Positions 1 to 64,000 of a stretch of 64,000 nt of DNA are shown here, one piece after another. Both the position numbers and the translations under genes were made by a program. Source of the DNA: Nannocystales bacterium (GTDB taxonomy: Bacteria > Myxococcota_A > Polyangia > Nannocystales > Nannocystaceae); the NCBI GenBank assembly GCA_050633305.1, contig JBOEGF010000024.1, forward strand, positions 352,001 through 416,000, read 5' to 3'. Every line of letters begins with the position of its first letter. Positions within the stretch are counted from its first letter, which is position 1. Below the pieces are notes generated by a model that saw nothing but the letters and a program-made list of their open reading frames with translations, was not told the origin of the DNA and did not search any database.

Positions 1-36
1 ACTCGGCTACTGGTTGCACCCTCTGGAGATCCTCTG

Positions 37-957
37 ATGACCGAAGCATCCACCGGCCGCATGCCCGACTTTCTCCTCATCGGCGGGATGAAGTGCGGCA
101 GCACGACGCTGCACGACTACCTGGTGAACCATCCCCAGCTGGCTGAGCCCCAGTACAAGGAGCCGGGGTTTTTCAGTCGAGACGAGCGTTTTGCGCTCGG
201 CTTGGACTGGTACCGCAGCGTGTTTTCGGCGGCGAAGGGCGACCAACTCGCCTTCGAATCCTCGACCTGCTACACGCGGCACCCTCATTTTGGCGAGGTC
301 GCGGCCCGCATCCACGAGCATCTTCCGGAGATCAAGCTCGTGTACATCATGCGGCACCCGGTCGACCGGCTGTACTCCCACTACCGCCACGCGATGTTGG
401 AGCGGCAGAAGAAGAACGAGGGACCCGTTGTCTCGCTCGACGCGGCGATGTCCGAGAGCTCGGAGTTCTTCGACGCGGGGTGCTACCTGCGACAGATCGA
501 GCAGTACACCCGCCACTACGATCGAGATCGCTTCTTCTTCCTGACCCTCGAAGAACTCAAGGACGACCCCGACGCGATGCTGGGTCGCTTGCAAGCGTTC
601 CTGGGCGTTGACTCGGTGCCCACGCTCTCGACGTCGCTCAAGGGCGCGTCGAATGCAGCGAGCGCACGGGCGATGGGGACCACCGCTGCCTCTGCGCGTG
701 ACAAGCTACGGCGAACTCCGCTGGTGCGGATCGCGAAACGGCTCATCCCCAAGGAGGCGCGCGGCCTGGTGATGAAGGCGGTCATGAACTCGCCGATCGT
801 GAAAGCGCGCAACAAGGCCAAGGCAGACGCGTTCGCTGCGCAGCTCTCGAAGCTGACCGACGCGAAACGGCAGGAGCTGCTCACCCGATACGAGCAACCT
901 AACGAAGCGCTCGCTGAGTTTCTCGGTCGGCCGCTTCCGGCCTCCTGGGCGTCGTAG
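37..957 (+). CDS. PAPS-dependent sulfotransferase (Sulfotransfer_1/3 family)
   Basis: 5'-PSB motif IGGMKCGSTTL, KEPGFF, and 3'-PB motif MRHPVDRLYSHY. Confidence 0.9.
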   Translation: MTEASTGRMPDFLLIGGMKCGSTTLHDYLVNHPQLAEPQYKEPGFFSRDERFALGLDWYRSVFSAAKGDQLAFESSTCYTRHPHFGEVAARIHEHLPEIKLVYIMRHPVDRLYSHYRHAMLERQKKNEGPVVSLDAAMSESSEFFDAGCYLRQIEQYTRHYDRDRFFFLTLEELKDDPDAMLGRLQAFLGVDSVPTLSTSLKGASNAASARAMGTTAASARDKLRRTPLVRIAKRLIPKEARGLVMKAVMNSPIVKARNKAKADAFAAQLSKLTDAKRQELLTRYEQPNEALAEFLGRPLPASWAS

Positions 958-1057
958 GCCGACGCCGCCCGGTCACGCGCAGCGTTTGCTGGCGCGGGGG
1001 GTGGCCTCGCAGCGCATGATGGAGCGCGTGATATCTTCCGAGCCGAGGTCGCACAGC

Positions 1058-1873
1058 ATGCTCATCAACCCGCTCGACAAGGATGCGCTGCGAGAGCAGT
1101 TCCGCGCTGCCAAGCCCTTTCCGCACCTGGTTGTGGAGAACTTCTTGGAGCCCACGTTCCTGCGCGAGGTCGTCGAGGCGTATCCCACGTTCGACAGCGC
1201 CTGGACGGAAGCCAAGGGCACACGGGATGCCTTCAACGCGCTCAACGAGAAGCTCAAGGTCCAAGTCTCGGACTCCTCTCGGTTTCCGGGCCCGGTCAAG
1301 CAGCTCCATGACGCGATCACCTCGGAGGCGTTCCTCAAGGAGCTTTCAGAGATCACCGGCATCGAGAATCTGCAGGCCGACCCCGCCATGCGTGGAGGCG
1401 GGATGCACCTGACAGGCCCCAGCGGCCGTCTGGATGTCCACATCGACTTCAACTACTCCGACGAACTCAAGATGCATCGTCGGCTCAACATTCTCATCTA
1501 CCTCAACGAGGGATGGGACCCCGCGTGGGGAGGCGCGGTCGAGCTGTGGGACACCGAGGTGAAGAACTGCGAGGTCTCCGTCTCGCCGCTGATCAACCGC
1601 TGTGTCTTGTTCGAGACCAGCGACATCAGCTACCACGGTGTCGAGCCTGTGACGTGCCCTCCGGGGGTCGGCCGGATCTCGTTCGCTGGCTACTACTACA
1701 CCGAAGAGGCGCCTGAAAAATGGGACGGGCAACACCACAGCACGGTGTTTAAAGCTCGGCCCGACGAGGCGCTGCGGGACCTTGTCTTGGGCAATGTCGA
1801 CCGGCTCGGACGCGCGGCCTACAAGAAGCTTCAGCGAGGACGTCGGCTGGTGAACATGCTCCGAGGGCGGTAG
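1058..1873 (+). CDS. 2OG-Fe(II) oxygenase (prolyl-hydroxylase-like)
   Basis: PFPHLVVENFL, HxD (HIDFN), distal His (SYHGV) and RxS (RISF); ATG at 1058 preferred over the TTG ORF start at 986. Confidence 0.88.
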   Translation: MLINPLDKDALREQFRAAKPFPHLVVENFLEPTFLREVVEAYPTFDSAWTEAKGTRDAFNALNEKLKVQVSDSSRFPGPVKQLHDAITSEAFLKELSEITGIENLQADPAMRGGGMHLTGPSGRLDVHIDFNYSDELKMHRRLNILIYLNEGWDPAWGGAVELWDTEVKNCEVSVSPLINRCVLFETSDISYHGVEPVTCPPGVGRISFAGYYYTEEAPEKWDGQHHSTVFKARPDEALRDLVLGNVDRLGRAAYKKLQRGRRLVNMLRGR

Positions 1874-1898
1874 CTCGGGTCTCGAGCACCGCAACGAC

Positions 1899-1933
1899 AG
1901 AAGGGCCCCCGGAAGTTCCGGCGGGCCCTTTCT
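1899..1933. terminator. Probable bidirectional intrinsic terminator between convergent genes
   Basis: AAGGGCCC-CCGGAA-G-TTCCGG-C-GGGCCCTT stem with A/T-containing flanks, between stops at 1873 (+) and 1949 (-). Confidence 0.7.
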
Positions 1934-1948
1934 CCGTTTGCGCTCTGG

Positions 1949-4900
1949 CTACTGGAATGTGTCGACGCGCAGCTTGCCGCCAGCGGTGTACTCGTGGTCC
2001 GCAGCGCGGGCTTCGGCCAGGCCACTGGTACGGAGCACCCACATCCGACGGATCGCCACCACGTCATCGTTCTGGCGCGCGTGCACCTCGATGATGTTGT
2101 TGCCCGGCGTCAGCGGGACCTCGGCAGAGAACTTCAGCTCTCCGGTGCTGGGGTCGGGGTTGGCGACGTAGTAGACCTTCTCGCGGTCTCCGAAGAGGTT
2201 GCGAGAGGGGTTGTAGACGGTGACGAACACGTCGCGCAGGGCTTGCTCGTCGTTGGCGATGCCGGAGAGCGTGACGGACTCGGCGTCGGTCTTGGAGAGC
2301 GCCGCATCCAAAGAGACCTTCGGTGGGGAAACCTCGAAGCTCGGAGTCAGGCTGGGGGCTTTGGTGCTCCCGGTGCCACGCTCCACGTCGGAGCTCTTGG
2401 CAAATCCCATCTGCCCACCCGCGAGGTGAACGCGGACCCAACCTTCTCCTTCGGCGACCGCCGGCATCACGGTCCCCTTGGCGACTCGGCCGATGGTGCG
2501 GTCGGGCGTGAGGGGGCTGGCGTAGAGGTCGATGGTGTCCGTGGCGGTCGCCGTGCCCTTGGCCTTGGAGAGCGAGACGCCCCGTTCGGGAACGGGAAGG
2601 TGGATTCGCTCGGAGAGAGCCTCGGCGATCTTGTTGTCGGAGACTGTGAGCTGGAGCTGGACGTCACCGTCCTGGGGGCGTTCCTTGAGCTCGAAGTCGA
2701 GGTCCACCGCGCGGGTGTTCCCGGTCGCCACCTTGCCGAGGTCTTTGCGGCCCTCGTGCAGGAAGACCGCCTCGGCCGCTCGGTTGCGGAGCGTGACCCA
2801 GGTGTCCAGAGCATCGCCCTCGCCCTGGTTGGCAAGCGAGACCCGCAGTCGGACACGCTCGCCGACCTGCAACGCTCCGTCTCCGTTGCCGACGATCGAC
2901 TCGCCCAGCGCGGGGTCGTCGATGACCTGGTAGCCGTAGACGAACTGCGGGCGAGGGAGTCCCTCGGCACTCACGTCGATCGAGGTGGTCGAGCCCTTGG
3001 CCAGCTTCGCGCCGTGCGCTTCGAACAGGTGCACGTCGATGCGGTCGGTGCGGCTGAGTTCGTGTTCGGAGACCGAGAGCTTGAGGCTGTAGGTTCGCGA
3101 TTCGCCCGGCGCAATCTTGCCGAAGAGCAGCTCGCGCTCGTCGAAGTAGCGGTAGTCGGAGTCGGTGATGGCGCGGACCTGGTAGGCGGTAGCGTCTCCG
3201 ATGTTTTTCACCACTGCGGTGACGGTGCCTCGCTCGCCGCCCCGGATCTTGTTGCCGGGCTTGTCGGTGGTGATCGAGACTTGAAGCTTGGCCGAGCCTG
3301 ACGCGGGTTTGGTCCCCAGCGTCCAGTCGACATCGCGGGCAGACAAGCTCTTGGTGATGCGGCCCTGTTGCTTCTGCTCCTGTTGCTCGACGAAGGAGCC
3401 CATCTTGCGCAGCAGGACGTCTCGGTCCGAGGACGGCGCCCAAGCGACGAACTCGGCGGCCATCCGGATCTCGGGGTCGTCGAGGAACGAAGGGAGCGCA
3501 CTCGCGCCTTTCTTGCCCTTCTTGTTGGACTTCTTGTTGGACGTCTTGCCGTCCTTCCCGTCGCCCTTTGCGTCAGCGTCCTTGTCGGTCTTGCCCGGCA
3601 TCACCGACCCGGCATCGAGGAAGTGCAGGGAGCCGTGCGCGATCTTCTGCGTCTTGGCGTTGGAGGTGAGGTGCGAGGCGAGTGACTCTTCGCGCAGCAG
3701 GTCGAACCGACCCCGGCCGAAGTAGTAGATCTGCTCCTTGCCGATCCACACTGGGACGGTCTCGATGTCCGGGCTGACGCCCACCGACTGGATCGAGACA
3801 TCCCCGGGGGTGAGGTACTGGGCGATGGTGAGCTTGAGTGCGAGTTCTTTGTCCCCGGCCTTGCGCTCGTGCAGCACCTGGACGCTGCCTTTGCCAAAGC
3901 TACGACGCCCCATCAGGACGCCGCGGCCCAGGTTGCGCAGGGCGCCGGCGACGATCTCGGATGCACTCGCGGAGCCCTGGTCGATGAGAACGACCAAGGG
4001 CAGGTCCGGGAAGTCGTAGCGGTCGTTGGCGCGGTTCTCCTCGCGGGGAGAACTGACGCCGACGGTGGACACGATGGTCCCCGAGTCGAGGAATGCGTCC
4101 GCGACCTCGACAGCGGCGTTGAGCAGGCCGCCGGGGTTGTCGCGGAGGTCGAGCACGATGCCCTCGACCCCAGCCTTCTCGAACTCGTTGAGTTTGGCGC
4201 GCAGCTCCTTGCCCGTGGTTTGGGCGAAGTTCCGCGGGATCTGGACGAGGCCGACGTTGTGCTTTTCGCCGTCGAGACCGGTGACCTCGAGCTTTTCGCC
4301 GATGACCGAGTCGAGTTTGATGGTGGCGCGTGTGATCGACAGACGCTTGGGCTTGGCCATGCCCTCGCGCATCACGTAGAGCGTGACGTCGGTGCCAGCG
4401 GGTCCCCGCAGGCGGTCGACGGCCTCGTTGAGCGTCATCGTGACGGTGGATTCGGAGCCGATCTGCGCGATCCGGTCGCCCGGCTGCATGTCGACTGCCG
4501 AGGCGGGGTTGCCATCGATGACGCGGATCACGGTGATCTTGCCATCGCGCATGCCCACCTCGATGCCCAAGCCACCGAAGCTGCCCTTGGTGCTGGCCTT
4601 CATGTCGCTGAAGTCGGAAGGCCGCAGCAGGTTGGTGTGGGGGTCGAGGGTGCTGAGGACGCCCGCGACCATGGCGTACTCGGCCTCGCGCTGCTCGTCT
4701 TCGGTGAGGTCGGTGTGCTCGGTGACGAAGCGGAACACCTCGCGGACGTGCGGGCCCACGGCCCAGAGCGCCTCGATCTCGCCGAGTTCGAAGACCTTTT
4801 CGTGGGTCGCCACGCGGACGCGGACGCGCTCGCCCTTGCCGATCGGCTGGACCAGGACTTGTGCGACCCGGCGCTCGAGCGCTTCGAGGCCGGCGAGGGT

Positions 4901-5191
4901 CATCGCGCGAGGGTCAACACGCTCCGGTTCGACGTAGTACTTGGAGACGTTCCACAGGGTCCAGTCGAGCACCCGGAGCTCGGTCGCGTCGTGATTGGGA
5001 ACGAGCCGGGAGTGCTTGCGCGGATCGCTACGCTGAGCCTGGGCCTGACGGTCTCCGACCGCCGTGAGCCCGAGCGAGAGGGCGAGTGACCCCACAATCA
5101 CCGCGGAAGTTCCGAATCGGGCCCAAACCTGAGAACGCCGAACCTTCGGACGGTTGCTGGCACGGCCGCGTGGAGGCGTCAGTCGACTCAC
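1949..5191 (-). CDS. Long deltaproteobacterial S41 carboxy-terminal processing protease (PDZ, S41 and C-terminal Ig/CARDB-like domains)
   Basis: LDPHT, GSFGGLGIEV (PDZ), LDLRDNPGGLL, SASASEIVAGAL, SFGKGSVQ; 1080 aa with an extended C-terminus. Confidence 0.92.
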   Translation of the reverse strand: MSRLTPPRGRASNRPKVRRSQVWARFGTSAVIVGSLALSLGLTAVGDRQAQAQRSDPRKHSRLVPNHDATELRVLDWTLWNVSKYYVEPERVDPRAMTLAGLEALERRVAQVLVQPIGKGERVRVRVATHEKVFELGEIEALWAVGPHVREVFRFVTEHTDLTEDEQREAEYAMVAGVLSTLDPHTNLLRPSDFSDMKASTKGSFGGLGIEVGMRDGKITVIRVIDGNPASAVDMQPGDRIAQIGSESTVTMTLNEAVDRLRGPAGTDVTLYVMREGMAKPKRLSITRATIKLDSVIGEKLEVTGLDGEKHNVGLVQIPRNFAQTTGKELRAKLNEFEKAGVEGIVLDLRDNPGGLLNAAVEVADAFLDSGTIVSTVGVSSPREENRANDRYDFPDLPLVVLIDQGSASASEIVAGALRNLGRGVLMGRRSFGKGSVQVLHERKAGDKELALKLTIAQYLTPGDVSIQSVGVSPDIETVPVWIGKEQIYYFGRGRFDLLREESLASHLTSNAKTQKIAHGSLHFLDAGSVMPGKTDKDADAKGDGKDGKTSNKKSNKKGKKGASALPSFLDDPEIRMAAEFVAWAPSSDRDVLLRKMGSFVEQQEQKQQGRITKSLSARDVDWTLGTKPASGSAKLQVSITTDKPGNKIRGGERGTVTAVVKNIGDATAYQVRAITDSDYRYFDERELLFGKIAPGESRTYSLKLSVSEHELSRTDRIDVHLFEAHGAKLAKGSTTSIDVSAEGLPRPQFVYGYQVIDDPALGESIVGNGDGALQVGERVRLRVSLANQGEGDALDTWVTLRNRAAEAVFLHEGRKDLGKVATGNTRAVDLDFELKERPQDGDVQLQLTVSDNKIAEALSERIHLPVPERGVSLSKAKGTATATDTIDLYASPLTPDRTIGRVAKGTVMPAVAEGEGWVRVHLAGGQMGFAKSSDVERGTGSTKAPSLTPSFEVSPPKVSLDAALSKTDAESVTLSGIANDEQALRDVFVTVYNPSRNLFGDREKVYYVANPDPSTGELKFSAEVPLTPGNNIIEVHARQNDDVVAIRRMWVLRTSGLAEARAADHEYTAGGKLRVDTFQ

Positions 5192-5317
5192 GTGGGCAGT
5201 CTAGCAGGCGAGATGGCCCGCGCTTGCGGTCAGGGACCGTCAGATTGGACCGATTTCCGGCTAGGGTGCCAGGGTCGCGTCGTGTCCTGAGACCGGCGTA
5301 GACTCCGCGTGCCTGCG

Positions 5318-6433
5318 ATGGCGAAGCCCAAGTCCCAGAAGCGGTCCAAGTCGGCCAGTTCCGAGCCCATCGACGTCGAAGTGGTCGACCGAGCCTCGGA
5401 CGCCGAGGAAGCAATCACCGAGCCCGCGGAGGTGTCGGACGAACCACAGGATGAGGCCGCGGCTGAGGCGCTGGCCGAAGTCGATCCGGTCTCCGATGAG
5501 GAACTCGAGGAGATTGCCAAGAGCATCGGCCGTCCACGGGCCGCGCCCGAGGGCACCACGGCGTTGGCACGTCGGGATCCGATGGCCGCCTACATGGCGG
5601 AGGTGCGACGTCACCCGTTGCTCACCCGAGAAGAGGAGCATGAGCTGGCGGTGCGCTGGGTCGAAGAGGACGACCAAGACGCGGGTCGAAAGCTGGTCAC
5701 ATCGAACCTGCGGCTCGTGGTGAAGATCGCCCACGAGTACCGCCGCGCCTACCACAACCTGCTCGACTTGGTGCAGGAGGGCAACGTCGGTCTGGTGAAG
5801 GCGGTTCAGAAGTTCGACCCCTATCGCGGGGTCAAGCTGAGCACCTACTCCGGCTGGTGGATTCGGGCGTACATCCTCAAGTACATCCTCAACAACTGGC
5901 GACTGGTCAAGATCGGGACCACCCAGAACCAGCGCAAGCTGTTCTTCAACCTTCGCAAGCAGCGAGCTGCACTCGAAGCCGCGGGCATCGAGCCCTCGGC
6001 AGAGAACATCGCGAAGGAACTCGACGTCTCCGAAAAAGAGGTCGTGGAGATGGAGCGGCGCATGGCCGCACCAGACATGTCGTTGGACGCTCCGCTTTCG
6101 GGCGATGACGGCGACGGAAGTCGAACGCGCCTCGACATGATCGAGGACGACTACGCCGACCCCGAGGACAACGTCGATGCGGCGGGGTTCAAGTCGTTGA
6201 TGCAATCCAAGCTGATGGCGTTCGGCGCGGACCTCGAGGGACGAGAGCTCGAGATTTTCACCGACCGTCTGATGTCGGAGGAGCCGGTCACCCTCCAAGA
6301 ACTCGGAGACCGCTGGGGCGTGAGCCGAGAGCGGGCACGCCAGGTCGAGAAGCGAATGATTCTGAGACTGCGCGCCTATCTCCAGCAAGAGTTGGGCGAC
6401 GCGGTTCAGGTCGCGCTGGGGCACGAGGCGTGA
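5318..6433 (+). CDS. RNA polymerase sigma factor, RpoH/sigma-32 family
   Basis: [23 protein letters not shown], RpoH box QRKLFFNLR and region 4 [20 protein letters not shown]; myxobacteria have several paralogues, so no symbol is given. Confidence 0.93.
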
Positions 6434-7281
6434 GCGGAACGCTGGTGCTCGTCGGCACGCCACTGGGCAACCGAGGAGACCTCAGCCCGCGCGCTCGCGA
6501 GGCGTTGCTGTCCGCCGACCTCCTGTTGTGCGAGGACACCCGCAGCCCGGTGCGGCTGCTGGGCAACGAGGTGACACTGCCGCCGCGGCGGAGCTGCTTT
6601 GTCGGCAACGAGCACGAACGGACCGACGAGCTGCTCGAGGCGCTTGCGGAAGGCAAGACCGTGGCGTTTTGCTCCGAGGCTGGGATGCCGGGGTGGAGTG
6701 ACCCCGGGCAGTTCTTGGTCACAGCGGCGGTGCAGGCCGGGTACGCGGTCGATGTGGTTCCGGGGCCAACGGCCGCATCGGCGGCGCTGTCGATCAGCGG
6801 CTTTGATGCTGGAGGCTCGTGTTTTTTCGGCTTCATCGCGCGCGAGGGGAAAGACCGGACGCGCGCGCTCGAGGCCATCGCTGTCTCGGTGGGTCCGTCC
6901 ATGCTGTACGAGGCGGGGAATCGGACGCCTGCGTTGCTTCGCGATCTGGCCAAGGTGCTGCCCGACGCGGAGACTCGGCAGGTGGTCGTTTGTCGCGAGC
7001 TGACCAAGCTTCATCAAGAGACGCTGCGGGGAACCGTGGCCGGCCTTCATGCTGAGGTTCGGGAGGCGTTGCGCGGCGAGGTGACCGTGGTCATCGAAGG
7101 CAACACGTTGGATGCCGGTGCCGAGTCGCAGGACGCGGCCCGTGCGGTGCTCGATGTCATGCTGGATCCGTCGCTCAAACCCAGACCGAGGGCTCGTGCG
7201 CTTGCTGAGCTGACGGGGCTGGACGCGCGTGCGCTGTATGAACGGCTGCGCGCTGCCCGAGACGGCGCGGACCCGCGGTGA
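6430..7281 (+). CDS. rsmI: 16S rRNA (cytidine1402-2'-O)-methyltransferase
   Basis: [46 protein letters not shown] overlap with the sigma gene. Confidence 0.92.
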
Positions 7282-7338
7282 GTCCGCGCCCCGATTTTTT
7301 CTCACCCTGTTTTGCGGGGGGCCGCCTCTCGCCCTGTG

Positions 7339-8472
7339 ATGCGGGTGATTCAAGGCTTGGCGCTGTGTGGGATCGGCTTGGGGGTGGGGTTGGGGTGCTC
7401 GGATGGGGGAAGCAACACCTCGGCGGACTCGGCGACGACCGGGGACACATCTGGGGCGGAGGAGAGCGGGACGGGCGGCGGCGTCGGGCCATCGGAGACG
7501 ATGGGCGGGCCCGGGCCCGTGTCCTCGGCCGGGACCACGGACACACCCGGCGGCGATTCTTCCTCCTCGGACGGAGGGGACGACACGAGTGATACCGGCG
7601 TGGAGCCGATGACTCCGCCGTACGAGGATGTCCGCAACTACATCTTCGGGCACAGCCTGATCCTCCACAGTTCCACCGCAAACGTACCGCGCTGGATCGA
7701 CGACATCGCGGAGGCCTCCGGGTATGGCTACTCGATGAGCGGGCGCTACGGCTTCGCCGACACGCACGCCAACGACCTCCCGCCGGTCCCGCAGTGGGGC
7801 ATCGATGGGGTGGATGCGGCATGGAACGACGACGACGGCATCGGCTTCGGCGACGTCGATTTCAACACCGTGCTGTTCACCGAGGCGAACTTCCGTCAGT
7901 ACTTCCCCCCGACCGAGCCCGAGCCAGACCTGGGCGGGCCGACCTCGGTGGGCAGCACGTTGACGGTGTTCGATTGGGTGGAGAACGCGGAGCCAGGGGT
8001 CCGCTTCATCGTCTACGAGAACTGGCCCGACATGGGCCCGTATACCGATGCCGACTTCGAGACGACGCAGCCGACGGAGGCCGAGCTGGCAGCGTACTGG
8101 GCGTACACCGCAGGGGATTTCCACCAGTGGTGGCTCGACTATCATGACGCGTTGTTGGCCGAACGCCCCGAGCTGACGATCCACATGGTTCCTGTGGGTC
8201 CGGTCCTGGCGGAGTTGCTCACTGGGCCTCTGTCGGACATCCCTCCGGAGGTTCTTTATGAGGACAACGCGCCCCACGGGCGAGAGTCGCTCTACTTCCT
8301 CGCGGGCCTCGTGACCTCGATGGCGATGTACGCCGGGCCGCCTCCGGCGAGCTATCAGCCGCCAGAGGAAATCGACGTTCGCATCCGCGAACGCTATTCG
8401 GAAATCGTCGAGACGATCTGGGCCCAACTGTTGGCGTTTGAGGACGGCAGCGGCGCGCGCCGGGCTTTCTAG
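7339..8472 (+). CDS. Lipoprotein with a low-complexity linker and an SGNH/GDSL-like domain
   Basis: Lipobox-like GLGC, Ser/Thr/Gly/Asp linker, YIFGHSL (block I-like) and YEDNAPHG (DxxxH-like). Confidence 0.6.
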   Translation: MRVIQGLALCGIGLGVGLGCSDGGSNTSADSATTGDTSGAEESGTGGGVGPSETMGGPGPVSSAGTTDTPGGDSSSSDGGDDTSDTGVEPMTPPYEDVRNYIFGHSLILHSSTANVPRWIDDIAEASGYGYSMSGRYGFADTHANDLPPVPQWGIDGVDAAWNDDDGIGFGDVDFNTVLFTEANFRQYFPPTEPEPDLGGPTSVGSTLTVFDWVENAEPGVRFIVYENWPDMGPYTDADFETTQPTEAELAAYWAYTAGDFHQWWLDYHDALLAERPELTIHMVPVGPVLAELLTGPLSDIPPEVLYEDNAPHGRESLYFLAGLVTSMAMYAGPPPASYQPPEEIDVRIRERYSEIVETIWAQLLAFEDGSGARRAF

Positions 8473-8602
8473 GTCGCGCACAGGACGGCCGGAGGTCGTG
8501 TGACAGCTCCCTGCGACTCAGCGCGTTCTGCGAGCCTCTGCTTTGGCGGCTCTGCTATGCTCCCGCCGCTTTCGCGGCCCGTCCGCGTGGCCCCCGAGTC
8601 TG

Positions 8603-9919
8603 ATGAGCACACGTTCAAACTTGATTGGTCTTGGCGTCGGAGTGGCCGCCGTGGGCGGGTTGATCGCCTTGTTGATGGGCACCGGTGTGGTGTCGCTCAA
8701 GAAAAACTCCGATCAGGAGGCGGACGGCGACGTCGAGGAGGTCGCGAGCGCGAAGGGCGGGAGCCACGGCAAGAAGAAGCGCAAGGGCCGTCGGAAAGGC
8801 AAGAAGGGTCGCAAGCAGAGCGACACCGTCAAGAAGCTCTCGTCGATGGGCTACGTGGACGGAACAGTCGATGCCAACGTCGAACGTTCCGGCGTGATCG
8901 TGAACCTGCAGGACGAGACGCAAGACGGGGTCAACTTCTACGCCTCTCGCAAGCAGTCTCGGGCCCAGCTGCTCGACATGAAGGGCGTCGTGCTCCACGA
9001 GTGGAGCGTCCCGGGCATGGGCGGGTGGCAGCACGTGTCGTTGATGCCCGACGGCAGCATCATCGGCTTGGTCAAGAACAAGCAGGTCTTCAAGATCGAC
9101 AAGGACTCGAAGATTCTGTGGACCTACAAGGGGCGGGCGCACCATGACCTCGACGTCACGGAGGACGGTCGTGTGTTCGTGCTCTCGCGGACCGCGTCAA
9201 TGATGCCGAAGTACGACAAGAACCACCCGACGGTGGATGATCTTGTCGTCGAGCTTTCGCCTGAAGGGGAAGAACTCAGCCGGTTCTCGATCCTGAAGAC
9301 GATCGAGGACTCGCCGTACGCCTTCTTGTTGGGGGACACCGACGCGCTCACCGCCAAGAAGATCCGTCGTGCCAACCCGCGACGGAGCAAGGAGTACGAC
9401 ATCCTTCACTCCAACCACGTCGAGGTCTTCGACGGGTCGCTCGCGGAGATGAGCCCGATCTTCGCGGAGGGCAACATGCTGCTCTCCCCACGCAACACCC
9501 ACACGATGATGATCGTCGATCCCAAGACGAAGGAGATCGTGTGGCTGTGGGGCTCGTCGAAGTTGATCTTCCCGCACCACCCGACGGTCACCGAAGCGGG
9601 CACCATCCTGGTGTTCAACAACGGAGACGCCGACACGCGTTCGCAGGTCGTCGAGATCGATCCGCTGACCGACGACATCATCTGGACCTACGGTCCCACC
9701 GAGGAGTTCTTCTCGGAGACGCGCGGCAGCAACTTCCGACTCGACAACGGCAACACGCTGATCACCGAGTCCGACACCGGGTACGTCTTCGAGGTCACGC
9801 CCGCGGGCAAGACCGTCTGGGAGTTCGCAAACCCCCACGTCGAAAAGAAGAAGGGCCTGCGCATGGCGATCTGGCGGATGACCCGGTTCAGCCGCGACGA
9901 ACTCACCTTCGAGTTCTAG
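8603..9919 (+). CDS. Arylsulfotransferase (ASST) family beta-propeller protein, membrane anchored
   Basis: N-terminal TM segment, AHHD, HSNHVE, PHHP, VFNNG, RLDNGNTLITES, FEVTPAGKTVWEF. Confidence 0.85.
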   Translation: MSTRSNLIGLGVGVAAVGGLIALLMGTGVVSLKKNSDQEADGDVEEVASAKGGSHGKKKRKGRRKGKKGRKQSDTVKKLSSMGYVDGTVDANVERSGVIVNLQDETQDGVNFYASRKQSRAQLLDMKGVVLHEWSVPGMGGWQHVSLMPDGSIIGLVKNKQVFKIDKDSKILWTYKGRAHHDLDVTEDGRVFVLSRTASMMPKYDKNHPTVDDLVVELSPEGEELSRFSILKTIEDSPYAFLLGDTDALTAKKIRRANPRRSKEYDILHSNHVEVFDGSLAEMSPIFAEGNMLLSPRNTHTMMIVDPKTKEIVWLWGSSKLIFPHHPTVTEAGTILVFNNGDADTRSQVVEIDPLTDDIIWTYGPTEEFFSETRGSNFRLDNGNTLITESDTGYVFEVTPAGKTVWEFANPHVEKKKGLRMAIWRMTRFSRDELTFEF

Positions 9920-10215
9920 GGACCGTCCCAATTCGGTGAAACCAGCCCGCGGAAGGGCGCGGGACGGAGCCTCGGGCGTGCTTCCATTGGCCCGCTGAGA
10001 AGGGGACCCCCGGTGGCGAGCAAGCCCAACCGGGTGTGCTGAGTCGACCAGTCCCGTTCATGCGCAGTGAAGCGGAGCCCGGTGACAAGCGAGCGAGCCC
10101 CAATCAGGCGCCTCGCGCCGAGAAGTGCTGTTCGCGAGCCATGGAGCGGGTCGGTTGGCGGACGAGCAAGCCCGAGAGCGCGCCTGCAAGTGAGGGCTCC
10201 GGCTCCGGCGGTTTT

Positions 10216-10240
10216 GGGGAGGGACGGCGACGTCCCTCCC
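10216..10240. other. GC-rich hairpin just 3' of the minus-strand gene ending at 10247
   Basis: GGGAGGGACG-GCGA-CGTCCCTCCC 10-bp stem; no U tract on the minus strand. Confidence 0.45.
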
Positions 10241-10246
10241 TCCTGC

Positions 10247-11824
10247 TTAGAACACCAGCGTCAGGCGCAGGTACGCGTGCATGTCGAACACATCGTCGAC
10301 CGCGTAGCGCCGTCCGACGTTGTCGACGACGTCGCGCCGGATCGGGTTGACCTCTCGCGTTCCGGCTTCGACTTCGTCGGGGTTGCTGCCGCCCGAACCA
10401 GAGAGGTCCGCATCACCGCGGCCAGCAGCGGTGATGAAGTGGCGAGTGTCGGTGTTGGCGGTCACGCCCAGCCCAAGGTTGGCGACCTTGCCGAGGGTGA
10501 AGTTGAGCCCGCCCGTGAAGCCGAAGGACGCGTAGTCTTGGAGGTCGGTGACGCCCTCGAACTTCTGGCAGCCGCTTCCGCCGGCAGCCAGGTATCCGGG
10601 GTCGCCGGGGTTCTGCTGGGCGAAGGCCAACGCGGCGCCACGATCACAGAATCCAGCGTTCGTCGGGTTTCCGTTCTCGTCGACGGCCTGCGTGGTCGGG
10701 TCGTATGAGCCCACCATCGAAGGGCTGTCCGCGAGGAGCTCCCAGATCTCGGAGTAGCCGCGTCCTCCGTAGTGGAGGATCGAGCCGCCCTGAAGCACGA
10801 CAGCGACCTTGAGGTTCTTGGCCTTGCGCTCCCACGGAACGATCTCCGTGCCGACGGTGAGGCCGGCTTGGGACTGCGGCAAGACGGAGTCCTGAGCGCC
10901 CTCGGTCGAGAAGTCTTGGAAGATGCTTCCCGAGGCCCGAAGCGACTGGCGCCAGTGCGCCGTGAAGTACGGATCGAGGAACCGGTAGCGTCGGGACAAC
11001 GCCGTCCACACGCCAAGTTCGTGGATGCGCCGTCCGACCCGGCTGTTTCCATCGGGCTCACGCCCCTGGATGTCGCGGCTGAAGGTCATCGCACGTCCGA
11101 CCGCGAATCGGCCCTCGAACGCGATGATCCACGTCGGCATGTGCGAACGCTTGTCCTGGTTGAGCAGCGCGTACTTGAGGCCGATGTTGAGCTGATCGAG
11201 GCCGCGGCGAACCGGGCCCTTGAAGATCAGTTCGCTGTCGGGGCCGCCGAAGGGCAGGCTGGGGTTGCCGGTGTTGGTCGCGTCGAATCCCGAGGTCGGG
11301 AGGATCTCGTCACGCAGGGTCGTGCTGTTGCCCTTGTTCGTGCAAGTCGCCGCGGGCGAGCCGGTGGGGCTGCCGAACACGCAGTCGTCGGCGCGCTGGT
11401 CGAAGCTGTACTGGCGGCTGTCCGAGAGAACGACAGGCAGCTGGAAGTACAGACCGAGGTCGCGGAACAGACCAAACTCGAGCGTTGGCGTCAGCGTGTG
11501 ACGGAACTGCTCGTAGATGAGGTCCTTGACCAGCCGGTTCTCGTTGTCGCCGGGGCGCCCGCTGTTCCATTCACGAAGAATGGCGGCTCGCTTGTAGTTG
11601 AAGTCGTAGGCGACGCCCAGGTGCACATCGAAGACGTTGTCGTCCTCGAAGGCCGTGGCGACGCGCGTGACGTCAGCGGCTTGGGCCTCGCTCGCAGCTC
11701 CAAGGACACCGCCCGCAACGGCAAGCGCGGCAATGAGCTGGCGCCCGCCGCGGCGACGTGGAACGTCCCGGGCAGTACGAGTGGAGCCGGAGAAGTTGCG
11801 CTGGGAAGTGGAGCGCGTACGCAT
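10247..11824 (-). CDS. Secreted hypothetical protein, probable outer-membrane beta-barrel (myxobacterial)
   Basis: Signal peptide ending AQA-A, alternating amphipathic strands, C-terminal Phe (YLRLTLVF). Confidence 0.7.
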   Translation of the reverse strand: MRTRSTSQRNFSGSTRTARDVPRRRGGRQLIAALAVAGGVLGAASEAQAADVTRVATAFEDDNVFDVHLGVAYDFNYKRAAILREWNSGRPGDNENRLVKDLIYEQFRHTLTPTLEFGLFRDLGLYFQLPVVLSDSRQYSFDQRADDCVFGSPTGSPAATCTNKGNSTTLRDEILPTSGFDATNTGNPSLPFGGPDSELIFKGPVRRGLDQLNIGLKYALLNQDKRSHMPTWIIAFEGRFAVGRAMTFSRDIQGREPDGNSRVGRRIHELGVWTALSRRYRFLDPYFTAHWRQSLRASGSIFQDFSTEGAQDSVLPQSQAGLTVGTEIVPWERKAKNLKVAVVLQGGSILHYGGRGYSEIWELLADSPSMVGSYDPTTQAVDENGNPTNAGFCDRGAALAFAQQNPGDPGYLAAGGSGCQKFEGVTDLQDYASFGFTGGLNFTLGKVANLGLGVTANTDTRHFITAAGRGDADLSGSGGSNPDEVEAGTREVNPIRRDVVDNVGRRYAVDDVFDMHAYLRLTLVF

Positions 11825-11873
11825 GGTTAGATCGAGGTGTGAGCGGGCCAATAGGACCCGTTCAAGCGAGGGC

Positions 11874-11903
11874 ACGCTACCAGCGCACGCCGCAGAACGT
11901 CAA
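11874..11903 (-). promoter_or_regulatory. Sigma70-like promoter for the 10247-11824 gene
   Basis: Minus strand TTGACG-18 nt-TAGCGT, about 50 nt upstream of the ATG. Confidence 0.4.
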
Positions 11904-12020
11904 TGTTTGTCGGCACCTGCAGGTCGACGTGTGGGGGCGCGTGGGACCTCCGCGCGTGTGTAGACGTTCAGCACCCAGCCCGGGCAACGCCCGACGTGTG
12001 CCGCGGCGGCCCGGTGCGCC

Positions 12021-13559
<1,539 letters not shown>

Positions 13560-13562
13560 GCC

Positions 13563-15779
13563 CTACGGTCCCACACCCTCGGGCGATTTGGCCACCTCAG
13601 GCTGCGGCAAGTCATCACCCGAGCTCCGTTCGGGATCTTCGTCGTCCGGTGCTTCCGCGGGCAAGCGCGGCCGTCCAACCGCACTCGCGGCGGCATCCGC
13701 TTCGGTCACGGGCAGCAACACGGTGAAGCGCGCGCCTCCATCGGGCTGGTTGCCGACCTCGATCACGCCGCGGTGGTTTTCCACGATGCGCTGACTGATC
13801 GGCAGACCCAGGCCGGTGCCGCCGCTCTTGGTCGTGTGGAAGGGGACGAACAGGTTGGTGATCGTCTGGTGCGACAGGCCATGCCCGTTGTCCCAGACCG
13901 TGACCGCGATCGCGTCGGCGCGCAGAAGGCCGCGACGGCGAAAGTCGATGTCGACGCCGATCCGGCCCTCGCCCTCCTGATGCTCGATCGCGTCGAACGC
14001 GTTGAGCATGAGGTTGTGGAGCACTTGCCGCAGCGCGTCGCCGTCACCGCGAACGGGGGGAAGGTCGGTGGGCTCGTCGAAGCTGACCTTCTTGCGTTGC
14101 TCTTCGGAGAGCAGTCGCAGGGTCGCTTTGACGACATCCCGCATCCGGACCTTGCCCAACTCGCCAGCGAACGGGCGAGAGTAGGTGAGGAACTGCGACA
14201 CGACGCGGTTGAGACGATCGACCTCCTCGACGATGATCTCGAGGTACTCCTGAACATCGTCGTCGAACTGATCCTTGCTCGGCTCCACGACCAAGACCGC
14301 GCCTTTGATCGCGCCCAGGGGGTTGCGGATCTCGTGCGCGAGGCCGGCGGCCATCTCCCCGAGGGCAGCCAAACGGTCACGCTCCTTGCGGGCCTCGTAG
14401 ACCTCGGAGTTTTGCAGGGTCGTCGCAGCCTGGGCGACGACCCCCTCGAACAGCCGAACTTCCTCGCGGGAGAAGGGTTCGAGCAGGCGCTCGTCGTCGA
14501 CGAACAGCGCGCCCAGCAGTTGGGGAGCGGCCCCCGGATCGTCGATGTCCAGGCGGGCCCGACCGATGATGGGCAGGGCCAGGGACGCCTTGAGTTCTCC
14601 GAGGGTCTCGAGCACCTGGTTGTGCTCGGCGCGGTCCTCCGGGCGCTCGCGTTGGCGGGAGCGCTGCAGCACGTCGCGGAGCATGGGCCCTCCGTGCAGC
14701 AGTCGGTCCAGCAGGGGACGGCGTGCTGCGAGGTCGAGTCGCGGCAGCGAAGTCGGGCCCAGATGGCTCGCCAAAGTCAGCGAAGTGCCCTGGCGGTCGA
14801 TCAGATACAGCGACGCCCGGGTCACGCGGTGTGATGCCTCGAGTTCCTCCATCACCACGCGGGCCATCTCATCGGAGTCGATCACCCCGGTGAGCTTGTG
14901 GCGCAGCTGCACCAAGATGCTGCGCAGGATCGGTCGATCGCGTAGAAACCAGCCTTCGATTCGGCTCTCGATCTCGGTGCGAACGGGCTCCATCAACACG
15001 ATCACCGCGAACGAAGCGACTGCGGTGTTGAAGACGAACAGAGAGCGGGTGCCCTTGTCTGCAGTGGGGATCCACAACAGCAGCAGCGCGTACAACCCCG
15101 TGACGATGGCGATGAGGAACGCCATGGACCCGATGCGCAACGCGACCTCGGGCAGGTCGAGCAAGCGCTCTCGGACCAGGGTTTGTGCGACGAAGTAGAG
15201 GTAGACCGCCGTGACGATGGGGCCGACGGCGGGGACGAGTGGGGAGCCCAGGGCGAGGGTGATGACCGTCGCGTAGAAGAGGTAACGAAGGCGTGGTGCG
15301 GCGGCGGTGCCGTCGGCAGCTCGCGCGGCTCGCCACACGCGGGTGGCCGCAAACAGCAGTCCACCCATCACGAACACGATCAGGACCAGCGGGACGACGT
15401 CCCAAAGAGGATGTTCTTCGAGTGCGGGGAAGAACAGCGAGACGGTCTGCGCGACCACCAGGAACAAGCCCGTGAACCGCTGGATGCGTCCGCCGCGGTG
15501 ATCCACCGCCGGCACGAAGCTGGACAGGGCACGATCTGCGCTCCATGGGAGCAGCAACGAGATGGTCTGCGCGAACCATCCGAACAGGTGCACACCCGAG
15601 AAACCGAAGAAGAATCGACCGAGGTGGTACAGGCCCAGGTTGAAGCAGAAGAAGGCGTAGAGCACGAACTGCTCCCGCTTTCGGTCCCGCAGCACGACCG
15701 AGGTGCCGATGGCGAACGCGACCGTGGCGGCCAGCAGCGAGCTGAGACTCTCGCTGAGGGTGGTCAGGGACGGATCCAC
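13563..15779 (-). CDS. Multi-TM sensor histidine kinase with a GAF-like domain
   Basis: Several N-terminal TM helices, H-box LAHEIRNPL, N-box NLMLNA, DNGHG, FHTTKSGGTGLGL; start estimated (GTG). Confidence 0.93.
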   Translation of the reverse strand: MDPSLTTLSESLSSLLAATVAFAIGTSVVLRDRKREQFVLYAFFCFNLGLYHLGRFFFGFSGVHLFGWFAQTISLLLPWSADRALSSFVPAVDHRGGRIQRFTGLFLVVAQTVSLFFPALEEHPLWDVVPLVLIVFVMGGLLFAATRVWRAARAADGTAAAPRLRYLFYATVITLALGSPLVPAVGPIVTAVYLYFVAQTLVRERLLDLPEVALRIGSMAFLIAIVTGLYALLLLWIPTADKGTRSLFVFNTAVASFAVIVLMEPVRTEIESRIEGWFLRDRPILRSILVQLRHKLTGVIDSDEMARVVMEELEASHRVTRASLYLIDRQGTSLTLASHLGPTSLPRLDLAARRPLLDRLLHGGPMLRDVLQRSRQRERPEDRAEHNQVLETLGELKASLALPIIGRARLDIDDPGAAPQLLGALFVDDERLLEPFSREEVRLFEGVVAQAATTLQNSEVYEARKERDRLAALGEMAAGLAHEIRNPLGAIKGAVLVVEPSKDQFDDDVQEYLEIIVEEVDRLNRVVSQFLTYSRPFAGELGKVRMRDVVKATLRLLSEEQRKKVSFDEPTDLPPVRGDGDALRQVLHNLMLNAFDAIEHQEGEGRIGVDIDFRRRGLLRADAIAVTVWDNGHGLSHQTITNLFVPFHTTKSGGTGLGLPISQRIVENHRGVIEVGNQPDGGARFTVLLPVTEADAAASAVGRPRLPAEAPDDEDPERSSGDDLPQPEVAKSPEGVGP

Positions 15780-15863
15780 GCCGGGCGAGTCTGCCACGTC
15801 CAGGCCGCGCACATGTGGGCCTGAAGCTGGTTGCCCCGGCCGGACTCTGGCATTCTGATTGCG

Positions 15864-16136
15864 ATGGCCGCCATCATCGACAACGAGAAGCGTGCGCAAC
15901 AGAAGGCGCGGGCGATCGCATCGGACATTTATCTGTACAACAAGGCCAAGATCGAGGAGTCGCTCAAGAACGATTCGTTCTTCGACGAGCCGGATCTGTC
16001 CGAGTTGATCACCGAGGGCCGCGACCTGTTCCGCAGCGGTGTGACGCCCGAGATGTTCAAGCAGAACTTCTACGACCGAGCGATCGTCGACCGCGTCATC
16101 AAGCCGATGGCCGCGCTCGAGAGCAAGATCTGGTAG
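15864..16136 (+). CDS. Small conserved hypothetical protein (ARAIASDIYLYN motif)
   Basis: 90-aa ORF with strong GC3 codon bias; motif resembles a deltaproteobacterial domain of unknown function; abuts the RluA-family gene. Confidence 0.75.
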   Translation: MAAIIDNEKRAQQKARAIASDIYLYNKAKIEESLKNDSFFDEPDLSELITEGRDLFRSGVTPEMFKQNFYDRAIVDRVIKPMAALESKIW

Positions 16137-16153
16137 CGCCGCTGACCATCGCG

Positions 16154-17104
16154 TTGGGCGAGGACGCGCTCGGGCAGCGACTCGACCGGGTGCTCGTTGC
16201 GGCGCTGCGCGAGGCTGGGCACGTGATGTCCCGCAACGCGCTGCGCGCTTCGTTCGACGCCGGCGAGGTGACCCTGGATGGCAGCCGCCTCAAGCCTTCG
16301 CTCGAGGTTGCGAGGCCTATGGTCGTCTCGGTTGTGCTGCATCCTCCGGCGCCGCTACGGGCTGTTCCCGAGCCGGTGCCGTTGGCGATCCTGCACGAAG
16401 ACGCGGATCTACTCGTGATCGACAAGCCGGCGGGCGTCGTTGTGCACCCCTCCGCTGGGCATTCCGGTGGCACGCTCGTCAACGGCGTCCTGCATCACCT
16501 CGGCGTCGGCGCGGACGGGCTTCCTGTCCTGCCGGGAAACGACGCGACGCGGCCCGGGGTGGTGCATCGACTCGACCGCGATACCTCCGGCGCGATGGTC
16601 TTCACCAAGACCCCCGCGGCGGCCGCTTCGTTGGCCGCGCAGTTTCAGGCCCACAGCATCGAGCGGCGATACCTGGGGGTCCTCAGCGCTCTGCCTGCGT
16701 TCGACCTTCAAACGTTCGAGACGCCGCACAACCGCGACCCCGGGGAACGCAAGCGCTTCGCGCCGGTGGAGGGCGGCTCGTCGCGCCGGGCGGTGACCCA
16801 TGTGAAGATCGTCGAACGCATGCCGACGGCAGCGATCGCCCATTTCACACTCGAGACCGGGCGCACCCATCAGATCCGTATGCACGCCCGCCACTTTGGT
16901 GCGCCCATCTTTGGCGATGCGCTCTATGGCAAGCCGCCGCGCGACGAAGTGCGTCGAGGCCTATGGACTCGGCTCGGGCGGCATGCGCTCCACGCCGAGG
17001 TCTTGGGCTTCCAACACCCGAGCACCGGAGCCCAGGTTCGATTCACCGCAGTCTTGCCCCCTGAACTCGACACGCTGATCTCCGCGCTCCGCACCACGCC
17101 CTGA
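16154..17104 (+). CDS. RluA/RluD family 23S rRNA pseudouridine synthase
   Basis: S4-like RLDRVL, DKPAGVVVHP, catalytic HRLDRDTSG, LETGRTHQIRMH, ALHA; start estimated. Confidence 0.92.
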   Translation: MGEDALGQRLDRVLVAALREAGHVMSRNALRASFDAGEVTLDGSRLKPSLEVARPMVVSVVLHPPAPLRAVPEPVPLAILHEDADLLVIDKPAGVVVHPSAGHSGGTLVNGVLHHLGVGADGLPVLPGNDATRPGVVHRLDRDTSGAMVFTKTPAAAASLAAQFQAHSIERRYLGVLSALPAFDLQTFETPHNRDPGERKRFAPVEGGSSRRAVTHVKIVERMPTAAIAHFTLETGRTHQIRMHARHFGAPIFGDALYGKPPRDEVRRGLWTRLGRHALHAEVLGFQHPSTGAQVRFTAVLPPELDTLISALRTTP

Positions 17105-17154
17105 GCCCTCCGCGGCGGTTCCTTGGTGTTCCGACATGCTGCTAGCCTTGCGGC

Positions 17155-17880
17155 GTGCTCGAACGCAGCGCCAAGCTCTCCGCGATTCCCGGGCTCAAGC
17201 ACGGTTTCACCAACCGACTCGGCGGCGTGAGCACGGGCGCGTTCGACTCTCTCAACCTCGGGTTGAAGTGGGGCGATGACCCTGAAGCGGTCGCCGAGAA
17301 CTTGAAGCGGGTGGCGGACGCGGGCGGTTACCCCCCGCGGACGCTGCGGCGGGTCAATCAGGTCCATCGCGGGGATGTCGTGCGCGCCACGTCGTTGAAC
17401 GACGCCTCGGAAGCCGATGGCCTGTGGTGCACGCGTGACGATCGGGTGACGGCTGCGGTCTCCACGGCAGACTGCGTCCCCATCTTGCTCGCCAACACGG
17501 AGGGCACCGTGGCCGCGGCAGTCCACAGTGGGTGGCGGAGCACGGTCGCCGGGATCGCGGGAGCGGCGGTCGACTCGTTGGGGGTCGACCCTGCAACTGT
17601 CGTGGCCGCGATCGGTCCCTGCATCGAGCAGGCGCGGTTCGAGGTTGGTCCTGAGGTCGCCGCGCAGTTCGACGGCGCGTTCGTGGACGTGACCTCCTAC
17701 GCGAAGCCGCACATCGACCTCGTCGCCGTGGTCACCGAGCAACTCCGCAAGGCCGGGGTGTTGGTCAGCAACATCGAGCGGGTCGGGACGTGCACCCATG
17801 CCCACCCGGAGCGCTACTTCTCCTATCGGCGGGACGGCGCCGGGACCGGCCAGATGATGTCCTTCGTCGGATATGCGTGA
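17155..17880 (+). CDS. pgeF: Peptidoglycan editing factor PgeF / YfiH-family purine nucleoside phosphorylase
   Basis: HGFTNRLGGVS, SLNLG, QVH, TADCVPIL, HSGWR, IGPCI, FSYRRD; follows the rluD-like gene as usual. Confidence 0.92.
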   Translation: MLERSAKLSAIPGLKHGFTNRLGGVSTGAFDSLNLGLKWGDDPEAVAENLKRVADAGGYPPRTLRRVNQVHRGDVVRATSLNDASEADGLWCTRDDRVTAAVSTADCVPILLANTEGTVAAAVHSGWRSTVAGIAGAAVDSLGVDPATVVAAIGPCIEQARFEVGPEVAAQFDGAFVDVTSYAKPHIDLVAVVTEQLRKAGVLVSNIERVGTCTHAHPERYFSYRRDGAGTGQMMSFVGYA

Positions 17881-17905
17881 GCGGGCTCGGGAGCGCCAAA
17901 TGCAG

Positions 17906-17936
17906 AAGCCCCGCCACGAAATCGTGGACGGGGCTT
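17906..17936. terminator. Hairpin, probable terminator between convergent pgeF and a small ORF
   Basis: AAGCCCCG-CCACGA-AA-TCGTGG-A-CGGGGCTT. Confidence 0.6.
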
Positions 17937-18028
17937 GGTGTCGATGAACTGCGCGGCGAGAGGTGGGCCCGCACGCCGAAATCGGCGATTGGCCGCGCGT
18001 GGTCCGCGATCGACGCGCGCGACCGAGG

Positions 18029-18274
18029 TTACTCGACCGCGGCAGGAGCTTCGGCTTCGCCGCTGGCGTCCTGCTGGTTCAGGTTCTTGTACTCGCCCGC
18101 GAGGCCTTCGCCCTTGGGCATGATCATGCCCTGAACGGAACCAACCAGGATCCACACGAAGAACAGGCCAAAGCCGCTCATCAGGATGAGCATGCTGATG
18201 CCAGCAGCGGAGGTGATCGGGGGCTTGCTAGCTGAGGCTTCCCAGCGGTTGTCGGCGATTTCGGCTGCAGACAT
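18029..18274 (-). CDS. Small single-pass membrane protein (81 aa), unknown function
   Basis: GGAG RBS upstream of the ATG, one hydrophobic helix, acidic/Ala-rich tail. Confidence 0.65.
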   Translation of the reverse strand: MSAAEIADNRWEASASKPPITSAAGISMLILMSGFGLFFVWILVGSVQGMIMPKGEGLAGEYKNLNQQDASGEAEAPAAVE

Positions 18275-18472
18275 GTGTGTTCTCCGTGTCCCGTTCCCGG
18301 GGAGTCCCGTTTCCGGGGGTCCTGCTTCCAGGACGTTTTGGGCCTTCTCAGACCAGATGTGGGCGCCGCACCGCGGCCTCGTCCACGTTGCGAGAAACTA
18401 TCACGCGCCGCGGAACCTCGACAACTGGGACAAGCAAGATGCCTGCGGGGTTCCCGCGGTCGGGGCGCAGGG

Positions 18473-20188
18473 CTATTTTTCTGCGGCGAGGCCGTACGCA
18501 GGCAGAATCTCGCCGTTGAGCGCCTGAAGCTGGGCAAGTGCCTTGAGGTAGTTGATCTGGGCGCTCAGCGCGGATGCGGCCGCGTTGTCGATGTCGTCGA
18601 GGCGCTCGAGCACGTCGAAGTTGGTTGCGCGTCCGACGTCGAACCGGGCTTGCTCGGCTTCCAGGTTGTCCTGCGCAAGCTCGAGGGAGACCTCGGCCAC
18701 CTCGATCGACTTGCCCGCGGTTCGCAAGCCGCTGGCCGCTCGGATAACGCCAGAGGAGATCTGCTGCCGAACCTGCCGGATCTGCTCCTCGTTGCGACGC
18801 ATCTGAAGCTTGGCGGCTTGGTGCTGCGCCTTGGGGGTCCGGTTCTGAACGTCCCAGGTCAGGGTGAGCGAACCGCTGACCGTCCAGTCGGCGAGCACGC
18901 CGTCTTGCGCGACGTCATCGCTGAAGACGTTGCGGAAGGCTTCACCCCACCCACCGGTCGCGCCGGGGTCGCCCGTTTGCGCGGTGGGGAGCGTGTCGAC
19001 CGAGCGGCCTTGCGGCGTGATCGACCCGCGAAAATCCAGCTGTGGAAGCCGGTTGTTGGCCGCCACCATCTCGTCGATCCGCAGGCTGGCCCGGGCCAGC
19101 TCGAGCTGGCGGATCTGCGGGTTGGCCTGGAGGGCGTTGTCGATCTCCTCCTTCATGTCGATCGTGCGCGGAACGACGGTGGGATCGGTCGCCGGCAAGA
19201 CGCCGAGCAGGTCGCGGTCGGCGAAGTCCTGTCCGAGCAGCGAGCGAAGGTTGAGGCTGGTGTCCAGCAGGGAGTTCTCGGCGGCGAGGACGTCGGCTTC
19301 GCGAGTCGCGATGGCCTGCTCGACCGCCTTGATGTCTACGGGGGACAGGCGGCCTGCGGACACGAGGGCTTCGGTGCGCTCGAGTTGCCGCTGGACTTGA
19401 ACGACGCTGCGTCGTTTGTTGTCGAGGTCCCGGTGGGCGAACAAGACGTCCCAGTATGCGCTGATGATGTCGCGAGCCAGGTTTTGCGCGGTGAGCTGTC
19501 GTCCCGCCTGAGCCTGCGTAACCGCGATTTCTGCCCTGTCGCGGTTGGCGCGGTTGACCTCGAGTCCAGCGCCCCGCAGCAACGGGTGGTTGATCGTCAG
19601 CGTGGGAACGAGCGAGTAGGTGGCCAGGGTCGTCGCACCCTGACTGGCGTCGAGGAAGCTGACCGGCTGATCGGTGAGGGTCCGATTAACCCCGAGGGTC
19701 AGGGACACGTCGCCGCCGGTTTCGAGCGCGCGTTGAAACCCGAAGTCCGCGCCGACCGAGCGCGAGCCGAGGGCGAAGGCGAATGACGAACCACGCTGCG
19801 GGCTCTCACTGAACGCGGCATTGAGACCCGCGGTCAGGAACACATCGTAGGCGCCGATCGCAGCGAGGATCTGCGTCTCGGCGATCTCGATGTCGGTCTG
19901 TCCCAGCACGAGATCGAGGTTGGTGTTGGCGGCTTCGGTGAGCACGCTGCTCAGCTCGAGTGGCTCCGAATCGAACGGCGGGACGTAGTCGTCACGCAGC
20001 CCGATCGTGGGCGCTTCCCGGACTGGGTTCTCTGCGCCGATGTCGGGTTGAGGAGCGGCAGAGGGGGGAGGAGGCTGCGTGGGTTCCGCGGCGGCTGGAG
20101 CATCGGGATCTCCCGCCGGGGCGGGGGCATCGGCCGAGGTCTCGGGAGCCAGGGCGAGGAACAGCGCGGGAAGCAGAAAAGGGGACAC
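18473..20188 (-). CDS. TolC family outer membrane efflux protein
   Basis: Signal peptide, Pro-rich linker, two OEP repeats (AYWDVLFA; AEQARFDVGRATNFDVL). Confidence 0.9.
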   Translation of the reverse strand: MSPFLLPALFLALAPETSADAPAPAGDPDAPAAAEPTQPPPPSAAPQPDIGAENPVREAPTIGLRDDYVPPFDSEPLELSSVLTEAANTNLDLVLGQTDIEIAETQILAAIGAYDVFLTAGLNAAFSESPQRGSSFAFALGSRSVGADFGFQRALETGGDVSLTLGVNRTLTDQPVSFLDASQGATTLATYSLVPTLTINHPLLRGAGLEVNRANRDRAEIAVTQAQAGRQLTAQNLARDIISAYWDVLFAHRDLDNKRRSVVQVQRQLERTEALVSAGRLSPVDIKAVEQAIATREADVLAAENSLLDTSLNLRSLLGQDFADRDLLGVLPATDPTVVPRTIDMKEEIDNALQANPQIRQLELARASLRIDEMVAANNRLPQLDFRGSITPQGRSVDTLPTAQTGDPGATGGWGEAFRNVFSDDVAQDGVLADWTVSGSLTLTWDVQNRTPKAQHQAAKLQMRRNEEQIRQVRQQISSGVIRAASGLRTAGKSIEVAEVSLELAQDNLEAEQARFDVGRATNFDVLERLDDIDNAAASALSAQINYLKALAQLQALNGEILPAYGLAAEK

Positions 20189-20505
20189 AGCAGGGGACTC
20201 GCGAAGGGAGGGCGACGGCAGAGCGGTCGAAAGGGGCGATACCGCCAGGGAACGCGGTGGTCAATGGTCTGAGCGCCGAAAACGCCCTTGTGAGCACTTG
20301 GACGTCGTAGGTCGGGCTGGGGTTTCGAGCGAACAGACGTTTTCCGGGCCGGTCGGCACGATGTAAGGTCCCGACCCGGCGCACGTTGAGGGGGGCGAAG
20401 GAGCTTCCGTCGCCCGTGACGCCCATTCCTGCGGTCATACCCCAGGGCAAATCCGCCCTGACTCGCGCAAACGATGCGCAACGCCGCGAACGCAGTGGGA
20501 AATCG

Positions 20506-21129
20506 GTGACGGACCCAAGCAACGATGAGTCCAAGGACGACGAGCGAGAGCTGGTGGAACGTGCCCAGGCGGGAGACCGGGCCGCGTTTCGCGCTCTGTA
20601 TCAACGGTTCGCCCCGTCGGTGTACCGGTACGCGATCGTGCCGACCGTGCACGACCGGACCCTCGCCGAGGATCTCCTGGCCGACACCTTCGTGCGGGCC
20701 CTCGAGAATCTCCATCGCTTCAAGTGGCAAGGACGGGGGCTGCTCCCGTGGCTCATCCGCATCGCCAAGAACCTGTGCCTCGACCACCTCCGCAAGAGCG
20801 GCCGGGTCGGCGCATGGCCGGTTGGCTTCGAGAACCTTCTCCCCGACCCCGGCGACATCGGCAGTGAAGCCGCCGTCTCGCGCCTGCAGATGGCCGGGGT
20901 CATGCGAGGCCGTATCGAGGCATGCCTCGAGGGAATCAACCCGCGCTATCGCAGGGTTGTTGAGCTTCGGCTCATGCAACAGACGCCACGGGAGCAAGCC
21001 GCGGCCGAAATGGACGTCTCGATCGGAACGCTCGACGTCCTGCTCTTCCGGGCATGCAAGGCGTTCCGTAAGGTTTACGTGCAACGCTACGGTGAGTCGC
21101 CGCAGCAAGACTTTGAAGGGGCATCATGA
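20506..21129 (+). CDS. ECF (sigma-70 family) RNA polymerase sigma factor
   Basis: LVERAQAGDRAAFRALY, AEDLLADTF, WLIRIAKNLCLDHLRK and a region 4.2 HTH; start estimated (GTG). Confidence 0.9.
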   Translation: MTDPSNDESKDDERELVERAQAGDRAAFRALYQRFAPSVYRYAIVPTVHDRTLAEDLLADTFVRALENLHRFKWQGRGLLPWLIRIAKNLCLDHLRKSGRVGAWPVGFENLLPDPGDIGSEAAVSRLQMAGVMRGRIEACLEGINPRYRRVVELRLMQQTPREQAAAEMDVSIGTLDVLLFRACKAFRKVYVQRYGESPQQDFEGAS

Positions 21130-21848
21130 CCGGTCCTGACCGAGACCCATCACAGGATTCCAAGGCGAATCTGCAGGCCAATCGCGAGGCCACCTGCGAG
21201 CAAATCGCGCGGGAGCTGGCGGCGCTTGGCGAAGAGCCGTTGGACGTCTCAGGGCAGGACGACCTCGCATTGGAGTTCGCCCTCGCGGATGGCAAGCCAC
21301 GCGCCGACATCGACGTCGCGACGGTGCAGACTCTCGCCGGTTGGGCCGACCCCGCTCGCGAGTCCGCGCAAGACGACCCTTTGTCTGAACTCGCTCAGGC
21401 CCGTGTGTGGAGAACGATCGAGCTCCGCGACAAGGCCAACGCGCCCGATTCGCAGCCCGGCTCGACGCCCGAATCGAAGCCCAGCCCGAAGCCCGGTGCG
21501 AGGTCGGACGGGGCTCGTTCGGCACGCCCGGTCTTGTTCGCAGTCGCTGCACTGCTGGCGGTCGCGGCCGCTGTGGTGCTCGTGCCGGTTCTCACGGCCG
21601 ACACTCCTGCGCTTTCGGAAGAGTCCCCCGTGGCTCGAGGGGCCACGGCTCCACCCGCGATCACCGCGGAGGAACTCGACGTCCTCTCCACCCAGGCTCG
21701 GGCCGGTTTGGCGGCTCTGGATCGGCTGAGCGGAGAGCCCTCGGGGACAGCGCGGGTCGAAGCGATGGCTTCAGACTATGCTGGACGTCTCGAAGCGCTG
21801 GGCAGCGTGCCCGGAACCGTTACGGGTCCGCAAGGAAACCAGGGATGA
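21126..21848 (+). CDS. Single-TM protein, putative anti-sigma factor
   Basis: ATGA overlap with the ECF sigma gene; cytoplasmic N-terminus, central TM helix. Confidence 0.6.
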   Translation: MTGPDRDPSQDSKANLQANREATCEQIARELAALGEEPLDVSGQDDLALEFALADGKPRADIDVATVQTLAGWADPARESAQDDPLSELAQARVWRTIELRDKANAPDSQPGSTPESKPSPKPGARSDGARSARPVLFAVAALLAVAAAVVLVPVLTADTPALSEESPVARGATAPPAITAEELDVLSTQARAGLAALDRLSGEPSGTARVEAMASDYAGRLEALGSVPGTVTGPQGNQG

Positions 21849-22435
21849 GCATGAAGTTCGGTCGAAGCAAGGTCGCCATCGTGGCGGTGGTCGTCGGGCT
21901 GAGTGCACTGACCGGGTGCGATGAGAGCTCGCCGGAAGCTGGAGCCGGAATGAGAGCGGGGTCGGCGGAGCCTGTCCTCGGTGAGGCGGAACAGGCCGCG
22001 CCCGATGCTCGGCTGCAGACGCACGAGATCGTCGCGAGTACGCCGACGACCGCGGGACTTGCGTACATTCAAGCGGTGGCGGCAGCCCATCGCGAGGCCG
22101 ACACGCAGCAGGGTGATGCTCGCATGGCCGCGCTCGAGGCCGCGCTGGACCTGCCCGTGCCCTCCGGGTTACCCGAGGCGGAGATCTTACGGCTCGAGGT
22201 GGCGTCCCGGATCGCATCCGAATGGATCGATCGCGGCAGTGCCGACAAAGCTCGAGCGCTCTTGGTACCCATGCTTGAACCAGCACGCTCGGTTCCACTG
22301 GATCGGTCCAGTGCCGAAGCGTTGGTCTTGCTCGGTGACGCGGCGACGCGAACCGGCGATGATGCGCTGGCTGCTGGCTCCTACGCCCGCTCGATTCGGA
22401 TGATGTCGATTCTGCGACAGGAGATCGAACGATGA
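21845..22435 (+). CDS. Helical (TPR-like) lipoprotein
   Basis: ATGA overlap; lipobox LTGC; Ala/Leu-rich helices. Confidence 0.7.
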   Translation: MSMKFGRSKVAIVAVVVGLSALTGCDESSPEAGAGMRAGSAEPVLGEAEQAAPDARLQTHEIVASTPTTAGLAYIQAVAAAHREADTQQGDARMAALEAALDLPVPSGLPEAEILRLEVASRIASEWIDRGSADKARALLVPMLEPARSVPLDRSSAEALVLLGDAATRTGDDALAAGSYARSIRMMSILRQEIER

Positions 22436-22938
22436 CCCTGCCAAGCCTTCCCCGAACCACACTCGCTGGGATGCTGTGGCTCGCGGGTTCTATTGCAACC
22501 GGCTGTGGCCCAATCGCCGGTGGCAGCACGGTCACCCCCGGCGGTCGAATCCCGGGGACCCGCGAGGGGCCCGCCCCGGTCGGGACTCAGGAGGGAGACA
22601 GTGTTCCCGAGCTGGAGAAACGTCTCGAGCGTTTGTCGGGGGAACAGGCGGCGCGCATGGACGACGCGATGACCGACACCCAGGCGTGTCACGACTTGTG
22701 CAGCCTTTCGTCGAGCATCTGCGAGGTTGAGGTGAAGCTCTGCGACATCGCCGACCGGCACCCGCAAGAGAGCGGGTTCCAAGAGCTATGCCGAGAGGCA
22801 CAGCAGGAATGCCGCCAGGCCGAACTCAGCTGTGCCGACTGCGTCGGTGAGCACACCGACAACAACATGACACCCCAGCCCCCGGCCGATCCTCCCGTCG
22901 CTGCGCCGACCCCTACCGAGCCCGCTACAGCCTCGTGA
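22432..22938 (+). CDS. Cys-rich lipoprotein
   Basis: ATGA overlap; lipobox ATGC; 8-Cys helical domain CHDLC...CADC. Confidence 0.72.
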   Translation: MTLPSLPRTTLAGMLWLAGSIATGCGPIAGGSTVTPGGRIPGTREGPAPVGTQEGDSVPELEKRLERLSGEQAARMDDAMTDTQACHDLCSLSSSICEVEVKLCDIADRHPQESGFQELCREAQQECRQAELSCADCVGEHTDNNMTPQPPADPPVAAPTPTEPATAS

Positions 22939-22972
22939 CGCTCGCGGCGACTGGCCCCGAACGCCGTCGGGA

Positions 22973-23596
22973 CTAGCAGGCGCCGAAGTCGGGGGCGTCC
23001 TGGCAGTCTCGTGCGGGGTCTCCCGGGGGGCGGGCGCCCTCGCTGCAGCTGAGCACGTACTCGTGGTCTCCGCCGTTGCAGCTGAACTTGATGACCGTCT
23101 CGCCGGCTCGTAGCGCGGCGAAGTCATCGGCGGTCAGCACGACCTCGTGGCAGTGCCCCGATGCTCCGCTGGCGTCGTAGCTGGCCTCCACGCCCGCATC
23201 GATGTCGGCGAGCGGGATCTCGAGCACGTGTCCGTGGTTGTTCGAGATCACGGCCGCGACGATGCCCTCGACGCAGACGCTCGCTTCGCCGCCCGTGCTC
23301 GAGCCTGAGGAACTGCCGCCCTCGCCGCCGGAGCTCGAGCCGGTGTCCGCGCCGCCGGAGCTGCTGCTCCCACCTTCTGAGGTCGTGGCGTCGGTGGGGT
23401 CGGTCGTTCCCGAAGTCGTGGTGCCGGGGTCCGTGGTGCCGGTCCCCGGGTCGGTCGAGCCGGTGGGGTCGGTGGTCGCATCCGTATCGGTGTCGTTGCC
23501 GTCGGAGTCGTCGCTGTCGCAGCCGACTGCCAAGGCGGCGAGTCCGCATGAGAGCTGTAGAAGGAAGGTCTGTCGAGTAAGCGTACGGTCAGTCAT
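22973..23596 (-). CDS. Lipoprotein (Tat-like signal) with a His/Cys-rich C-terminal domain
   Basis: TRQTFL...AVGC signal, Thr/Ser/Gly linker, ISNNHGH...GHCHEV...GDHEYVLSC. Confidence 0.75.
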   Translation of the reverse strand: MTDRTLTRQTFLLQLSCGLAALAVGCDSDDSDGNDTDTDATTDPTGSTDPGTGTTDPGTTTSGTTDPTDATTSEGGSSSSGGADTGSSSGGEGGSSSGSSTGGEASVCVEGIVAAVISNNHGHVLEIPLADIDAGVEASYDASGASGHCHEVVLTADDFAALRAGETVIKFSCNGGDHEYVLSCSEGARPPGDPARDCQDAPDFGAC

Positions 23597-23749
23597 CGTC
23601 CCTGGGCGGACGCTAGCACTCAGGTGGGTCGGTTCGAGGGGCCCCCCAGGGCTCTGTTGGTACCGGAGACCACGTCCGTTGCGCTGTCTCGCCCATGCGG
23701 CAGTCCGGACCCGATTCCCGCGCGAACGGTGCGCGAAAACGAGCAAGCC

Positions 23750-23784
23750 TTGACATGCCTGTCTGGGTGCGACAACTTGTCGCA
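23750..23784 (+). promoter_or_regulatory. Sigma70-like promoter overlapped by a perfect palindromic operator
   Basis: TTGACA (23750-23755), 17 nt, CAACTT; inverted repeat TGCGACAA-C-TTGTCGCA at 23768-23784 ends on the A of the leader ORF ATG. Confidence 0.6.
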
Positions 23785-24191
23785 TGATGCGGGCAGCACC
23801 CGAACGAGGCCGAACCGGGCTGGCGCTGGTCGCCGCTTTGGTCTCGCTCATGCTGCTTGCAAGCGCCGGTTGGTCGGGCTCCTTGGCGTGTGCCATGGAC
23901 CGCTCGTCCGAGCGTGCCTGCCCGTGTGAAGGGGAGGGGGCTGGCTCGGAGGGGCCACCCGCTGCGAGTGCACACCGGCCGAGTTGCTGCGCGTCCGAGG
24001 ACCCCTCGGATGTGTCGGTGACTGGTGTGCTCGGGGATTCGTCCGAGCCGTCGGGTGCGGAACTCGGCCAACGGAACCCCACGCTGAGACCGTTCTGCTC
24101 GCCGTGTTTGAGCCCGCCGCAACGCGGCACGAGCCGAGGCCCGCCGACGTTGCTGCGGGTCTTCCTGCGCAATCAGGCGCTGCTGATCTGA
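23784..24191 (+). CDS. Cys-rich leader ORF with CxxC and RGPP motifs (DUF2946/CruR-like architecture)
   Basis: N-terminal hydrophobic segment; CPC, CC and CSPC; RGPP at 24135-24146; ends ALLI; 85 nt upstream of the efflux operon. Confidence 0.68.
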   Translation: MMRAAPERGRTGLALVAALVSLMLLASAGWSGSLACAMDRSSERACPCEGEGAGSEGPPAASAHRPSCCASEDPSDVSVTGVLGDSSEPSGAELGQRNPTLRPFCSPCLSPPQRGTSRGPPTLLRVFLRNQALLI

Positions 24192-24276
24192 GGGGCGTCG
24201 TCGCCGATCTTCGCGACCGCGACGACACGCTGTCGTCTGCGCCCTCACGTCTTCTCGTGTCACCCAAGGACTCCCC

Positions 24277-25692
24277 ATGATCTTCTTTGGCCGCAGCAGC
24301 GGTCTGTCCATCCGCGTCTGCCTCGCGCTGAGCTTGCCCGCGTGCGCATCGTCGTCGCCACAACAGAACCGCGACCTTCGCAGCGTCGAAGAGACGCTCT
24401 CCGACCCAGTGTCCCAAGAGGACACCGCGGCGCCTGCCGGAGAGTTCGACGGAACGCTCGGCGGGTATGTTGCGTACGCCTACGCCCACAGCCCCGCGCT
24501 CCGGGCGAGCTTTGAGACCTGGCGCGCGGCGACGTTTCGCCCGGACCAGGAACGTCGGCTGCCGGAGCCGACCATCTCCTACGCCGTGTTTGTGCGGAGC
24601 GTGGAGACCCGCGTCGGTCCACAGCGCCACCGATTCGGAGCCTCGCAGTGGTTCCCGTGGCCAACGACGCTGCGGGCTGGGAGCGAGGCGGCCGGGCTCG
24701 AAGCCCAGGCGGCCCAGCGCAGGTTCGAGAGCCACGCCCTCGTGATCGCGGCGGAGGTGTCGGTGGCCTACTGGACGTTGTGGCGTCTTCGTCGACAGGG
24801 CGAGGTGCTCCGCGACGAGATCGACGTGTTGCAGAGCCTCTCTGAACAGGTTCAGGGTCGACTCGCCGTGGGTGCGGCCGAGCTTTCGGACCTCGCCCAG
24901 ATCGACCTGGTGGGCTCTCGAGCGCGGGACCGGCACGCGAGCGTGCTGCAGCATCAACGCGTTGCGAGTGTGCAGCTCGTACGGGTGCTCGGCGCCCCCT
25001 ACGACACCGTGACGCCGGTCAGCCCCCGAGAACCCGAAGTTGCTGGCTTGGCCGAGACGTCCCAGGAGCTGCGCACGGCAGCGGGCGAGCATCCGGACGT
25101 GCAGACGCTGGCTACCCTCTCCGACGCCGCCGGGCACCGGGAGCGTGAAGCCCGGGCGGAGCGAGCCCCGAGCTTTGGCGTGGGTGTCGACTGGATCCTC
25201 ACCGGGGAGGCGCCCGCCCATCTGGGCTCCGTGGACAGCGGAAAGGACGCGGTCGCACTTTCGCTTTCGATGAAGGTGCCGCTGTGGTCGCGGGCCTACA
25301 AAGCCGGCGCGTCCGAGGCTCGAGCTCGCGGAGCCGCGCTGCGCTCGCGAGCGCTTGACGCTCGCAACGGCGTGGCGGCCCAAGTTGGCGAACACGCGGC
25401 GTTGGTCGAGGATGCCGTTCGCCGGGTCGAGGCCTACGGCAGCACGCTCATCCCCCAGGCTCAGACCGCGTTCGAGTCGGTCTTGGCCAGCTTCACCTCC
25501 GGCCGGGCGACCGTGGCCGAGCTGTTGATTGCCGAGCAGGCGCTGTTGGGCCTTCGTGCGGAACGGTTCGCCGCGCAGGCCGACTACGGCACACACCTGG
25601 CCCAGCTGGAGCGCGCCGTCGGGCGTCCGGTCCGCAGATCCCGTCCAAACTCTCTACCCGACAAGGCGGCTTTCGATGACGACCCACGCTGA
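24277..25692 (+). CDS. TolC/CusC-like outer membrane channel lipoprotein of a heavy-metal RND system
   Basis: Lipobox LPAC, OEP repeats, SQWFPWP; first gene of the RND operon. Confidence 0.88.
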   Translation: MIFFGRSSGLSIRVCLALSLPACASSSPQQNRDLRSVEETLSDPVSQEDTAAPAGEFDGTLGGYVAYAYAHSPALRASFETWRAATFRPDQERRLPEPTISYAVFVRSVETRVGPQRHRFGASQWFPWPTTLRAGSEAAGLEAQAAQRRFESHALVIAAEVSVAYWTLWRLRRQGEVLRDEIDVLQSLSEQVQGRLAVGAAELSDLAQIDLVGSRARDRHASVLQHQRVASVQLVRVLGAPYDTVTPVSPREPEVAGLAETSQELRTAAGEHPDVQTLATLSDAAGHREREARAERAPSFGVGVDWILTGEAPAHLGSVDSGKDAVALSLSMKVPLWSRAYKAGASEARARGAALRSRALDARNGVAAQVGEHAALVEDAVRRVEAYGSTLIPQAQTAFESVLASFTSGRATVAELLIAEQALLGLRAERFAAQADYGTHLAQLERAVGRPVRRSRPNSLPDKAAFDDDPR

Positions 25693-27625
25693 TGCTGAAC
25701 GCTCGGATGACGAGGAGAATCCGCAGGGCCAAGGGGGTGCTTCCGGCCTGACGCCGGAGGCCTTGCCAACACTGAGCCCGCGAGACTCGGCCGGGCCGGG
25801 TGGGGTGCAGCGTGCGGTGCTGTTGGTGGTGGCAGGGTTCTTCCTGGGCGCCGGAGTTCTGGTGCTGCTCTCTGCTGGTGCGGCGCAGACCGCCGGCGTC
25901 CACGCCCATGACGATGCGTCCGAGGGCGAGACGACCTGGACATGCGCGATGGATACTCAGGTTCGGCAACCCGAGCCTGGGCCGTGCCCGATCTGCGGAA
26001 TGGACATGATCCCGTTGTCGAGCGACGCCGACAAACCCGGCGAGCGCATCGTGCTTTCACAACGGGCGCAGGTGCTCTCGAAACTCACGACGGCTACGGT
26101 CCGTCGGCAGGCCCACGCGACCGCCGACCTGCGCCTGTTGGGGCGCATCGAGCCCAACGAGGCTTCCCTCAAGACCGTCACCGCCTGGATCGGTGGACGC
26201 ATCGACAACCTGCGGGTGAAAGAGACCGGGAAGCGTGTCCGTAAAGGTCAGGTCATCGCGACACTGTACAGTCCCGAGGTCTTTGCGGCCCATCAGGACC
26301 TGCTCGTTGCGAAGCGGCAGGTCGAGCGGATGCGTGATAGCCCACCGACGTCGCGTTGGGCTGCCGATGCCGCCCTCGATGCGTCCCGGGAGAAACTCGG
26401 GCTGCTCGGTGTCCCCGATGCCGAGGTCACGCGGATGGAAGGCCAGAAAAAGCCGACCCGCGCGGTGGCAATCCGCTCTCCGTTCTCGGGCACGGTGATC
26501 GAGCGCATCGCCACCGAGGGCGCGTACATCACGACCGGGGCGTCTTTGTATCGCATCGCCAACCTCAACTCGCTTTGGGTCCAGCTCGACGCGTACGAGA
26601 GCGACCTCGCCCGACTCTCGCTGGGGCAGACCGTCCTCGTCTCGGTCGAGGCGGTTCCCGACGAGGTGTTCGAGGGGACGGTCACGTTCATCGACCCGAT
26701 CCTCGACCCCAAGCGCCGTACTGCGCGGGTTCGCGTTCAGCTCGAGAACCGTGATGGCCGTCTGCGGCCCGGCATGTTCGCCGAGGCCACGGTCGCGACG
26801 AAACAGCCCGAGGGCTCGCCCACACCCTTGGTCGTCCCCTCGACCGCGCCGCTGTTCACCGGGCGGCGCGCGGTCGTCTACGTGGAAGTGGACGCCGGCG
26901 ACCGTGTTGCTTACGAAGCTCGGACCGTTCGGCTTGGCCCGAGGCTCGGCAAGGTCTACCCCGTCGTGGCGGGCCTCTCCGAAGGCGAAAGAGTTGTGAC
27001 GCGCGGCGCCTTCGCGTTGGATGCCGACCTCCAGATCCGGGGTGGGGCGAGCATGATGACCTCGGCCGACGACCACGAAGTCGGGGTCTGGGACCGCATC
27101 GTCGAGCTCTCCGATGAGCAGCGAAAGGGGCTTGCCCCCGTGGTCTCCGCGTACCTGGACGCCCAGGTGGCGCTGGCCGACGACGATCTGGAGGGCGCCA
27201 AGACCTCGGCATCGGCGCTGATCGATGCGGTCGTCGCGGTGGAGATGTCTCGGCCCACCGAGGCCAAGGACGCGTGGTCGGAGAACTCGGTCGCGCTGCG
27301 GGGTCACGGACAACACGTCTCCAAAGCCGAGACGCTCGAGGATGCCCGGGCGGGGTTCGAGCCGTTGAGCGAAGCGGTCATTCGGTTGCTCGGGCGATTC
27401 GGGAACCCGCTCGAGGCGGCGGTCCGCCTCGCCCACTGTCCGATGGCGTCGCGGAACGAAGGGGCGCTGTGGTTGCAACAGGGGGCCGTCGTCGACAACC
27501 CTTACTTCGGAGCATCGATGCTGGACTGCGGTGAGATCCGCAAGGAGGTCGCCCCTGGCGCATACCTGAGGCCCCCTTCGACCAGGCCGCTACGCACTGC
27601 GGGCGGGGGAGGGCACCAGCATTGA
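25676..27625 (+). CDS. cusB: CusB-like RND periplasmic adaptor with an N-terminal heavy-metal-binding domain and a C-terminal DUF3347-like domain
   Basis: WTCAMD...CPICGMDM, LYSPEV, LRPGMF, HCPMA...WLQ...NPYFGASMLDCG, His tail. Confidence 0.85.
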   Translation: MTTHADAERSDDEENPQGQGGASGLTPEALPTLSPRDSAGPGGVQRAVLLVVAGFFLGAGVLVLLSAGAAQTAGVHAHDDASEGETTWTCAMDTQVRQPEPGPCPICGMDMIPLSSDADKPGERIVLSQRAQVLSKLTTATVRRQAHATADLRLLGRIEPNEASLKTVTAWIGGRIDNLRVKETGKRVRKGQVIATLYSPEVFAAHQDLLVAKRQVERMRDSPPTSRWAADAALDASREKLGLLGVPDAEVTRMEGQKKPTRAVAIRSPFSGTVIERIATEGAYITTGASLYRIANLNSLWVQLDAYESDLARLSLGQTVLVSVEAVPDEVFEGTVTFIDPILDPKRRTARVRVQLENRDGRLRPGMFAEATVATKQPEGSPTPLVVPSTAPLFTGRRAVVYVEVDAGDRVAYEARTVRLGPRLGKVYPVVAGLSEGERVVTRGAFALDADLQIRGGASMMTSADDHEVGVWDRIVELSDEQRKGLAPVVSAYLDAQVALADDDLEGAKTSASALIDAVVAVEMSRPTEAKDAWSENSVALRGHGQHVSKAETLEDARAGFEPLSEAVIRLLGRFGNPLEAAVRLAHCPMASRNEGALWLQQGAVVDNPYFGASMLDCGEIRKEVAPGAYLRPPSTRPLRTAGGGGHQH

Positions 27626-30600
27626 CCTCTGCACCGCCGCCCGGCGACGACGCGCCCCAGGGCTTGTGGGAGGCGATCATCGGCTGGTTCATCGAGAACA
27701 AGCTGATCGCGTTTGTGCTGGCGACAATGCTCGTCGCTGGCGGCATCTACGTGGCGCCGTTTTCCTTCGAGAGTGGCTCGATTCCGCGGGATCCGGTTCC
27801 GGTCGATGCCATCCCGGACATCGGGGAGAACCAACAGATCGTCTTCACCGCGTGGGAGGGACGATCGCCGCGAGACATCGAAGACCAGGTCTCGTATCCG
27901 TTGACGACCGCGTTGCTGGGCATCCCCGGGGTGCGCACCGTCCGGAGTTCGTCGGCGTTTGGCTTCTCTACGATCTCGGTGATCTTTGGCGACGAGGTCG
28001 AGTTCTACTGGTCGCGGTCGCGGGTGCTGGAGAAGCTGGCCTCGCTGCCGCCAGGGACCGTGCCCGAGGGCGTCACGCCGACGCTCGGCCCCGACGCAAC
28101 CGCCTTGGGGCAGATCTTCTGGTACACGCTCGAAGGCCAAGACCCGCAGGGGAGAACGGTCGGAGGTTGGGACCCGGACGAGCTCCGAAGTATCCAGGAT
28201 TGGACCGTTCGGTACGCGCTGCAGGCCGTCGAAGGCGTCAGCGAAGTGGCCTCGGTCGGCGGGTTTGTGCGGGAGTACCAGGTCGACGTCGACCCCGAGG
28301 CGATGCGGGCCCACGGGGTCACGCTCGCCCAGGTCGCGGGTGCTGTGCGCAACAGCAACCTCGATGTGGGGGCCCGGACGCTCGAGATCAACGGCGCCGA
28401 GTACATGGTGCGGGGGCTCGGGTTCCTCGAGAACATCGAAGACCTGGAGGCGACCGTCGTGGTGGCCCGCGAGCACACCCCGATCCGGGTTCGAGACGTG
28501 GGGCGGGTTTCGATGGGGCCTGGACTGCGCCGCGGAGCGCTCGACGACGAGGGCGCTCCTGCTGTGGGGGGCGTGGTCGTGGCGCGCTACATGGAGAATC
28601 CGTTGGCGGTGATCTCGGCGGTCAAGGAGAAGGTCGAGCAGATTCAAGCTGGGCTTCCCAGTCGCACCCTCGAAGACGGCACGGTCAGTCAGGTCACCGT
28701 CGTCCCGTTCTACGACCGGACCACGCTGATCGAGGAGACGCTGGGCACGCTGTCGACCGCACTCTTTCAGGAGGTCCTCATCACGATCATTGTGGTGCTG
28801 GTCATGCTTCGGAACATGCGGAGCTCGATGCTCATCTCGCTCATGCTGCCGTTGGGCGTCCTCGCCGCGTTCGTCGCGATGAAGCTCTGGGGCGTGGACG
28901 CCAACATCATGGCGCTGGGCGGGATCGCGATCGCCATCGGGACGATGGTCGACATCGGCATCGTCTTCGTCGAGAACATCAGCCAGCACTTGCAGGAAGC
29001 TCCTGCCGGCGCATCGAGGGCGGCCGTGGTGCGTCGGGCGACGGCCGAGGTCGCGCCCGCAGTGGTCACTTCGGTGCTCACGACGGTCGTCAGCTTTCTA
29101 CCGGTCTTCGGCCTCTCCTCCACCGAGCTGCGGCTGTTCGGCCCGCTCGCGTTCACGAAGACGTTTGCGATGGGCGGGGTTCTCCTGCTCGCATTGCTCG
29201 TGCTTCCCGGCGCCGCGCTGGTCGTGTTTCGAGAGCGCCCGGCCGCACCGAAGACGTCCCGCACGGGGCTCCACCGGGTCGCGCGGTCGCTGTTTCGTGC
29301 CGAGCACGCGCGAGATTGGGTCCTGCTGGGGCTCGGGGCGCTGCTGCTTCCGTATTCGTTGTTGGGGGGCGCGTTCGTCCTCGGGCTCGGTGTCTACCGT
29401 CTCGTGCGGCCGCTGCTGAGTCTTGGCGTGAACCGCAGCGTGACCGTGGCCGAGAACGTGCTGGCGATCATCGCGGTGACGCTCCTGCTCGCGGAGAACT
29501 GGATGCCGCTGGGGGGTGGACAGAGCCTCGCGCTCAACGGCGTGTTCGTCGGGGCCCTCATCGCGTTGGTGATGGGCACGTTCCGGTTGTTCGAGTCGGC
29601 GTATCCAAGGCTGTTGTGGTCGATCCTTCGTAACAAGGCGTTGTTCTTGATGCTCCCCGCGTCCGTGGTGTTGTTTGGCACCACCGCTTGGCTGGGATTC
29701 GACACCGTCTTCGGCCCGCTTGCCGGGCAGGTCCGCACCGTGCAACCGGTGTCGAAGGTCAGGCACGCGTTCCCGGGGCTTGGGCGCGAATACATGCCGC
29801 CCTTCGACGAGGGGTCGTTCCTGTTCATGCCCTCGACGATGCCGCATGCGTCGATGGGCGAGGTCCTGGAGATGCTCTCGGCGATCGATGCCGCGATCGC
29901 CCAGATCCCCGAGGTCGACCGGGTGGTGGGGAAGGCGGGGCGCGCCGACACGGCGCTCGACCCGGCGCCGCTGTCGATGTTCGAGACCGTCGTCACCTAC
30001 GTTCCGGAGTATGCGGTGGCGCCCGATGGGTCTCGCGTTCGGCAGTGGCGTGACCACATTCGGACGCCCGCGGACATCTGGACCGAACTCGTCGCAGCCG
30101 CAGAGCGTCCCGGGGTCACCAGCGCGCCGACGCTCATGCCGATCGGCGCACGAATCGTGATGTTGCAGAGCGGGATGCGGGCGCCGATCGGGATCAAGGT
30201 TCACGGCCCCACGCTCGAGGCGATCGAGGTGTTTGGCCTCCGTCTCGAGGAGGTGCTCAAAGGCGTGCCCGCGGTCCGCTCGGACACCGTGTTCGCGGAC
30301 CGGGTGGTCGGAAAACCCTACCTGGAGATCGAGCTCGACCGGGAGGCCATCGGACGATTCGGACTCACGATCGTCGACGTGCAGAACGTCCTGCAGGTGG
30401 CGCTGGGCGGCATGACGCTGACCCGCACCGTGGAGGGGCGAGAGCGGTATCCGGTCCGGGTCCGCTACATGAGGGAGGAGCGCGACAACCTCGAGGCCCT
30501 CGACCGCGTGTTCGTCCCGACGCCGGGCGGGGAACAGGTTCCTCTGGCCCAACTCGCCGACATCCAATACGTGCGCGGCCCTCAGGTGATCAAGGCGGAG

Positions 30601-31398
30601 GACACCTTTCTGACCAGCTTCGTCCTGTTTGACCGCGAGCCCGAAATCGCCGAGGTCGAGGTCGTCGAGCAGGCGCGGGCGGTGATCGAGGCACAGATCG
30701 ACAGCGGAGCGCTGCAGGTCCCAGCGGGCGTCAGCTACGAGTTCTCCGGATCCTACGAGAACCAGATCCGCAGCGAGAAGCGGCTGATGATGTTGATCCC
30801 GGTCGCGCTGGCATTGGTCTTCATCCTGCTCTACCTGCAGTTCCACCGCGTCGCGACGACCGCGATCATCTACACGGGGGTCGCCGTCTCGGTCTCCGGT
30901 GGCTTCGTGCTCTTGTGGCTGTACGGCCAGCCGTGGTTTCTGAACTTCGAGCTGCTGGGCATGCCGATGCGGGAGCTGTTTCAGGTCCACACGATCAACA
31001 TGTCGGTCGCGGTCTGGATCGGCTTCATCGCGTTGGTCGGCATCGCCACCGATGACGGTGTGGTGATCTCCACCTACCTCAAGCAGCGCTTCGAGCAGGA
31101 CCCGCCCACGACGGTCACCGAGGTGCGGCGCCGAACGCTGGAGGCGGGGTCGCGACGCGTCCGGCCGTGTCTGATGACCACCGCGACGACGATCCTGGCC
31201 CTGTTGCCGGTCATCACCTCCCAAGGACGTGGGGCGGACATCATGATGCCGATGGCGCTTCCCGCGGTCGGTGGTATGGCGCTCGAGCTGCTCACGTTGT
31301 TCGTCGTCCCGGTGCTGTACTGCGCGGTCGAGGAGCGCCGGCTGTCCAAGCGCCTGCGCGCGACCGCGTCGCATCTCGAGGAGACCCTCGAGGACTGA
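27622..31398 (+). CDS. cusA: CusA/CzcA family heavy-metal efflux RND transporter
   Basis: VDAIPDIGENQQIVFT, LGPDATALGQ, NIMALGGIAIAIGTMVD, GIATDDG, RVRPCLMT. Confidence 0.92.
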   Translation: MTSAPPPGDDAPQGLWEAIIGWFIENKLIAFVLATMLVAGGIYVAPFSFESGSIPRDPVPVDAIPDIGENQQIVFTAWEGRSPRDIEDQVSYPLTTALLGIPGVRTVRSSSAFGFSTISVIFGDEVEFYWSRSRVLEKLASLPPGTVPEGVTPTLGPDATALGQIFWYTLEGQDPQGRTVGGWDPDELRSIQDWTVRYALQAVEGVSEVASVGGFVREYQVDVDPEAMRAHGVTLAQVAGAVRNSNLDVGARTLEINGAEYMVRGLGFLENIEDLEATVVVAREHTPIRVRDVGRVSMGPGLRRGALDDEGAPAVGGVVVARYMENPLAVISAVKEKVEQIQAGLPSRTLEDGTVSQVTVVPFYDRTTLIEETLGTLSTALFQEVLITIIVVLVMLRNMRSSMLISLMLPLGVLAAFVAMKLWGVDANIMALGGIAIAIGTMVDIGIVFVENISQHLQEAPAGASRAAVVRRATAEVAPAVVTSVLTTVVSFLPVFGLSSTELRLFGPLAFTKTFAMGGVLLLALLVLPGAALVVFRERPAAPKTSRTGLHRVARSLFRAEHARDWVLLGLGALLLPYSLLGGAFVLGLGVYRLVRPLLSLGVNRSVTVAENVLAIIAVTLLLAENWMPLGGGQSLALNGVFVGALIALVMGTFRLFESAYPRLLWSILRNKALFLMLPASVVLFGTTAWLGFDTVFGPLAGQVRTVQPVSKVRHAFPGLGREYMPPFDEGSFLFMPSTMPHASMGEVLEMLSAIDAAIAQIPEVDRVVGKAGRADTALDPAPLSMFETVVTYVPEYAVAPDGSRVRQWRDHIRTPADIWTELVAAAERPGVTSAPTLMPIGARIVMLQSGMRAPIGIKVHGPTLEAIEVFGLRLEEVLKGVPAVRSDTVFADRVVGKPYLEIELDREAIGRFGLTIVDVQNVLQVALGGMTLTRTVEGRERYPVRVRYMREERDNLEALDRVFVPTPGGEQVPLAQLADIQYVRGPQVIKAEDTFLTSFVLFDREPEIAEVEVVEQARAVIEAQIDSGALQVPAGVSYEFSGSYENQIRSEKRLMMLIPVALALVFILLYLQFHRVATTAIIYTGVAVSVSGGFVLLWLYGQPWFLNFELLGMPMRELFQVHTINMSVAVWIGFIALVGIATDDGVVISTYLKQRFEQDPPTTVTEVRRRTLEAGSRRVRPCLMTTATTILALLPVITSQGRGADIMMPMALPAVGGMALELLTLFVVPVLYCAVEERRLSKRLRATASHLEETLED

Positions 31399-31445
31399 GG
31401 CCGCAGGACATTCCCCGTGCCAGCGGGTAGGGTCGCGAGGGCAGC

Positions 31446-32861
31446 ATGAGCGAGCGTGACGACAGCCTCGACCCTCCCGACTGGGACGTCTTTCGCCGAC
31501 TTGCGCACGAGGCCCTCGATCACGCGATCGACACGATGGCCAGTGTTCGGGAGCGTCCGGCTTGGCAGGCGCCTCCGCAGCGGACCGAGGGGGACGTGCT
31601 TCCGTGGGACCCGACGCCACTGCGCGAGGTGTGTGCGGCGATCGAGCGGGATGTGCTGCCCTTCGGCGTCGGCAATACGCACCCGCGTTTTTTTGGGTGG
31701 GTTCATGGCGCGGGAACGGTGGAGGGCATCGTGGCTGCGATCTACACCGCGGCGATGAACGCTAACGTCGGAGGCCGCGAGCATGCGGCCGTGCATGTCG
31801 AACGGGAGGTCCTGGGATGGTTCAAGCAGCTGGTCGGATTCCCGCAGTCGGCCCAAGGCATCCTGCTCAGCGGAACGTCGATGGCCACGATGATCGCGCT
31901 GGCGGTGGCCCGTCATGGCCGCGAAGACCGGCTCGACGCGGTCCGCATCTACACCTCCGACCAGGCGCATATCTCGGTGGCCAAGGCGCTGCGGGTGCTG
32001 GGGATGCCCCCGGCGTCCTTGGTCAAGGTCCGCTCCGACGAACGACTCCGCATGGACGTGCAGGCACTCCGCGATGCCGTGGAGCGGGACCGCGGGGAGG
32101 GCCTAACCCCGCTGGCTGTGGTGGCGACCGGGGGCACGGCCCTGACGGGTGCTGTCGACCCTTTGGAGGCCATCAATGAACTCTGCCGGTCCTCGGGGCT
32201 GTGGCTTCATGTCGATGCCGCCATCGGAATCGGCTTGCGTCTGCACCCCAGGCTTCACGACCGGTTGGCGGGGATCGAGCACGCGGATTCGGTGGCCTTC
32301 GATGCCCACAAGTGGCTGCATGTCCCCTACGACGTGGGCTGCGTCCTGGTGCGGAATGGCGAGGCTCATCGTGCTGCGTTCCGGGAGGGTGCGTCGTACC
32401 TGCAACGGGCGACCCGCGGGACCGGGAGCGGAGACCCGTGGTTCTGCGATGCGGGCCCGGAGCTGTCCCGAGGCTTTCGGGCCCTCAAGGTGTGGATGGT
32501 GCTCAAGACGCACGGTTTGGCCGCACTGGGGCAGCAGGTGCTGAAGAACTGCGTGCAGGCGGAGTCCTTCGCCGCGCAGGTCGAAGCGTGCGAGGAGGCG
32601 GTGCTTGTCGCGCCGACGGATCTCGCGATCACGTGTTTTCGTTGTGTGGGTGCAGGCTCGGACGAGGCCGATGACCAACTCAACGATGAGATCGTCGTGC
32701 GGGTTCAGGAGAGCGGCGTGGCGGTGCCCAGCAGTGGACGGGTGCACGGTCGAGCGGTGATCCGCGTCAACATCACCAACCATCGGACGACCACCGCCGA
32801 CCTCGACCTGTTGCTCGAAGCTGTGCTGCGTCACCGCGCCGAGATCCTTGCCGCGGGCTGA
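31446..32861 (+). CDS. PLP-dependent group II (aromatic-L-amino-acid/glutamate-type) decarboxylase
   Basis: HPRFFGW, AHISVAKA, WLHVDAA, DAHKWL (PLP Lys), ELSRGFRALKVW. Confidence 0.92.
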   Translation: MSERDDSLDPPDWDVFRRLAHEALDHAIDTMASVRERPAWQAPPQRTEGDVLPWDPTPLREVCAAIERDVLPFGVGNTHPRFFGWVHGAGTVEGIVAAIYTAAMNANVGGREHAAVHVEREVLGWFKQLVGFPQSAQGILLSGTSMATMIALAVARHGREDRLDAVRIYTSDQAHISVAKALRVLGMPPASLVKVRSDERLRMDVQALRDAVERDRGEGLTPLAVVATGGTALTGAVDPLEAINELCRSSGLWLHVDAAIGIGLRLHPRLHDRLAGIEHADSVAFDAHKWLHVPYDVGCVLVRNGEAHRAAFREGASYLQRATRGTGSGDPWFCDAGPELSRGFRALKVWMVLKTHGLAALGQQVLKNCVQAESFAAQVEACEEAVLVAPTDLAITCFRCVGAGSDEADDQLNDEIVVRVQESGVAVPSSGRVHGRAVIRVNITNHRTTTADLDLLLEAVLRHRAEILAAG

Positions 32862-32874
32862 CGCAGGCGCCGTT

Positions 32875-33276
32875 CTATTGGGGCGGAGCTTCGTCGTGCT
32901 GCGGGGCGTCGCCGCCGATGTGGTCCCAGGGCGCGCGGGATCCGACGAACTGGTGGTGCTCGATCTGCACGCCGGGGTCGCCGTCGACGCAACCGAGCGT
33001 GACCCCGTGCGCCTGTGCACCGACCATGCCCGCGAGCGTCGAGCCACAAGACCCGCAAAAGGCGATGCCCCACGGACCGCCGCCGACTCGGTAGAGCGTC
33101 GGCTCCGCCTTTGTCCACGTGAGGGCGCCGGGCTCAACCTCGGCGTAGGCCGACCCCGCACCGCTGAACGCCTTGCGGCATCGTGAACAGTGGCACGAAC
33201 GCGCGTGTTTGAGCGGCGCGTCGATTCGGTACGCCACGGCGCCGCAGAAACAGCCCCCCGTGAGTGGGTCCGGCAT
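32875..33276 (-). CDS. GFA family (glutathione-dependent formaldehyde-activating/CENP-V) Zn protein
   Basis: GGCFCG, CHCSRCRK, FCGSCGS. Confidence 0.9.
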   Translation of the reverse strand: MPDPLTGGCFCGAVAYRIDAPLKHARSCHCSRCRKAFSGAGSAYAEVEPGALTWTKAEPTLYRVGGGPWGIAFCGSCGSTLAGMVGAQAHGVTLGCVDGDPGVQIEHHQFVGSRAPWDHIGGDAPQHDEAPPQ

Positions 33277-34709
33277 CAGTGCCCCGAGAGAACCATCGCG
33301 GGCTGCATGCGAGCGGCACGACGCGCCGGGAGGAAGGCTCCAAAGACGCAGAAGGCGACCGAGAACCCGAGGGAAGAGGCGATGAGCCACCACGGGAACA
33401 TGAAATAGCTCTGCGGCTTATAGGGAAAGTCCGGGATGTAGTTGGCCGACACGGCGTCGAACAACTCCGCGGCGCCCAGGGCCATCAACACGCCTGCGAG
33501 TCCGGCCATGACGCCGAGCACCGCGGCTTCGCCAAGGATGATCGCGGTGATGTCCCCTCGGGATGCCCCGACGGCCCTCATGATGCCGATCTCGTGTTGG
33601 CGCTCGTACACCAACATGAAGAACACGTGCATGATGTTGACCGCCGCGATGCCGACGATGACGGCGCTGACCAGGCTGAACACCGCGATGAAGATCGCGA
33701 TCAGCAAGGCGGCTTGCTCGGCGCCCGTGTCTGCGACCTCGAGGTTGAGCCCCTCTACGGCCACGGCCACGGCGGCAACGTCGTCTTTCTCGGGAACCAT
33801 CAGGATCACCGAGTGGTAGCGCTGGGCATCCTCGGGTTTGCCGAATGCCACGTTGAACCGCTTGGTGTAGCCGATGGGCATGGTGATGCCCAACGTGATC
33901 GCCTTGCGCGAGAAGCCGACCAACATGCCCTTTTCGCGGATGATATTGTCCTTGGCCGACGCGCCGACCATGGAGGCGCCGATCTTCAGGTCGAACTTGA
34001 TGCCGAGCACGAAGTCCGGGTTGAGCTTGGGGAACCCGTGAGCCCGTCGGAGGGCACCGTTGTAGAGCTCGACGACATGCTCGGACGCGAGGACTGGGAT
34101 GTAGTGGCGGCACACCTTGGCCGGCTTTTCCGCGCCTTCTTTCTTGTCCTTGTTGCGCCGCGCTTCCTGGTAGCCGGCCGGCATCCCGCAGTAGCGGTCT
34201 TCTCCGCAGTCCGCGTCGGCCTCACAGGCTTGTGGCGGGGTGTAGTCGGGACTCTTCGGGTCATCGAAGTCGCGGAAAGGCCGGTCGCTGTCGACATCCT
34301 TCTGCACGAGGTCGGGTTCGATGCCGTCGGCGACCATCTCCGAACGAAGATCGGTCCCGAGCACTTCTTTGCCGCCGATGCCGAGGGACGGCACGGTCAG
34401 GCGCATCTTCGGGTAGACGACCTCCACGCCCTCGATCGCTTCGAGTTCCTCGACCTTGGCCTGGTCGATCACGGCGCCGCCGCCGAGCGAGAGCGGACCG
34501 ACCGCGAGGTCGAGGGACTTAGGCACGACCTCGAGCTGGTCCAGCGGGAAAATCTTGCCGAGGACGACCGTGCGGACGCCGAGCCCGAGGGAGATGAAGA
34601 AGGCAAAGGTGGCGATGCCGACCACGATGCCCACGGAGGCGAGCAAGAAGTGGTTTCGGCTCCGGTTGAGGTTGGCGGTCACCACCCGCAGCAGACGGTT
34701 GAGTCTCAT
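33276..34709 (-). CDS. ABC transporter permease, MacB/FtsX type, with a Cys-rich periplasmic insertion
   Basis: N-terminal TM, large periplasmic domain, ERQHEIGIMRAVGA, PARRAARMQP. Confidence 0.9.
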   Translation of the reverse strand: MRLNRLLRVVTANLNRSRNHFLLASVGIVVGIATFAFFISLGLGVRTVVLGKIFPLDQLEVVPKSLDLAVGPLSLGGGAVIDQAKVEELEAIEGVEVVYPKMRLTVPSLGIGGKEVLGTDLRSEMVADGIEPDLVQKDVDSDRPFRDFDDPKSPDYTPPQACEADADCGEDRYCGMPAGYQEARRNKDKKEGAEKPAKVCRHYIPVLASEHVVELYNGALRRAHGFPKLNPDFVLGIKFDLKIGASMVGASAKDNIIREKGMLVGFSRKAITLGITMPIGYTKRFNVAFGKPEDAQRYHSVILMVPEKDDVAAVAVAVEGLNLEVADTGAEQAALLIAIFIAVFSLVSAVIVGIAAVNIMHVFFMLVYERQHEIGIMRAVGASRGDITAIILGEAAVLGVMAGLAGVLMALGAAELFDAVSANYIPDFPYKPQSYFMFPWWLIASSLGFSVAFCVFGAFLPARRAARMQPAMVLSGH

Positions 34710-35449
34710 GTCCGTGCCTCTTGTTCGGGCGTGTCGTCGTTGGTCTTGACGCCGAGGGCCTCGTTGGCGTCTTCCACTTCGGTCAGCGCCCCATCCGCGA
34801 CCAGGATCTTGCGTGCCGTCGAGGCCGCGATGCCGGGGTCGTGTGTCACGACGAGGACGGTGATGCCGTCTCGCTCATTGAGCGTGCGGAACAGCGCCAG
34901 GATTGCGGCCCCGGTCTTGCTATCCAGGTTGCCTGTCGGCTCGTCGCACAGAATGATCTTGGGCTTGTTGAACAGCGCCCGGGCGATCGCGATGCGTTGA
35001 CGTTGGCCGCCGGAGAGCATCGTGGGCAGTGCGTCGGCCTTCTCGGACAGGTCGACCTGCTCGAGCACGGCTTTGGCACGGGCATTGGCGCCCGCCTCGT
35101 CGAGGTCCCCGCCGCGTTTGAACATCGCGGGGAGGGCGATGTTCTCCAAGCAGGTCAGATGCGGCAGCAGGTAGAACGACTGGAACACGAACCCGACGGT
35201 CTCGTTGCGGTACGCGCTCAGCTCGGCATCGCTGAGTTTGGCGAGGTCGGAGCCGTCGACTTCGATCGAGCCTTTGTAGTCGCTGTCCAAGCCCCCGACG
35301 GCGTGTAGCAGTGTGCTCTTGCCCGACCCAGACGGGCCGATGATGGAGATGAACTCTCCGTCATCGATGTCCAGGTCGACGCCGCGCAGCACCTCGGTGA
35401 CCACCTTGCCGGTGGAGTAGCTCTTGTGCATGCCGCGGATGCGGATCAT
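34706..35449 (-). CDS. ABC transporter ATP-binding protein (LolD/MacB type)
   Basis: GPSGSGKS, GFVFQ, LSGGQRQR, ILCDEPTGNLD, VTHD. Confidence 0.96.
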   Translation of the reverse strand: MIRIRGMHKSYSTGKVVTEVLRGVDLDIDDGEFISIIGPSGSGKSTLLHAVGGLDSDYKGSIEVDGSDLAKLSDAELSAYRNETVGFVFQSFYLLPHLTCLENIALPAMFKRGGDLDEAGANARAKAVLEQVDLSEKADALPTMLSGGQRQRIAIARALFNKPKIILCDEPTGNLDSKTGAAILALFRTLNERDGITVLVVTHDPGIAASTARKILVADGALTEVEDANEALGVKTNDDTPEQEART

Positions 35450-35489
35450 CGGCCGCAGAGTAGCAGCGGAACGCCCAGCGCTGCGCGTT

Positions 35490-36488
35490 CTACCGCGAGG
35501 CTTTGTAGACGTACTCGTACCGAGCGATCTCGAAGTCGGTCTTCTTTCCGTCGGTGCCGACAGCGGCCTTGAACTTGGTCTTCCGCAGGGCTTTTTGGGC
35601 GATCTCATCGCAGCCGTTGCCAATGCCCTTGACGACCTTGGCGCTGCGCACCGAGCCGTTGCTGCGGACTTGGACCTTGAGGACGACCACCCCCGAAATC
35701 CCGAGGTCGCGGGCCGCGGGGCACTCGAGTTTCACCTGCTTGAGGGCGCGGGGGAGCTGCGCGATGTACAGCTCGTTCTTCGGGGCCCACGACTTTCCCG
35801 CACCCTTCGCGGGACCCGTGGGGGCGGTGCCTGTGCCGCCCTTGACCTTCCCTTTGCCCCCCGGGCGCCCGCCTTCGACACCGTCGCGGCTTCCGCCTGC
35901 GACTCCGGGGCGTGACTTGTCGCCTCCGATGACGGTCACACCCGAGTTCCCGCCCTTGATGACGGTATCCATCGGCAGCTCGATTGCCGGAGCTGGGGGG
36001 GCGTCTGCCGGAGCGGGCTCGGAGGGCTTTGAGGGCTTGGGTGCCCGCTTCTTCACCTTCTTCGGCGGAGGAGGCGGAGCTTCGGGAGGAGGCTCGGGAG
36101 GAGGCTCGACCTCGAGTTCGGGCTCGGGCTCGGGCTCCGGTTCCGGTTCCGGTTCCGGTTCGGGCTCCGGGGGGAGCTCGACTTCGCGGAGCTCGAGCTC
36201 CAGTTCGCACTGACTGTTGCAACCGTCGCCGTTGACGGTGTTGCCGTCGTCGCACTTTTCGTCGCCTTCGATCTTCGCGTCGCCGCAGACGGGATCGATC
36301 TCGCACATCGGCGTGCAGCCGTCGCCGGGCCGGAGGTTGCCGTCGTCGCACTCCTCTGAGCTCGCCACGACACCGTCCCCACAGACCGGCTTGACCCAGT
36401 CGACCACGAAATACGCCAAGGCGTGGATCACCACCGAGACGATCAGCGGAGGCAGAACCTCATCGACGATGGATCGGGGACGCGCCAT
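35490..36488 (-). CDS. TonB-family energy transducer with two Myxococcus Cys-rich (DUF4215-like) repeats
   Basis: TM with SxxxH (SVVIH), two CGDG/CDDGN repeats, (PE)n Pro-rich spacer, TonB_C-like C-terminus. Confidence 0.85.
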   Translation of the reverse strand: MARPRSIVDEVLPPLIVSVVIHALAYFVVDWVKPVCGDGVVASSEECDDGNLRPGDGCTPMCEIDPVCGDAKIEGDEKCDDGNTVNGDGCNSQCELELELREVELPPEPEPEPEPEPEPEPEPELEVEPPPEPPPEAPPPPPKKVKKRAPKPSKPSEPAPADAPPAPAIELPMDTVIKGGNSGVTVIGGDKSRPGVAGGSRDGVEGGRPGGKGKVKGGTGTAPTGPAKGAGKSWAPKNELYIAQLPRALKQVKLECPAARDLGISGVVVLKVQVRSNGSVRSAKVVKGIGNGCDEIAQKALRKTKFKAAVGTDGKKTDFEIARYEYVYKASR

Positions 36489-36524
36489 GGGAGGGACGGG
36501 TGGGGGCGAGGTGCGCAGAACGAA

Positions 36525-36947
36525 CTAGCCGCCCGCAGCGGGCTTCTTGGTCGCGATGGCGTACTTTTTCACGCCCGCATCTCGGAGGAGATCGATGAGT
36601 CGGACCATTTGGCCGACGTTGGACTTCTCGTCACATTGAACGATCCCCTGGACGTTCGGGTCTTCGGCGAGTTTGGCCGCGATCGCCGCCTTGATCTCGC
36701 CGTCGTTCGCCGTGGCTTTTGCGTCGACGGCGACGTTGCCGTCGGGGTCGCACTGAATCAGCAGGCTCGCACCTTCGATCGTGCTGCCCGAGCTGGCCTC
36801 AGGCTTGTCGATCGCGAGTCCTTCCGGGTTGGTGATCGTGCTGGTGGTGACCATGAAGATGATCAGCAACACCAACATGATGTCGACCAGGGGCGTAACG
36901 TTGATCCCAACGATCTCGCCGTCGTCGTCGGCTGCTCCGCCTGCCAT
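36525..36947 (-). CDS. exbD: ExbD/TolR family biopolymer transport protein
   Basis: INVTPLVDIMLVLLIIFMV. Confidence 0.92.
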   Translation of the reverse strand: MAGGAADDDGEIVGINVTPLVDIMLVLLIIFMVTTSTITNPEGLAIDKPEASSGSTIEGASLLIQCDPDGNVAVDAKATANDGEIKAAIAAKLAEDPNVQGIVQCDEKSNVGQMVRLIDLLRDAGVKKYAIATKKPAAGG

Positions 36948-36950
36948 CGT

Positions 36951-37622
36951 CTACGCCTCCTCGGACTTGTCGCTCAAGCCCTGCTTCTCGAGGATGATTG
37001 CGAACGCGGAGGTGGCCAAGCTGTCCGCGTGGGACAGCGTCCGCTTCACGCGACGCTGGTAGACGTTGTAGACGGTGACCGCGGGAATGGCGACCAGCAG
37101 GCCGACCGCGGTGGCGACGAGAGCCTCCGAGATGCCACCCATGACGGCGGCGCTCTGCTCCCCGCCGGGCTTGATGCCGGACTTTCCCAGCTCGTTGAAG
37201 GCTTGGATGATCCCGAGCACCGTCCCGAACAGACCGATGAACGGCGCGTTGGCGCCGACGGTGCCCAGGAAACTGAGGTTGCGGTCCAGCCGAAGCTTTT
37301 CTTCCGAGTGCCCGCTGTTCATGGCGGCCTGCAGCGCGGCCTTGCCCTTTGGGGCGACCGCGACCATCTCGCCGATGATGCTCGCGCCGGGGCCCGTGGT
37401 GTCTCGCGTGAGTTTGGCTGCAGCGTCCAAGTCGTCGTCGCCCAGGGCTTCGAACAGCTTGCGCCGGACGTCTGCGTCCGCCTTGGTCGCGGCGCCGAAG
37501 TACAGCAGCCGCTCGACCATGACGTACACGCTGATCAGGCTCAGCAAGACCAGAACCCACATGACCCACTCCGCACCCAGGAGGGCGAAGTCGAGGAACT
37601 TCTCGGTGATGTTGAACCCCAT
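36951..37622 (-). CDS. exbB: MotA/TolQ/ExbB proton channel protein
   Basis: LGTVGANAPFIGLFGTVLGII, GISEALVATAVGLLVAIPA. Confidence 0.92.
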   Translation of the reverse strand: MGFNITEKFLDFALLGAEWVMWVLVLLSLISVYVMVERLLYFGAATKADADVRRKLFEALGDDDLDAAAKLTRDTTGPGASIIGEMVAVAPKGKAALQAAMNSGHSEEKLRLDRNLSFLGTVGANAPFIGLFGTVLGIIQAFNELGKSGIKPGGEQSAAVMGGISEALVATAVGLLVAIPAVTVYNVYQRRVKRTLSHADSLATSAFAIILEKQGLSDKSEEA

Positions 37623-37787
37623 GGCGTCGACGGCGGAACGTTAGCCGAAACGAATGGGCGGGGCCAGCCATCGTGGCTCTAACAGCGTTTGAAACGGCGT
37701 TTTCCGGGCAGCGTCGAGACGCAGATCACGGCGGGCGCGACATCCTGTCACAGCGCCGGCACAATCCGCCGGCGCCGAGCCATTTCG

Positions 37788-37848
37788 TCATCGTTCGCGC
37801 GGCGTCCCTTGGGCCGACGACCGCGGCGTCCCTTGGGCCAAACGATGA
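37788..37848. repeat. Two 18-bp direct repeats enclosed by an 8-bp inverted repeat
   Basis: CGCGGCGTCCCTTGGGCC at 37798-37815 and 37822-37839; TCATCGTT (37788-37795) pairs with AACGATGA (37841-37848). Confidence 0.75.
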
Positions 37849-37890
37849 TGGGGTCTGCCGACTGCTCGATCCGCGGCCACGTCGCCGGGG

Positions 37891-38598
37891 TTACTTCGGG
37901 CTTGCCGTCATCTTCAGATAGACGCGGCAGCTGCGGTTGGTGGGGTCCTCGCGCATGACGTGCTCCCACTCGGCCCGCGCTTCGTCGATCCGCTCCGCCC
38001 GCCACAGCGTCACGCCCAGGTGGATTCGGCCCTGGAGGAAATCGGGGGCCGACTCACGGACGGAGACGAGTTCGTCGAGCGCGTCTTCGATGCGTCCGAG
38101 GTCGCGCAGGGTGTTGCCGAGCTTGGTCCGGATGTCGACGAAGGTCGGGCAGACCCGCAGTGCCTTTCCGTATTCTTTGGTGGCGTGGTCGAGGAGCCCG
38201 ACCGCGACGTAGGCATCACCAAGCTCGGCGTGCATGTTGGCGATCTTGCCCCGCACGAAGCTGTCGAGCTTGTCGATGCCGGTGGTGTCGCGCTGGCCTT
38301 GGGCTTGGGCGTAGACCTCCTTGGCCTCGTCGTATCGCCCGAGTTCGTTGTAAACCACGGCCAGGTTGAGCGCGGCCTCCGTGTACGTCGGGTTGATGCG
38401 CAGCGCAGTCTCCAGGGACTCGCGCGCCTTGCTCGGGCGACCCGCTTCGTAGTGGATCACGCCCAGCATGTTGTGAACATCCGCGAAGTCGTCGTGTGCC
38501 TCGAGGATGGCTTCGAGGTGCGGCGCCGCTTTGTCGAACTCGCCCGCCTGGTAGTAGTCGCGGCCGACAGTCAGGTGATGCTTGAGTTGCCCGTCCAT
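37891..38598 (-). CDS. Tetratricopeptide repeat protein
   Basis: Repeated TPR helices (FADVHNMLGVIH, NPTYTEAALNLA, PTFVDIRTKLG). Confidence 0.9.
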   Translation of the reverse strand: MDGQLKHHLTVGRDYYQAGEFDKAAPHLEAILEAHDDFADVHNMLGVIHYEAGRPSKARESLETALRINPTYTEAALNLAVVYNELGRYDEAKEVYAQAQGQRDTTGIDKLDSFVRGKIANMHAELGDAYVAVGLLDHATKEYGKALRVCPTFVDIRTKLGNTLRDLGRIEDALDELVSVRESAPDFLQGRIHLGVTLWRAERIDEARAEWEHVMREDPTNRSCRVYLKMTASPK

Positions 38599-38724
38599 CG
38601 ACCAGCATCCTATCGCGGTCTCGGCAGGGGGCTTTTGAAAAGACCCTGATGACGGCACCCCAACCGTACCCGCGCGGACGTGGTCCGGAGCGCCGCGCAG
38701 GCGCCCGGGCGGAGGGAGGACGGG

Positions 38725-39669
38725 CTACTTCGTGGTCTTGGGCGGCGTCGTGCCCTCAGGCCTGACCGGCGCGGCAGCCTCGGGTTTGACCGGGCGCTTG
38801 CGGTTCTTGGGCTCTTTGGGCGGGATCGGCTTGGGCAGCTCTCGGTCGGGACGCTGGCGGTTGGGATCCGAAGGCCCGAACTCGTCGTAGATGTACTTGA
38901 GGTAGATCCGAGCCTGCTTGCCGTGGTGGTGCGCAGGGTGCTGCGTCTGCAACTCGGTGAAGGTGTTGCGCGCCAGCTCGATCTCGTCCATCCGCAGGTA
39001 CGTGATCCCGAGCAGGAACAGCACCTCGCCGTCGAGGCCGATGCCGGGGTAGGTCGCGTGCGCGGCTTCCAGGCGGCCGATGGCCCCTTCCGGCTTGTCG
39101 CGGTCGAGGTAGAAGCGAGCCACGTAGAGCTCGTGCTCGAGCAGCTGCCGCTTGACCTCGTCCCGAAGCTTGACCGCAAAGACCTCGGTCTTGGTGCCGG
39201 CGTAGTGGTCGAAGTAGTAGCGCAGCTCGGTCATCGCCTCGCGCAGCGGCGTCTGGTCGCGCTGCTCGGGCGGCGGCAACAGGAAGAAGCCACGCGGCGC
39301 GTTCATGAATGCGGACGCGGCGGCCATGAAGCTCGCCCATCCGTCCCGTGTGTGGGCGTGGGTCGGGTGAAGCTTGGCGAACTGGCGGAACGCGTCTTGC
39401 GACGTGATGTAGTTGCCTTGCTCGAACTCGGCGCGCGCGATCAGAAGTTCGGCTTCGACCGAGTAGCGGGAGAAAGGGAACCGGATCCGGACGAAGTCGG
39501 CGTACTGAATCGCCTCTTCCCAGTCCTTGTCGGTGAACTCGCCCACGGCGAGCTCGTAGTTCTCCCGCGCGGTTTGGGCATAGTCGGCGGACAGGTCGGG
39601 GCCCGTCTTGCAGCCGGTCCCGAGCGCGAAGCCGAGCGTGGCTGCGAGGATGACGCGTAGGAATCGCAC
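38725..39669 (-). CDS. bamD: Outer membrane protein assembly factor BamD
   Basis: Lipobox GTGC, RFPFSRYS, KLHPTH, RDQT, EHELYVARFY; GTG start at 39669. Confidence 0.88.
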   Translation of the reverse strand: MRFLRVILAATLGFALGTGCKTGPDLSADYAQTARENYELAVGEFTDKDWEEAIQYADFVRIRFPFSRYSVEAELLIARAEFEQGNYITSQDAFRQFAKLHPTHAHTRDGWASFMAAASAFMNAPRGFFLLPPPEQRDQTPLREAMTELRYYFDHYAGTKTEVFAVKLRDEVKRQLLEHELYVARFYLDRDKPEGAIGRLEAAHATYPGIGLDGEVLFLLGITYLRMDEIELARNTFTELQTQHPAHHHGKQARIYLKYIYDEFGPSDPNRQRPDRELPKPIPPKEPKNRKRPVKPEAAAPVRPEGTTPPKTTK

Positions 39670-39679
39670 GGAATCCGCG

Positions 39680-39710
39680 CGAACGTACGTTCGGCCTCGT
39701 GGGGTGTCAA
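39680..39710 (-). promoter_or_regulatory. Sigma70-like promoter of bamD with a 14-bp palindrome over the -10 element
   Basis: Minus strand TTGACA-17 nt-TACGTT; CGAACGTACGTTCG at 39680-39693. Confidence 0.6.
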
Positions 39711-39849
39711 CGCGCGTGCCGCGGACATCACACTGCTGCTGTTTCCGCCCTCCAGGGCGATCTGCGCCGGGTTGGGAATCCCTGACGCGTCCTTGCGCGT
39801 CCTTGGGCGAACGTTCGCGGCTGGGGTACGCTCCGGCTCCTCTTCGCCT

Positions 39850-41235
39850 GTGTCCGACTCGACGCAACAGACCCGCGCTCTCGGGGCGCTGCCCGCCATG
39901 GCGTTGGTGGCAGGATCGATGCTCGGCATCGGGATCTTCATCGCGCCACCGGTGGTGGCTGCCCAGATGGATCGCCCTGGCGCCTTCTTGGTCATGTGGA
40001 TGGTCGGGGGCATGTCGGCGTTGTGCGGGGCCCTCTCAGTGGCCGAGCTCGGCAGCATGATGCCGACCGCAGGCGGCGACTATCCTTATTTGAAGCGCGC
40101 GTACGGGCCCGGTTGGGCCTATGCGGCCGGTTGGCTGCAACTGCTGGCCATTTTTCCAGGGTCGCTGGCGGCCATGGCTGTGGCCACGGCAGCGTTTCAG
40201 TTCCCGATCGTCTTTGGCGATGCCTACGACGTCCCCGCGATGCTGGGCCTGCCGATTGACCCGACCATGTTCTGGGCGATCGGGATCGTCGTCACGCTCA
40301 CGACGCTCAACCACGTGGGCGTGGTGCTGTCCGGTCGTTTTCAGGTCGCGCTGACGGGGGTGCCGATCGCGATCCTGGTCGTGGTCAGTGTCGCGGTGTT
40401 GCTCTTCTCCGAGCACGAGGGCGCATGGTCGGCCGCCAGCCCCCAGACGTTTGAGCTTCCTGGCATCTCGGCCATCGCGCTCGCGTTTTTGCCGGTCTAC
40501 TTCGCCTACTCCGGCTGGAACGCGGCCATCTTTGTCGGCGGTGAGATCCGCAACCCCGGGCGCAACCTCCCGCGGGCGCTGGTGGGCGGAACGCTTGGCG
40601 TCACCGTCTTGTACTTCATGCTCTGCGTCGGGTTCCTGACTGTGTTCTCGATGGACGACCTGGCGAACACCGGCGAGGCCGGCACCGCTGCTGCCAGCTC
40701 CTTGTTCGGCGGGTTTGGAGTCTTGGTCGTGACCACCTTGATCCTGCTCGCGATGCTCGGGTCGATCAACGGCACGGTGATCACCGGCTCCCGGATCGCG
40801 TACGCCATGGCCAAGGACGGACAATGCGTGCGTCAGGCAGGCCACCTCGGCCGCTTCGGCACCCCGGCGGTCGCGCTGTGGATGCAGGCGGGCTTGGCCA
40901 TCTTGCTGATCCTCAGTCAGGGCTTCGAGCAGCTCGTCAACTACACGTCGGCTGCGATGCTGATCACCGGGACCATGACGGTCATGGCGGTCTTCGTCCT
41001 CCGCCGAAAATTGCCCGACATGCACCGCCCCTACCGTACCTGGGGCTACCCTGTCACCCCGCTGCTCTACGCGGGTTCGAGCGTGTTCGTGCTCGTGATG
41101 CTGGCCAAGGATCTCGATCCTTCGGTGTTCCTCGGCATGGTCTGGTTCGGCGCGGCGTGGGCATTTCACCGCTGGGTCATCGCCCCCCGGACCGCCAGCC
41201 CCGACGTTCCGGCTGGCGCGCCAGAGAACGCCTGA
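39850..41235 (+). CDS. APC family amino acid permease
   Basis: GSMLGIGIF, AELGSMMPTAGGDY, FAYSGWN, EIRNPGRNLPRA, HRPYRTWGYP; start estimated. Confidence 0.93.
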   Translation: MSDSTQQTRALGALPAMALVAGSMLGIGIFIAPPVVAAQMDRPGAFLVMWMVGGMSALCGALSVAELGSMMPTAGGDYPYLKRAYGPGWAYAAGWLQLLAIFPGSLAAMAVATAAFQFPIVFGDAYDVPAMLGLPIDPTMFWAIGIVVTLTTLNHVGVVLSGRFQVALTGVPIAILVVVSVAVLLFSEHEGAWSAASPQTFELPGISAIALAFLPVYFAYSGWNAAIFVGGEIRNPGRNLPRALVGGTLGVTVLYFMLCVGFLTVFSMDDLANTGEAGTAAASSLFGGFGVLVVTTLILLAMLGSINGTVITGSRIAYAMAKDGQCVRQAGHLGRFGTPAVALWMQAGLAILLILSQGFEQLVNYTSAAMLITGTMTVMAVFVLRRKLPDMHRPYRTWGYPVTPLLYAGSSVFVLVMLAKDLDPSVFLGMVWFGAAWAFHRWVIAPRTASPDVPAGAPENA

Positions 41236-41283
41236 CAACCACAACTTGCCAGCGCGGCTGTTGGGGCGCGAGGATGGTTGTGG

Positions 41284-42432
41284 ATGCGTGGCTTGATCAT
41301 TGGACTGGGACTTCTTGGGGGCGGACTGCTGAGCACGGCATTGGCGTGTGACTCGGACACCGGGCAGAGCTGCACCGTCGGCTCGCTCGACTGCGCCTGC
41401 ACAGCCGGAGGGGGCTGCGATCCGGGCCTCTCCTGCGCCGGGGACGTCTGCATCGTCGTCGACAACGGCACCTCCGGGCAGCCGCCGAGCGGCAGTTCGA
41501 GCGCCTCCGACCCCAGCGCCGGCGTGACGACCACACCCACCAGCGCCGGGTCTTCTACGTCGCCGGACAGCGCCGACACCAGTGGAGGTGGCCTCATCCT
41601 CGACGTCGGCAACGGTGAGACCGGGGTTGGGCCGACCTCCGGGTGTCAGGCCATCGACATTCTGTTCGCCCTCGACTCGTCCGGTTCGATGATCGAGGAG
41701 CGGGCGGCGTTGGCTGCGACCAACGCGTTCAGCCAGATCCTGTTGACCCTCGAAGGCCTCAACGGCGGCGGCATCGACTACCGCGTCGGACTGACGACGG
41801 CCAATGACCATGGGTTCTTGACTCCACTGGGGTGGCTGGAGCCCGAGCCTTGGTTTGACTCGACAGTGACCGAGCTGGATCTGATGTCGCTCGCGTTCAA
41901 CGGCGCGGCGGGGCAGATCGGCGGGCTCGGGGATCCCGCTGCTGGGTGTGAGCACGTGCTGACCTCCGCAGTGAACCTCCTGGTCGCGGATACCACGGAG
42001 TTCGTTCGTGATGACGCGCTGCTCGTGTTGGTGCTCGTCACCGACGTGGACGACTTTGGTGCGTATGACCAACTCGGCGGTAACTCTTGCGGGCTGGGCT
42101 GCACCACGCCTCCGAGCGACCTTGGAGCGCTGAGGACGTTGCTCGTCGACACCGTCAAGGCGGGTCAAGAGGATGGCGTCGCGGTGATCACGGTCGCAGG
42201 CGACCCGACTTCGAACGATGGTCTGAACTTCTGTGAGCAGCCCGGGAGTTGTGGCTGTGCCGGGCTGGATTGCGCCGTGTTTCATGCGACGCGGCTGTAC
42301 GAGTTCTCCGACATGTTGGGCGACCAAGGGATCACCGCGGACCTTTGCGGGGCGAACATCCCCATGGTCGTGGAGACGGTGCTGACCGACAGCATCGACC
42401 AGATCTGCCAGGACTTCGAACCCGAGGGGTGA
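41284..42432 (+). CDS. Cys-rich lipoprotein with a von Willebrand A domain
   Basis: Lipobox ALAC, CTVGSLDCAC module, MIDAS DSSGS (DILFALDSSGSM), VTDVDD. Confidence 0.8.
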   Translation: MRGLIIGLGLLGGGLLSTALACDSDTGQSCTVGSLDCACTAGGGCDPGLSCAGDVCIVVDNGTSGQPPSGSSSASDPSAGVTTTPTSAGSSTSPDSADTSGGGLILDVGNGETGVGPTSGCQAIDILFALDSSGSMIEERAALAATNAFSQILLTLEGLNGGGIDYRVGLTTANDHGFLTPLGWLEPEPWFDSTVTELDLMSLAFNGAAGQIGGLGDPAAGCEHVLTSAVNLLVADTTEFVRDDALLVLVLVTDVDDFGAYDQLGGNSCGLGCTTPPSDLGALRTLLVDTVKAGQEDGVAVITVAGDPTSNDGLNFCEQPGSCGCAGLDCAVFHATRLYEFSDMLGDQGITADLCGANIPMVVETVLTDSIDQICQDFEPEG

Positions 42433-42444
42433 GCGACTTCGTCG

Positions 42445-42640
42445 CGGTCTGGGACGCCGCAGAGGATGCGCCACCAAGTCGAGTACGCCCGCGCCGTCGG
42501 CGCCCCGATGGCGACCACGCCTTCGTTAACCGTGGACCACCCAGGTGTCACCGACCCGCGAAGAACTGCTCCAGAATGGCGGCGGCCGGACCTTCGCGTC
42601 GGGCAGGGACTGGGTCTGCCCATCCTCTGCATACGTGCCG
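42445..42640 (-). pseudogene. Possible frameshifted remnant of a DUF1566/Lcl C-terminal (C-type-lectin-like) domain
   Basis: FWSSSSRVGDTWVVH then, after a 1-nt shift, NEGVVAIGAPTARAYSTWWRILC; no intact upstream ORF. Confidence 0.35.
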
Positions 42641-42941
42641 AGCCCCAGGTTCCGGCCCGTGGATCCAGAGCTCCCAGAGCCCTTGGGGTCCATCGAGGCC
42701 GCTCGGACGCAGGACGATGTCTCCGCCAACCGCAACCGCACCGGGTCGGTTGCCGAAGATCCTCTGCAAGCGAAGCGGCGCGCCGCCACAGATGTCGACG
42801 ACGTGGTGCTGCCTTTCGCCGCCCGATCGTGAGCGCGCTGGCGCAGTGGCAGACCACGGCAGCGTTCACTCGCGGGGGACGCGTGCGGACAAAACACCGC
42901 GACCCCTGCAACGCGAGCCGCCACGATCCGTCTCGTTCGTC

Positions 42942-44372
42942 GTGCAGCTCCCTCTGCGTCCGCGCCCCGCCTTTCTGCTTGGAATGCTCATCGTCGCGGT
43001 CACGGCGTGTGGTGACGATGCGGTGGATGGGGCCGACACCGACGATGTGGCGTCGACCAGCGCCGCCGCCCCCGGGTCCACCGCTCCATCTGGAGTTACG
43101 AGCGAAGGAACCCAAGGCGAGGATACGTCCGGAGGCTCGGGCTCCGACACCAGCGTAGACCCAACGTCGGGCCCGGACAGCGACTCCGACTCTGGTTCTG
43201 AGACCGATGACAGCTCGGACCGACCGCCTTGCGTCGGCACCCACTTTGGCGACGCCCTCGAGTGGATGGTGCCTTATCCCGCCGATGTCGCGGCCAACGG
43301 CTACCACGCTGTGCTCGACATGAACGACGACGGCTTCCCGGACTTCGTTCAGACCGATCAGGAAGCCGGCAGCGGCTCGGCCCAACTGGGCGAGACGCAC
43401 TGGGTCGTGTACTTCGGGTCCGGGTCCGGGTTCTCCGATAGCCCCCAAGATTGGGCACTCCCGTACCCCGCGGACGTGCTCGCCAACGGCTACCACGCCA
43501 TCCTCGACATCGATGGCGACGGGCTGCCCGACTTCGTCCAGACCGATCAAGAAAACGGCAACGGGCCCGACACCCTCGGCATGACTCGTTGGGACGTCTA
43601 CCTCGGCGACGGCGTGGGCTTCGCAGACTCTCCCACGGCCTGGGCTATCCCATACCCCGCCGATGTCCTGTCCAACGGATATCACGCCGTGCTCGACATG
43701 AACGCCGACGGCATCCCCGACTTCGTCCAGACCGATCAAGAAAGCGGAAACGGGGCCAACGAGCTCGGCATTTCCCGGTGGGACGTCTACCTGGGCGGCG
43801 CCTCAGGGTTTGCCGAAGTTGCCGCTGCATGGGCGATCCCGTACCCCGCGGACGTGCTCGCCAACGGCTACCACGCTGTGCTCGACCTCGACGGCGACAG
43901 TTTTGCCGACTTCGTCCAGACCGACCAGGAGAATGGCAATGGCGCCGACGAACTGGGCATGTCGCGATGGGGTCTGCACACCGGGAACGGAGCAGGGTTT
44001 GCCAACGCTGCGCACGGCTGGGCGATCCCATACGCCGCGGACGTGCTAGCCAACGGCCACCACAGCGTTCTGGACATGGACGGACAAGGACCGCCGGACT
44101 TCATCCAGACCGACCAAGAGGGGGGCGTGGGCCCGAATGCGGGGATGGACGCCTGGGTCTTGTACAGCAACGACGGCAGCGGATTCGCCGACGCGTCGCC
44201 GTGGCCGATTCCATATCCTGCGGATGTCTTCGCCAATGGGTATCACGTGGTCATGGACCTGACCGGCGACGGCCTACCCGACTTCGTCCAGACCGACGAC
44301 GAAGCGGGCAACGGCACACCCGACATCGGCACCTCGCACTGGCGCGTATTCCCGGGCGCCTGCGACGAGTAG
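42942..44372 (+). CDS. Lipoprotein with six FG-GAP/VCBS-like repeats (beta-propeller)
   Basis: Lipobox VTAC, S/T/D linker, 6 x PYPADVxANGYHxxLDxxxDGxPDFVQTDQE; start estimated. Confidence 0.85.
   Translation: MQLPLRPRPAFLLGMLIVAVTACGDDAVDGADTDDVASTSAAAPGSTAPSGVTSEGTQGEDTSGGSGSDTSVDPTSGPDSDSDSGSETDDSSDRPPCVGTHFGDALEWMVPYPADVAANGYHAVLDMNDDGFPDFVQTDQEAGSGSAQLGETHWVVYFGSGSGFSDSPQDWALPYPADVLANGYHAILDIDGDGLPDFVQTDQENGNGPDTLGMTRWDVYLGDGVGFADSPTAWAIPYPADVLSNGYHAVLDMNADGIPDFVQTDQESGNGANELGISRWDVYLGGASGFAEVAAAWAIPYPADVLANGYHAVLDLDGDSFADFVQTDQENGNGADELGMSRWGLHTGNGAGFANAAHGWAIPYAADVLANGHHSVLDMDGQGPPDFIQTDQEGGVGPNAGMDAWVLYSNDGSGFADASPWPIPYPADVFANGYHVVMDLTGDGLPDFVQTDDEAGNGTPDIGTSHWRVFPGACDE
43264..44352 (+). 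repeat. Intragenic tandem repeat, six units of about 180-190 bp
   Basis: Recurrent GCCAACGGCTACCACGC and GACTTCGTCCAGACCGA blocks. Confidence 0.85.
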
Positions 44373-44561
44373 AGGGCAGGAAGCTGGCATGGAGGACCGC
44401 GGGAAGCTCCTCGCCGCGGGAGGGAGGGAGGGAGGGAGTTCCGCGGGTGTGCGCCCAAGGGGCGAAGTCGAGGCTCGCCAGAGCGACCTCATCGGATTCT
44501 TCGCGACTTCGATGTTCGGCCCGCGTGGCAGGGGCAGACAGGCGAAAAAATGCGAGAGCAG

Positions 44562-44785
44562 ATGGGCATCAATCAAGGTTGGGTACATCCGTGGCTGCGG
44601 GTGTGTGGCTGAGTCTCGTTCTCACCTCGGCTGTGAACGGATGTGGAACTGCTGGGACCGACGGAGGCCCGTGTACGCAGGGGGAGACTCAGCCGTGCGT
44701 GTGCGCAGACGGCGAGCTCGACCGCCCCATGACCCGACGCATCGCAGGGGGTTGGAGGAGCAGCACTCCGACGACCAAAGCGTGA
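44562..44785 (+). pseudogene. Truncated or frameshifted Cys-rich lipoprotein remnant
   Basis: MGINQGWVHPWLRV, a shift in a GTGTGT run, then WLSLVLTSAVNGC...CTQGETQPCVCADG, followed by early loss of coding character. Confidence 0.4.
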
Positions 44786-44950
44786 GGGACAGCCGCCCCG
44801 CGAAGTCTGTCTTCGCATGGTCGGCCAGGAGCGTCCGCCACGAGGTTCTTGGTCCTCGCGTACCCCGCCGGGCAGCCCGGCGGTCGTTCCTCGTAACCGA
44901 ATGCTCGCTCGAGACTAACCCCTCTCGTACATGCTTTCGGAAGCGAATCG

Positions 44951-45316
44951 ATGACGAAACACCTGACCCAGATCCTTGAAGCAGTTGCACTTTCTGCTGG
45001 CCTTGCCCTGACCCCAGCGTGTGACAATGACGACGATGGCGACACCGGCGCAGGCTCCGACTCGGAGACAGCCGGTTCAACCTCCTCGGCTGGATGCCCT
45101 GGGGCGACGTCGAGTTCTGGATGCCCCAGTGGCACCACGACCTCGGGCTGTCCGGGTGCGACCTCGAGCACCGCCGGATGCCCAGGTGCGACGTCGAGCA
45201 CCGCCGGATGCCCAGGTGCGACGTCGAGCACCGCCGGATGCCCGGGGGCGACGTCGAGCACCGCCGGATGCCCAGGTGCCACGGGTTCGTCGTCTGGCAG
45301 CTCTTCGAGTGGCTGA
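44951..45316 (+). CDS. Small exported (lipo)peptide with seven GCP(G/S) repeats
   Basis: Signal ending TPAC; variation among the 30-bp units is synonymous in this frame. Confidence 0.75.
   Translation: MTKHLTQILEAVALSAGLALTPACDNDDDGDTGAGSDSETAGSTSSAGCPGATSSSGCPSGTTTSGCPGATSSTAGCPGATSSTAGCPGATSSTAGCPGATSSTAGCPGATGSSSGSSSSG
45092..45283 (+). repeat. Coding tandem repeat: two 27-bp units, four 30-bp units and a partial unit (GCPGATSSTA)
   Basis: Consensus GGATGCCCAGGTGCGACGTCGAGCACCGCC, head to tail with no spacers. Confidence 0.92.
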
Positions 45317-45391
45317 GCCGTAGGGCCTCCGGACGCCCCGGGTCGCCTGGGAGAGCCCCCGGTCTCGGCGGATGAGGTGCTTCTCAGGGGC

Positions 45392-45451
45392 GCGAAGAAT
45401 GTCTCGAGCCGTACTGGTTCGGCGTTGAACTCAGGCTCGAGCCATCTTCGC
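45392..45451. other. Long imperfect intergenic hairpin
   Basis: GCGAAGA..CTCGAGCC...GTTC-GGCGTT-GAAC...GGCTCGAG..TCTTCGC. Confidence 0.55.
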
Positions 45452-45591
45452 TTCCGGTTGGACCCTTTGGCCTCCGGTTTTCTCGCAAGCTCGGCGGCCA
45501 CCGGGAGGGGTCAGCTTCAAGGAGCCTTCGTAGACACTTCTTCACACGATCCGACGTAGGACGCTCACAAACGCCGGCTACCGTCTCCGCC

Positions 45592-46035
45592 GTGAGACGA
45601 CTTCTCCCGCCTCAGTTGCTCGTGTTGTCGCTGATGACAATGCTTGCGTTGCATTGGCTCGCGCCTGTTGTCGAGTTCGTTCCATGGCCGTGGCGAGCCG
45701 GCGGCGCGCTGCTCATCGCGGGAGGCTTGGGGATGGCGGTCCGGGCAAAGCGGGTATTCCAGGGACTCGGTGCCAACGTGCCGACGTTCAACGACCCCAC
45801 CCATCTCGTGGAGGTGGGGCTCTTCGCTCATTCGCGAAACCCGATGTATCTCGGCTTCGCGGTCGCGCTGTTGGGCGCCGCGACCCTGTTGGGTTCCGCG
45901 AGCGCGTTCGCGGTCATGCTCACGAACACTGTCGTCACCGACGTTTGGTACATCCGCTACGAGGAACAGGCGATGAGAGCCTCTTTCGGCGAGGCGTACG
46001 CCGACTACTGTCGACGGGTCCGCCGGTGGCTCTGA
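45592..46035 (+). CDS. Isoprenylcysteine carboxyl methyltransferase (ICMT/PEMT) family membrane protein
   Basis: LVEVGLFAHSRNPMYLG, EEQAMRASFGEAYADYCRRVRRWL. Confidence 0.9.
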   Translation: MRRLLPPQLLVLSLMTMLALHWLAPVVEFVPWPWRAGGALLIAGGLGMAVRAKRVFQGLGANVPTFNDPTHLVEVGLFAHSRNPMYLGFAVALLGAATLLGSASAFAVMLTNTVVTDVWYIRYEEQAMRASFGEAYADYCRRVRRWL

Positions 46036-46160
46036 GCTGTCGATGGCTCTTCCCTGGACGCCTCGAAGGCACCGCGCTCCCCTGGGGGGGAGGCCGCAAC
46101 TCGGCGTGGGCGCGTGACCTCGGGAGCGCCGGCGCCTTTCCTTGCTAAGGTGGAACGGCG

Positions 46161-47144
46161 ATGCCGCCAACGATCGAAGAGTCCGAGCGCGAGCTCGAGC
46201 GGTTCTCTCGGGGTGTTGGGAGCTCGGTCGCAGTCGAGGCCCTCAGTGCCTCCGAACGGAGAGCCCGGTGGGGCGACTCGGGCCGCAGCGGCAGTGTCAC
46301 CTCTTCGGTGCTGCGCTCAGGTGTTGCCCTCAGCCTGTCGACGGTCCGCTGGGAACGGTCTTGGTCGGTCTCGATCGACCAGCGTCCGGCCGCGCTGAAG
46401 TTCGTCCTCCTTCGAGGGCGAGGTCCACGGCTCACGACGTCGGACGGTGCTGACCTCTCGCTGGACGGAGGCATGCTCCACCTCGGGAGTATCAACCGAC
46501 CGGTCCGCATGACGTTCGCGTTCGAAGCATCGCCGGTGCCTGCGACCCACGAAGAACTCTCGGCGGAGATCGAGCCCAAGCGCCTCTGCGAGCTCTTGGG
46601 ATCGTCGGTCCTGCCGGATCCGGTCGAAGCGCTGCTTGGCAGCGAGCGTGCGTACCCATTTGTTTCGGTTCCGATGGGGCCAGCGTTGTTGCGAACGTTC
46701 GATGACCTGATCGCCAGCGGTACCCGCGGTGCGACCCGAATGCTGCACCAGGAGGCAGTGGGGCTCGAGCTTGTCGCGGCGGCGCTTGATCGAATCGAGG
46801 AGAGCGCGCGCGTCGCGTCTCACTTGTCCCCGCATCATCAGGAGTGCCTGGAGAACGCCCGAACGCGATTGCTGGCGCAGATGGAAGACCCGCCGTCACT
46901 GGCCGAACTCGCTCGCGCTGTTGGACTGAACGAGTTCAAACTCAAGGCTGGGTTTCGGGCTCTGTTTGGCCAGCCTGTGTTCGCCTACCTGCGGGACCAA
47001 CGCATGCAAAAGGCCCGGGAGTTGCTCAGCGGCCGTCGTCATTCGGTGGCCGAGGTGGCCTTGATGGTTGGCTACCGCAACCCGAGCAAGTTTGCGGCGG
47101 CATTCCGAAAGCGGTTCGGCATCCGTCCCTCCGCGCTCAACTGA
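46161..47144 (+). CDS. AraC family transcriptional regulator (PchR-like)
   Basis: PPSLAELARAVGLNEFKLKAGFRALFG, VAEVALMVGYRNPSKFAAAFRKRFG. Confidence 0.92.
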   Translation: MPPTIEESERELERFSRGVGSSVAVEALSASERRARWGDSGRSGSVTSSVLRSGVALSLSTVRWERSWSVSIDQRPAALKFVLLRGRGPRLTTSDGADLSLDGGMLHLGSINRPVRMTFAFEASPVPATHEELSAEIEPKRLCELLGSSVLPDPVEALLGSERAYPFVSVPMGPALLRTFDDLIASGTRGATRMLHQEAVGLELVAAALDRIEESARVASHLSPHHQECLENARTRLLAQMEDPPSLAELARAVGLNEFKLKAGFRALFGQPVFAYLRDQRMQKARELLSGRRHSVAEVALMVGYRNPSKFAAAFRKRFGIRPSALN

Positions 47145-47246
47145 CCGTTCGGCCCCGCGGGCGAAATGCTCCGGTTCGGAGCCAATGTGCTCCCGCGTGG
47201 AGCGGCGCGTCGCTGCGCGCTGTCGCTACGCTGCATGCCGGACGAC

Positions 47247-48245
47247 ATGAGAGCCGTTGTGTTTCACAAGTATGGGCCGCCGGAGGTCCTCGCGGTCGAG
47301 GAGGTCGCGAAGCCCACTCCGAAGGCCGATGAGATCCTCATCAGGGTGCACGCTTCAACGGTGTCGGCGGAGGACCCGAAGATGAGGAGCTTCAACCACC
47401 CGCCGATGCTGTGGATCCCGATCGCGGTGTTGTTCGGGTATCCGCGTCCACGGACGCAGGTGCTTGGAATGGAGCTGTCGGGAACGGTCGAGGCCGTGGG
47501 GCGCGCGGTCACACGCTTCCAGGTCGGTGACGCGGTCTTCGGGTACACGGGGGTCGGCCTGAGGGCGCATGCCGAGTATCGCTGCCTCCCGGAGAACAGC
47601 GTCCTGACCCGGAAGCCAGACTCGGTGAGCTTCACGGATGCCGCGGCGGTTCCGAACAGCGCGCTGACTGCCCTGGTCTATCTCCGCAACATGGGGAAAC
47701 TGGTACGAGGCGAGCGCGTCCTCATCTACGGTGCCTCGGGCGCCGTGGGCTCGGCGGCGGTGCAGATCGCGAAGTCTCTCGGCGCTGACGTCACCGGCGT
47801 GTGCAGCACCCGGAACGTGCAACTCGTGCGTTCCCTGGGAGCCGATCATGTTGTCGACTATACGTGTGAGCGGTTCACGGATGGCGGACGGGTGTACGAC
47901 GTCGTATTCGACACGATCGGGAAAACCAGCTTCGGAGACGTACGGTCAGTGCTCGACGATGAGGGCCGATATCTCGTCACCGTGTTTGGGGTTCTCGACC
48001 TCCTGAGGATGCTGTGGACACGGCTTCGTGGCGGCCCCCGGGTCCTCGGCGGAGCCTCCAACCTCTACTGGAAGCGCGACGACCTCGAGCTCCTCGTGGA
48101 CCTGATGGCTGAAGGCTCGTTCCGGGCGGTGGTCGACCGCTGCTACCCGATGACCGCAGCGATCGAGGCCCACCGGTACGTCGAGACGGGGCGGAAGCGG
48201 GGCAACGTGGTGCTTCAGATCAGGCCTGAGGACGCCGGCGGCTGA
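47247..48245 (+). CDS. NAD(P)-dependent MDR-family oxidoreductase (quinone oxidoreductase/alcohol dehydrogenase-like)
   Basis: YGPPEVL, LGMELSG, VLIYGASGAVG, AHRYVETGRKRGNVV. Confidence 0.92.
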   Translation: MRAVVFHKYGPPEVLAVEEVAKPTPKADEILIRVHASTVSAEDPKMRSFNHPPMLWIPIAVLFGYPRPRTQVLGMELSGTVEAVGRAVTRFQVGDAVFGYTGVGLRAHAEYRCLPENSVLTRKPDSVSFTDAAAVPNSALTALVYLRNMGKLVRGERVLIYGASGAVGSAAVQIAKSLGADVTGVCSTRNVQLVRSLGADHVVDYTCERFTDGGRVYDVVFDTIGKTSFGDVRSVLDDEGRYLVTVFGVLDLLRMLWTRLRGGPRVLGGASNLYWKRDDLELLVDLMAEGSFRAVVDRCYPMTAAIEAHRYVETGRKRGNVVLQIRPEDAGG

Positions 48246-48277
48246 GGGGCGTCTGCGCCATCACGGGCCGGGCCCGC

Positions 48278-48796
48278 TCAGTAGGGCCGCTTCGGAACTT
48301 CTTCGTCGACGCGGGCGCGGAACCGGCCCACGGCATCGATCGCGTCCGCGGCCGCATAGTCGAGGGAGAGATGCTGCGTGAGCTCGGGGACGAGCCAGGC
48401 CATCGTCGTGGGGACCGCGTCGAACACTTTGTGCTGGTACGGCTGCCTGGCGAGCATGGTCAGGCCTGAAACGATGCTTCGCACCGCGGCCGCGCGGAAG
48501 CCGGTGCCCTCGAAGGCCACACCGGACCCACGGATGTAGTCCGCGGTTCCAAGGAAGTTGGCGATCGCTGCGCGCGCGTCGTTCTCGGGGGCAGGGGCGT
48601 TCGCCTCGATGATCGTCAGGAGCCCGATCCCCTCGGACCGGCTCCTTCCAAACTCGGCGCAGTGCTTCTGCAGCTCGTCCGCACCCTCCATCGTGGTGCG
48701 CACCCGCCAGCAGCAGATGAACAGGTCCCGCCAGTAGCCGAGCGCGAAGTCGGGGGTCGCCTGCACGCACGCTGGCTCTGTCACGAAACCGTGCAT
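48278..48796 (-). CDS. Myxobacterial STAS/SEC14 (SpoIIAA-like) hypothetical protein
   Basis: Alpha/beta pattern with EGTGFRAAAVRSIVSGL...KVF....AWL typical of this myxobacterial family; recognised by eye. Confidence 0.6.
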   Translation of the reverse strand: MHGFVTEPACVQATPDFALGYWRDLFICCWRVRTTMEGADELQKHCAEFGRSRSEGIGLLTIIEANAPAPENDARAAIANFLGTADYIRGSGVAFEGTGFRAAAVRSIVSGLTMLARQPYQHKVFDAVPTTMAWLVPELTQHLSLDYAAADAIDAVGRFRARVDEEVPKRPY

Positions 48797-48842
48797 CAGC
48801 CGGAACCGTATCACTAGCTAGAGGCCACGGTACACTGTTCAC

Positions 48843-51086
48843 GTGGTCATTCCTGGAACTTCCTGTCGACCGCTCATCCTGAATCCGGACGCTGTCGAGG
48901 ACGCGAAACGGCTCGCCGAGCTTCAGGCACGCCCTGAGGTCCAGACCTGCGATGAGCTTCAAACGCAGCTGGAGGGGCTTGCCGTCTGTCGCTCCCCGAA
49001 AGCTCGGTTGGACCGAGATGCACCGGGGCTGCAGAAGGCGGTTGCGGCACTCGCGGCCTCACCGGTCTACCAAGCGAGGCGTTGGGTCTACTACCCGTGG
49101 CGGAACCGACTCGTCCACGTGCTTGGCCCGGACGAATTCGCGGAGCTTCGCTCGAACCGCAACCTCTTCAAGCTCGACCCCCAGCAGCAGCGGGACCTTC
49201 GCACGAAGACCGTCGGCATCGTCGGGCTGTCGGTGGGGCGCGCGAGTGCAGCGACGATGGCTCTGGAGGGGCTCGCGGGCTGCTATCGGCTGGCGGACTT
49301 CGACACGCTGGAGCTCTCCAATCTCAACCGGCTTCGGTGTTCTGTCGCCGACCTGGGGATCAACAAGGCGGTTCTTGCCGCCCGGGAACTCTACGAACTC
49401 GACCCGTACTTGGACGTCGAGGTCTACGAGGATGGCATCACCGAGGGCAACATCGAGGACTTCCTCGGCGGGCTCGACCTGCTCGTGGAGGAGTGTGACG
49501 AGCTGTCCATGAAGGTCCTGCTTCGAGAGCGCTGCCGGGACCTGCGGATCCCGGTCATCATGGAGACGAGCGATCGAGGCATGGTCGACGTCGAGCGGTT
49601 CGACCTGGAGCCGACCCGACCCCTTCTTCACGGGCTGATGGACGACGTCGCGGCGGCCTCACTCAAGGGGCTCTCCGACAAAGAAAAGGTACCTTTCGCA
49701 CTGCGGGTCCTCGGGGCGACGGATATGTCGGTTGACCTCGCAGCGTCACTGGTCGAGGTCGGGGAGTCGATCACGGGATGGCCTCAGCTCGCATCCGCGG
49801 TGGCAGTGGGCGGAGGCATCGTTGGGGACTTTGGCAGGCGAATCCTGCTCGACCAGCATCGCGCGTCGGGGCGGTTCTACGTCGACCTCGATGCGTTGCT
49901 GCACCCCGACCGCGCCGTGGCTATCGAGGTCCCGGAGTCACCGACATCCGACGAGCCTGCAGCGACCGAGGCTCTTTCTCCGCTGCGCAAGCGCGCCGCA
50001 CCGACGCAGCCGGTGACGGAGTCCGAGGTTCGGCAGCTCGTCGAGTACGGGATCCGTGCGCCCTCGGGAGGAAACAACCAGGGATGGAGCTTCCGGTTCG
50101 ACGGGAGCGCGCTGGAGTGCGCGATCGATCCCTCTCGCGTGCAAGACTTTCTGGAGTTCAACCGAACAGGCTCGACCCTGTCGCTCGGTGCGGCTGTCGA
50201 GAACATCGTGCTGGCCGCCGGCATGATGTCTGTCGAGGCGAACGTCGACTTCCAGCCCGACGGTGCGGATTCCGACGTCGTGTGCCGAATCCATCTGAGC
50301 AACGCGACGGACGTCGAGGCCGACCCTCTATCTCGATGGATCGACGAGCGTTGTACGTCCCGGGCTCGTGGGAACGGGCGGCGACTCGAACCAGACCACG
50401 CCGCGGCCATCGAGGCCGCGGTGCCGGCCCGTCAAGCTCGCCTGCAGCTCCTGCGGACGGACGAGGAGTTGGAAGCGGTAGGGGCGATCATGGGCACGAA
50501 CGACCGTGTGGCCATGCAGCACGAGGCGGTCCACAAGGAGTTGATGGGCGACGTTCGTTGGACCCAGCGTGAACTCGACACCCGCCGCGATGGCCTGGAT
50601 CTGAGCACCTTCGACATGAAGCCGTTCGAGAGAGCCGCGATGCGGGTACTGACGCGGTGGCCCGTGATGGAGAAGCTACGGGCCGGAAATCGGGGCATGA
50701 CCCTCGAGACCGCCACACGGCGCTCGGTCGCAGCATCCGCCGCCGTTGGCCTGTTGTCGGTGAAGGGTAGCGACGCCAAGGCCTACTTCGAGGGGGGCCG
50801 GGCCGCGCAGCGGATGTGGCTGGAGGTGACTCGGCTGGGCATCGCGATGCAGCCGATGACGGTCTTCCCCGCTCTGCTCGCGCGCCTGCGACGTGGGGGT
50901 GGTGCCGGGTTTGCCCAATGGCACAAAGCTCGGCTCACCGAACTCGGGGCGCGTTTCGACCGTCTGTACCCGCGGCCCTCGGACAGCGCGGACATCATGC
51001 TGTTCCGACTCGCCTACGCCCCCCTGGAGCAGACCCGAAGCGTGCGTCGGCGCATCGACGACGTCTTCCGCTACGAGCCACAGTGA
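48843..51086 (+). CDS. ThiF/E1-like adenylyltransferase fused to a nitroreductase domain (Rv1355c/OxzB-like)
   Basis: WVYYPWR, RSNRN, VGIVGLSVG, LADFDTLELSNLNR, EECD, WPQLAS; RAPSGGNNQGW and GGRAAQRMWL nitroreductase motifs. Confidence 0.9.
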   Translation: MVIPGTSCRPLILNPDAVEDAKRLAELQARPEVQTCDELQTQLEGLAVCRSPKARLDRDAPGLQKAVAALAASPVYQARRWVYYPWRNRLVHVLGPDEFAELRSNRNLFKLDPQQQRDLRTKTVGIVGLSVGRASAATMALEGLAGCYRLADFDTLELSNLNRLRCSVADLGINKAVLAARELYELDPYLDVEVYEDGITEGNIEDFLGGLDLLVEECDELSMKVLLRERCRDLRIPVIMETSDRGMVDVERFDLEPTRPLLHGLMDDVAAASLKGLSDKEKVPFALRVLGATDMSVDLAASLVEVGESITGWPQLASAVAVGGGIVGDFGRRILLDQHRASGRFYVDLDALLHPDRAVAIEVPESPTSDEPAATEALSPLRKRAAPTQPVTESEVRQLVEYGIRAPSGGNNQGWSFRFDGSALECAIDPSRVQDFLEFNRTGSTLSLGAAVENIVLAAGMMSVEANVDFQPDGADSDVVCRIHLSNATDVEADPLSRWIDERCTSRARGNGRRLEPDHAAAIEAAVPARQARLQLLRTDEELEAVGAIMGTNDRVAMQHEAVHKELMGDVRWTQRELDTRRDGLDLSTFDMKPFERAAMRVLTRWPVMEKLRAGNRGMTLETATRRSVAASAAVGLLSVKGSDAKAYFEGGRAAQRMWLEVTRLGIAMQPMTVFPALLARLRRGGGAGFAQWHKARLTELGARFDRLYPRPSDSADIMLFRLAYAPLEQTRSVRRRIDDVFRYEPQ

Positions 51087-51095
51087 GCCGAGGGC

Positions 51096-52655
51096 TCAGC
51101 TCTTGGCTCGGCGGCCCAGCTCTGCCATGCACGCATGGTGGTCCGGGAGCGTGGCCAAGAGGTGTTTCGTTCGCATTTGCACCTTCTCGATCGCCGAGTC
51201 TCCCACCGTGACGTGCTCGAGGATCGGGTAGGGGTTCTTTGGGATCCGTCCCATGCCGTCGAGGATGCAGGCGTAGCTCTGTCCCTTGAACACGGTGAAC
51301 TTGAGGCCGTCGAGGACCGGGAGGCAGACGTCAAACAGCTCCAACTTCTGTTGGAGGGAGTCTGGGACCTCGGTCTCGTTCGCGACCAACTTCCAAAACG
51401 AGGTGTCCCGGCGAGGCGAGGCCACGTAGTGCATCACGATGAAGTCGCGGAGCTCCAGGTACACGTCCTCCACCATGGCGTTGTACTTCCGCCGCAGGGG
51501 GGCCTCCATGTCGACGGTGGGAAACACCGGAAGCAGGGCGCCCAGCTGGTACTCGGTCAGGAAGATCCCCGTGGACTCGAGAGGCTCCAGGAAACAACTC
51601 GAGAGCCCGATCGCGATGCAGTTCTTGACCCACGGCGCAGGGTTGCGACCGATCCTCATCTGCAGATGGCGTGCGGGTTTGCCTTCGGCACGCTCTCCGA
51701 GGAAGGTTCGTAGCTCCGTTTCGGCCTGGTCCTTGGAAATGCAGTCATCCGAGTAGACGTAGCCACACCCGCTGCGGTTCATCAGCGGGACATCCCAGAC
51801 CCAGCCGTGCCCGATCGCGGTGGATGTTGTGTAGGGACGAAGGCTTCCGTCCTTGGGATCATCGCTGGTCTGGATCGCAACCGCTGCGTTGCACTTGAGC
51901 GAAGCGTGGTCGCTCAAGAAACGCTCGCCCAAGGCTTCGTTGATGATGCGGCCTCGGAACCCAGAGCAGTCGAAGAACAGTTCGCCTTCCAGGCGGCGGC
52001 CAGACTCCAAGGCGAGGCTGTCGACAAATCCGCGTTCGTCCAACTCGACATCGACCACGGTGTCGACCACGTGCTGAACACCCCGCGACTTCGCGGTCTC
52101 GCGCAGGACATCGGCGAGCAGTCCGGCGTCGACATGGTAGGCAGACCGAATCTCGTGCTCTGGGCTGTCCACGCGCCGAGGAGCCTTCATCGCGTCGCAC
52201 AGCGCCGCGGTGGGGTGGCACTCGTACGTCATCGGAAGACTGGTGCGACCCTCCAGACGTCGCTTGAGCCACTGGTGGTACATCGCAAAGCCGTGGTCGA
52301 CGACGGGGAAGTACGGCTTCTCGTACGGGGACAGCTGCGGGTCGGGCCGATCTCCGAACGGGTGGTAGAAGCCATCGAGAGGCCGGTCAGCGCTCATCCA
52401 CCCGTTGAACCGAATCGCGGTTTTGTAGGTTGCCGAGCAGCGGGGCATCCAGACGTCTTCCTCGAGCCCGAGGAACTCCAGCGTCGTTCGTAGCGTGGGG
52501 ATCGTGGCCTCACCGACGCCGACGGTCGGGACGTCGCGCGACTCCACGAGCGTGATGCGGGTCTCCGGGCTGAGGGCGCGGTTGAGGTACGCCGCGGTCA
52601 TCCACCCCGCCGTTCCGCCACCCAGGATGACAATCGATTCGACCTTCTTACCCAT
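51096..52655 (-). CDS. Flavin-dependent halogenase, tryptophan halogenase family
   Basis: GGGTAG FAD motif, VGVGEATIP, catalytic-Lys region ATYKTAIRF, WVWDVP (WxWxIP), FLEPLESTG. Confidence 0.92.
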   Translation of the reverse strand: MGKKVESIVILGGGTAGWMTAAYLNRALSPETRITLVESRDVPTVGVGEATIPTLRTTLEFLGLEEDVWMPRCSATYKTAIRFNGWMSADRPLDGFYHPFGDRPDPQLSPYEKPYFPVVDHGFAMYHQWLKRRLEGRTSLPMTYECHPTAALCDAMKAPRRVDSPEHEIRSAYHVDAGLLADVLRETAKSRGVQHVVDTVVDVELDERGFVDSLALESGRRLEGELFFDCSGFRGRIINEALGERFLSDHASLKCNAAVAIQTSDDPKDGSLRPYTTSTAIGHGWVWDVPLMNRSGCGYVYSDDCISKDQAETELRTFLGERAEGKPARHLQMRIGRNPAPWVKNCIAIGLSSCFLEPLESTGIFLTEYQLGALLPVFPTVDMEAPLRRKYNAMVEDVYLELRDFIVMHYVASPRRDTSFWKLVANETEVPDSLQQKLELFDVCLPVLDGLKFTVFKGQSYACILDGMGRIPKNPYPILEHVTVGDSAIEKVQMRTKHLLATLPDHHACMAELGRRAKS

Positions 52656-54561
52656 CGTGTTCTTCCTCTGCGTCGAGCTCATGCACCATCGGGTGCGGGC
52701 GTGTGACGAACTCCCGAATCCGCTCGATCAGGTCGGGCCCGTGAGACGCGTTGAGTACGGTCATCCACGCGTCGCCCAAAGATACGACGCGGTCGATCTC
52801 GAGGAGAAGCGCTTCGTCCTCCCGGGCAAAGTGGACGAAGTGGGAGCGCCCAAGTCCTGAGAACCACTGGCATGCGTGCGCCAGGAGTGCCGCGAACGCG
52901 CCAGGGTGGAGTGCCCCGTCGAGGGAGTAGAGCCGGCACGAATCTGTGAGGCGAAACAGATGGAGCCCCTCTTCGGTCGCGTCCAGAATCGACAGGGCGC
53001 TCGCTTCGCCGTCCACTTCGGCGACCATCACCACGCGCCGTCGCTCGAGCCCACCGGCGCTCCAATGCCCGTCACGGTCCGCCGGTTGCGTGAGTGTGTC
53101 CAGGCCCAGCGCGCTGATGTAGGGGCGGGTGAAGTCGCGGGTGAAGGCGGCGGTGGCTTTGGGGAGGTCGGAGTCCACAAGCTCTCGCACCAAGACTCCG
53201 TCCGGTGCCGTCACCTGCACGTCGGTGGGCACCTCGTACGCCGAGAACTCCGTGACGGATGCCTCGCCGGAGGACACAAACTCCGCCGGAACGTCGACAT
53301 GCACCTTGCGGCTCCAGGTCGCGGACTTCTGGACGTAGGTGACCAGCCACTGCGCACCGTGCTCGCGCACGTACTCGTAGGCGTGACGGTAGGCCTCGTA
53401 GAGCGCGCCTGCCCCCACTTCTCCGACGCCCTGTGGTTGGCGGCGACGGCTCACGTGATAGAGCAGCCAGGCACCCGGCCACTGCTGCAGCTGATGCATG
53501 GTGACGTCCGTATCACCGCTGACGATGTGCGTGCCCACCGGCGCCGCATTGCTGAGCTTTGCGTTCGCGTGGACGAAAGGCCCGCGCAGCTTTGCGAAGT
53601 CGGCAGTGGTTTTTCCCGAGAGCTGGAAGTAACCAGACTCGTCGTAGATCGACCAGAGGGTCTCCGGCGTTGCGGTTCCGGCAGCGCTCCGCGCGTAGAG
53701 GATCCTGCTGATGTCCTTGGCAAAGGAGTCCGGCGCTGAGGTCAGCTCGACGCCGACGAGCCGGAGCTCGGGTGTCTGAGTGGGCGAGACGTGTCGCACC
53801 ACGCAATCGACCTGCGAAGACCTTCCGCGCTCGGCTCCCACCGCCAGTCTCAACTCGAGACCTGGCCAAACCACATTTTGGGTCTGTGAGGCGTAAAAGG
53901 AGAGCCCTGCGACGGAGACGTCGTTGGCGGTTCCGCGAACCTTGACCCCAGCCAGCTCTGGGTGGGTACCCGTGACCGAAACCCGGGGATCGAGTCGCAC
54001 TCGCCGGTGACGGCGTCGGCGAACTCGGTCGAGGAACGGTGGGAGTCGTCCCGGATTGGCTGCCGGGATCCGCACCGTAGAGTACTCAAACTCTCGGTCC
54101 ACGGTCTGTTGCTGTCCCAAGGCATCGAGGGCCTCTCGGGGGTCGTCCCACAGACAGGACAAGAGTCGGCGGATGCGAACCGGTTCCGAGATCCGCTCCG
54201 TCGTGTCGGTCGTGCCGTTTGCGTGGCCGGGTCCGGTGCGTCCCGCGGCGGTGCGCGACAGACGGTATTCCCATTCTGCGAGGCGCTGCGAGCCGTCCGA
54301 GGTCGCGGCCTCGAACAGGACCCCCCGGGGTGCTTGCGGTGCCGTCGCGACACTTCGGTGGACCAGAAGGCTGCCTAGACCGACGTGTTCGAGGTTGGCG
54401 AGGAGAACGTCAGCGTTGCTGTAGTCCTCGGTCAGCTCGACGAGGAGACCTCCCGCCTTCGCTCGTCTTGCCCTCAGCCTAACCGCGCGTCCCGTCGCGG
54501 GCTCTTCAAAGTCGACGACCCATTTTTGTTTCGATTGGACCGTAGGAATTCCTTTTATCAC
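52648..54561 (-). CDS. PilZ domain protein with a C-terminal putative GNAT-like/acyltransferase region
   Basis: RxxxR (RRRRHRR) and DxSxxG (DVSVAG); the fold of the C-terminal ~350 aa alpha/beta region is inferred; 8-bp overlap with the halogenase start. Confidence 0.7.
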   Translation of the reverse strand: MIKGIPTVQSKQKWVVDFEEPATGRAVRLRARRAKAGGLLVELTEDYSNADVLLANLEHVGLGSLLVHRSVATAPQAPRGVLFEAATSDGSQRLAEWEYRLSRTAAGRTGPGHANGTTDTTERISEPVRIRRLLSCLWDDPREALDALGQQQTVDREFEYSTVRIPAANPGRLPPFLDRVRRRRHRRVRLDPRVSVTGTHPELAGVKVRGTANDVSVAGLSFYASQTQNVVWPGLELRLAVGAERGRSSQVDCVVRHVSPTQTPELRLVGVELTSAPDSFAKDISRILYARSAAGTATPETLWSIYDESGYFQLSGKTTADFAKLRGPFVHANAKLSNAAPVGTHIVSGDTDVTMHQLQQWPGAWLLYHVSRRRQPQGVGEVGAGALYEAYRHAYEYVREHGAQWLVTYVQKSATWSRKVHVDVPAEFVSSGEASVTEFSAYEVPTDVQVTAPDGVLVRELVDSDLPKATAAFTRDFTRPYISALGLDTLTQPADRDGHWSAGGLERRRVVMVAEVDGEASALSILDATEEGLHLFRLTDSCRLYSLDGALHPGAFAALLAHACQWFSGLGRSHFVHFAREDEALLLEIDRVVSLGDAWMTVLNASHGPDLIERIREFVTRPHPMVHELDAEEEHDG

Positions 54562-54657
54562 GACCGTCGTAAAACGACCTCGGTCTGGACCGCATTCCCG
54601 CAGTCCCTTCGTAGCTCATGCACGGCTTAGCCTGCATGGCCGAGGTGTCAAGGCGAG

Positions 54658-55230
54658 CTACCAGCCGCCCCAACCGTGGTTCATGTCGTCCCAGTCCCAA
54701 CAGACCAAGCCGGCGTAGGTGCCTGAGACGTTCCCCGTTGCCAGGTCGAGCTTCCCGCGGATGTGGATGAAGCCAGCGCCGCCTTCGAGGATCGTCAGCA
54801 ACGTGCTGAAGCGACCCGAGCCGGTGTCACCCGGAGGGCTCAGGTTCATCGAGCCGGTGTCGACACCGACGAACTCTCCATAGGTGGAATCGATGACGCT
54901 TGTCCCGGTGAAGAAGTTGACGAACGGAACGCGCGGGTCGTTCGTCGACATGAGTTGGTCCATCTCCAGGGCGTACTGTCCATTGAGGACACCGGAGAGT
55001 TCACCTGCGGTGCACAGGCCAACATCGGACTCGCACGGCGGAACAGGGACAGACATGGCACCGAACCAGCCGAACGCAGGAATGCAGATCATCTGATCCA
55101 TGTCCTGCTGCGGGTACGAGGCTGCCTCCTCCATCTGGCTTGAGACATGTCCGGCTTCTGCCTCTGCGGTAGGGGCGAGCCAGAGACCTGCGGCGAGTGC
55201 GAGCGGGGTGAGTTTTTTAATACCTTCCAT
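54658..55230 (-). CDS. Secreted beta-rich hypothetical protein (possible dirigent/allene-oxide-cyclase-like barrel)
   Basis: Signal peptide ending AEA, CESDVGLCTAG, Gly-rich beta strands, terminal Cys. Confidence 0.6.
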   Translation of the reverse strand: MEGIKKLTPLALAAGLWLAPTAEAEAGHVSSQMEEAASYPQQDMDQMICIPAFGWFGAMSVPVPPCESDVGLCTAGELSGVLNGQYALEMDQLMSTNDPRVPFVNFFTGTSVIDSTYGEFVGVDTGSMNLSPPGDTGSGRFSTLLTILEGGAGFIHIRGKLDLATGNVSGTYAGLVCWDWDDMNHGWGGW

Positions 55231-55289
55231 AGCTACCTTTCCGGAGGCCCGCGATGCTCGCGCAGCCCGCAGAATCGGTCTACGGGTCG

Positions 55290-55306
55290 GTTGCCACATT
55301 GGCAAC
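55290..55306. promoter_or_regulatory. Palindromic putative operator upstream of the 55230 gene
   Basis: GTTGCCA-CAT-TGGCAAC next to an AT-rich patch (55307-55340). Confidence 0.5.
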
Positions 55307-55743
55307 AGATATTTTGGGAAGGCAGGTTGCAATTATTTTCGCAGTTCGAAGATCCGGCTCACATCGACCCCTAGCCAGTCGAAATCGGCTCAACGACCTG
55401 CTGTCCACGTGGATTGCGGTTGGGACGAAAGGCCCACGCCAGGACAGCCGGCCGGCGCGCGCGCGGACCACGTCCCCCCCGAAACGCGGTCCGACCGCCG
55501 TTTCCAGGGCCGTTTACGCCCGATTATGACCTCGTGGAAACCCGGAGTCACGAGCTTCTTCGCTCAGTCCGCTGGGTCCGCCGCGGGCGTTTTCGCTCTG
55601 GTCTGCGGCCCGTTCTTGCACGGCAAGAGCGACGTGGTGCGAGCTGGCCGAAGGAACGGCGCGGATGAAAACGCGCAGAGGGGGGGGCGGATCGGGCTGG
55701 CCGCAGCGGTGATCGGCCGAGGTCGGGCAGCCGGTCGCCTGGA

Positions 55744-58320
55744 TCACCGGCCCGCGCGTTCCGACCAATTCTGCCGCTGCGGTCCCCGCGGTCCTCGCCG
55801 AGTCAACGCGCTGGCGACTCCGATCCATAGGAGCCACGTCGGGGCGAGAGGACACTGGCTCGTGGTGCACGCGCAACCGGACGGATCACCTTCGCTCTGG
55901 GCCTGTTCGGGTTCGGTATCGCTCTCGTCCTCGCCCTCGTCGTCGCCGGTCGCTCCCGAGCTCGCATCGGTCTCCCCGGCGTCGGGCTCCGCCACCCGAA
56001 CCATGACTTGCTCGGTCGTTTCGTTGCCCGCGTGGTCGATCCCGCGGACCTCGAGGAGGTGCTCCCCCGGGGGCAGGTAGACGTCGTCGCGCGCATCGCT
56101 GGGGTCCAACGTCTTGCGAATGCCCAAGCTCGGTACCCGTAGCTCCACACCGGGGTTTCCGGAGTCATCGGCGACCTCGAAGCGTAGGAGAAACGGGTCG
56201 CCGGCTTCGAGTTGCACCTCGTCGTTGGGCAAGCCGAGGAGGACTGGGGCTTGCGTATCGACGCGCTGCGGTCCGAACCGCGCCATCATCTCGCTGCGCT
56301 CGTTCTGCTCTCCAGGTGGGCAGAAGTTCGCATGTTCCTCGATGCACACCGGGCTGCTGGTCTCTTCGGAGATCTCCACGCAGCGGTCCAGGAGTGTGGC
56401 CTCCTCGACCGGAGAGAACGGCGACATCAATGATGCGTTGTCGATGACGTGGTCCAGTCCCCATGCGTGGGCGGCTTCATGCACGATCGTATTGGCGAGG
56501 GCTTGCTCCGAGTTGTTCTCAAAGGCGAGAACAAGCTCGCCCGAGAGACGGTCGCCGCAGTCGACTTGGCAGGCGTAGCCCTGCGTCGACGCGTCGAAGC
56601 CGAGTTGTTCGGGGGCGCCGCCGACGAGCACAGTCGTGTACGGCAGGCTTGGCTCGGGGCGGGACTCCCACACGACGTTGATGTCGAAGGGCTCCAGCTG
56701 TTGTCGAACATGCTCGACGGTCGCCTCGACAAAGGCTCGGTCGGCATCCAGTCCGGGGTAGTCGAACGCACCGTCGATGCAGCTCAATTGCTCGAGTCGA
56801 CCGTCGTTCCCCGGGCTCACGGACGCGCCATCGAAATCGAGATACAGAGTCTGTCCGCGGGGGACGACAGACCCCGCTTGGGTCGCTGCTGTGGCCTGCA
56901 CCGTGGGCGGTGGGGAGGGGCGCTCGACTCGCTCGGCGTTGGGGGGCAGTTCGAACTCGGCAAGCAAACCGACCTCGGCCGCGGCCAAACCCATGGACGT
57001 GCCACTGGCCAGCACGCGGTCTTCGTCCAAGACCACGAGTGCGGAAAAGTTGTCGGCGTGGTGCAGAGGGCCGTCATAGCGGATTTCCCTGCCTCGCGTT
57101 CCGTCGCCGCGATACTCGACGAGGAGACCGTCGCGGTCCCAGTCGACAGGTGCCGCCAGGCCCTCGTGTTCTTGGTAGCCCGCGACGATGACGGAGTCTT
57201 CGCCGGTCGCTGCCACGGCGGTGAGGCCGTCGTTACCGGGAAACGAGGCGGCTTCGATCGCATCCCACTGGTGCTCGCCTTCGAACGTGTACGCCGCGAC
57301 CCAGCCTTGCGAATGAAAATCTACCGTCTTCGTTGCGGTGTACCGGGCGGTGCCAACGATGACGACCTGTTCGCCTGCCACTGCGAGCCCATTTGCGCTG
57401 GACTCGAACGCGCCCTCGGGCATCGGCGGCCGGTCCTCCCAGAGCCGTTCGCCGGAGTTGGGGTCCAGCCTGAGGACGAACGCCTCGAGTCCGAGTTCTC
57501 CGCTGAAGTACAGGCCAACCTCCGGGTCGAACGCCCCGGATCGAACATTCTCAGTCACGCCGAAGCGAGGCTCGGACGAGCTCCAACGCAAGCCGTCGTC
57601 GGCGATGGAGTAGCGACCGAACCAGAGATCGATGTCATTCGTTTGAAGCTGTCCGCCGAGGAAGAGGTCACCATCGGGGCCGATCAGGACGACGGAGATG
57701 CCTTCGACGCCCAGAAGCTGCGACTCGCCGATGACGGAGCCATCGAGCGTGTAGGCGCCGATCACGGCGTCCGTACCTCCGTGCGCGCCGAAGCGCCGAC
57801 CCCCGACGAACAGCCGGTCGCCCCAGACGACAACGTCGCCGATCTGGTTGTGCGGAGGCGGTCCGAAGAACGACTTCCACTGTAGGTTGCCGTCCAGATC
57901 GTAGGCGAGCAGGGTGCTCGACCATTCCTGCCAAACGTCGGAGGCGTGATGGAGCACGAAGATCTGGTCGCCGGCGTGTTCGAGGCCATCGAACCATTCG
58001 GTGACCGCAGCGTCCGCGTCGATGCTCACCGACCAGCGAGGCTCGGACTCGTCCCGACACTCGGCGCTGCAGCCATCACCGGAGAGCGTGTTGTTGTCGT
58101 CGCACGCTTCCGCGTTGCTTTGGACACCGTCCCCGCAGACCGCGGTCGTGCAGTGGGGCGTGCAGGACAGGCCGGCCTCGTTGCCGATGCCCAGGTCGCA
58201 TGCCTCCGCCGAATCGACCAGACCATCGCCACACACCTCGGCGTGGGCTTGTGCTGGAAGGGTCAGCAGCAGCGTACACAGGCCCCACGATGCTGCACGC
58301 CCACTCCGTCGTCCGGCCAT
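55744..58320 (-). CDS. Surface metalloprotease: DUF4215-like repeats, beta-propeller, metzincin domain, Ig-like domain and MYXO-CTERM-like tail
   Basis: CGDG/CDDNN repeats, HEAAHAWGLDH with Met-turn SLMSP, GCAC-hydrophobic-RR C-terminus. Confidence 0.85.
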   Translation of the reverse strand: MAGRRSGRAASWGLCTLLLTLPAQAHAEVCGDGLVDSAEACDLGIGNEAGLSCTPHCTTAVCGDGVQSNAEACDDNNTLSGDGCSAECRDESEPRWSVSIDADAAVTEWFDGLEHAGDQIFVLHHASDVWQEWSSTLLAYDLDGNLQWKSFFGPPPHNQIGDVVVWGDRLFVGGRRFGAHGGTDAVIGAYTLDGSVIGESQLLGVEGISVVLIGPDGDLFLGGQLQTNDIDLWFGRYSIADDGLRWSSSEPRFGVTENVRSGAFDPEVGLYFSGELGLEAFVLRLDPNSGERLWEDRPPMPEGAFESSANGLAVAGEQVVIVGTARYTATKTVDFHSQGWVAAYTFEGEHQWDAIEAASFPGNDGLTAVAATGEDSVIVAGYQEHEGLAAPVDWDRDGLLVEYRGDGTRGREIRYDGPLHHADNFSALVVLDEDRVLASGTSMGLAAAEVGLLAEFELPPNAERVERPSPPPTVQATAATQAGSVVPRGQTLYLDFDGASVSPGNDGRLEQLSCIDGAFDYPGLDADRAFVEATVEHVRQQLEPFDINVVWESRPEPSLPYTTVLVGGAPEQLGFDASTQGYACQVDCGDRLSGELVLAFENNSEQALANTIVHEAAHAWGLDHVIDNASLMSPFSPVEEATLLDRCVEISEETSSPVCIEEHANFCPPGEQNERSEMMARFGPQRVDTQAPVLLGLPNDEVQLEAGDPFLLRFEVADDSGNPGVELRVPSLGIRKTLDPSDARDDVYLPPGEHLLEVRGIDHAGNETTEQVMVRVAEPDAGETDASSGATGDDEGEDESDTEPEQAQSEGDPSGCACTTSQCPLAPTWLLWIGVASALTRRGPRGPQRQNWSERAGR

Positions 58321-58389
58321 CGCGTCATCGTGCCACGGCGGGTCCACACGAATGGAGCGTTGGGATGGACTCGCTTCCGGGTCGTGGCG

Positions 58390-59823
58390 CTACTTCTTTG
58401 GCGTGGCCGGAATCTCGGCACCCTCGGCCAACGCAAGCGTGATTCCCAGGACCAGCTCTCCGATCTCCGCGATCCCGTCGAGATTCAAGGTCTCGAACTC
58501 ATCGGATGTGCGGTGGTAGTCCGCGTGAAGTCCCGTGAAGAAGAAGAGCACTGGGATCCCCTGCCGAAACCAGTGGGCGTGGTCGCTTCGCCCGGTCACC
58601 GAAGCGGGGTGCTTGATCTCGAGGTCCTTGGGGGTCGCCGCAGCGATGAGCCCGGGCCAGGCTGTGCTTGTTTTCTCACCGCCCACCTCGACGCCGTCTT
58701 CGGCAAGCCGGCCCACCATATCCATGTTGAGCATCGCGACCACATGACCGCTGTTGAACGGCGCAGCCGCAGGTGGGGACTCTGCGAGGCCTCGGGATCC
58801 GTGCAGGCCGAGCTCTTCCCCTGCGAAGTGGGCGAACACCAGCGAGCGTTTGGGGCGGTACCCACTCTCCCCCATCGCACGGGCGATGTTCATGAGCAGG
58901 GCTGTCCCGCTGGCGTTGTCGTCGGCCCCATTGCAGATCACGTCGTCTGGATCGGTGTCGTTTTCAGGGCCGCGACAGAACGTCCCAAACTCTTTGGTGC
59001 CGATGTGATCATAGTGAGCACCGAGCAGAACGATTTCATCGGGGCGTTCCGAGCCCTCGATCCAAGCGACGACGTTGGGCGCGGTGGAGTGGACCTCCTT
59101 CTCCGAACGCGCCATCGAGATCTTGATCCCTTCGAGGTCGATGGCCTCCTTGGGGGCTTCGCCACCAGGAAGGTTCAAGGACGCGGTCGCGGTGGCCGTG
59201 GTGACCCATGCGGCACCGATGCTGTCCGTCGGCGGTTTGGCGATGGGGTCAGGCAGGGACTCGGTCACGAAGAGGACCGCAGAGGCGCCGGCGGACGCCA
59301 GCGCTTGCACGCGGCCGTGAACGTCCGTGCTCGGCGCGGGCGTGAGGACGGCTCGGCCCTCAACGCCCCGTGTGCTGTCGGCAGCGACCCACACCGGGGT
59401 GCCAACGACCGCGCGCCGGGGACCAAACGCGGCGGGCGGGACGTCGGCCTGCGGAATTTGGAGCGTGTCCGAGCCACGCACGATCCACAGGTAGTAGGCG
59501 TCTCCTGGCTCCTTGCCGTTCGGGTACTCGAACTCGACGCGGTACGAGGACCCCACCGGTTTGATGCCCGCGGCCTTGTGACTCGCCGCGATGTAGTCGG
59601 CTGCGGCGCCCAGATGTTCGAGGTCTTTGGTGAACCGCCCGGCCCAGCCATCGTCGGCGAGTGTTTGAATGTCCTTCGCGAGCTGGTCGGGGTCGAGCTG
59701 CGGGGCGGAGGTCTCCTCTGCTCCGTGCTCGTGGGGCGGCTTCGTCGTCGCCGCGTCGGAGGGTCGGTTGCAAGCGGTGGCAAGCAGCGCCAGGGACACA
59801 AGCGAAACGAACGCACGGGACAT
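58390..59823 (-). CDS. M28 family metallopeptidase lipoprotein
   Basis: Lipobox ATAC, GAHYDH, GADDNASG, GEELGLHGS, NMDMVG, SDH, DYH. Confidence 0.93.
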   Translation of the reverse strand: MSRAFVSLVSLALLATACNRPSDAATTKPPHEHGAEETSAPQLDPDQLAKDIQTLADDGWAGRFTKDLEHLGAAADYIAASHKAAGIKPVGSSYRVEFEYPNGKEPGDAYYLWIVRGSDTLQIPQADVPPAAFGPRRAVVGTPVWVAADSTRGVEGRAVLTPAPSTDVHGRVQALASAGASAVLFVTESLPDPIAKPPTDSIGAAWVTTATATASLNLPGGEAPKEAIDLEGIKISMARSEKEVHSTAPNVVAWIEGSERPDEIVLLGAHYDHIGTKEFGTFCRGPENDTDPDDVICNGADDNASGTALLMNIARAMGESGYRPKRSLVFAHFAGEELGLHGSRGLAESPPAAAPFNSGHVVAMLNMDMVGRLAEDGVEVGGEKTSTAWPGLIAAATPKDLEIKHPASVTGRSDHAHWFRQGIPVLFFFTGLHADYHRTSDEFETLNLDGIAEIGELVLGITLALAEGAEIPATPKK

Positions 59824-59843
59824 CGCGGCTGCACCTTACACGC

Positions 59844-60248
59844 TCAGCCATCGGGGTGGGCGGGGCTCCAGGAGTCACTGCCCCAGAGCTCTGCTCGTTC
59901 GTCGAGGAACGTCAGGAGGTCGAAGCACGCATCGAGGGCCTCTGCTGGGGCCTCATCCAGATGTGCCTCGAGCCGACGCAGCGAGGCGCCGATGCGACCG
60001 AAGTCGGCCTCGCCGGTCTCGAGCAGGACTCGCCTACCCAGCTCGAGCGCGAGGGCGGTCGCGTCCTTGCGGACGGACAGCAGCAGCTCCCGCAGGTCGT
60101 CGGAGATCGCCGTTTGAGCCTGGTCGTCGAACAGGTTCGCGAATACCGGACGCATCCGCTGTTTGCTCTGCATGGATGCGATGGTCCTGTCTCGCTCTCG
60201 CAAGGCGGCGTAGCGTGCTCGGGCCTGGGCAGGGTCAATCATCGGCAT
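59844..60248 (-). CDS. Hypothetical helical protein
   Basis: ORF with plausible codon usage, 20 nt upstream of and co-oriented with the M28 gene. Confidence 0.55.
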   Translation of the reverse strand: MPMIDPAQARARYAALRERDRTIASMQSKQRMRPVFANLFDDQAQTAISDDLRELLLSVRKDATALALELGRRVLLETGEADFGRIGASLRRLEAHLDEAPAEALDACFDLLTFLDERAELWGSDSWSPAHPDG

Positions 60249-60618
60249 CCTTTGCAGAACAGGGGCTGTCGCGAACGACTTCGAGACTGTCACGACGAAG
60301 CGTACCGTGCGGAAGCGTTGGTTCTGCGGTGGGACGATTGCGTCGTTAGCGCCAAACGGGTTCGGAGCGGAGTTGGCCGAATCGGCCGGAGCGGACACGT
60401 CGGGCAGGGGGGTTGCTCAAACCACGAAACGGCGTGCCCCCGACCTCGCAGGCGGCCGCGGTCACGCCGTCTGCGGATTGCCGAGTCCAACGCCGGAGGA
60501 CAGCTGGGCTCACGCGTACGGGCGGGAGGATGGAGGGACGCGACGGGGCGCTCCAGGCCAAATGCCGCAGCGGAGGCGGCTGCTGACGATGCTCGCCGTG
60601 GTGTAGAGTCCCCGCCGC

Positions 60619-61401
60619 ATGGGCGGCGAGCTCACCATCACCACGTGGAATGTGAACTCCATTCGGGCGCGACTCGACCACGTCACCGAGTACCTGGCCG
60701 AACACGAGCCCGACATCGTTTGCCTTCAGGAGAGCAAGGTCGAGGACGCCTTGTTCCCCAAGGTGCCGTTCCTCGAGCTCGGCTACAACGTCACGATCCA
60801 CGGCGGGCGAGCGTTGGCCGGTGTGGCGACCCTGACCAAGTCGAAGCCCGAGGAGACCCACGGTGGATTCCTCGCCGACCCGCCGGACAAGCACCCGCGC
60901 ATCCTCAACGTGCTGGTCGACGGCGTTCGGGTCTACAATCTCTACGTGCCCAACGGCACCTCGTTGGGGAGCGCGGCCTTCGAGTACAAGCTGGCGTGGC
61001 TGGAGCGTTTGCGTGAGGAGATCGCGACCAACTACAAGCCCGACCAACCGATCGCGGTGGTGGGGGACTTCAACATCGCCTTGGAGGATCGTGATCTGTA
61101 CGACCCGGAGCGGTTGCGGGACCAGATGCTGTTTACCGAGGATGAGAAGTCTCGCCTGCGGGCGATCCTCGACTTCGGGTTCACCGACTGCTTTCGGAAG
61201 TTTGAGTCCGGAGGGGACCACTTCACCTGGTTCGACTACCGAACCCAGGGGTTCGAACGAAACCAAGGGTTTCGCATCGACCACATCTACGCGACGGACT
61301 CGCTGGCCGAGCGTTGTCTGGGCGTGACGCACGACATGGTGCCCAGGGGCTGGGATACGCCGAGCGACCACGTGCCGGTCACGGGACGCTTCACACGCTG
61401 A
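60619..61401 (+). CDS. xth: Exodeoxyribonuclease III
   Basis: TWNVNSIRAR, CLQESK, YVPNG, GDFNIA, FTWFDYR, RIDH, SDHVPV. Confidence 0.95.
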   Translation: MGGELTITTWNVNSIRARLDHVTEYLAEHEPDIVCLQESKVEDALFPKVPFLELGYNVTIHGGRALAGVATLTKSKPEETHGGFLADPPDKHPRILNVLVDGVRVYNLYVPNGTSLGSAAFEYKLAWLERLREEIATNYKPDQPIAVVGDFNIALEDRDLYDPERLRDQMLFTEDEKSRLRAILDFGFTDCFRKFESGGDHFTWFDYRTQGFERNQGFRIDHIYATDSLAERCLGVTHDMVPRGWDTPSDHVPVTGRFTR

Positions 61402-61430
61402 GGCCTCCGGAGAACTTCGGCAGAACCAGC

Positions 61431-61469
61431 AAAAACGCCACCGTGGGAGGACCCCGGTGGCGTTTCCTT
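61431..61469. terminator. Bidirectional intrinsic terminator
   Basis: AAAAACGCCACCG...CGGTGGCGTTTCCTT between convergent xth and the SCP2 gene. Confidence 0.75.
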
Positions 61470-61494
61470 GTTGCCGCGTGGGCAGCGAGCGCTG

Positions 61495-61794
61495 CTACTT
61501 GATGACGTTGCCCAGCTTCATCGCCACGGCCATGTCGCCGTCGAGCTGGAGCTTGCCCAGGGAGAACGCAGCCATGGGGTCGAGGTCACCACTGATCATC
61601 GCCTCGAGGTCTGCAAGCGAGAGCTTCACGGTGCAGGCCGCGTCGCTGTTCTCGTTGTTGACCACGTTGGGCACAACGTTGGCGTCGAGAAAGATGACGC
61701 CGTCGTCGCCACAGTCGAACTTCAGGGTAGAGGCCAGACCGCAGTCTTCGCCGACCTTGTCTTTGATCGTCGTCGTCGCCGATTCGATGCTCAT
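61495..61794 (-). CDS. SCP2 sterol/lipid-binding domain protein
   Basis: GDLDPMAAFSLGKLQLDGDMAVAMKL. Confidence 0.9.
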   Translation of the reverse strand: MSIESATTTIKDKVGEDCGLASTLKFDCGDDGVIFLDANVVPNVVNNENSDAACTVKLSLADLEAMISGDLDPMAAFSLGKLQLDGDMAVAMKLGNVIK

Positions 61795-61964
61795 CGGCCA
61801 CCTTCCTACCATCCCGCTCGGCGTTCAGCCATCCTGCGAGTTTGCAGCCATTGCCTGCGCCGCCCGAGTGCGAATCTGCAGGCGCGGCCGGTTCGTTATT
61901 TGACGCACATTCTCGCTACGCTCGCGGTGGGTGGAGGCTCAGACGTCCTCGCCTGAAGGTGGGC

Positions 61965-62834
61965 ATGACGTATCGATCTGTGTTTCGTCCGGGGTTGTTC
62001 GAAGGCCAGACCATCATCGTGACCGGTGGTGGGAGTGGCATTGGGCGCTGCACTGCTCACGAACTCGCGTCGCTTGGGGCGAGCGTCGTGTTGGTGGGCC
62101 GCAAGCGAGAAAAGCTGGAGGCGGTTGCCGCCGAGATCACCCAGGACGGTGGGAAGGCGGACCTCGAGACGCTCGACATTCGCGATGAGGAGCGGGTGAA
62201 GGCGGTCGTCAAGGCGCTGCTCGAGCGCCACGATGCGATCGACGGCTTGGTGAACAACGCGGGCGGCCAGTACCCAGCCCCGTTGGCCGCGATCAACCAA
62301 AAGGGGTTCGAGACCGTGGTGAGGACCAACCTGGTCGGTGGCTTCTTGGTGGCGCGGGAAGTGTTCATGCAGTGCATGAACCGCCGCGGCGGCAGCGTGG
62401 TGAACATCGTCGCGGACATGTGGAACGGCATGCCTGGCATGGGGCACTCGGGGGCGGCCCGGGCCGGCATGGTGAACCTGACGAAGACCGCCGCGGTCGA
62501 GTGGGCAGCGGCCGGAGTCCGGGTCAACGCCGTCGCTCCGGGTTGGGTCGCGAGCAGTGGAATGGACACCTACGACGGTGCGGTCAAAGCGATGATCCCC
62601 AAGCTCAAGGAAGCCGTCCCACTGAAGAGGCTCTCGACCGAAGCGGAGATCAGCAGTGGGATTTGTTTCCTGCTCAGCGAGGGGGCCGCGTTCATGACCG
62701 GCACGACCCTGGCCATCGACGGCGGCGCGCCCTTGTTCAGCAGCGTGTGGCCCACCCCGGCGCACAACGAGTCGAAGCCCTACAACGGCTTCCATCGTGC
62801 CGTGACCCCCAAGGTGCTCGAGGAGGGCGAATAG
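61965..62834 (+). CDS. atuB: SDR oxidoreductase, citronellol/citronellal dehydrogenase AtuB-like
   Basis: YRSVFRPGLF, TGGGSGIG, NNAGGQY, GMGHSGAARAGM, YNGFHRA; directly precedes an AtuC-like gene. Confidence 0.75.
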   Translation: MTYRSVFRPGLFEGQTIIVTGGGSGIGRCTAHELASLGASVVLVGRKREKLEAVAAEITQDGGKADLETLDIRDEERVKAVVKALLERHDAIDGLVNNAGGQYPAPLAAINQKGFETVVRTNLVGGFLVAREVFMQCMNRRGGSVVNIVADMWNGMPGMGHSGAARAGMVNLTKTAAVEWAAAGVRVNAVAPGWVASSGMDTYDGAVKAMIPKLKEAVPLKRLSTEAEISSGICFLLSEGAAFMTGTTLAIDGGAPLFSSVWPTPAHNESKPYNGFHRAVTPKVLEEGE

Positions 62835-64000
62835 ATGCCGCAACTGCGAACGAAAATCGATGCCAAGTCCGAGACGTTTGCTCGGAACCGCGAGCAGATG
62901 CTCGGCCTCATTGAGAGCTTCCGGGCGCTGGAGGGCAAGGTCCGCGAGCACTCAGCGTCGAAGGCCGCCAAGTTCTCCAAGCGTGGTCAACTGCTGCCGC
63001 GGCAGCGGGTGGAACGTCTGCTCGACCGCGGGGCACCGTTCCTGGAGCTGTCGACCCTTGCCGGCTACAAGATGCACGATGACGACGGCAAGTCGGGCAT
63101 CGCTGGGGGAAGCAACATCATCGGTATCGGTTTCGTGGAAGGGCGACGGTGCCTGGTGTCCGCCTCCGACAGCGCGATCAAGGGCGGCGCCGTGTCGCCG
63201 ATGGGACTCCGCAAGACCTTGCGCGCCCAAGAAGTCGCGCTGCAAAACAAGCTGCCGATGATCAACCTGGTGGAGAGCGCCGGGGCCAACCTGCTGTATC
63301 AGAGCGAGCTATTCGTCGAGGGGGGCCGGGTGTTTGCAAACATGGCTCGTCTGAGCGCCGCCGGCCTACCGCAGGTCACCGTGGTGCACGGGTCCTCGAC
63401 CGCAGGTGGTGCATACATCCCGGGCCTCTCGGACTACGTGATCGTGGTGCGGGGTCGTTCGAAGATCTTCTTGGCGGGTCCGCCGTTGGTGAAGGCGGCC
63501 CTCGGCGAGGACGCCGAGGAGGAAGCCCTCGGTGGCGCGGAGATGCACACCAAGGTCGCTGGAACCGCCGAATACCTGGCCGAGTCGGACGGCGATGCCA
63601 TCTGCGTCGCGCGAGAACTGTTCTCGAAGATTCGGTGGGATGACGCGGGCGCGCCTGCGCCTGCGCCCGTACGTCCACCGCTGTACGATCCTCAGGAGCT
63701 GGTCGGGGCCGTGCCGGTGGACTACCGGGAGCCCTACGACGTTCGCGAGATCATCGCTCGGATCGTCGACGATTCGGACTTCCTCGACTTCGGTCCCGAC
63801 TATGGTCCTCAGACGGTCTGCGGGCACGCGAGGATCGAGGGGCACGCGTGCGGCATCATCGGAAACAACGGGCCGATCTTCGCCGAAGGCGCTGCAAAGG
63901 CAGGCCATTTCATTCAGGCGTGCTGTCAGTCGGGGACACCGATCATCTACCTGCAGAACACCACCGGCTACATGGTGGGGACGCAAGCCGAACAAGCCGG
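62835..64000 (+). CDS. atuC: Acyl-CoA carboxylase carboxyltransferase subunit, geranyl-CoA carboxylase AtuC-like (runs off the window end)
   Basis: Absent from the ORF track (no stop); manual translation MPQLRTKID...RGQLLPRQRV...LVESAGANL...GSSTAGGAYIPGLSD...FLAGPPLVKAA. Confidence 0.8.
   Translation, partial: MPQLRTKIDAKSETFARNREQMLGLIESFRALEGKVREHSASKAAKFSKRGQLLPRQRVERLLDRGAPFLELSTLAGYKMHDDDGKSGIAGGSNIIGIGFVEGRRCLVSASDSAIKGGAVSPMGLRKTLRAQEVALQNKLPMINLVESAGANLLYQSELFVEGGRVFANMARLSAAGLPQVTVVHGSSTAGGAYIPGLSDYVIVVRGRSKIFLAGPPLVKAALGEDAEEEALGGAEMHTKVAGTAEYLAESDGDAICVARELFSKIRWDDAGAPAPAPVRPPLYDPQELVGAVPVDYREPYDVREIIARIVDDSDFLDFGPDYGPQTVCGHARIEGHACGIIGNNGPIFAEGAAKAGHFIQACCQSGTPIIYLQNTTGYMVGTQAEQA

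Follow-up and report, generated by a model that had tools for sequence, protein, structure and literature searches.

A myxobacterial gene cluster that may couple c-di-GMP sensing to halogenated oxazolone biosynthesis

What might a myxobacterium make with a ThiF-nitroreductase fusion, a flavin-dependent halogenase and a PilZ protein encoded side by side? The question is raised by five tightly packed genes in a 64,000-nucleotide stretch of a Nannocystales genome (the window; contig JBOEGF010000024.1, positions 352,001 to 416,000). The answer favored here, at slightly better than an even chance, is a lipid-like N-acyl-amino-acid oxazolone that carries a halogen; a halo-tryptazolone is the likeliest candidate, and output is predicted to be gated by c-di-GMP.

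Table 1. Open reading frames of the cluster, in window coordinates, with likely start sites
Feature	Position	Strand	Length	Likely start and subdivisions
STAS-like	48278-48814	-	178 aa (open to 48814)	48796, about 172 aa; Atlas entry begins at residue 7
ThiF-nitroreductase (TrzS/Rv1355c family)	48843-51086	+	747 aa	
Halogenase	51096-52682	-	528 aa (open to 52682)	52655, 519 aa, the size of database entry P0188
PilZ-tandem-GNAT	52648-54561	-	637 aa	N-terminal region; PilZ 182-289; two GNAT folds 301-637
Barrel protein	54658-55332	-	224 aa	55230, 190 aa, preceded by AAAGG

ORF calling finds all five genes intact and real, and agrees with the arrangement described in the first-pass annotation, in which a STAS-like gene diverges from the ThiF fusion and the converging stops of trzS and the halogenase gene lie 9 bp apart (51087-51095). 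Its STAS-like and barrel labels are likewise backed by structure models, a SpoIIAA-like fold and an 8-stranded barrel, respectively. The ATG assigned to the halogenase overlaps the PilZ-GNAT stop codon by 8 nt; as judged from the reading frames, the two genes are translationally coupled. The cluster is not a single operon, with trzS on the opposite strand from the halogenase and PilZ-GNAT genes, and a scan of the cluster for promoters and terminators returned chance-level matches. No RNA sequencing run was listed as containing the sequence; one DNA run contains 47% of its words in short pieces, none of which spans the cluster, and no evidence was drawn from it. The grouping is more than chance, since all five genes recur on a metagenome contig (L153) and four of the five in three genomes (G004, G025 and G273).

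The ThiF-nitroreductase combines the Pfam domains ThiF (PF00899) and nitroreductase (PF00881), and is a predicted oxazolone synthase, a ThiF cyclase fused N-terminally to an FMN-dependent oxidase. Residues 6-741 score 759 bits on NF005901, the Rv1355c family, for which the cut-off is 476; the NF011424 score of 233 bits falls below its cut-off of 1170. The earlier assignment to OxzB/Rv1355c is sharpened to Rv1355c rather than OxzB; the family is that of TrzS, reported in 2025 to convert N-acyl-tryptophan to tryptazolones (PMC12856293). Motifs that align with actinobacterial homologues include GLSVG at 128, DFDTLELSNLNR at 152, EECD at 216-219, APSGGNNQGW at 406, R503, R555 and Q670. The catalytic residues of the TrzS family are D217, the Asp of the adenylation motif, and R540 and Q651, the Arg and Gln of the FMN site; D219, R555 and Q670 of the window enzyme are conserved with the actinobacterial homologues at similar spacing, so that the correspondence is approximate. 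A conserved DRxRY stretch reads DRVAM. In a quick tree of ThiF domains (57 of 99 rows after thinning of Bacteroidota and actinobacterial rows), the window TrzS is sister to the L153 enzyme (99) and lies outside the actinobacterial clade (100). Because tryptophan specificity is known for that clade, and because of the DRVAM difference, tryptophan is not guaranteed to be the substrate.

The halogenase belongs to the Trp_halogenase family (PF04820, 445 bits). By profile score it is closest to PrnA (445 bits), the best-scoring solved structure, followed by tryptophan 5- and 6-halogenases (433 and 430) and 6FRL (325). Variant A flavin-dependent halogenases are defined by GxGxxG, a catalytic Lys (K79), a Glu (E346) and WxWxIP (PMC5945002); the window enzyme carries GGGTAG, K78, H98-P-F100, E360-STG and WVWDVP, the last with Val in place of Ile. 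It thereby shares GxGxxG, the catalytic Lys and Glu, WxWx[IV]P and the HxF indole clamp with PrnA and RebH (7-halogenases), PyrH (5-), Thal (6-) and the lid-less BrvH/MibH. Of the tryptophan motifs, Trp1 (ATIPTL) and Trp2 (HPFGD) are present, and canonical Trp3 and Trp4 are missing. The Trp4 lid reads YYxxF..EF..FW..N..YY or (Y/H)YHG(L/F)..YS, and Trp3 marks group B (PMC8269204); the aligned stretch here is KFTVFKGQSY, and the alignment shows the PrnA lid deleted and the group-B insert missing. A unique 14-residue insert of Pro and aromatic residues follows HPFG. Halogenases lacking Trp4 are reported to be inactive on tryptophan and to use indole (PMC8269204; PMC5945002), and the missing lid recalls MibH, which halogenates tryptophan solely within a larger substrate (PMC8269204; PMC5945002). 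With the catalytic residues kept and the free-tryptophan lid missing, the enzyme may act late, on an acylated or cyclized product; lid loss together with the insert suggests N-acyl-tryptophan or the oxazolone over free tryptophan. The earlier idea that the halogenase supplies a halo-aromatic amino acid survives as one of two possible orders, with the missing Trp4 lid speaking against it.

The same three enzymes might instead work on an amino acid other than tryptophan, giving a halogenated tyrazolone or phenazolone, or another aromatic-amine product. In its favor are the position of the window TrzS outside the clade with proven tryptophan use, the lack of Trp3 and Trp4, and the in vitro bromination of phenol by Trp-type halogenases (PMC8269204). 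Tyr and Phe themselves were not halogenated in the experiments recounted there, however, and the window synthase is of the NF005901 rather than the NF011424 type. The indole-stacking HPF and ATIPTL are kept, and true tryptophan halogenases outscore 6FRL by more than 100 bits. On balance such a substrate is unlikely, and a tryptophan-derived product is the preferred reading.

The barrel protein has no Pfam match. Its model (AF2 pLDDT 91.8) has 8 strands, and the protein carries a hydrophobic N-terminal leader and four invariant Cys residues. VIA aligns it with 2Q03 (Z 10.9), PloI4 (10.2) and pyocyanin demethylase (9.7), and with allene-oxide-cyclase/dirigent/DUF3224 members over Z 10.9-8.2, with outer-membrane barrels close behind at Z 8.7-9.2. 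Foldseek gave nothing under E 0.001, and the Atlas had no barrel model, all feature hits falling below 0.9. The protein is predicted to be secreted, is possibly of the allene-oxide-cyclase/dirigent/DUF3224 type, and could be a carrier or a tailoring protein. Its gene occurs in 3 of 72 family genomes, always at a TrzS and PilZ-GNAT locus, and at four fetched contigs, L117, L145, L147 and L153. The STAS-like protein, of a Myxococcota family, also lacks a Pfam match; its Atlas model (pTM 0.89) reaches a TM of 0.73 to a PF11964 SpoIIAA-like row. Homologues adjoin a TrzS or PilZ-GNAT gene at seven loci (L081, L082, L084, L095, L104, L117 and L153), three weaker paralogues lie elsewhere in the genome, and the protein is possibly an accessory, either a ligand-binding or a regulatory partner. 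Profile searches found no solved relatives of either family.

Oxazolones are labile to acid and alcohol (PMC12856293), so the ring could be an activated intermediate that hydrolysis or the barrel turns into an N-acyl-dehydro-halotryptophan, an amide, a rearrangement product or a dimer. Producers of thalassotalic acids and stieleriacines have ThiF and nitroreductase genes, yet no oxazolone was observed in them (PMC12479983), and the barrel is similar in fold to small-molecule cyclases and to a demethylase, and its gene tracks trzS loci. Against this, Z values of 9-11 are evidence of fold only, and most loci with trzS and PilZ-GNAT lack a barrel gene. Such a fate for the oxazolone seems improbable, and the cyclized compound is retained as the expected product.

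L153 carries the same five genes at 54, 59, 69, 40 and 56% identity, and is the one independent five-gene contig read directly, L154 being a near-copy. Loss of synteny in relatives, named in the first-pass annotation as grounds for rejection, was not what these comparisons found. At 36 fetched TrzS loci the partner is a PilZ-GNAT at 19, a single GNAT at 12, both at 0 and neither at 5. The single-GNAT count comes partly from queries taken from the very loci being counted: eight (L091-L094, L096, L144, L146 and L150) have independent backing from a TrzA-like profile or from Pfam, L145 is weakly backed, and L147, L148 and L152 were identified by locus-derived queries only. In an unbiased sample of 400 genomes, 23 apart from the present one match NF005901; a PilZ-GNAT lies within 8 kb of trzS in 14, a single GNAT in 6 and neither in 1; in the other 2, trzS and PilZ-GNAT sit at the ends of separate contigs. 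A scan of genome contigs for TrzS gave 71 loci, mostly from Bacteroidota and Actinomycetota, with a TrzA-like neighbor at 59, a PilZ-GNAT at 1 and a halogenase at 0. PilZ-GNAT occupies the trzA position, directly upstream of trzS, in G004, G025, G430, G273 and L070; the two genes converge in the window and L153 and are co-directional in those four genomes and others.

Co-occurrence across relatives, which had been proposed as a check on all three enzymes, is seen for the Rv1355c family and PilZ-GNAT (19 of 36 loci). The halogenase is missing from the TrzS loci of every other genome examined, including 18 fetched loci that pair TrzS with PilZ-GNAT. A search of 59 relatives turned up 1 close halogenase match; 400 phylum genomes yielded 5 and 71 family genomes 4, and no match adjoins trzS. 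Related halogenases, 44-50% identical, occur in other settings, for example beside a TPP enzyme and KAS III. On the distribution of its sequences, the halogenase is an optional, clade-specific addition. That it was merely inserted into the genus's own cluster is not supported, as the window enzyme shares 41% identity with the TrzS of same-genus G004 and groups instead with that of L153.

From this scatter one could argue that the halogenase is a passenger or belongs to another pathway, with PilZ-GNAT and TrzS making an ordinary non-halogenated oxazolone. Its linkage tells another story. In L153 the halogenase gene is inverted relative to the window, lies 4 nt behind trzS and, by its spacing, is coupled to it, so the gene has survived an inversion, its coupling being to PilZ-GNAT in the window and to TrzS in L153. 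Linkage extends, directly or indirectly, to all four 90% clusters of the halogenase clade: a 9,044-bp contig carries MBV1860271.1 (halogenase) immediately next to MBV1860272.1 (PilZ-GNAT), and the other clusters are tied indirectly to PilZ-GNAT or barrel genes by matching longest-contig sizes (29,623; 29,999; 18,312; 10,433). In each of three trees, two of them built with FastTree only, the genes linked to the halogenase fall into a single clade. A second, distant pairing occurs at L130, where a PilZ-GNAT gene is accompanied by a P450, an O-methyltransferase and a halogenase of 49% identity. A mere passenger is accordingly quite improbable, and halogenation is kept as part of the proposed pathway.

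A stand-alone OxzA, which the first-pass annotation had not seen, was not found in the 92%-complete genome, and neither was TrzA or FeeM; 17 GGDEF matches and a flavin reductase are present. The PilZ domain (PF07238) has both c-di-GMP motifs intact, RRRHR at 182 (RxxxR) and DVSVAG at 214 (D/NxSxxG), as do 92 of 121 full-length homologues. A match to the YcgR profile suggests a degenerate N-terminal domain; a PDB profile search with the family retrieved solely PilZ proteins below E 0.01 (YcgR, Alg44 and VCA0042). The 337 C-terminal residues match nothing in Pfam or NCBIfam, and homology to TrzA was ruled out (hhalign 0.27%, E 0.22). The earlier suggestion that this region may be an acyltransferase nevertheless gains from its model (AF2 pLDDT 93.3, pTM 0.91), in which the fold, whose absence was to count against it, is present as a tandem GNAT. 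Foldseek (E 1.7e-10) ranks tandem GNATs best, and VIA ties a histidine N-acetyltransferase, an amino-acid N-acyltransferase (9EMD; Z 13.9, rmsd 4.2, 252 aligned), for top structural match; TM-scores to solved tandem GNATs reach just 0.3-0.45, and the remaining top matches are acyltransferases for sugars, lipids or proteins. GNAT substrates are not readable from sequence (PMC8316039). The protein is predicted, chiefly from its modeled fold, to be a c-di-GMP-gated N-acyltransferase that replaces TrzA/OxzA.

A PilZ-GNAT effector of c-di-GMP is already known in myxobacteria from the published account of PixB (MXAN_2604) in Myxococcus xanthus, which binds c-di-GMP and whose transferase c-di-GMP is proposed to boost (PMC8316039). 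As described, PixB has a single AT domain and two PilZ domains whose second motif lacks its Ser, whereas the window protein has one PilZ domain with a full DxSxxG and a tandem GNAT as its catalytic part. That the window protein is a PixB-like regulator acetylating a protein or envelope polymer, with the TrzS substrate coming from an unlinked enzyme, is very unlikely: PixB does control reversals through a GNAT domain of unknown substrate (PMC8316039), 26 of 45 PilZ-GNAT family loci lack trzS and protein acetyltransferases are among the fold matches, but PilZ-GNAT and a single-GNAT partner never share a trzS locus (0 of 36), the genome search gave no TrzA or FeeM, and the trzS-less loci hold other small-molecule tailoring genes (methyltransferases, B12-radical SAM, AMP ligase, FAD oxidase and P450).

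In the proposed halogenated oxazolone pathway, the PilZ-tandem-GNAT would first acylate an aromatic amino acid, likely tryptophan, with acyl-CoA as the donor, as its fold suggests, and c-di-GMP bound to the PilZ domain would likely stimulate transfer. By homology to TrzS, the ThiF domain would adenylate the carboxylate and close the oxazolone, which the FMN domain would desaturate with O2. The halogenase, served by a flavin reductase from elsewhere in the genome, would chlorinate or brominate the indole ring. Most speculatively, the secreted barrel might act extracellularly on the labile product, carrying, protecting or converting it, and in the cell the STAS-like protein might bind or relay the compound. 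A signaling role is probable, given that sister loci place sensor kinases between the two synthesis genes; the window locus has no sensor kinase, and the genome has only 21-29%-identical relatives of the sister-locus sensor domains.

Among known systems, TrzA/TrzS (Rv1356c/Rv1355c) of mycolic-acid bacteria, which makes N-acyl tryptazolones, shares the NF005901 fusion and an acyltransferase-fold gene adjoining the synthase; its link to c-di-GMP lies in neighboring turnover genes, whereas that of the window lies in a fused PilZ domain (PMC12856293). The window cluster further differs in its non-homologous PilZ-tandem-GNAT partner, with no adjacent TrzA/OxzA-type single GNAT, in its added halogenase, secreted barrel and STAS-like genes, in its opposite strands, in its myxobacterial host and in a TrzS outside the actinobacterial clade. 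OxzA/OxzB, which yields tyrazolone and phenazolone, shares the logic of acylation, cyclization and desaturation and the ThiF-nitroreductase didomain, but OxzB is of another subfamily; the terms 'halogen', 'PilZ', 'myxo' and 'di-GMP' do not appear in the text of that report, which mentions almazolone, an algal Trp-type oxazolone (de Rond et al., bioRxiv 10.1101/2020.06.11.147165). The clusters for stieleriacines, thalassotalic acids and kyonggic acids similarly unite an N-acyl amino-acid synthase, ThiF, nitroreductase and an extra ring-tailoring enzyme, but are Tyr-based, with split genes, methylation instead of halogenation and no PilZ-GNAT; 'halogen' occurs 0 times in the article text (PMC12479983), and that of the PixB paper never mentions ThiF (PMC8316039). 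Within the PMC open-access and bioRxiv literature, no halogenated oxazolone pathway or PilZ-GNAT oxazolone partner was found, and 'tryptazolone' is confined to one paper.

A broader proposal is offered tentatively, with more doubt than confidence. PilZ-tandem-GNATs, 355 clusters at 50% identity, may be an unnamed c-di-GMP-gated signal-synthase family of myxobacteria and their kin. Their chemical dialects would be set by interchangeable tailoring genes (oxazolone synthase, halogenase, P450, methyltransferases, B12-radical SAM) and read by linked sensor kinases. The locus would then make the first natural halogenated tryptazolone, with the halogenase working on the acylated or cyclized molecule and the barrel carrying or maturing it, and the PixB product would belong to the same class.

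What bacterial oxazolones do is described as a major unresolved question in the TrzAS paper, where c-di-GMP is hinted at only through neighboring genes (PMC12856293). With a c-di-GMP sensor fused to the predicted first enzyme, regulation becomes reducible to a one-protein assay, and the halogenated oxazolone predicted from the locus would have an isotope signature that is easy to recognize. The halogenase clade, with its new lid, may accept N-acylated tryptophan and be of biocatalytic use. For the large unannotated PilZ-GNAT family, the locus gives a concrete small-molecule substrate hypothesis that extends by analogy to PixB, whose acetyltransferase is required for Myxococcus motility and development (PMC8316039).

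The five-gene locus is real and conserved. The ORF positions and the 9-bp gap between convergent stops given in the first-pass annotation were confirmed, and the frames contain no internal stops; three gene starts were refined (see table). The genes have a GC content of 63-67%, similar to the remainder of the window, and four of the five are single-copy in the 11.0-Mb, 92%-complete host genome, while the STAS-like gene has weak paralogues. Close homologues are labelled Nannocystaceae in their sources, and the host is presumably a myxobacterium. The expectation that the genes would be syntenic in relatives was borne out by a JGI metagenome contig, L153, on which all five occur: STAS-like (54% identity to the window), trzS (59%), halogenase (69%), PilZ-GNAT (40%), and barrel (56%). 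A second contig, L154, is a near-copy. In L153 the halogenase gene is inverted, with its start 4 nt downstream of the trzS stop; in the window it is coupled to the PilZ-GNAT gene. The methyltransferase, regulator, and dehydrogenase genes next to the window locus were not found at related loci, L153 and L081 among them.

Positions of features in the window and at other fetched loci
Feature	Sequence	Position	Strand	Remark
STAS-like gene, refined start	window	48796		
Halogenase gene, refined start	window	52655		ATG overlapping upstream stop by 8 nt
Barrel gene, refined start	window	55230		
PEMT-type methyltransferase, AraC regulator, and zinc-binding dehydrogenase genes	window	45592-48245	+	end 32 bp from STAS-like gene
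30-bp tandem repeat	window	45119-45283	+	4.3 copies, 93%; codes for Cys-containing 10-residue unit
ORF containing the 30-bp repeat	window	44951-45316		small, lipoprotein-like
189-bp repeat	window	43293-44119	+	4.4 copies; within 707-aa ORF with Asp-rich motifs, presumably FG-GAP-like
PilZ-GNAT paralogue block	L083 (G029)	5855-13214		
Second halogenating cassette	L130 (G381:C184)	8619-15284		
Halogenase downstream of TPP-dependent enzyme	L136	7393-11870		
Halogenase, aminotransferase, GRAS-domain protein	L139	9186-13203		
Barrel, phosphatase, and trzS gene set	L145	5260-12875		
Tandem Rv1355c-family genes	G461:C3	60259-66904		

The window TrzS scores 759 bits on NF005901, the Rv1355c-family profile (cut-off 476), and only 233 bits on NF011424 (cut-off 1170). 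Rv1355c is TrzS, a 2025 result; TrzA acylates L-Trp, TrzS then cyclises with ATP and desaturates with O2 to yield the N-acyl tryptazolone, and the three actinobacterial TrzA/TrzS pairs studied gave exclusively Trp products (PMC12856293). The ThiF and FMN motifs of the actinobacterial homologues are retained in the window TrzS, and D219, R555, and Q670 probably correspond to D217, R540, and Q651. In a quick ThiF-domain tree covering 57 of 99 rows, the window TrzS is sister to that of L153 (support 99) and falls outside the actinobacterial clade (support 100), and Trp specificity is therefore not simply transferable. Elsewhere, eight genomes of genus g17 (G456-G463) carry two tandem Rv1355c-family genes about 4-6 kb apart. 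At most Bacteroidota loci (L001-L066) the TrzS match is followed immediately by the start of a TrzA-like match in the same orientation, often right after the ThiF half, which suggests that genes or domains are arranged differently there.

The first-pass annotation saw no stand-alone OxzA-type partner and proposed an acyltransferase in the C-terminal region of the PilZ protein. Both views held: neither a TrzA-like profile match nor FeeM was found in the 92%-complete genome, and the predicted fold of residues 301-637 is that of a tandem GNAT. This region has no match in a Pfam search and 355 relatives at the 50% level. Its structure model, built on 147 sequences (pLDDT 93.3, pTM 0.91), resembles tandem GNATs (Foldseek E 1.7e-10, TM 0.3-0.45) and matches histidine acetyltransferase with a VIA Z of 13.9, tied with other tandem GNATs. 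No profile similarity links the PilZ-GNAT to TrzA-like proteins from actinobacterial and Bacteroidota loci. The PilZ domain (residues 182-289) carries RRRHR and DVSVAG, and both motifs are kept in 92 of 121 full-length homologues. PixB is the known PilZ-GNAT effector, described without a substrate (PMC8316039). At L083, a 253-aa gene sits between two PilZ-GNAT paralogues, and this block is convergent with a divergent ThiF-like gene plus a 396-aa gene that has no Pfam match.

NF005901 matches occur in 23/400 phylum genomes and the PilZ-GNAT domain in 32/400. A PilZ-GNAT gene lies within 8 kb of trzS in 14 of the 23; in two the pair sits at the ends of separate contigs, six have a single GNAT, and one has neither partner. 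Among 36 myxobacterial-type trzS loci, a set partly picked via PilZ-GNAT matches and including non-independent kin, the partner is a tandem GNAT in 19, a single GNAT in 12, both in 0, and neither in 5; such exclusivity would be expected if TrzA has been replaced. A gene for a hybrid histidine kinase often separates PilZ-GNAT from trzS, and a receiver-kinase gene then lies upstream. The order receiver-kinase, PilZ-tandem-GNAT, hybrid kinase of ~1,000-1,100 aa, trzS is repeated at L102, L103, L106-L111, L114, L116, and L118. The N-terminal ~240 aa of the hybrid kinase, 35-52% conserved among six tested, with no Pfam match and almost no predicted TM helix, may be a soluble receptor that recognises the product. 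Where trzS is missing, PilZ-GNAT genes precede genes for other tailoring enzymes (methyltransferases, B12-radical SAM enzymes, AMP ligase or FAD oxidase).

The window's locus has no kinase gene; the barrel and STAS-like genes are there instead, as they also are at loci of three other genomes (G004, G025, G273). The barrel occurs in 3/72 family genomes, always at a trzS and PilZ-GNAT locus. At Z 9-11, its eight-stranded model (pLDDT 91.8) resembles barrels of the DUF3224-like, Diels-Alderase, pyocyanin-demethylase, and dirigent types, and outer-membrane barrels score nearly as high; these model-based matches indicate fold, not function. The STAS-like protein has a SpoIIAA-like fold and is a member of unnamed clusters from Myxococcota. 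L145 and L147 combine trzS and kinase genes with a barrel, a membrane-domain SpoIIE phosphatase, a single GNAT, and a true STAS protein, and so represent a partner-switching form of the cassette; in L090 a kinase adjoining trzS carries the phosphatase's membrane domain as a fusion.

The halogenase is rare, matching at E 1e-60 in 5/400 phylum and 4/71 family genomes, in none of which it lies beside trzS, and it is not present at 18 other trzS and PilZ-GNAT loci from genomes. The clade to which it belongs (69-95% identity, 4 clusters, 15 sequences, support 100) nevertheless seems tied to the trzS/PilZ-GNAT cluster. The accessions MBV1860271.1 (halogenase) and MBV1860272.1 (PilZ-GNAT) follow one another on a single 9,044-bp contig, and the clade's other clusters are linked indirectly to PilZ-GNAT or barrel proteins by longest contigs of equal length (29,623; 29,999; 18,312; 10,433). 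The linked PilZ-GNATs form one clade (support 99; five linked rows and two of unknown context), and its sister is the G004/G025 pair, which lacks the halogenase; the halogenase thus likely joined a four-gene cluster once and was then kept through an inversion.

L130 pairs a distant PilZ-GNAT with a 49%-identical Trp-type halogenase, a P450, an O-methyltransferase, and a hybrid kinase, all located behind an ABC transporter operon. It is a separate pairing and a second halogenating cassette; its genome (G381) has no trzS match. At L099, L136, and L137, 44-50%-identical halogenases lie downstream of a TPP-dependent enzyme, in the latter two preceding KAS III, with a small STAS-like ORF in L137. 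A TPP enzyme with KAS III follows carbazole (neocarazostatin-type) logic, and these genes possibly encode a halo-indole pathway.

The window halogenase carries GGGTAG, K78, E360-STG, and WVWDVP and scores highest on true Trp halogenases (PrnA 445, 5- and 6-halogenases 433 and 430 bits) versus 325 bits for 6FRL, which we take to be BrvH. The Trp1 and Trp2 motifs are present, the Trp4 lid is absent in both its group-A and its group-B form, and a 14-residue insert follows HPFG. Halogenases without Trp4 did not accept free Trp (PMC8269204), and the open site of BrvH was likened to that of MibH, an enzyme that halogenates Trp only as part of a larger substrate (PMC5945002). By this precedent and the lack of a Trp4 lid, we infer that the enzyme would act late, on N-acyl-Trp or the oxazolone, where the lid-gripped amine and carboxylate are masked.

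Families, folds, motifs, and linkage are matters of observation. It is quite probable that PilZ-GNAT, TrzS, and halogenase share one halogenating pathway of some kind. The fuller scheme, whose every activity is inferred, has slightly better than even chances: c-di-GMP binding at PilZ would stimulate N-acylation of Trp by the tandem GNAT, TrzS would close and desaturate the oxazolone, the halogenase would decorate the indole, and the product would be released as a signal, with the barrel helping. The genome holds 17 GGDEF matches, and a flavin reductase is encoded elsewhere in it. The pathway would work like TrzAS/OxzAB, yet two defining features of those systems, a TrzA-type partner and a single operon, are missing in the window, and the cluster is therefore a variant rather than a plain member. 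Neither a halogenated oxazolone pathway nor a PilZ-GNAT partner of an oxazolone synthase was found in the open-access literature searched. The TrzAS pathway was recently described; the combination of TrzS, PilZ-tandem-GNAT, and halogenase is a new form of it, and one that is cheaply testable.
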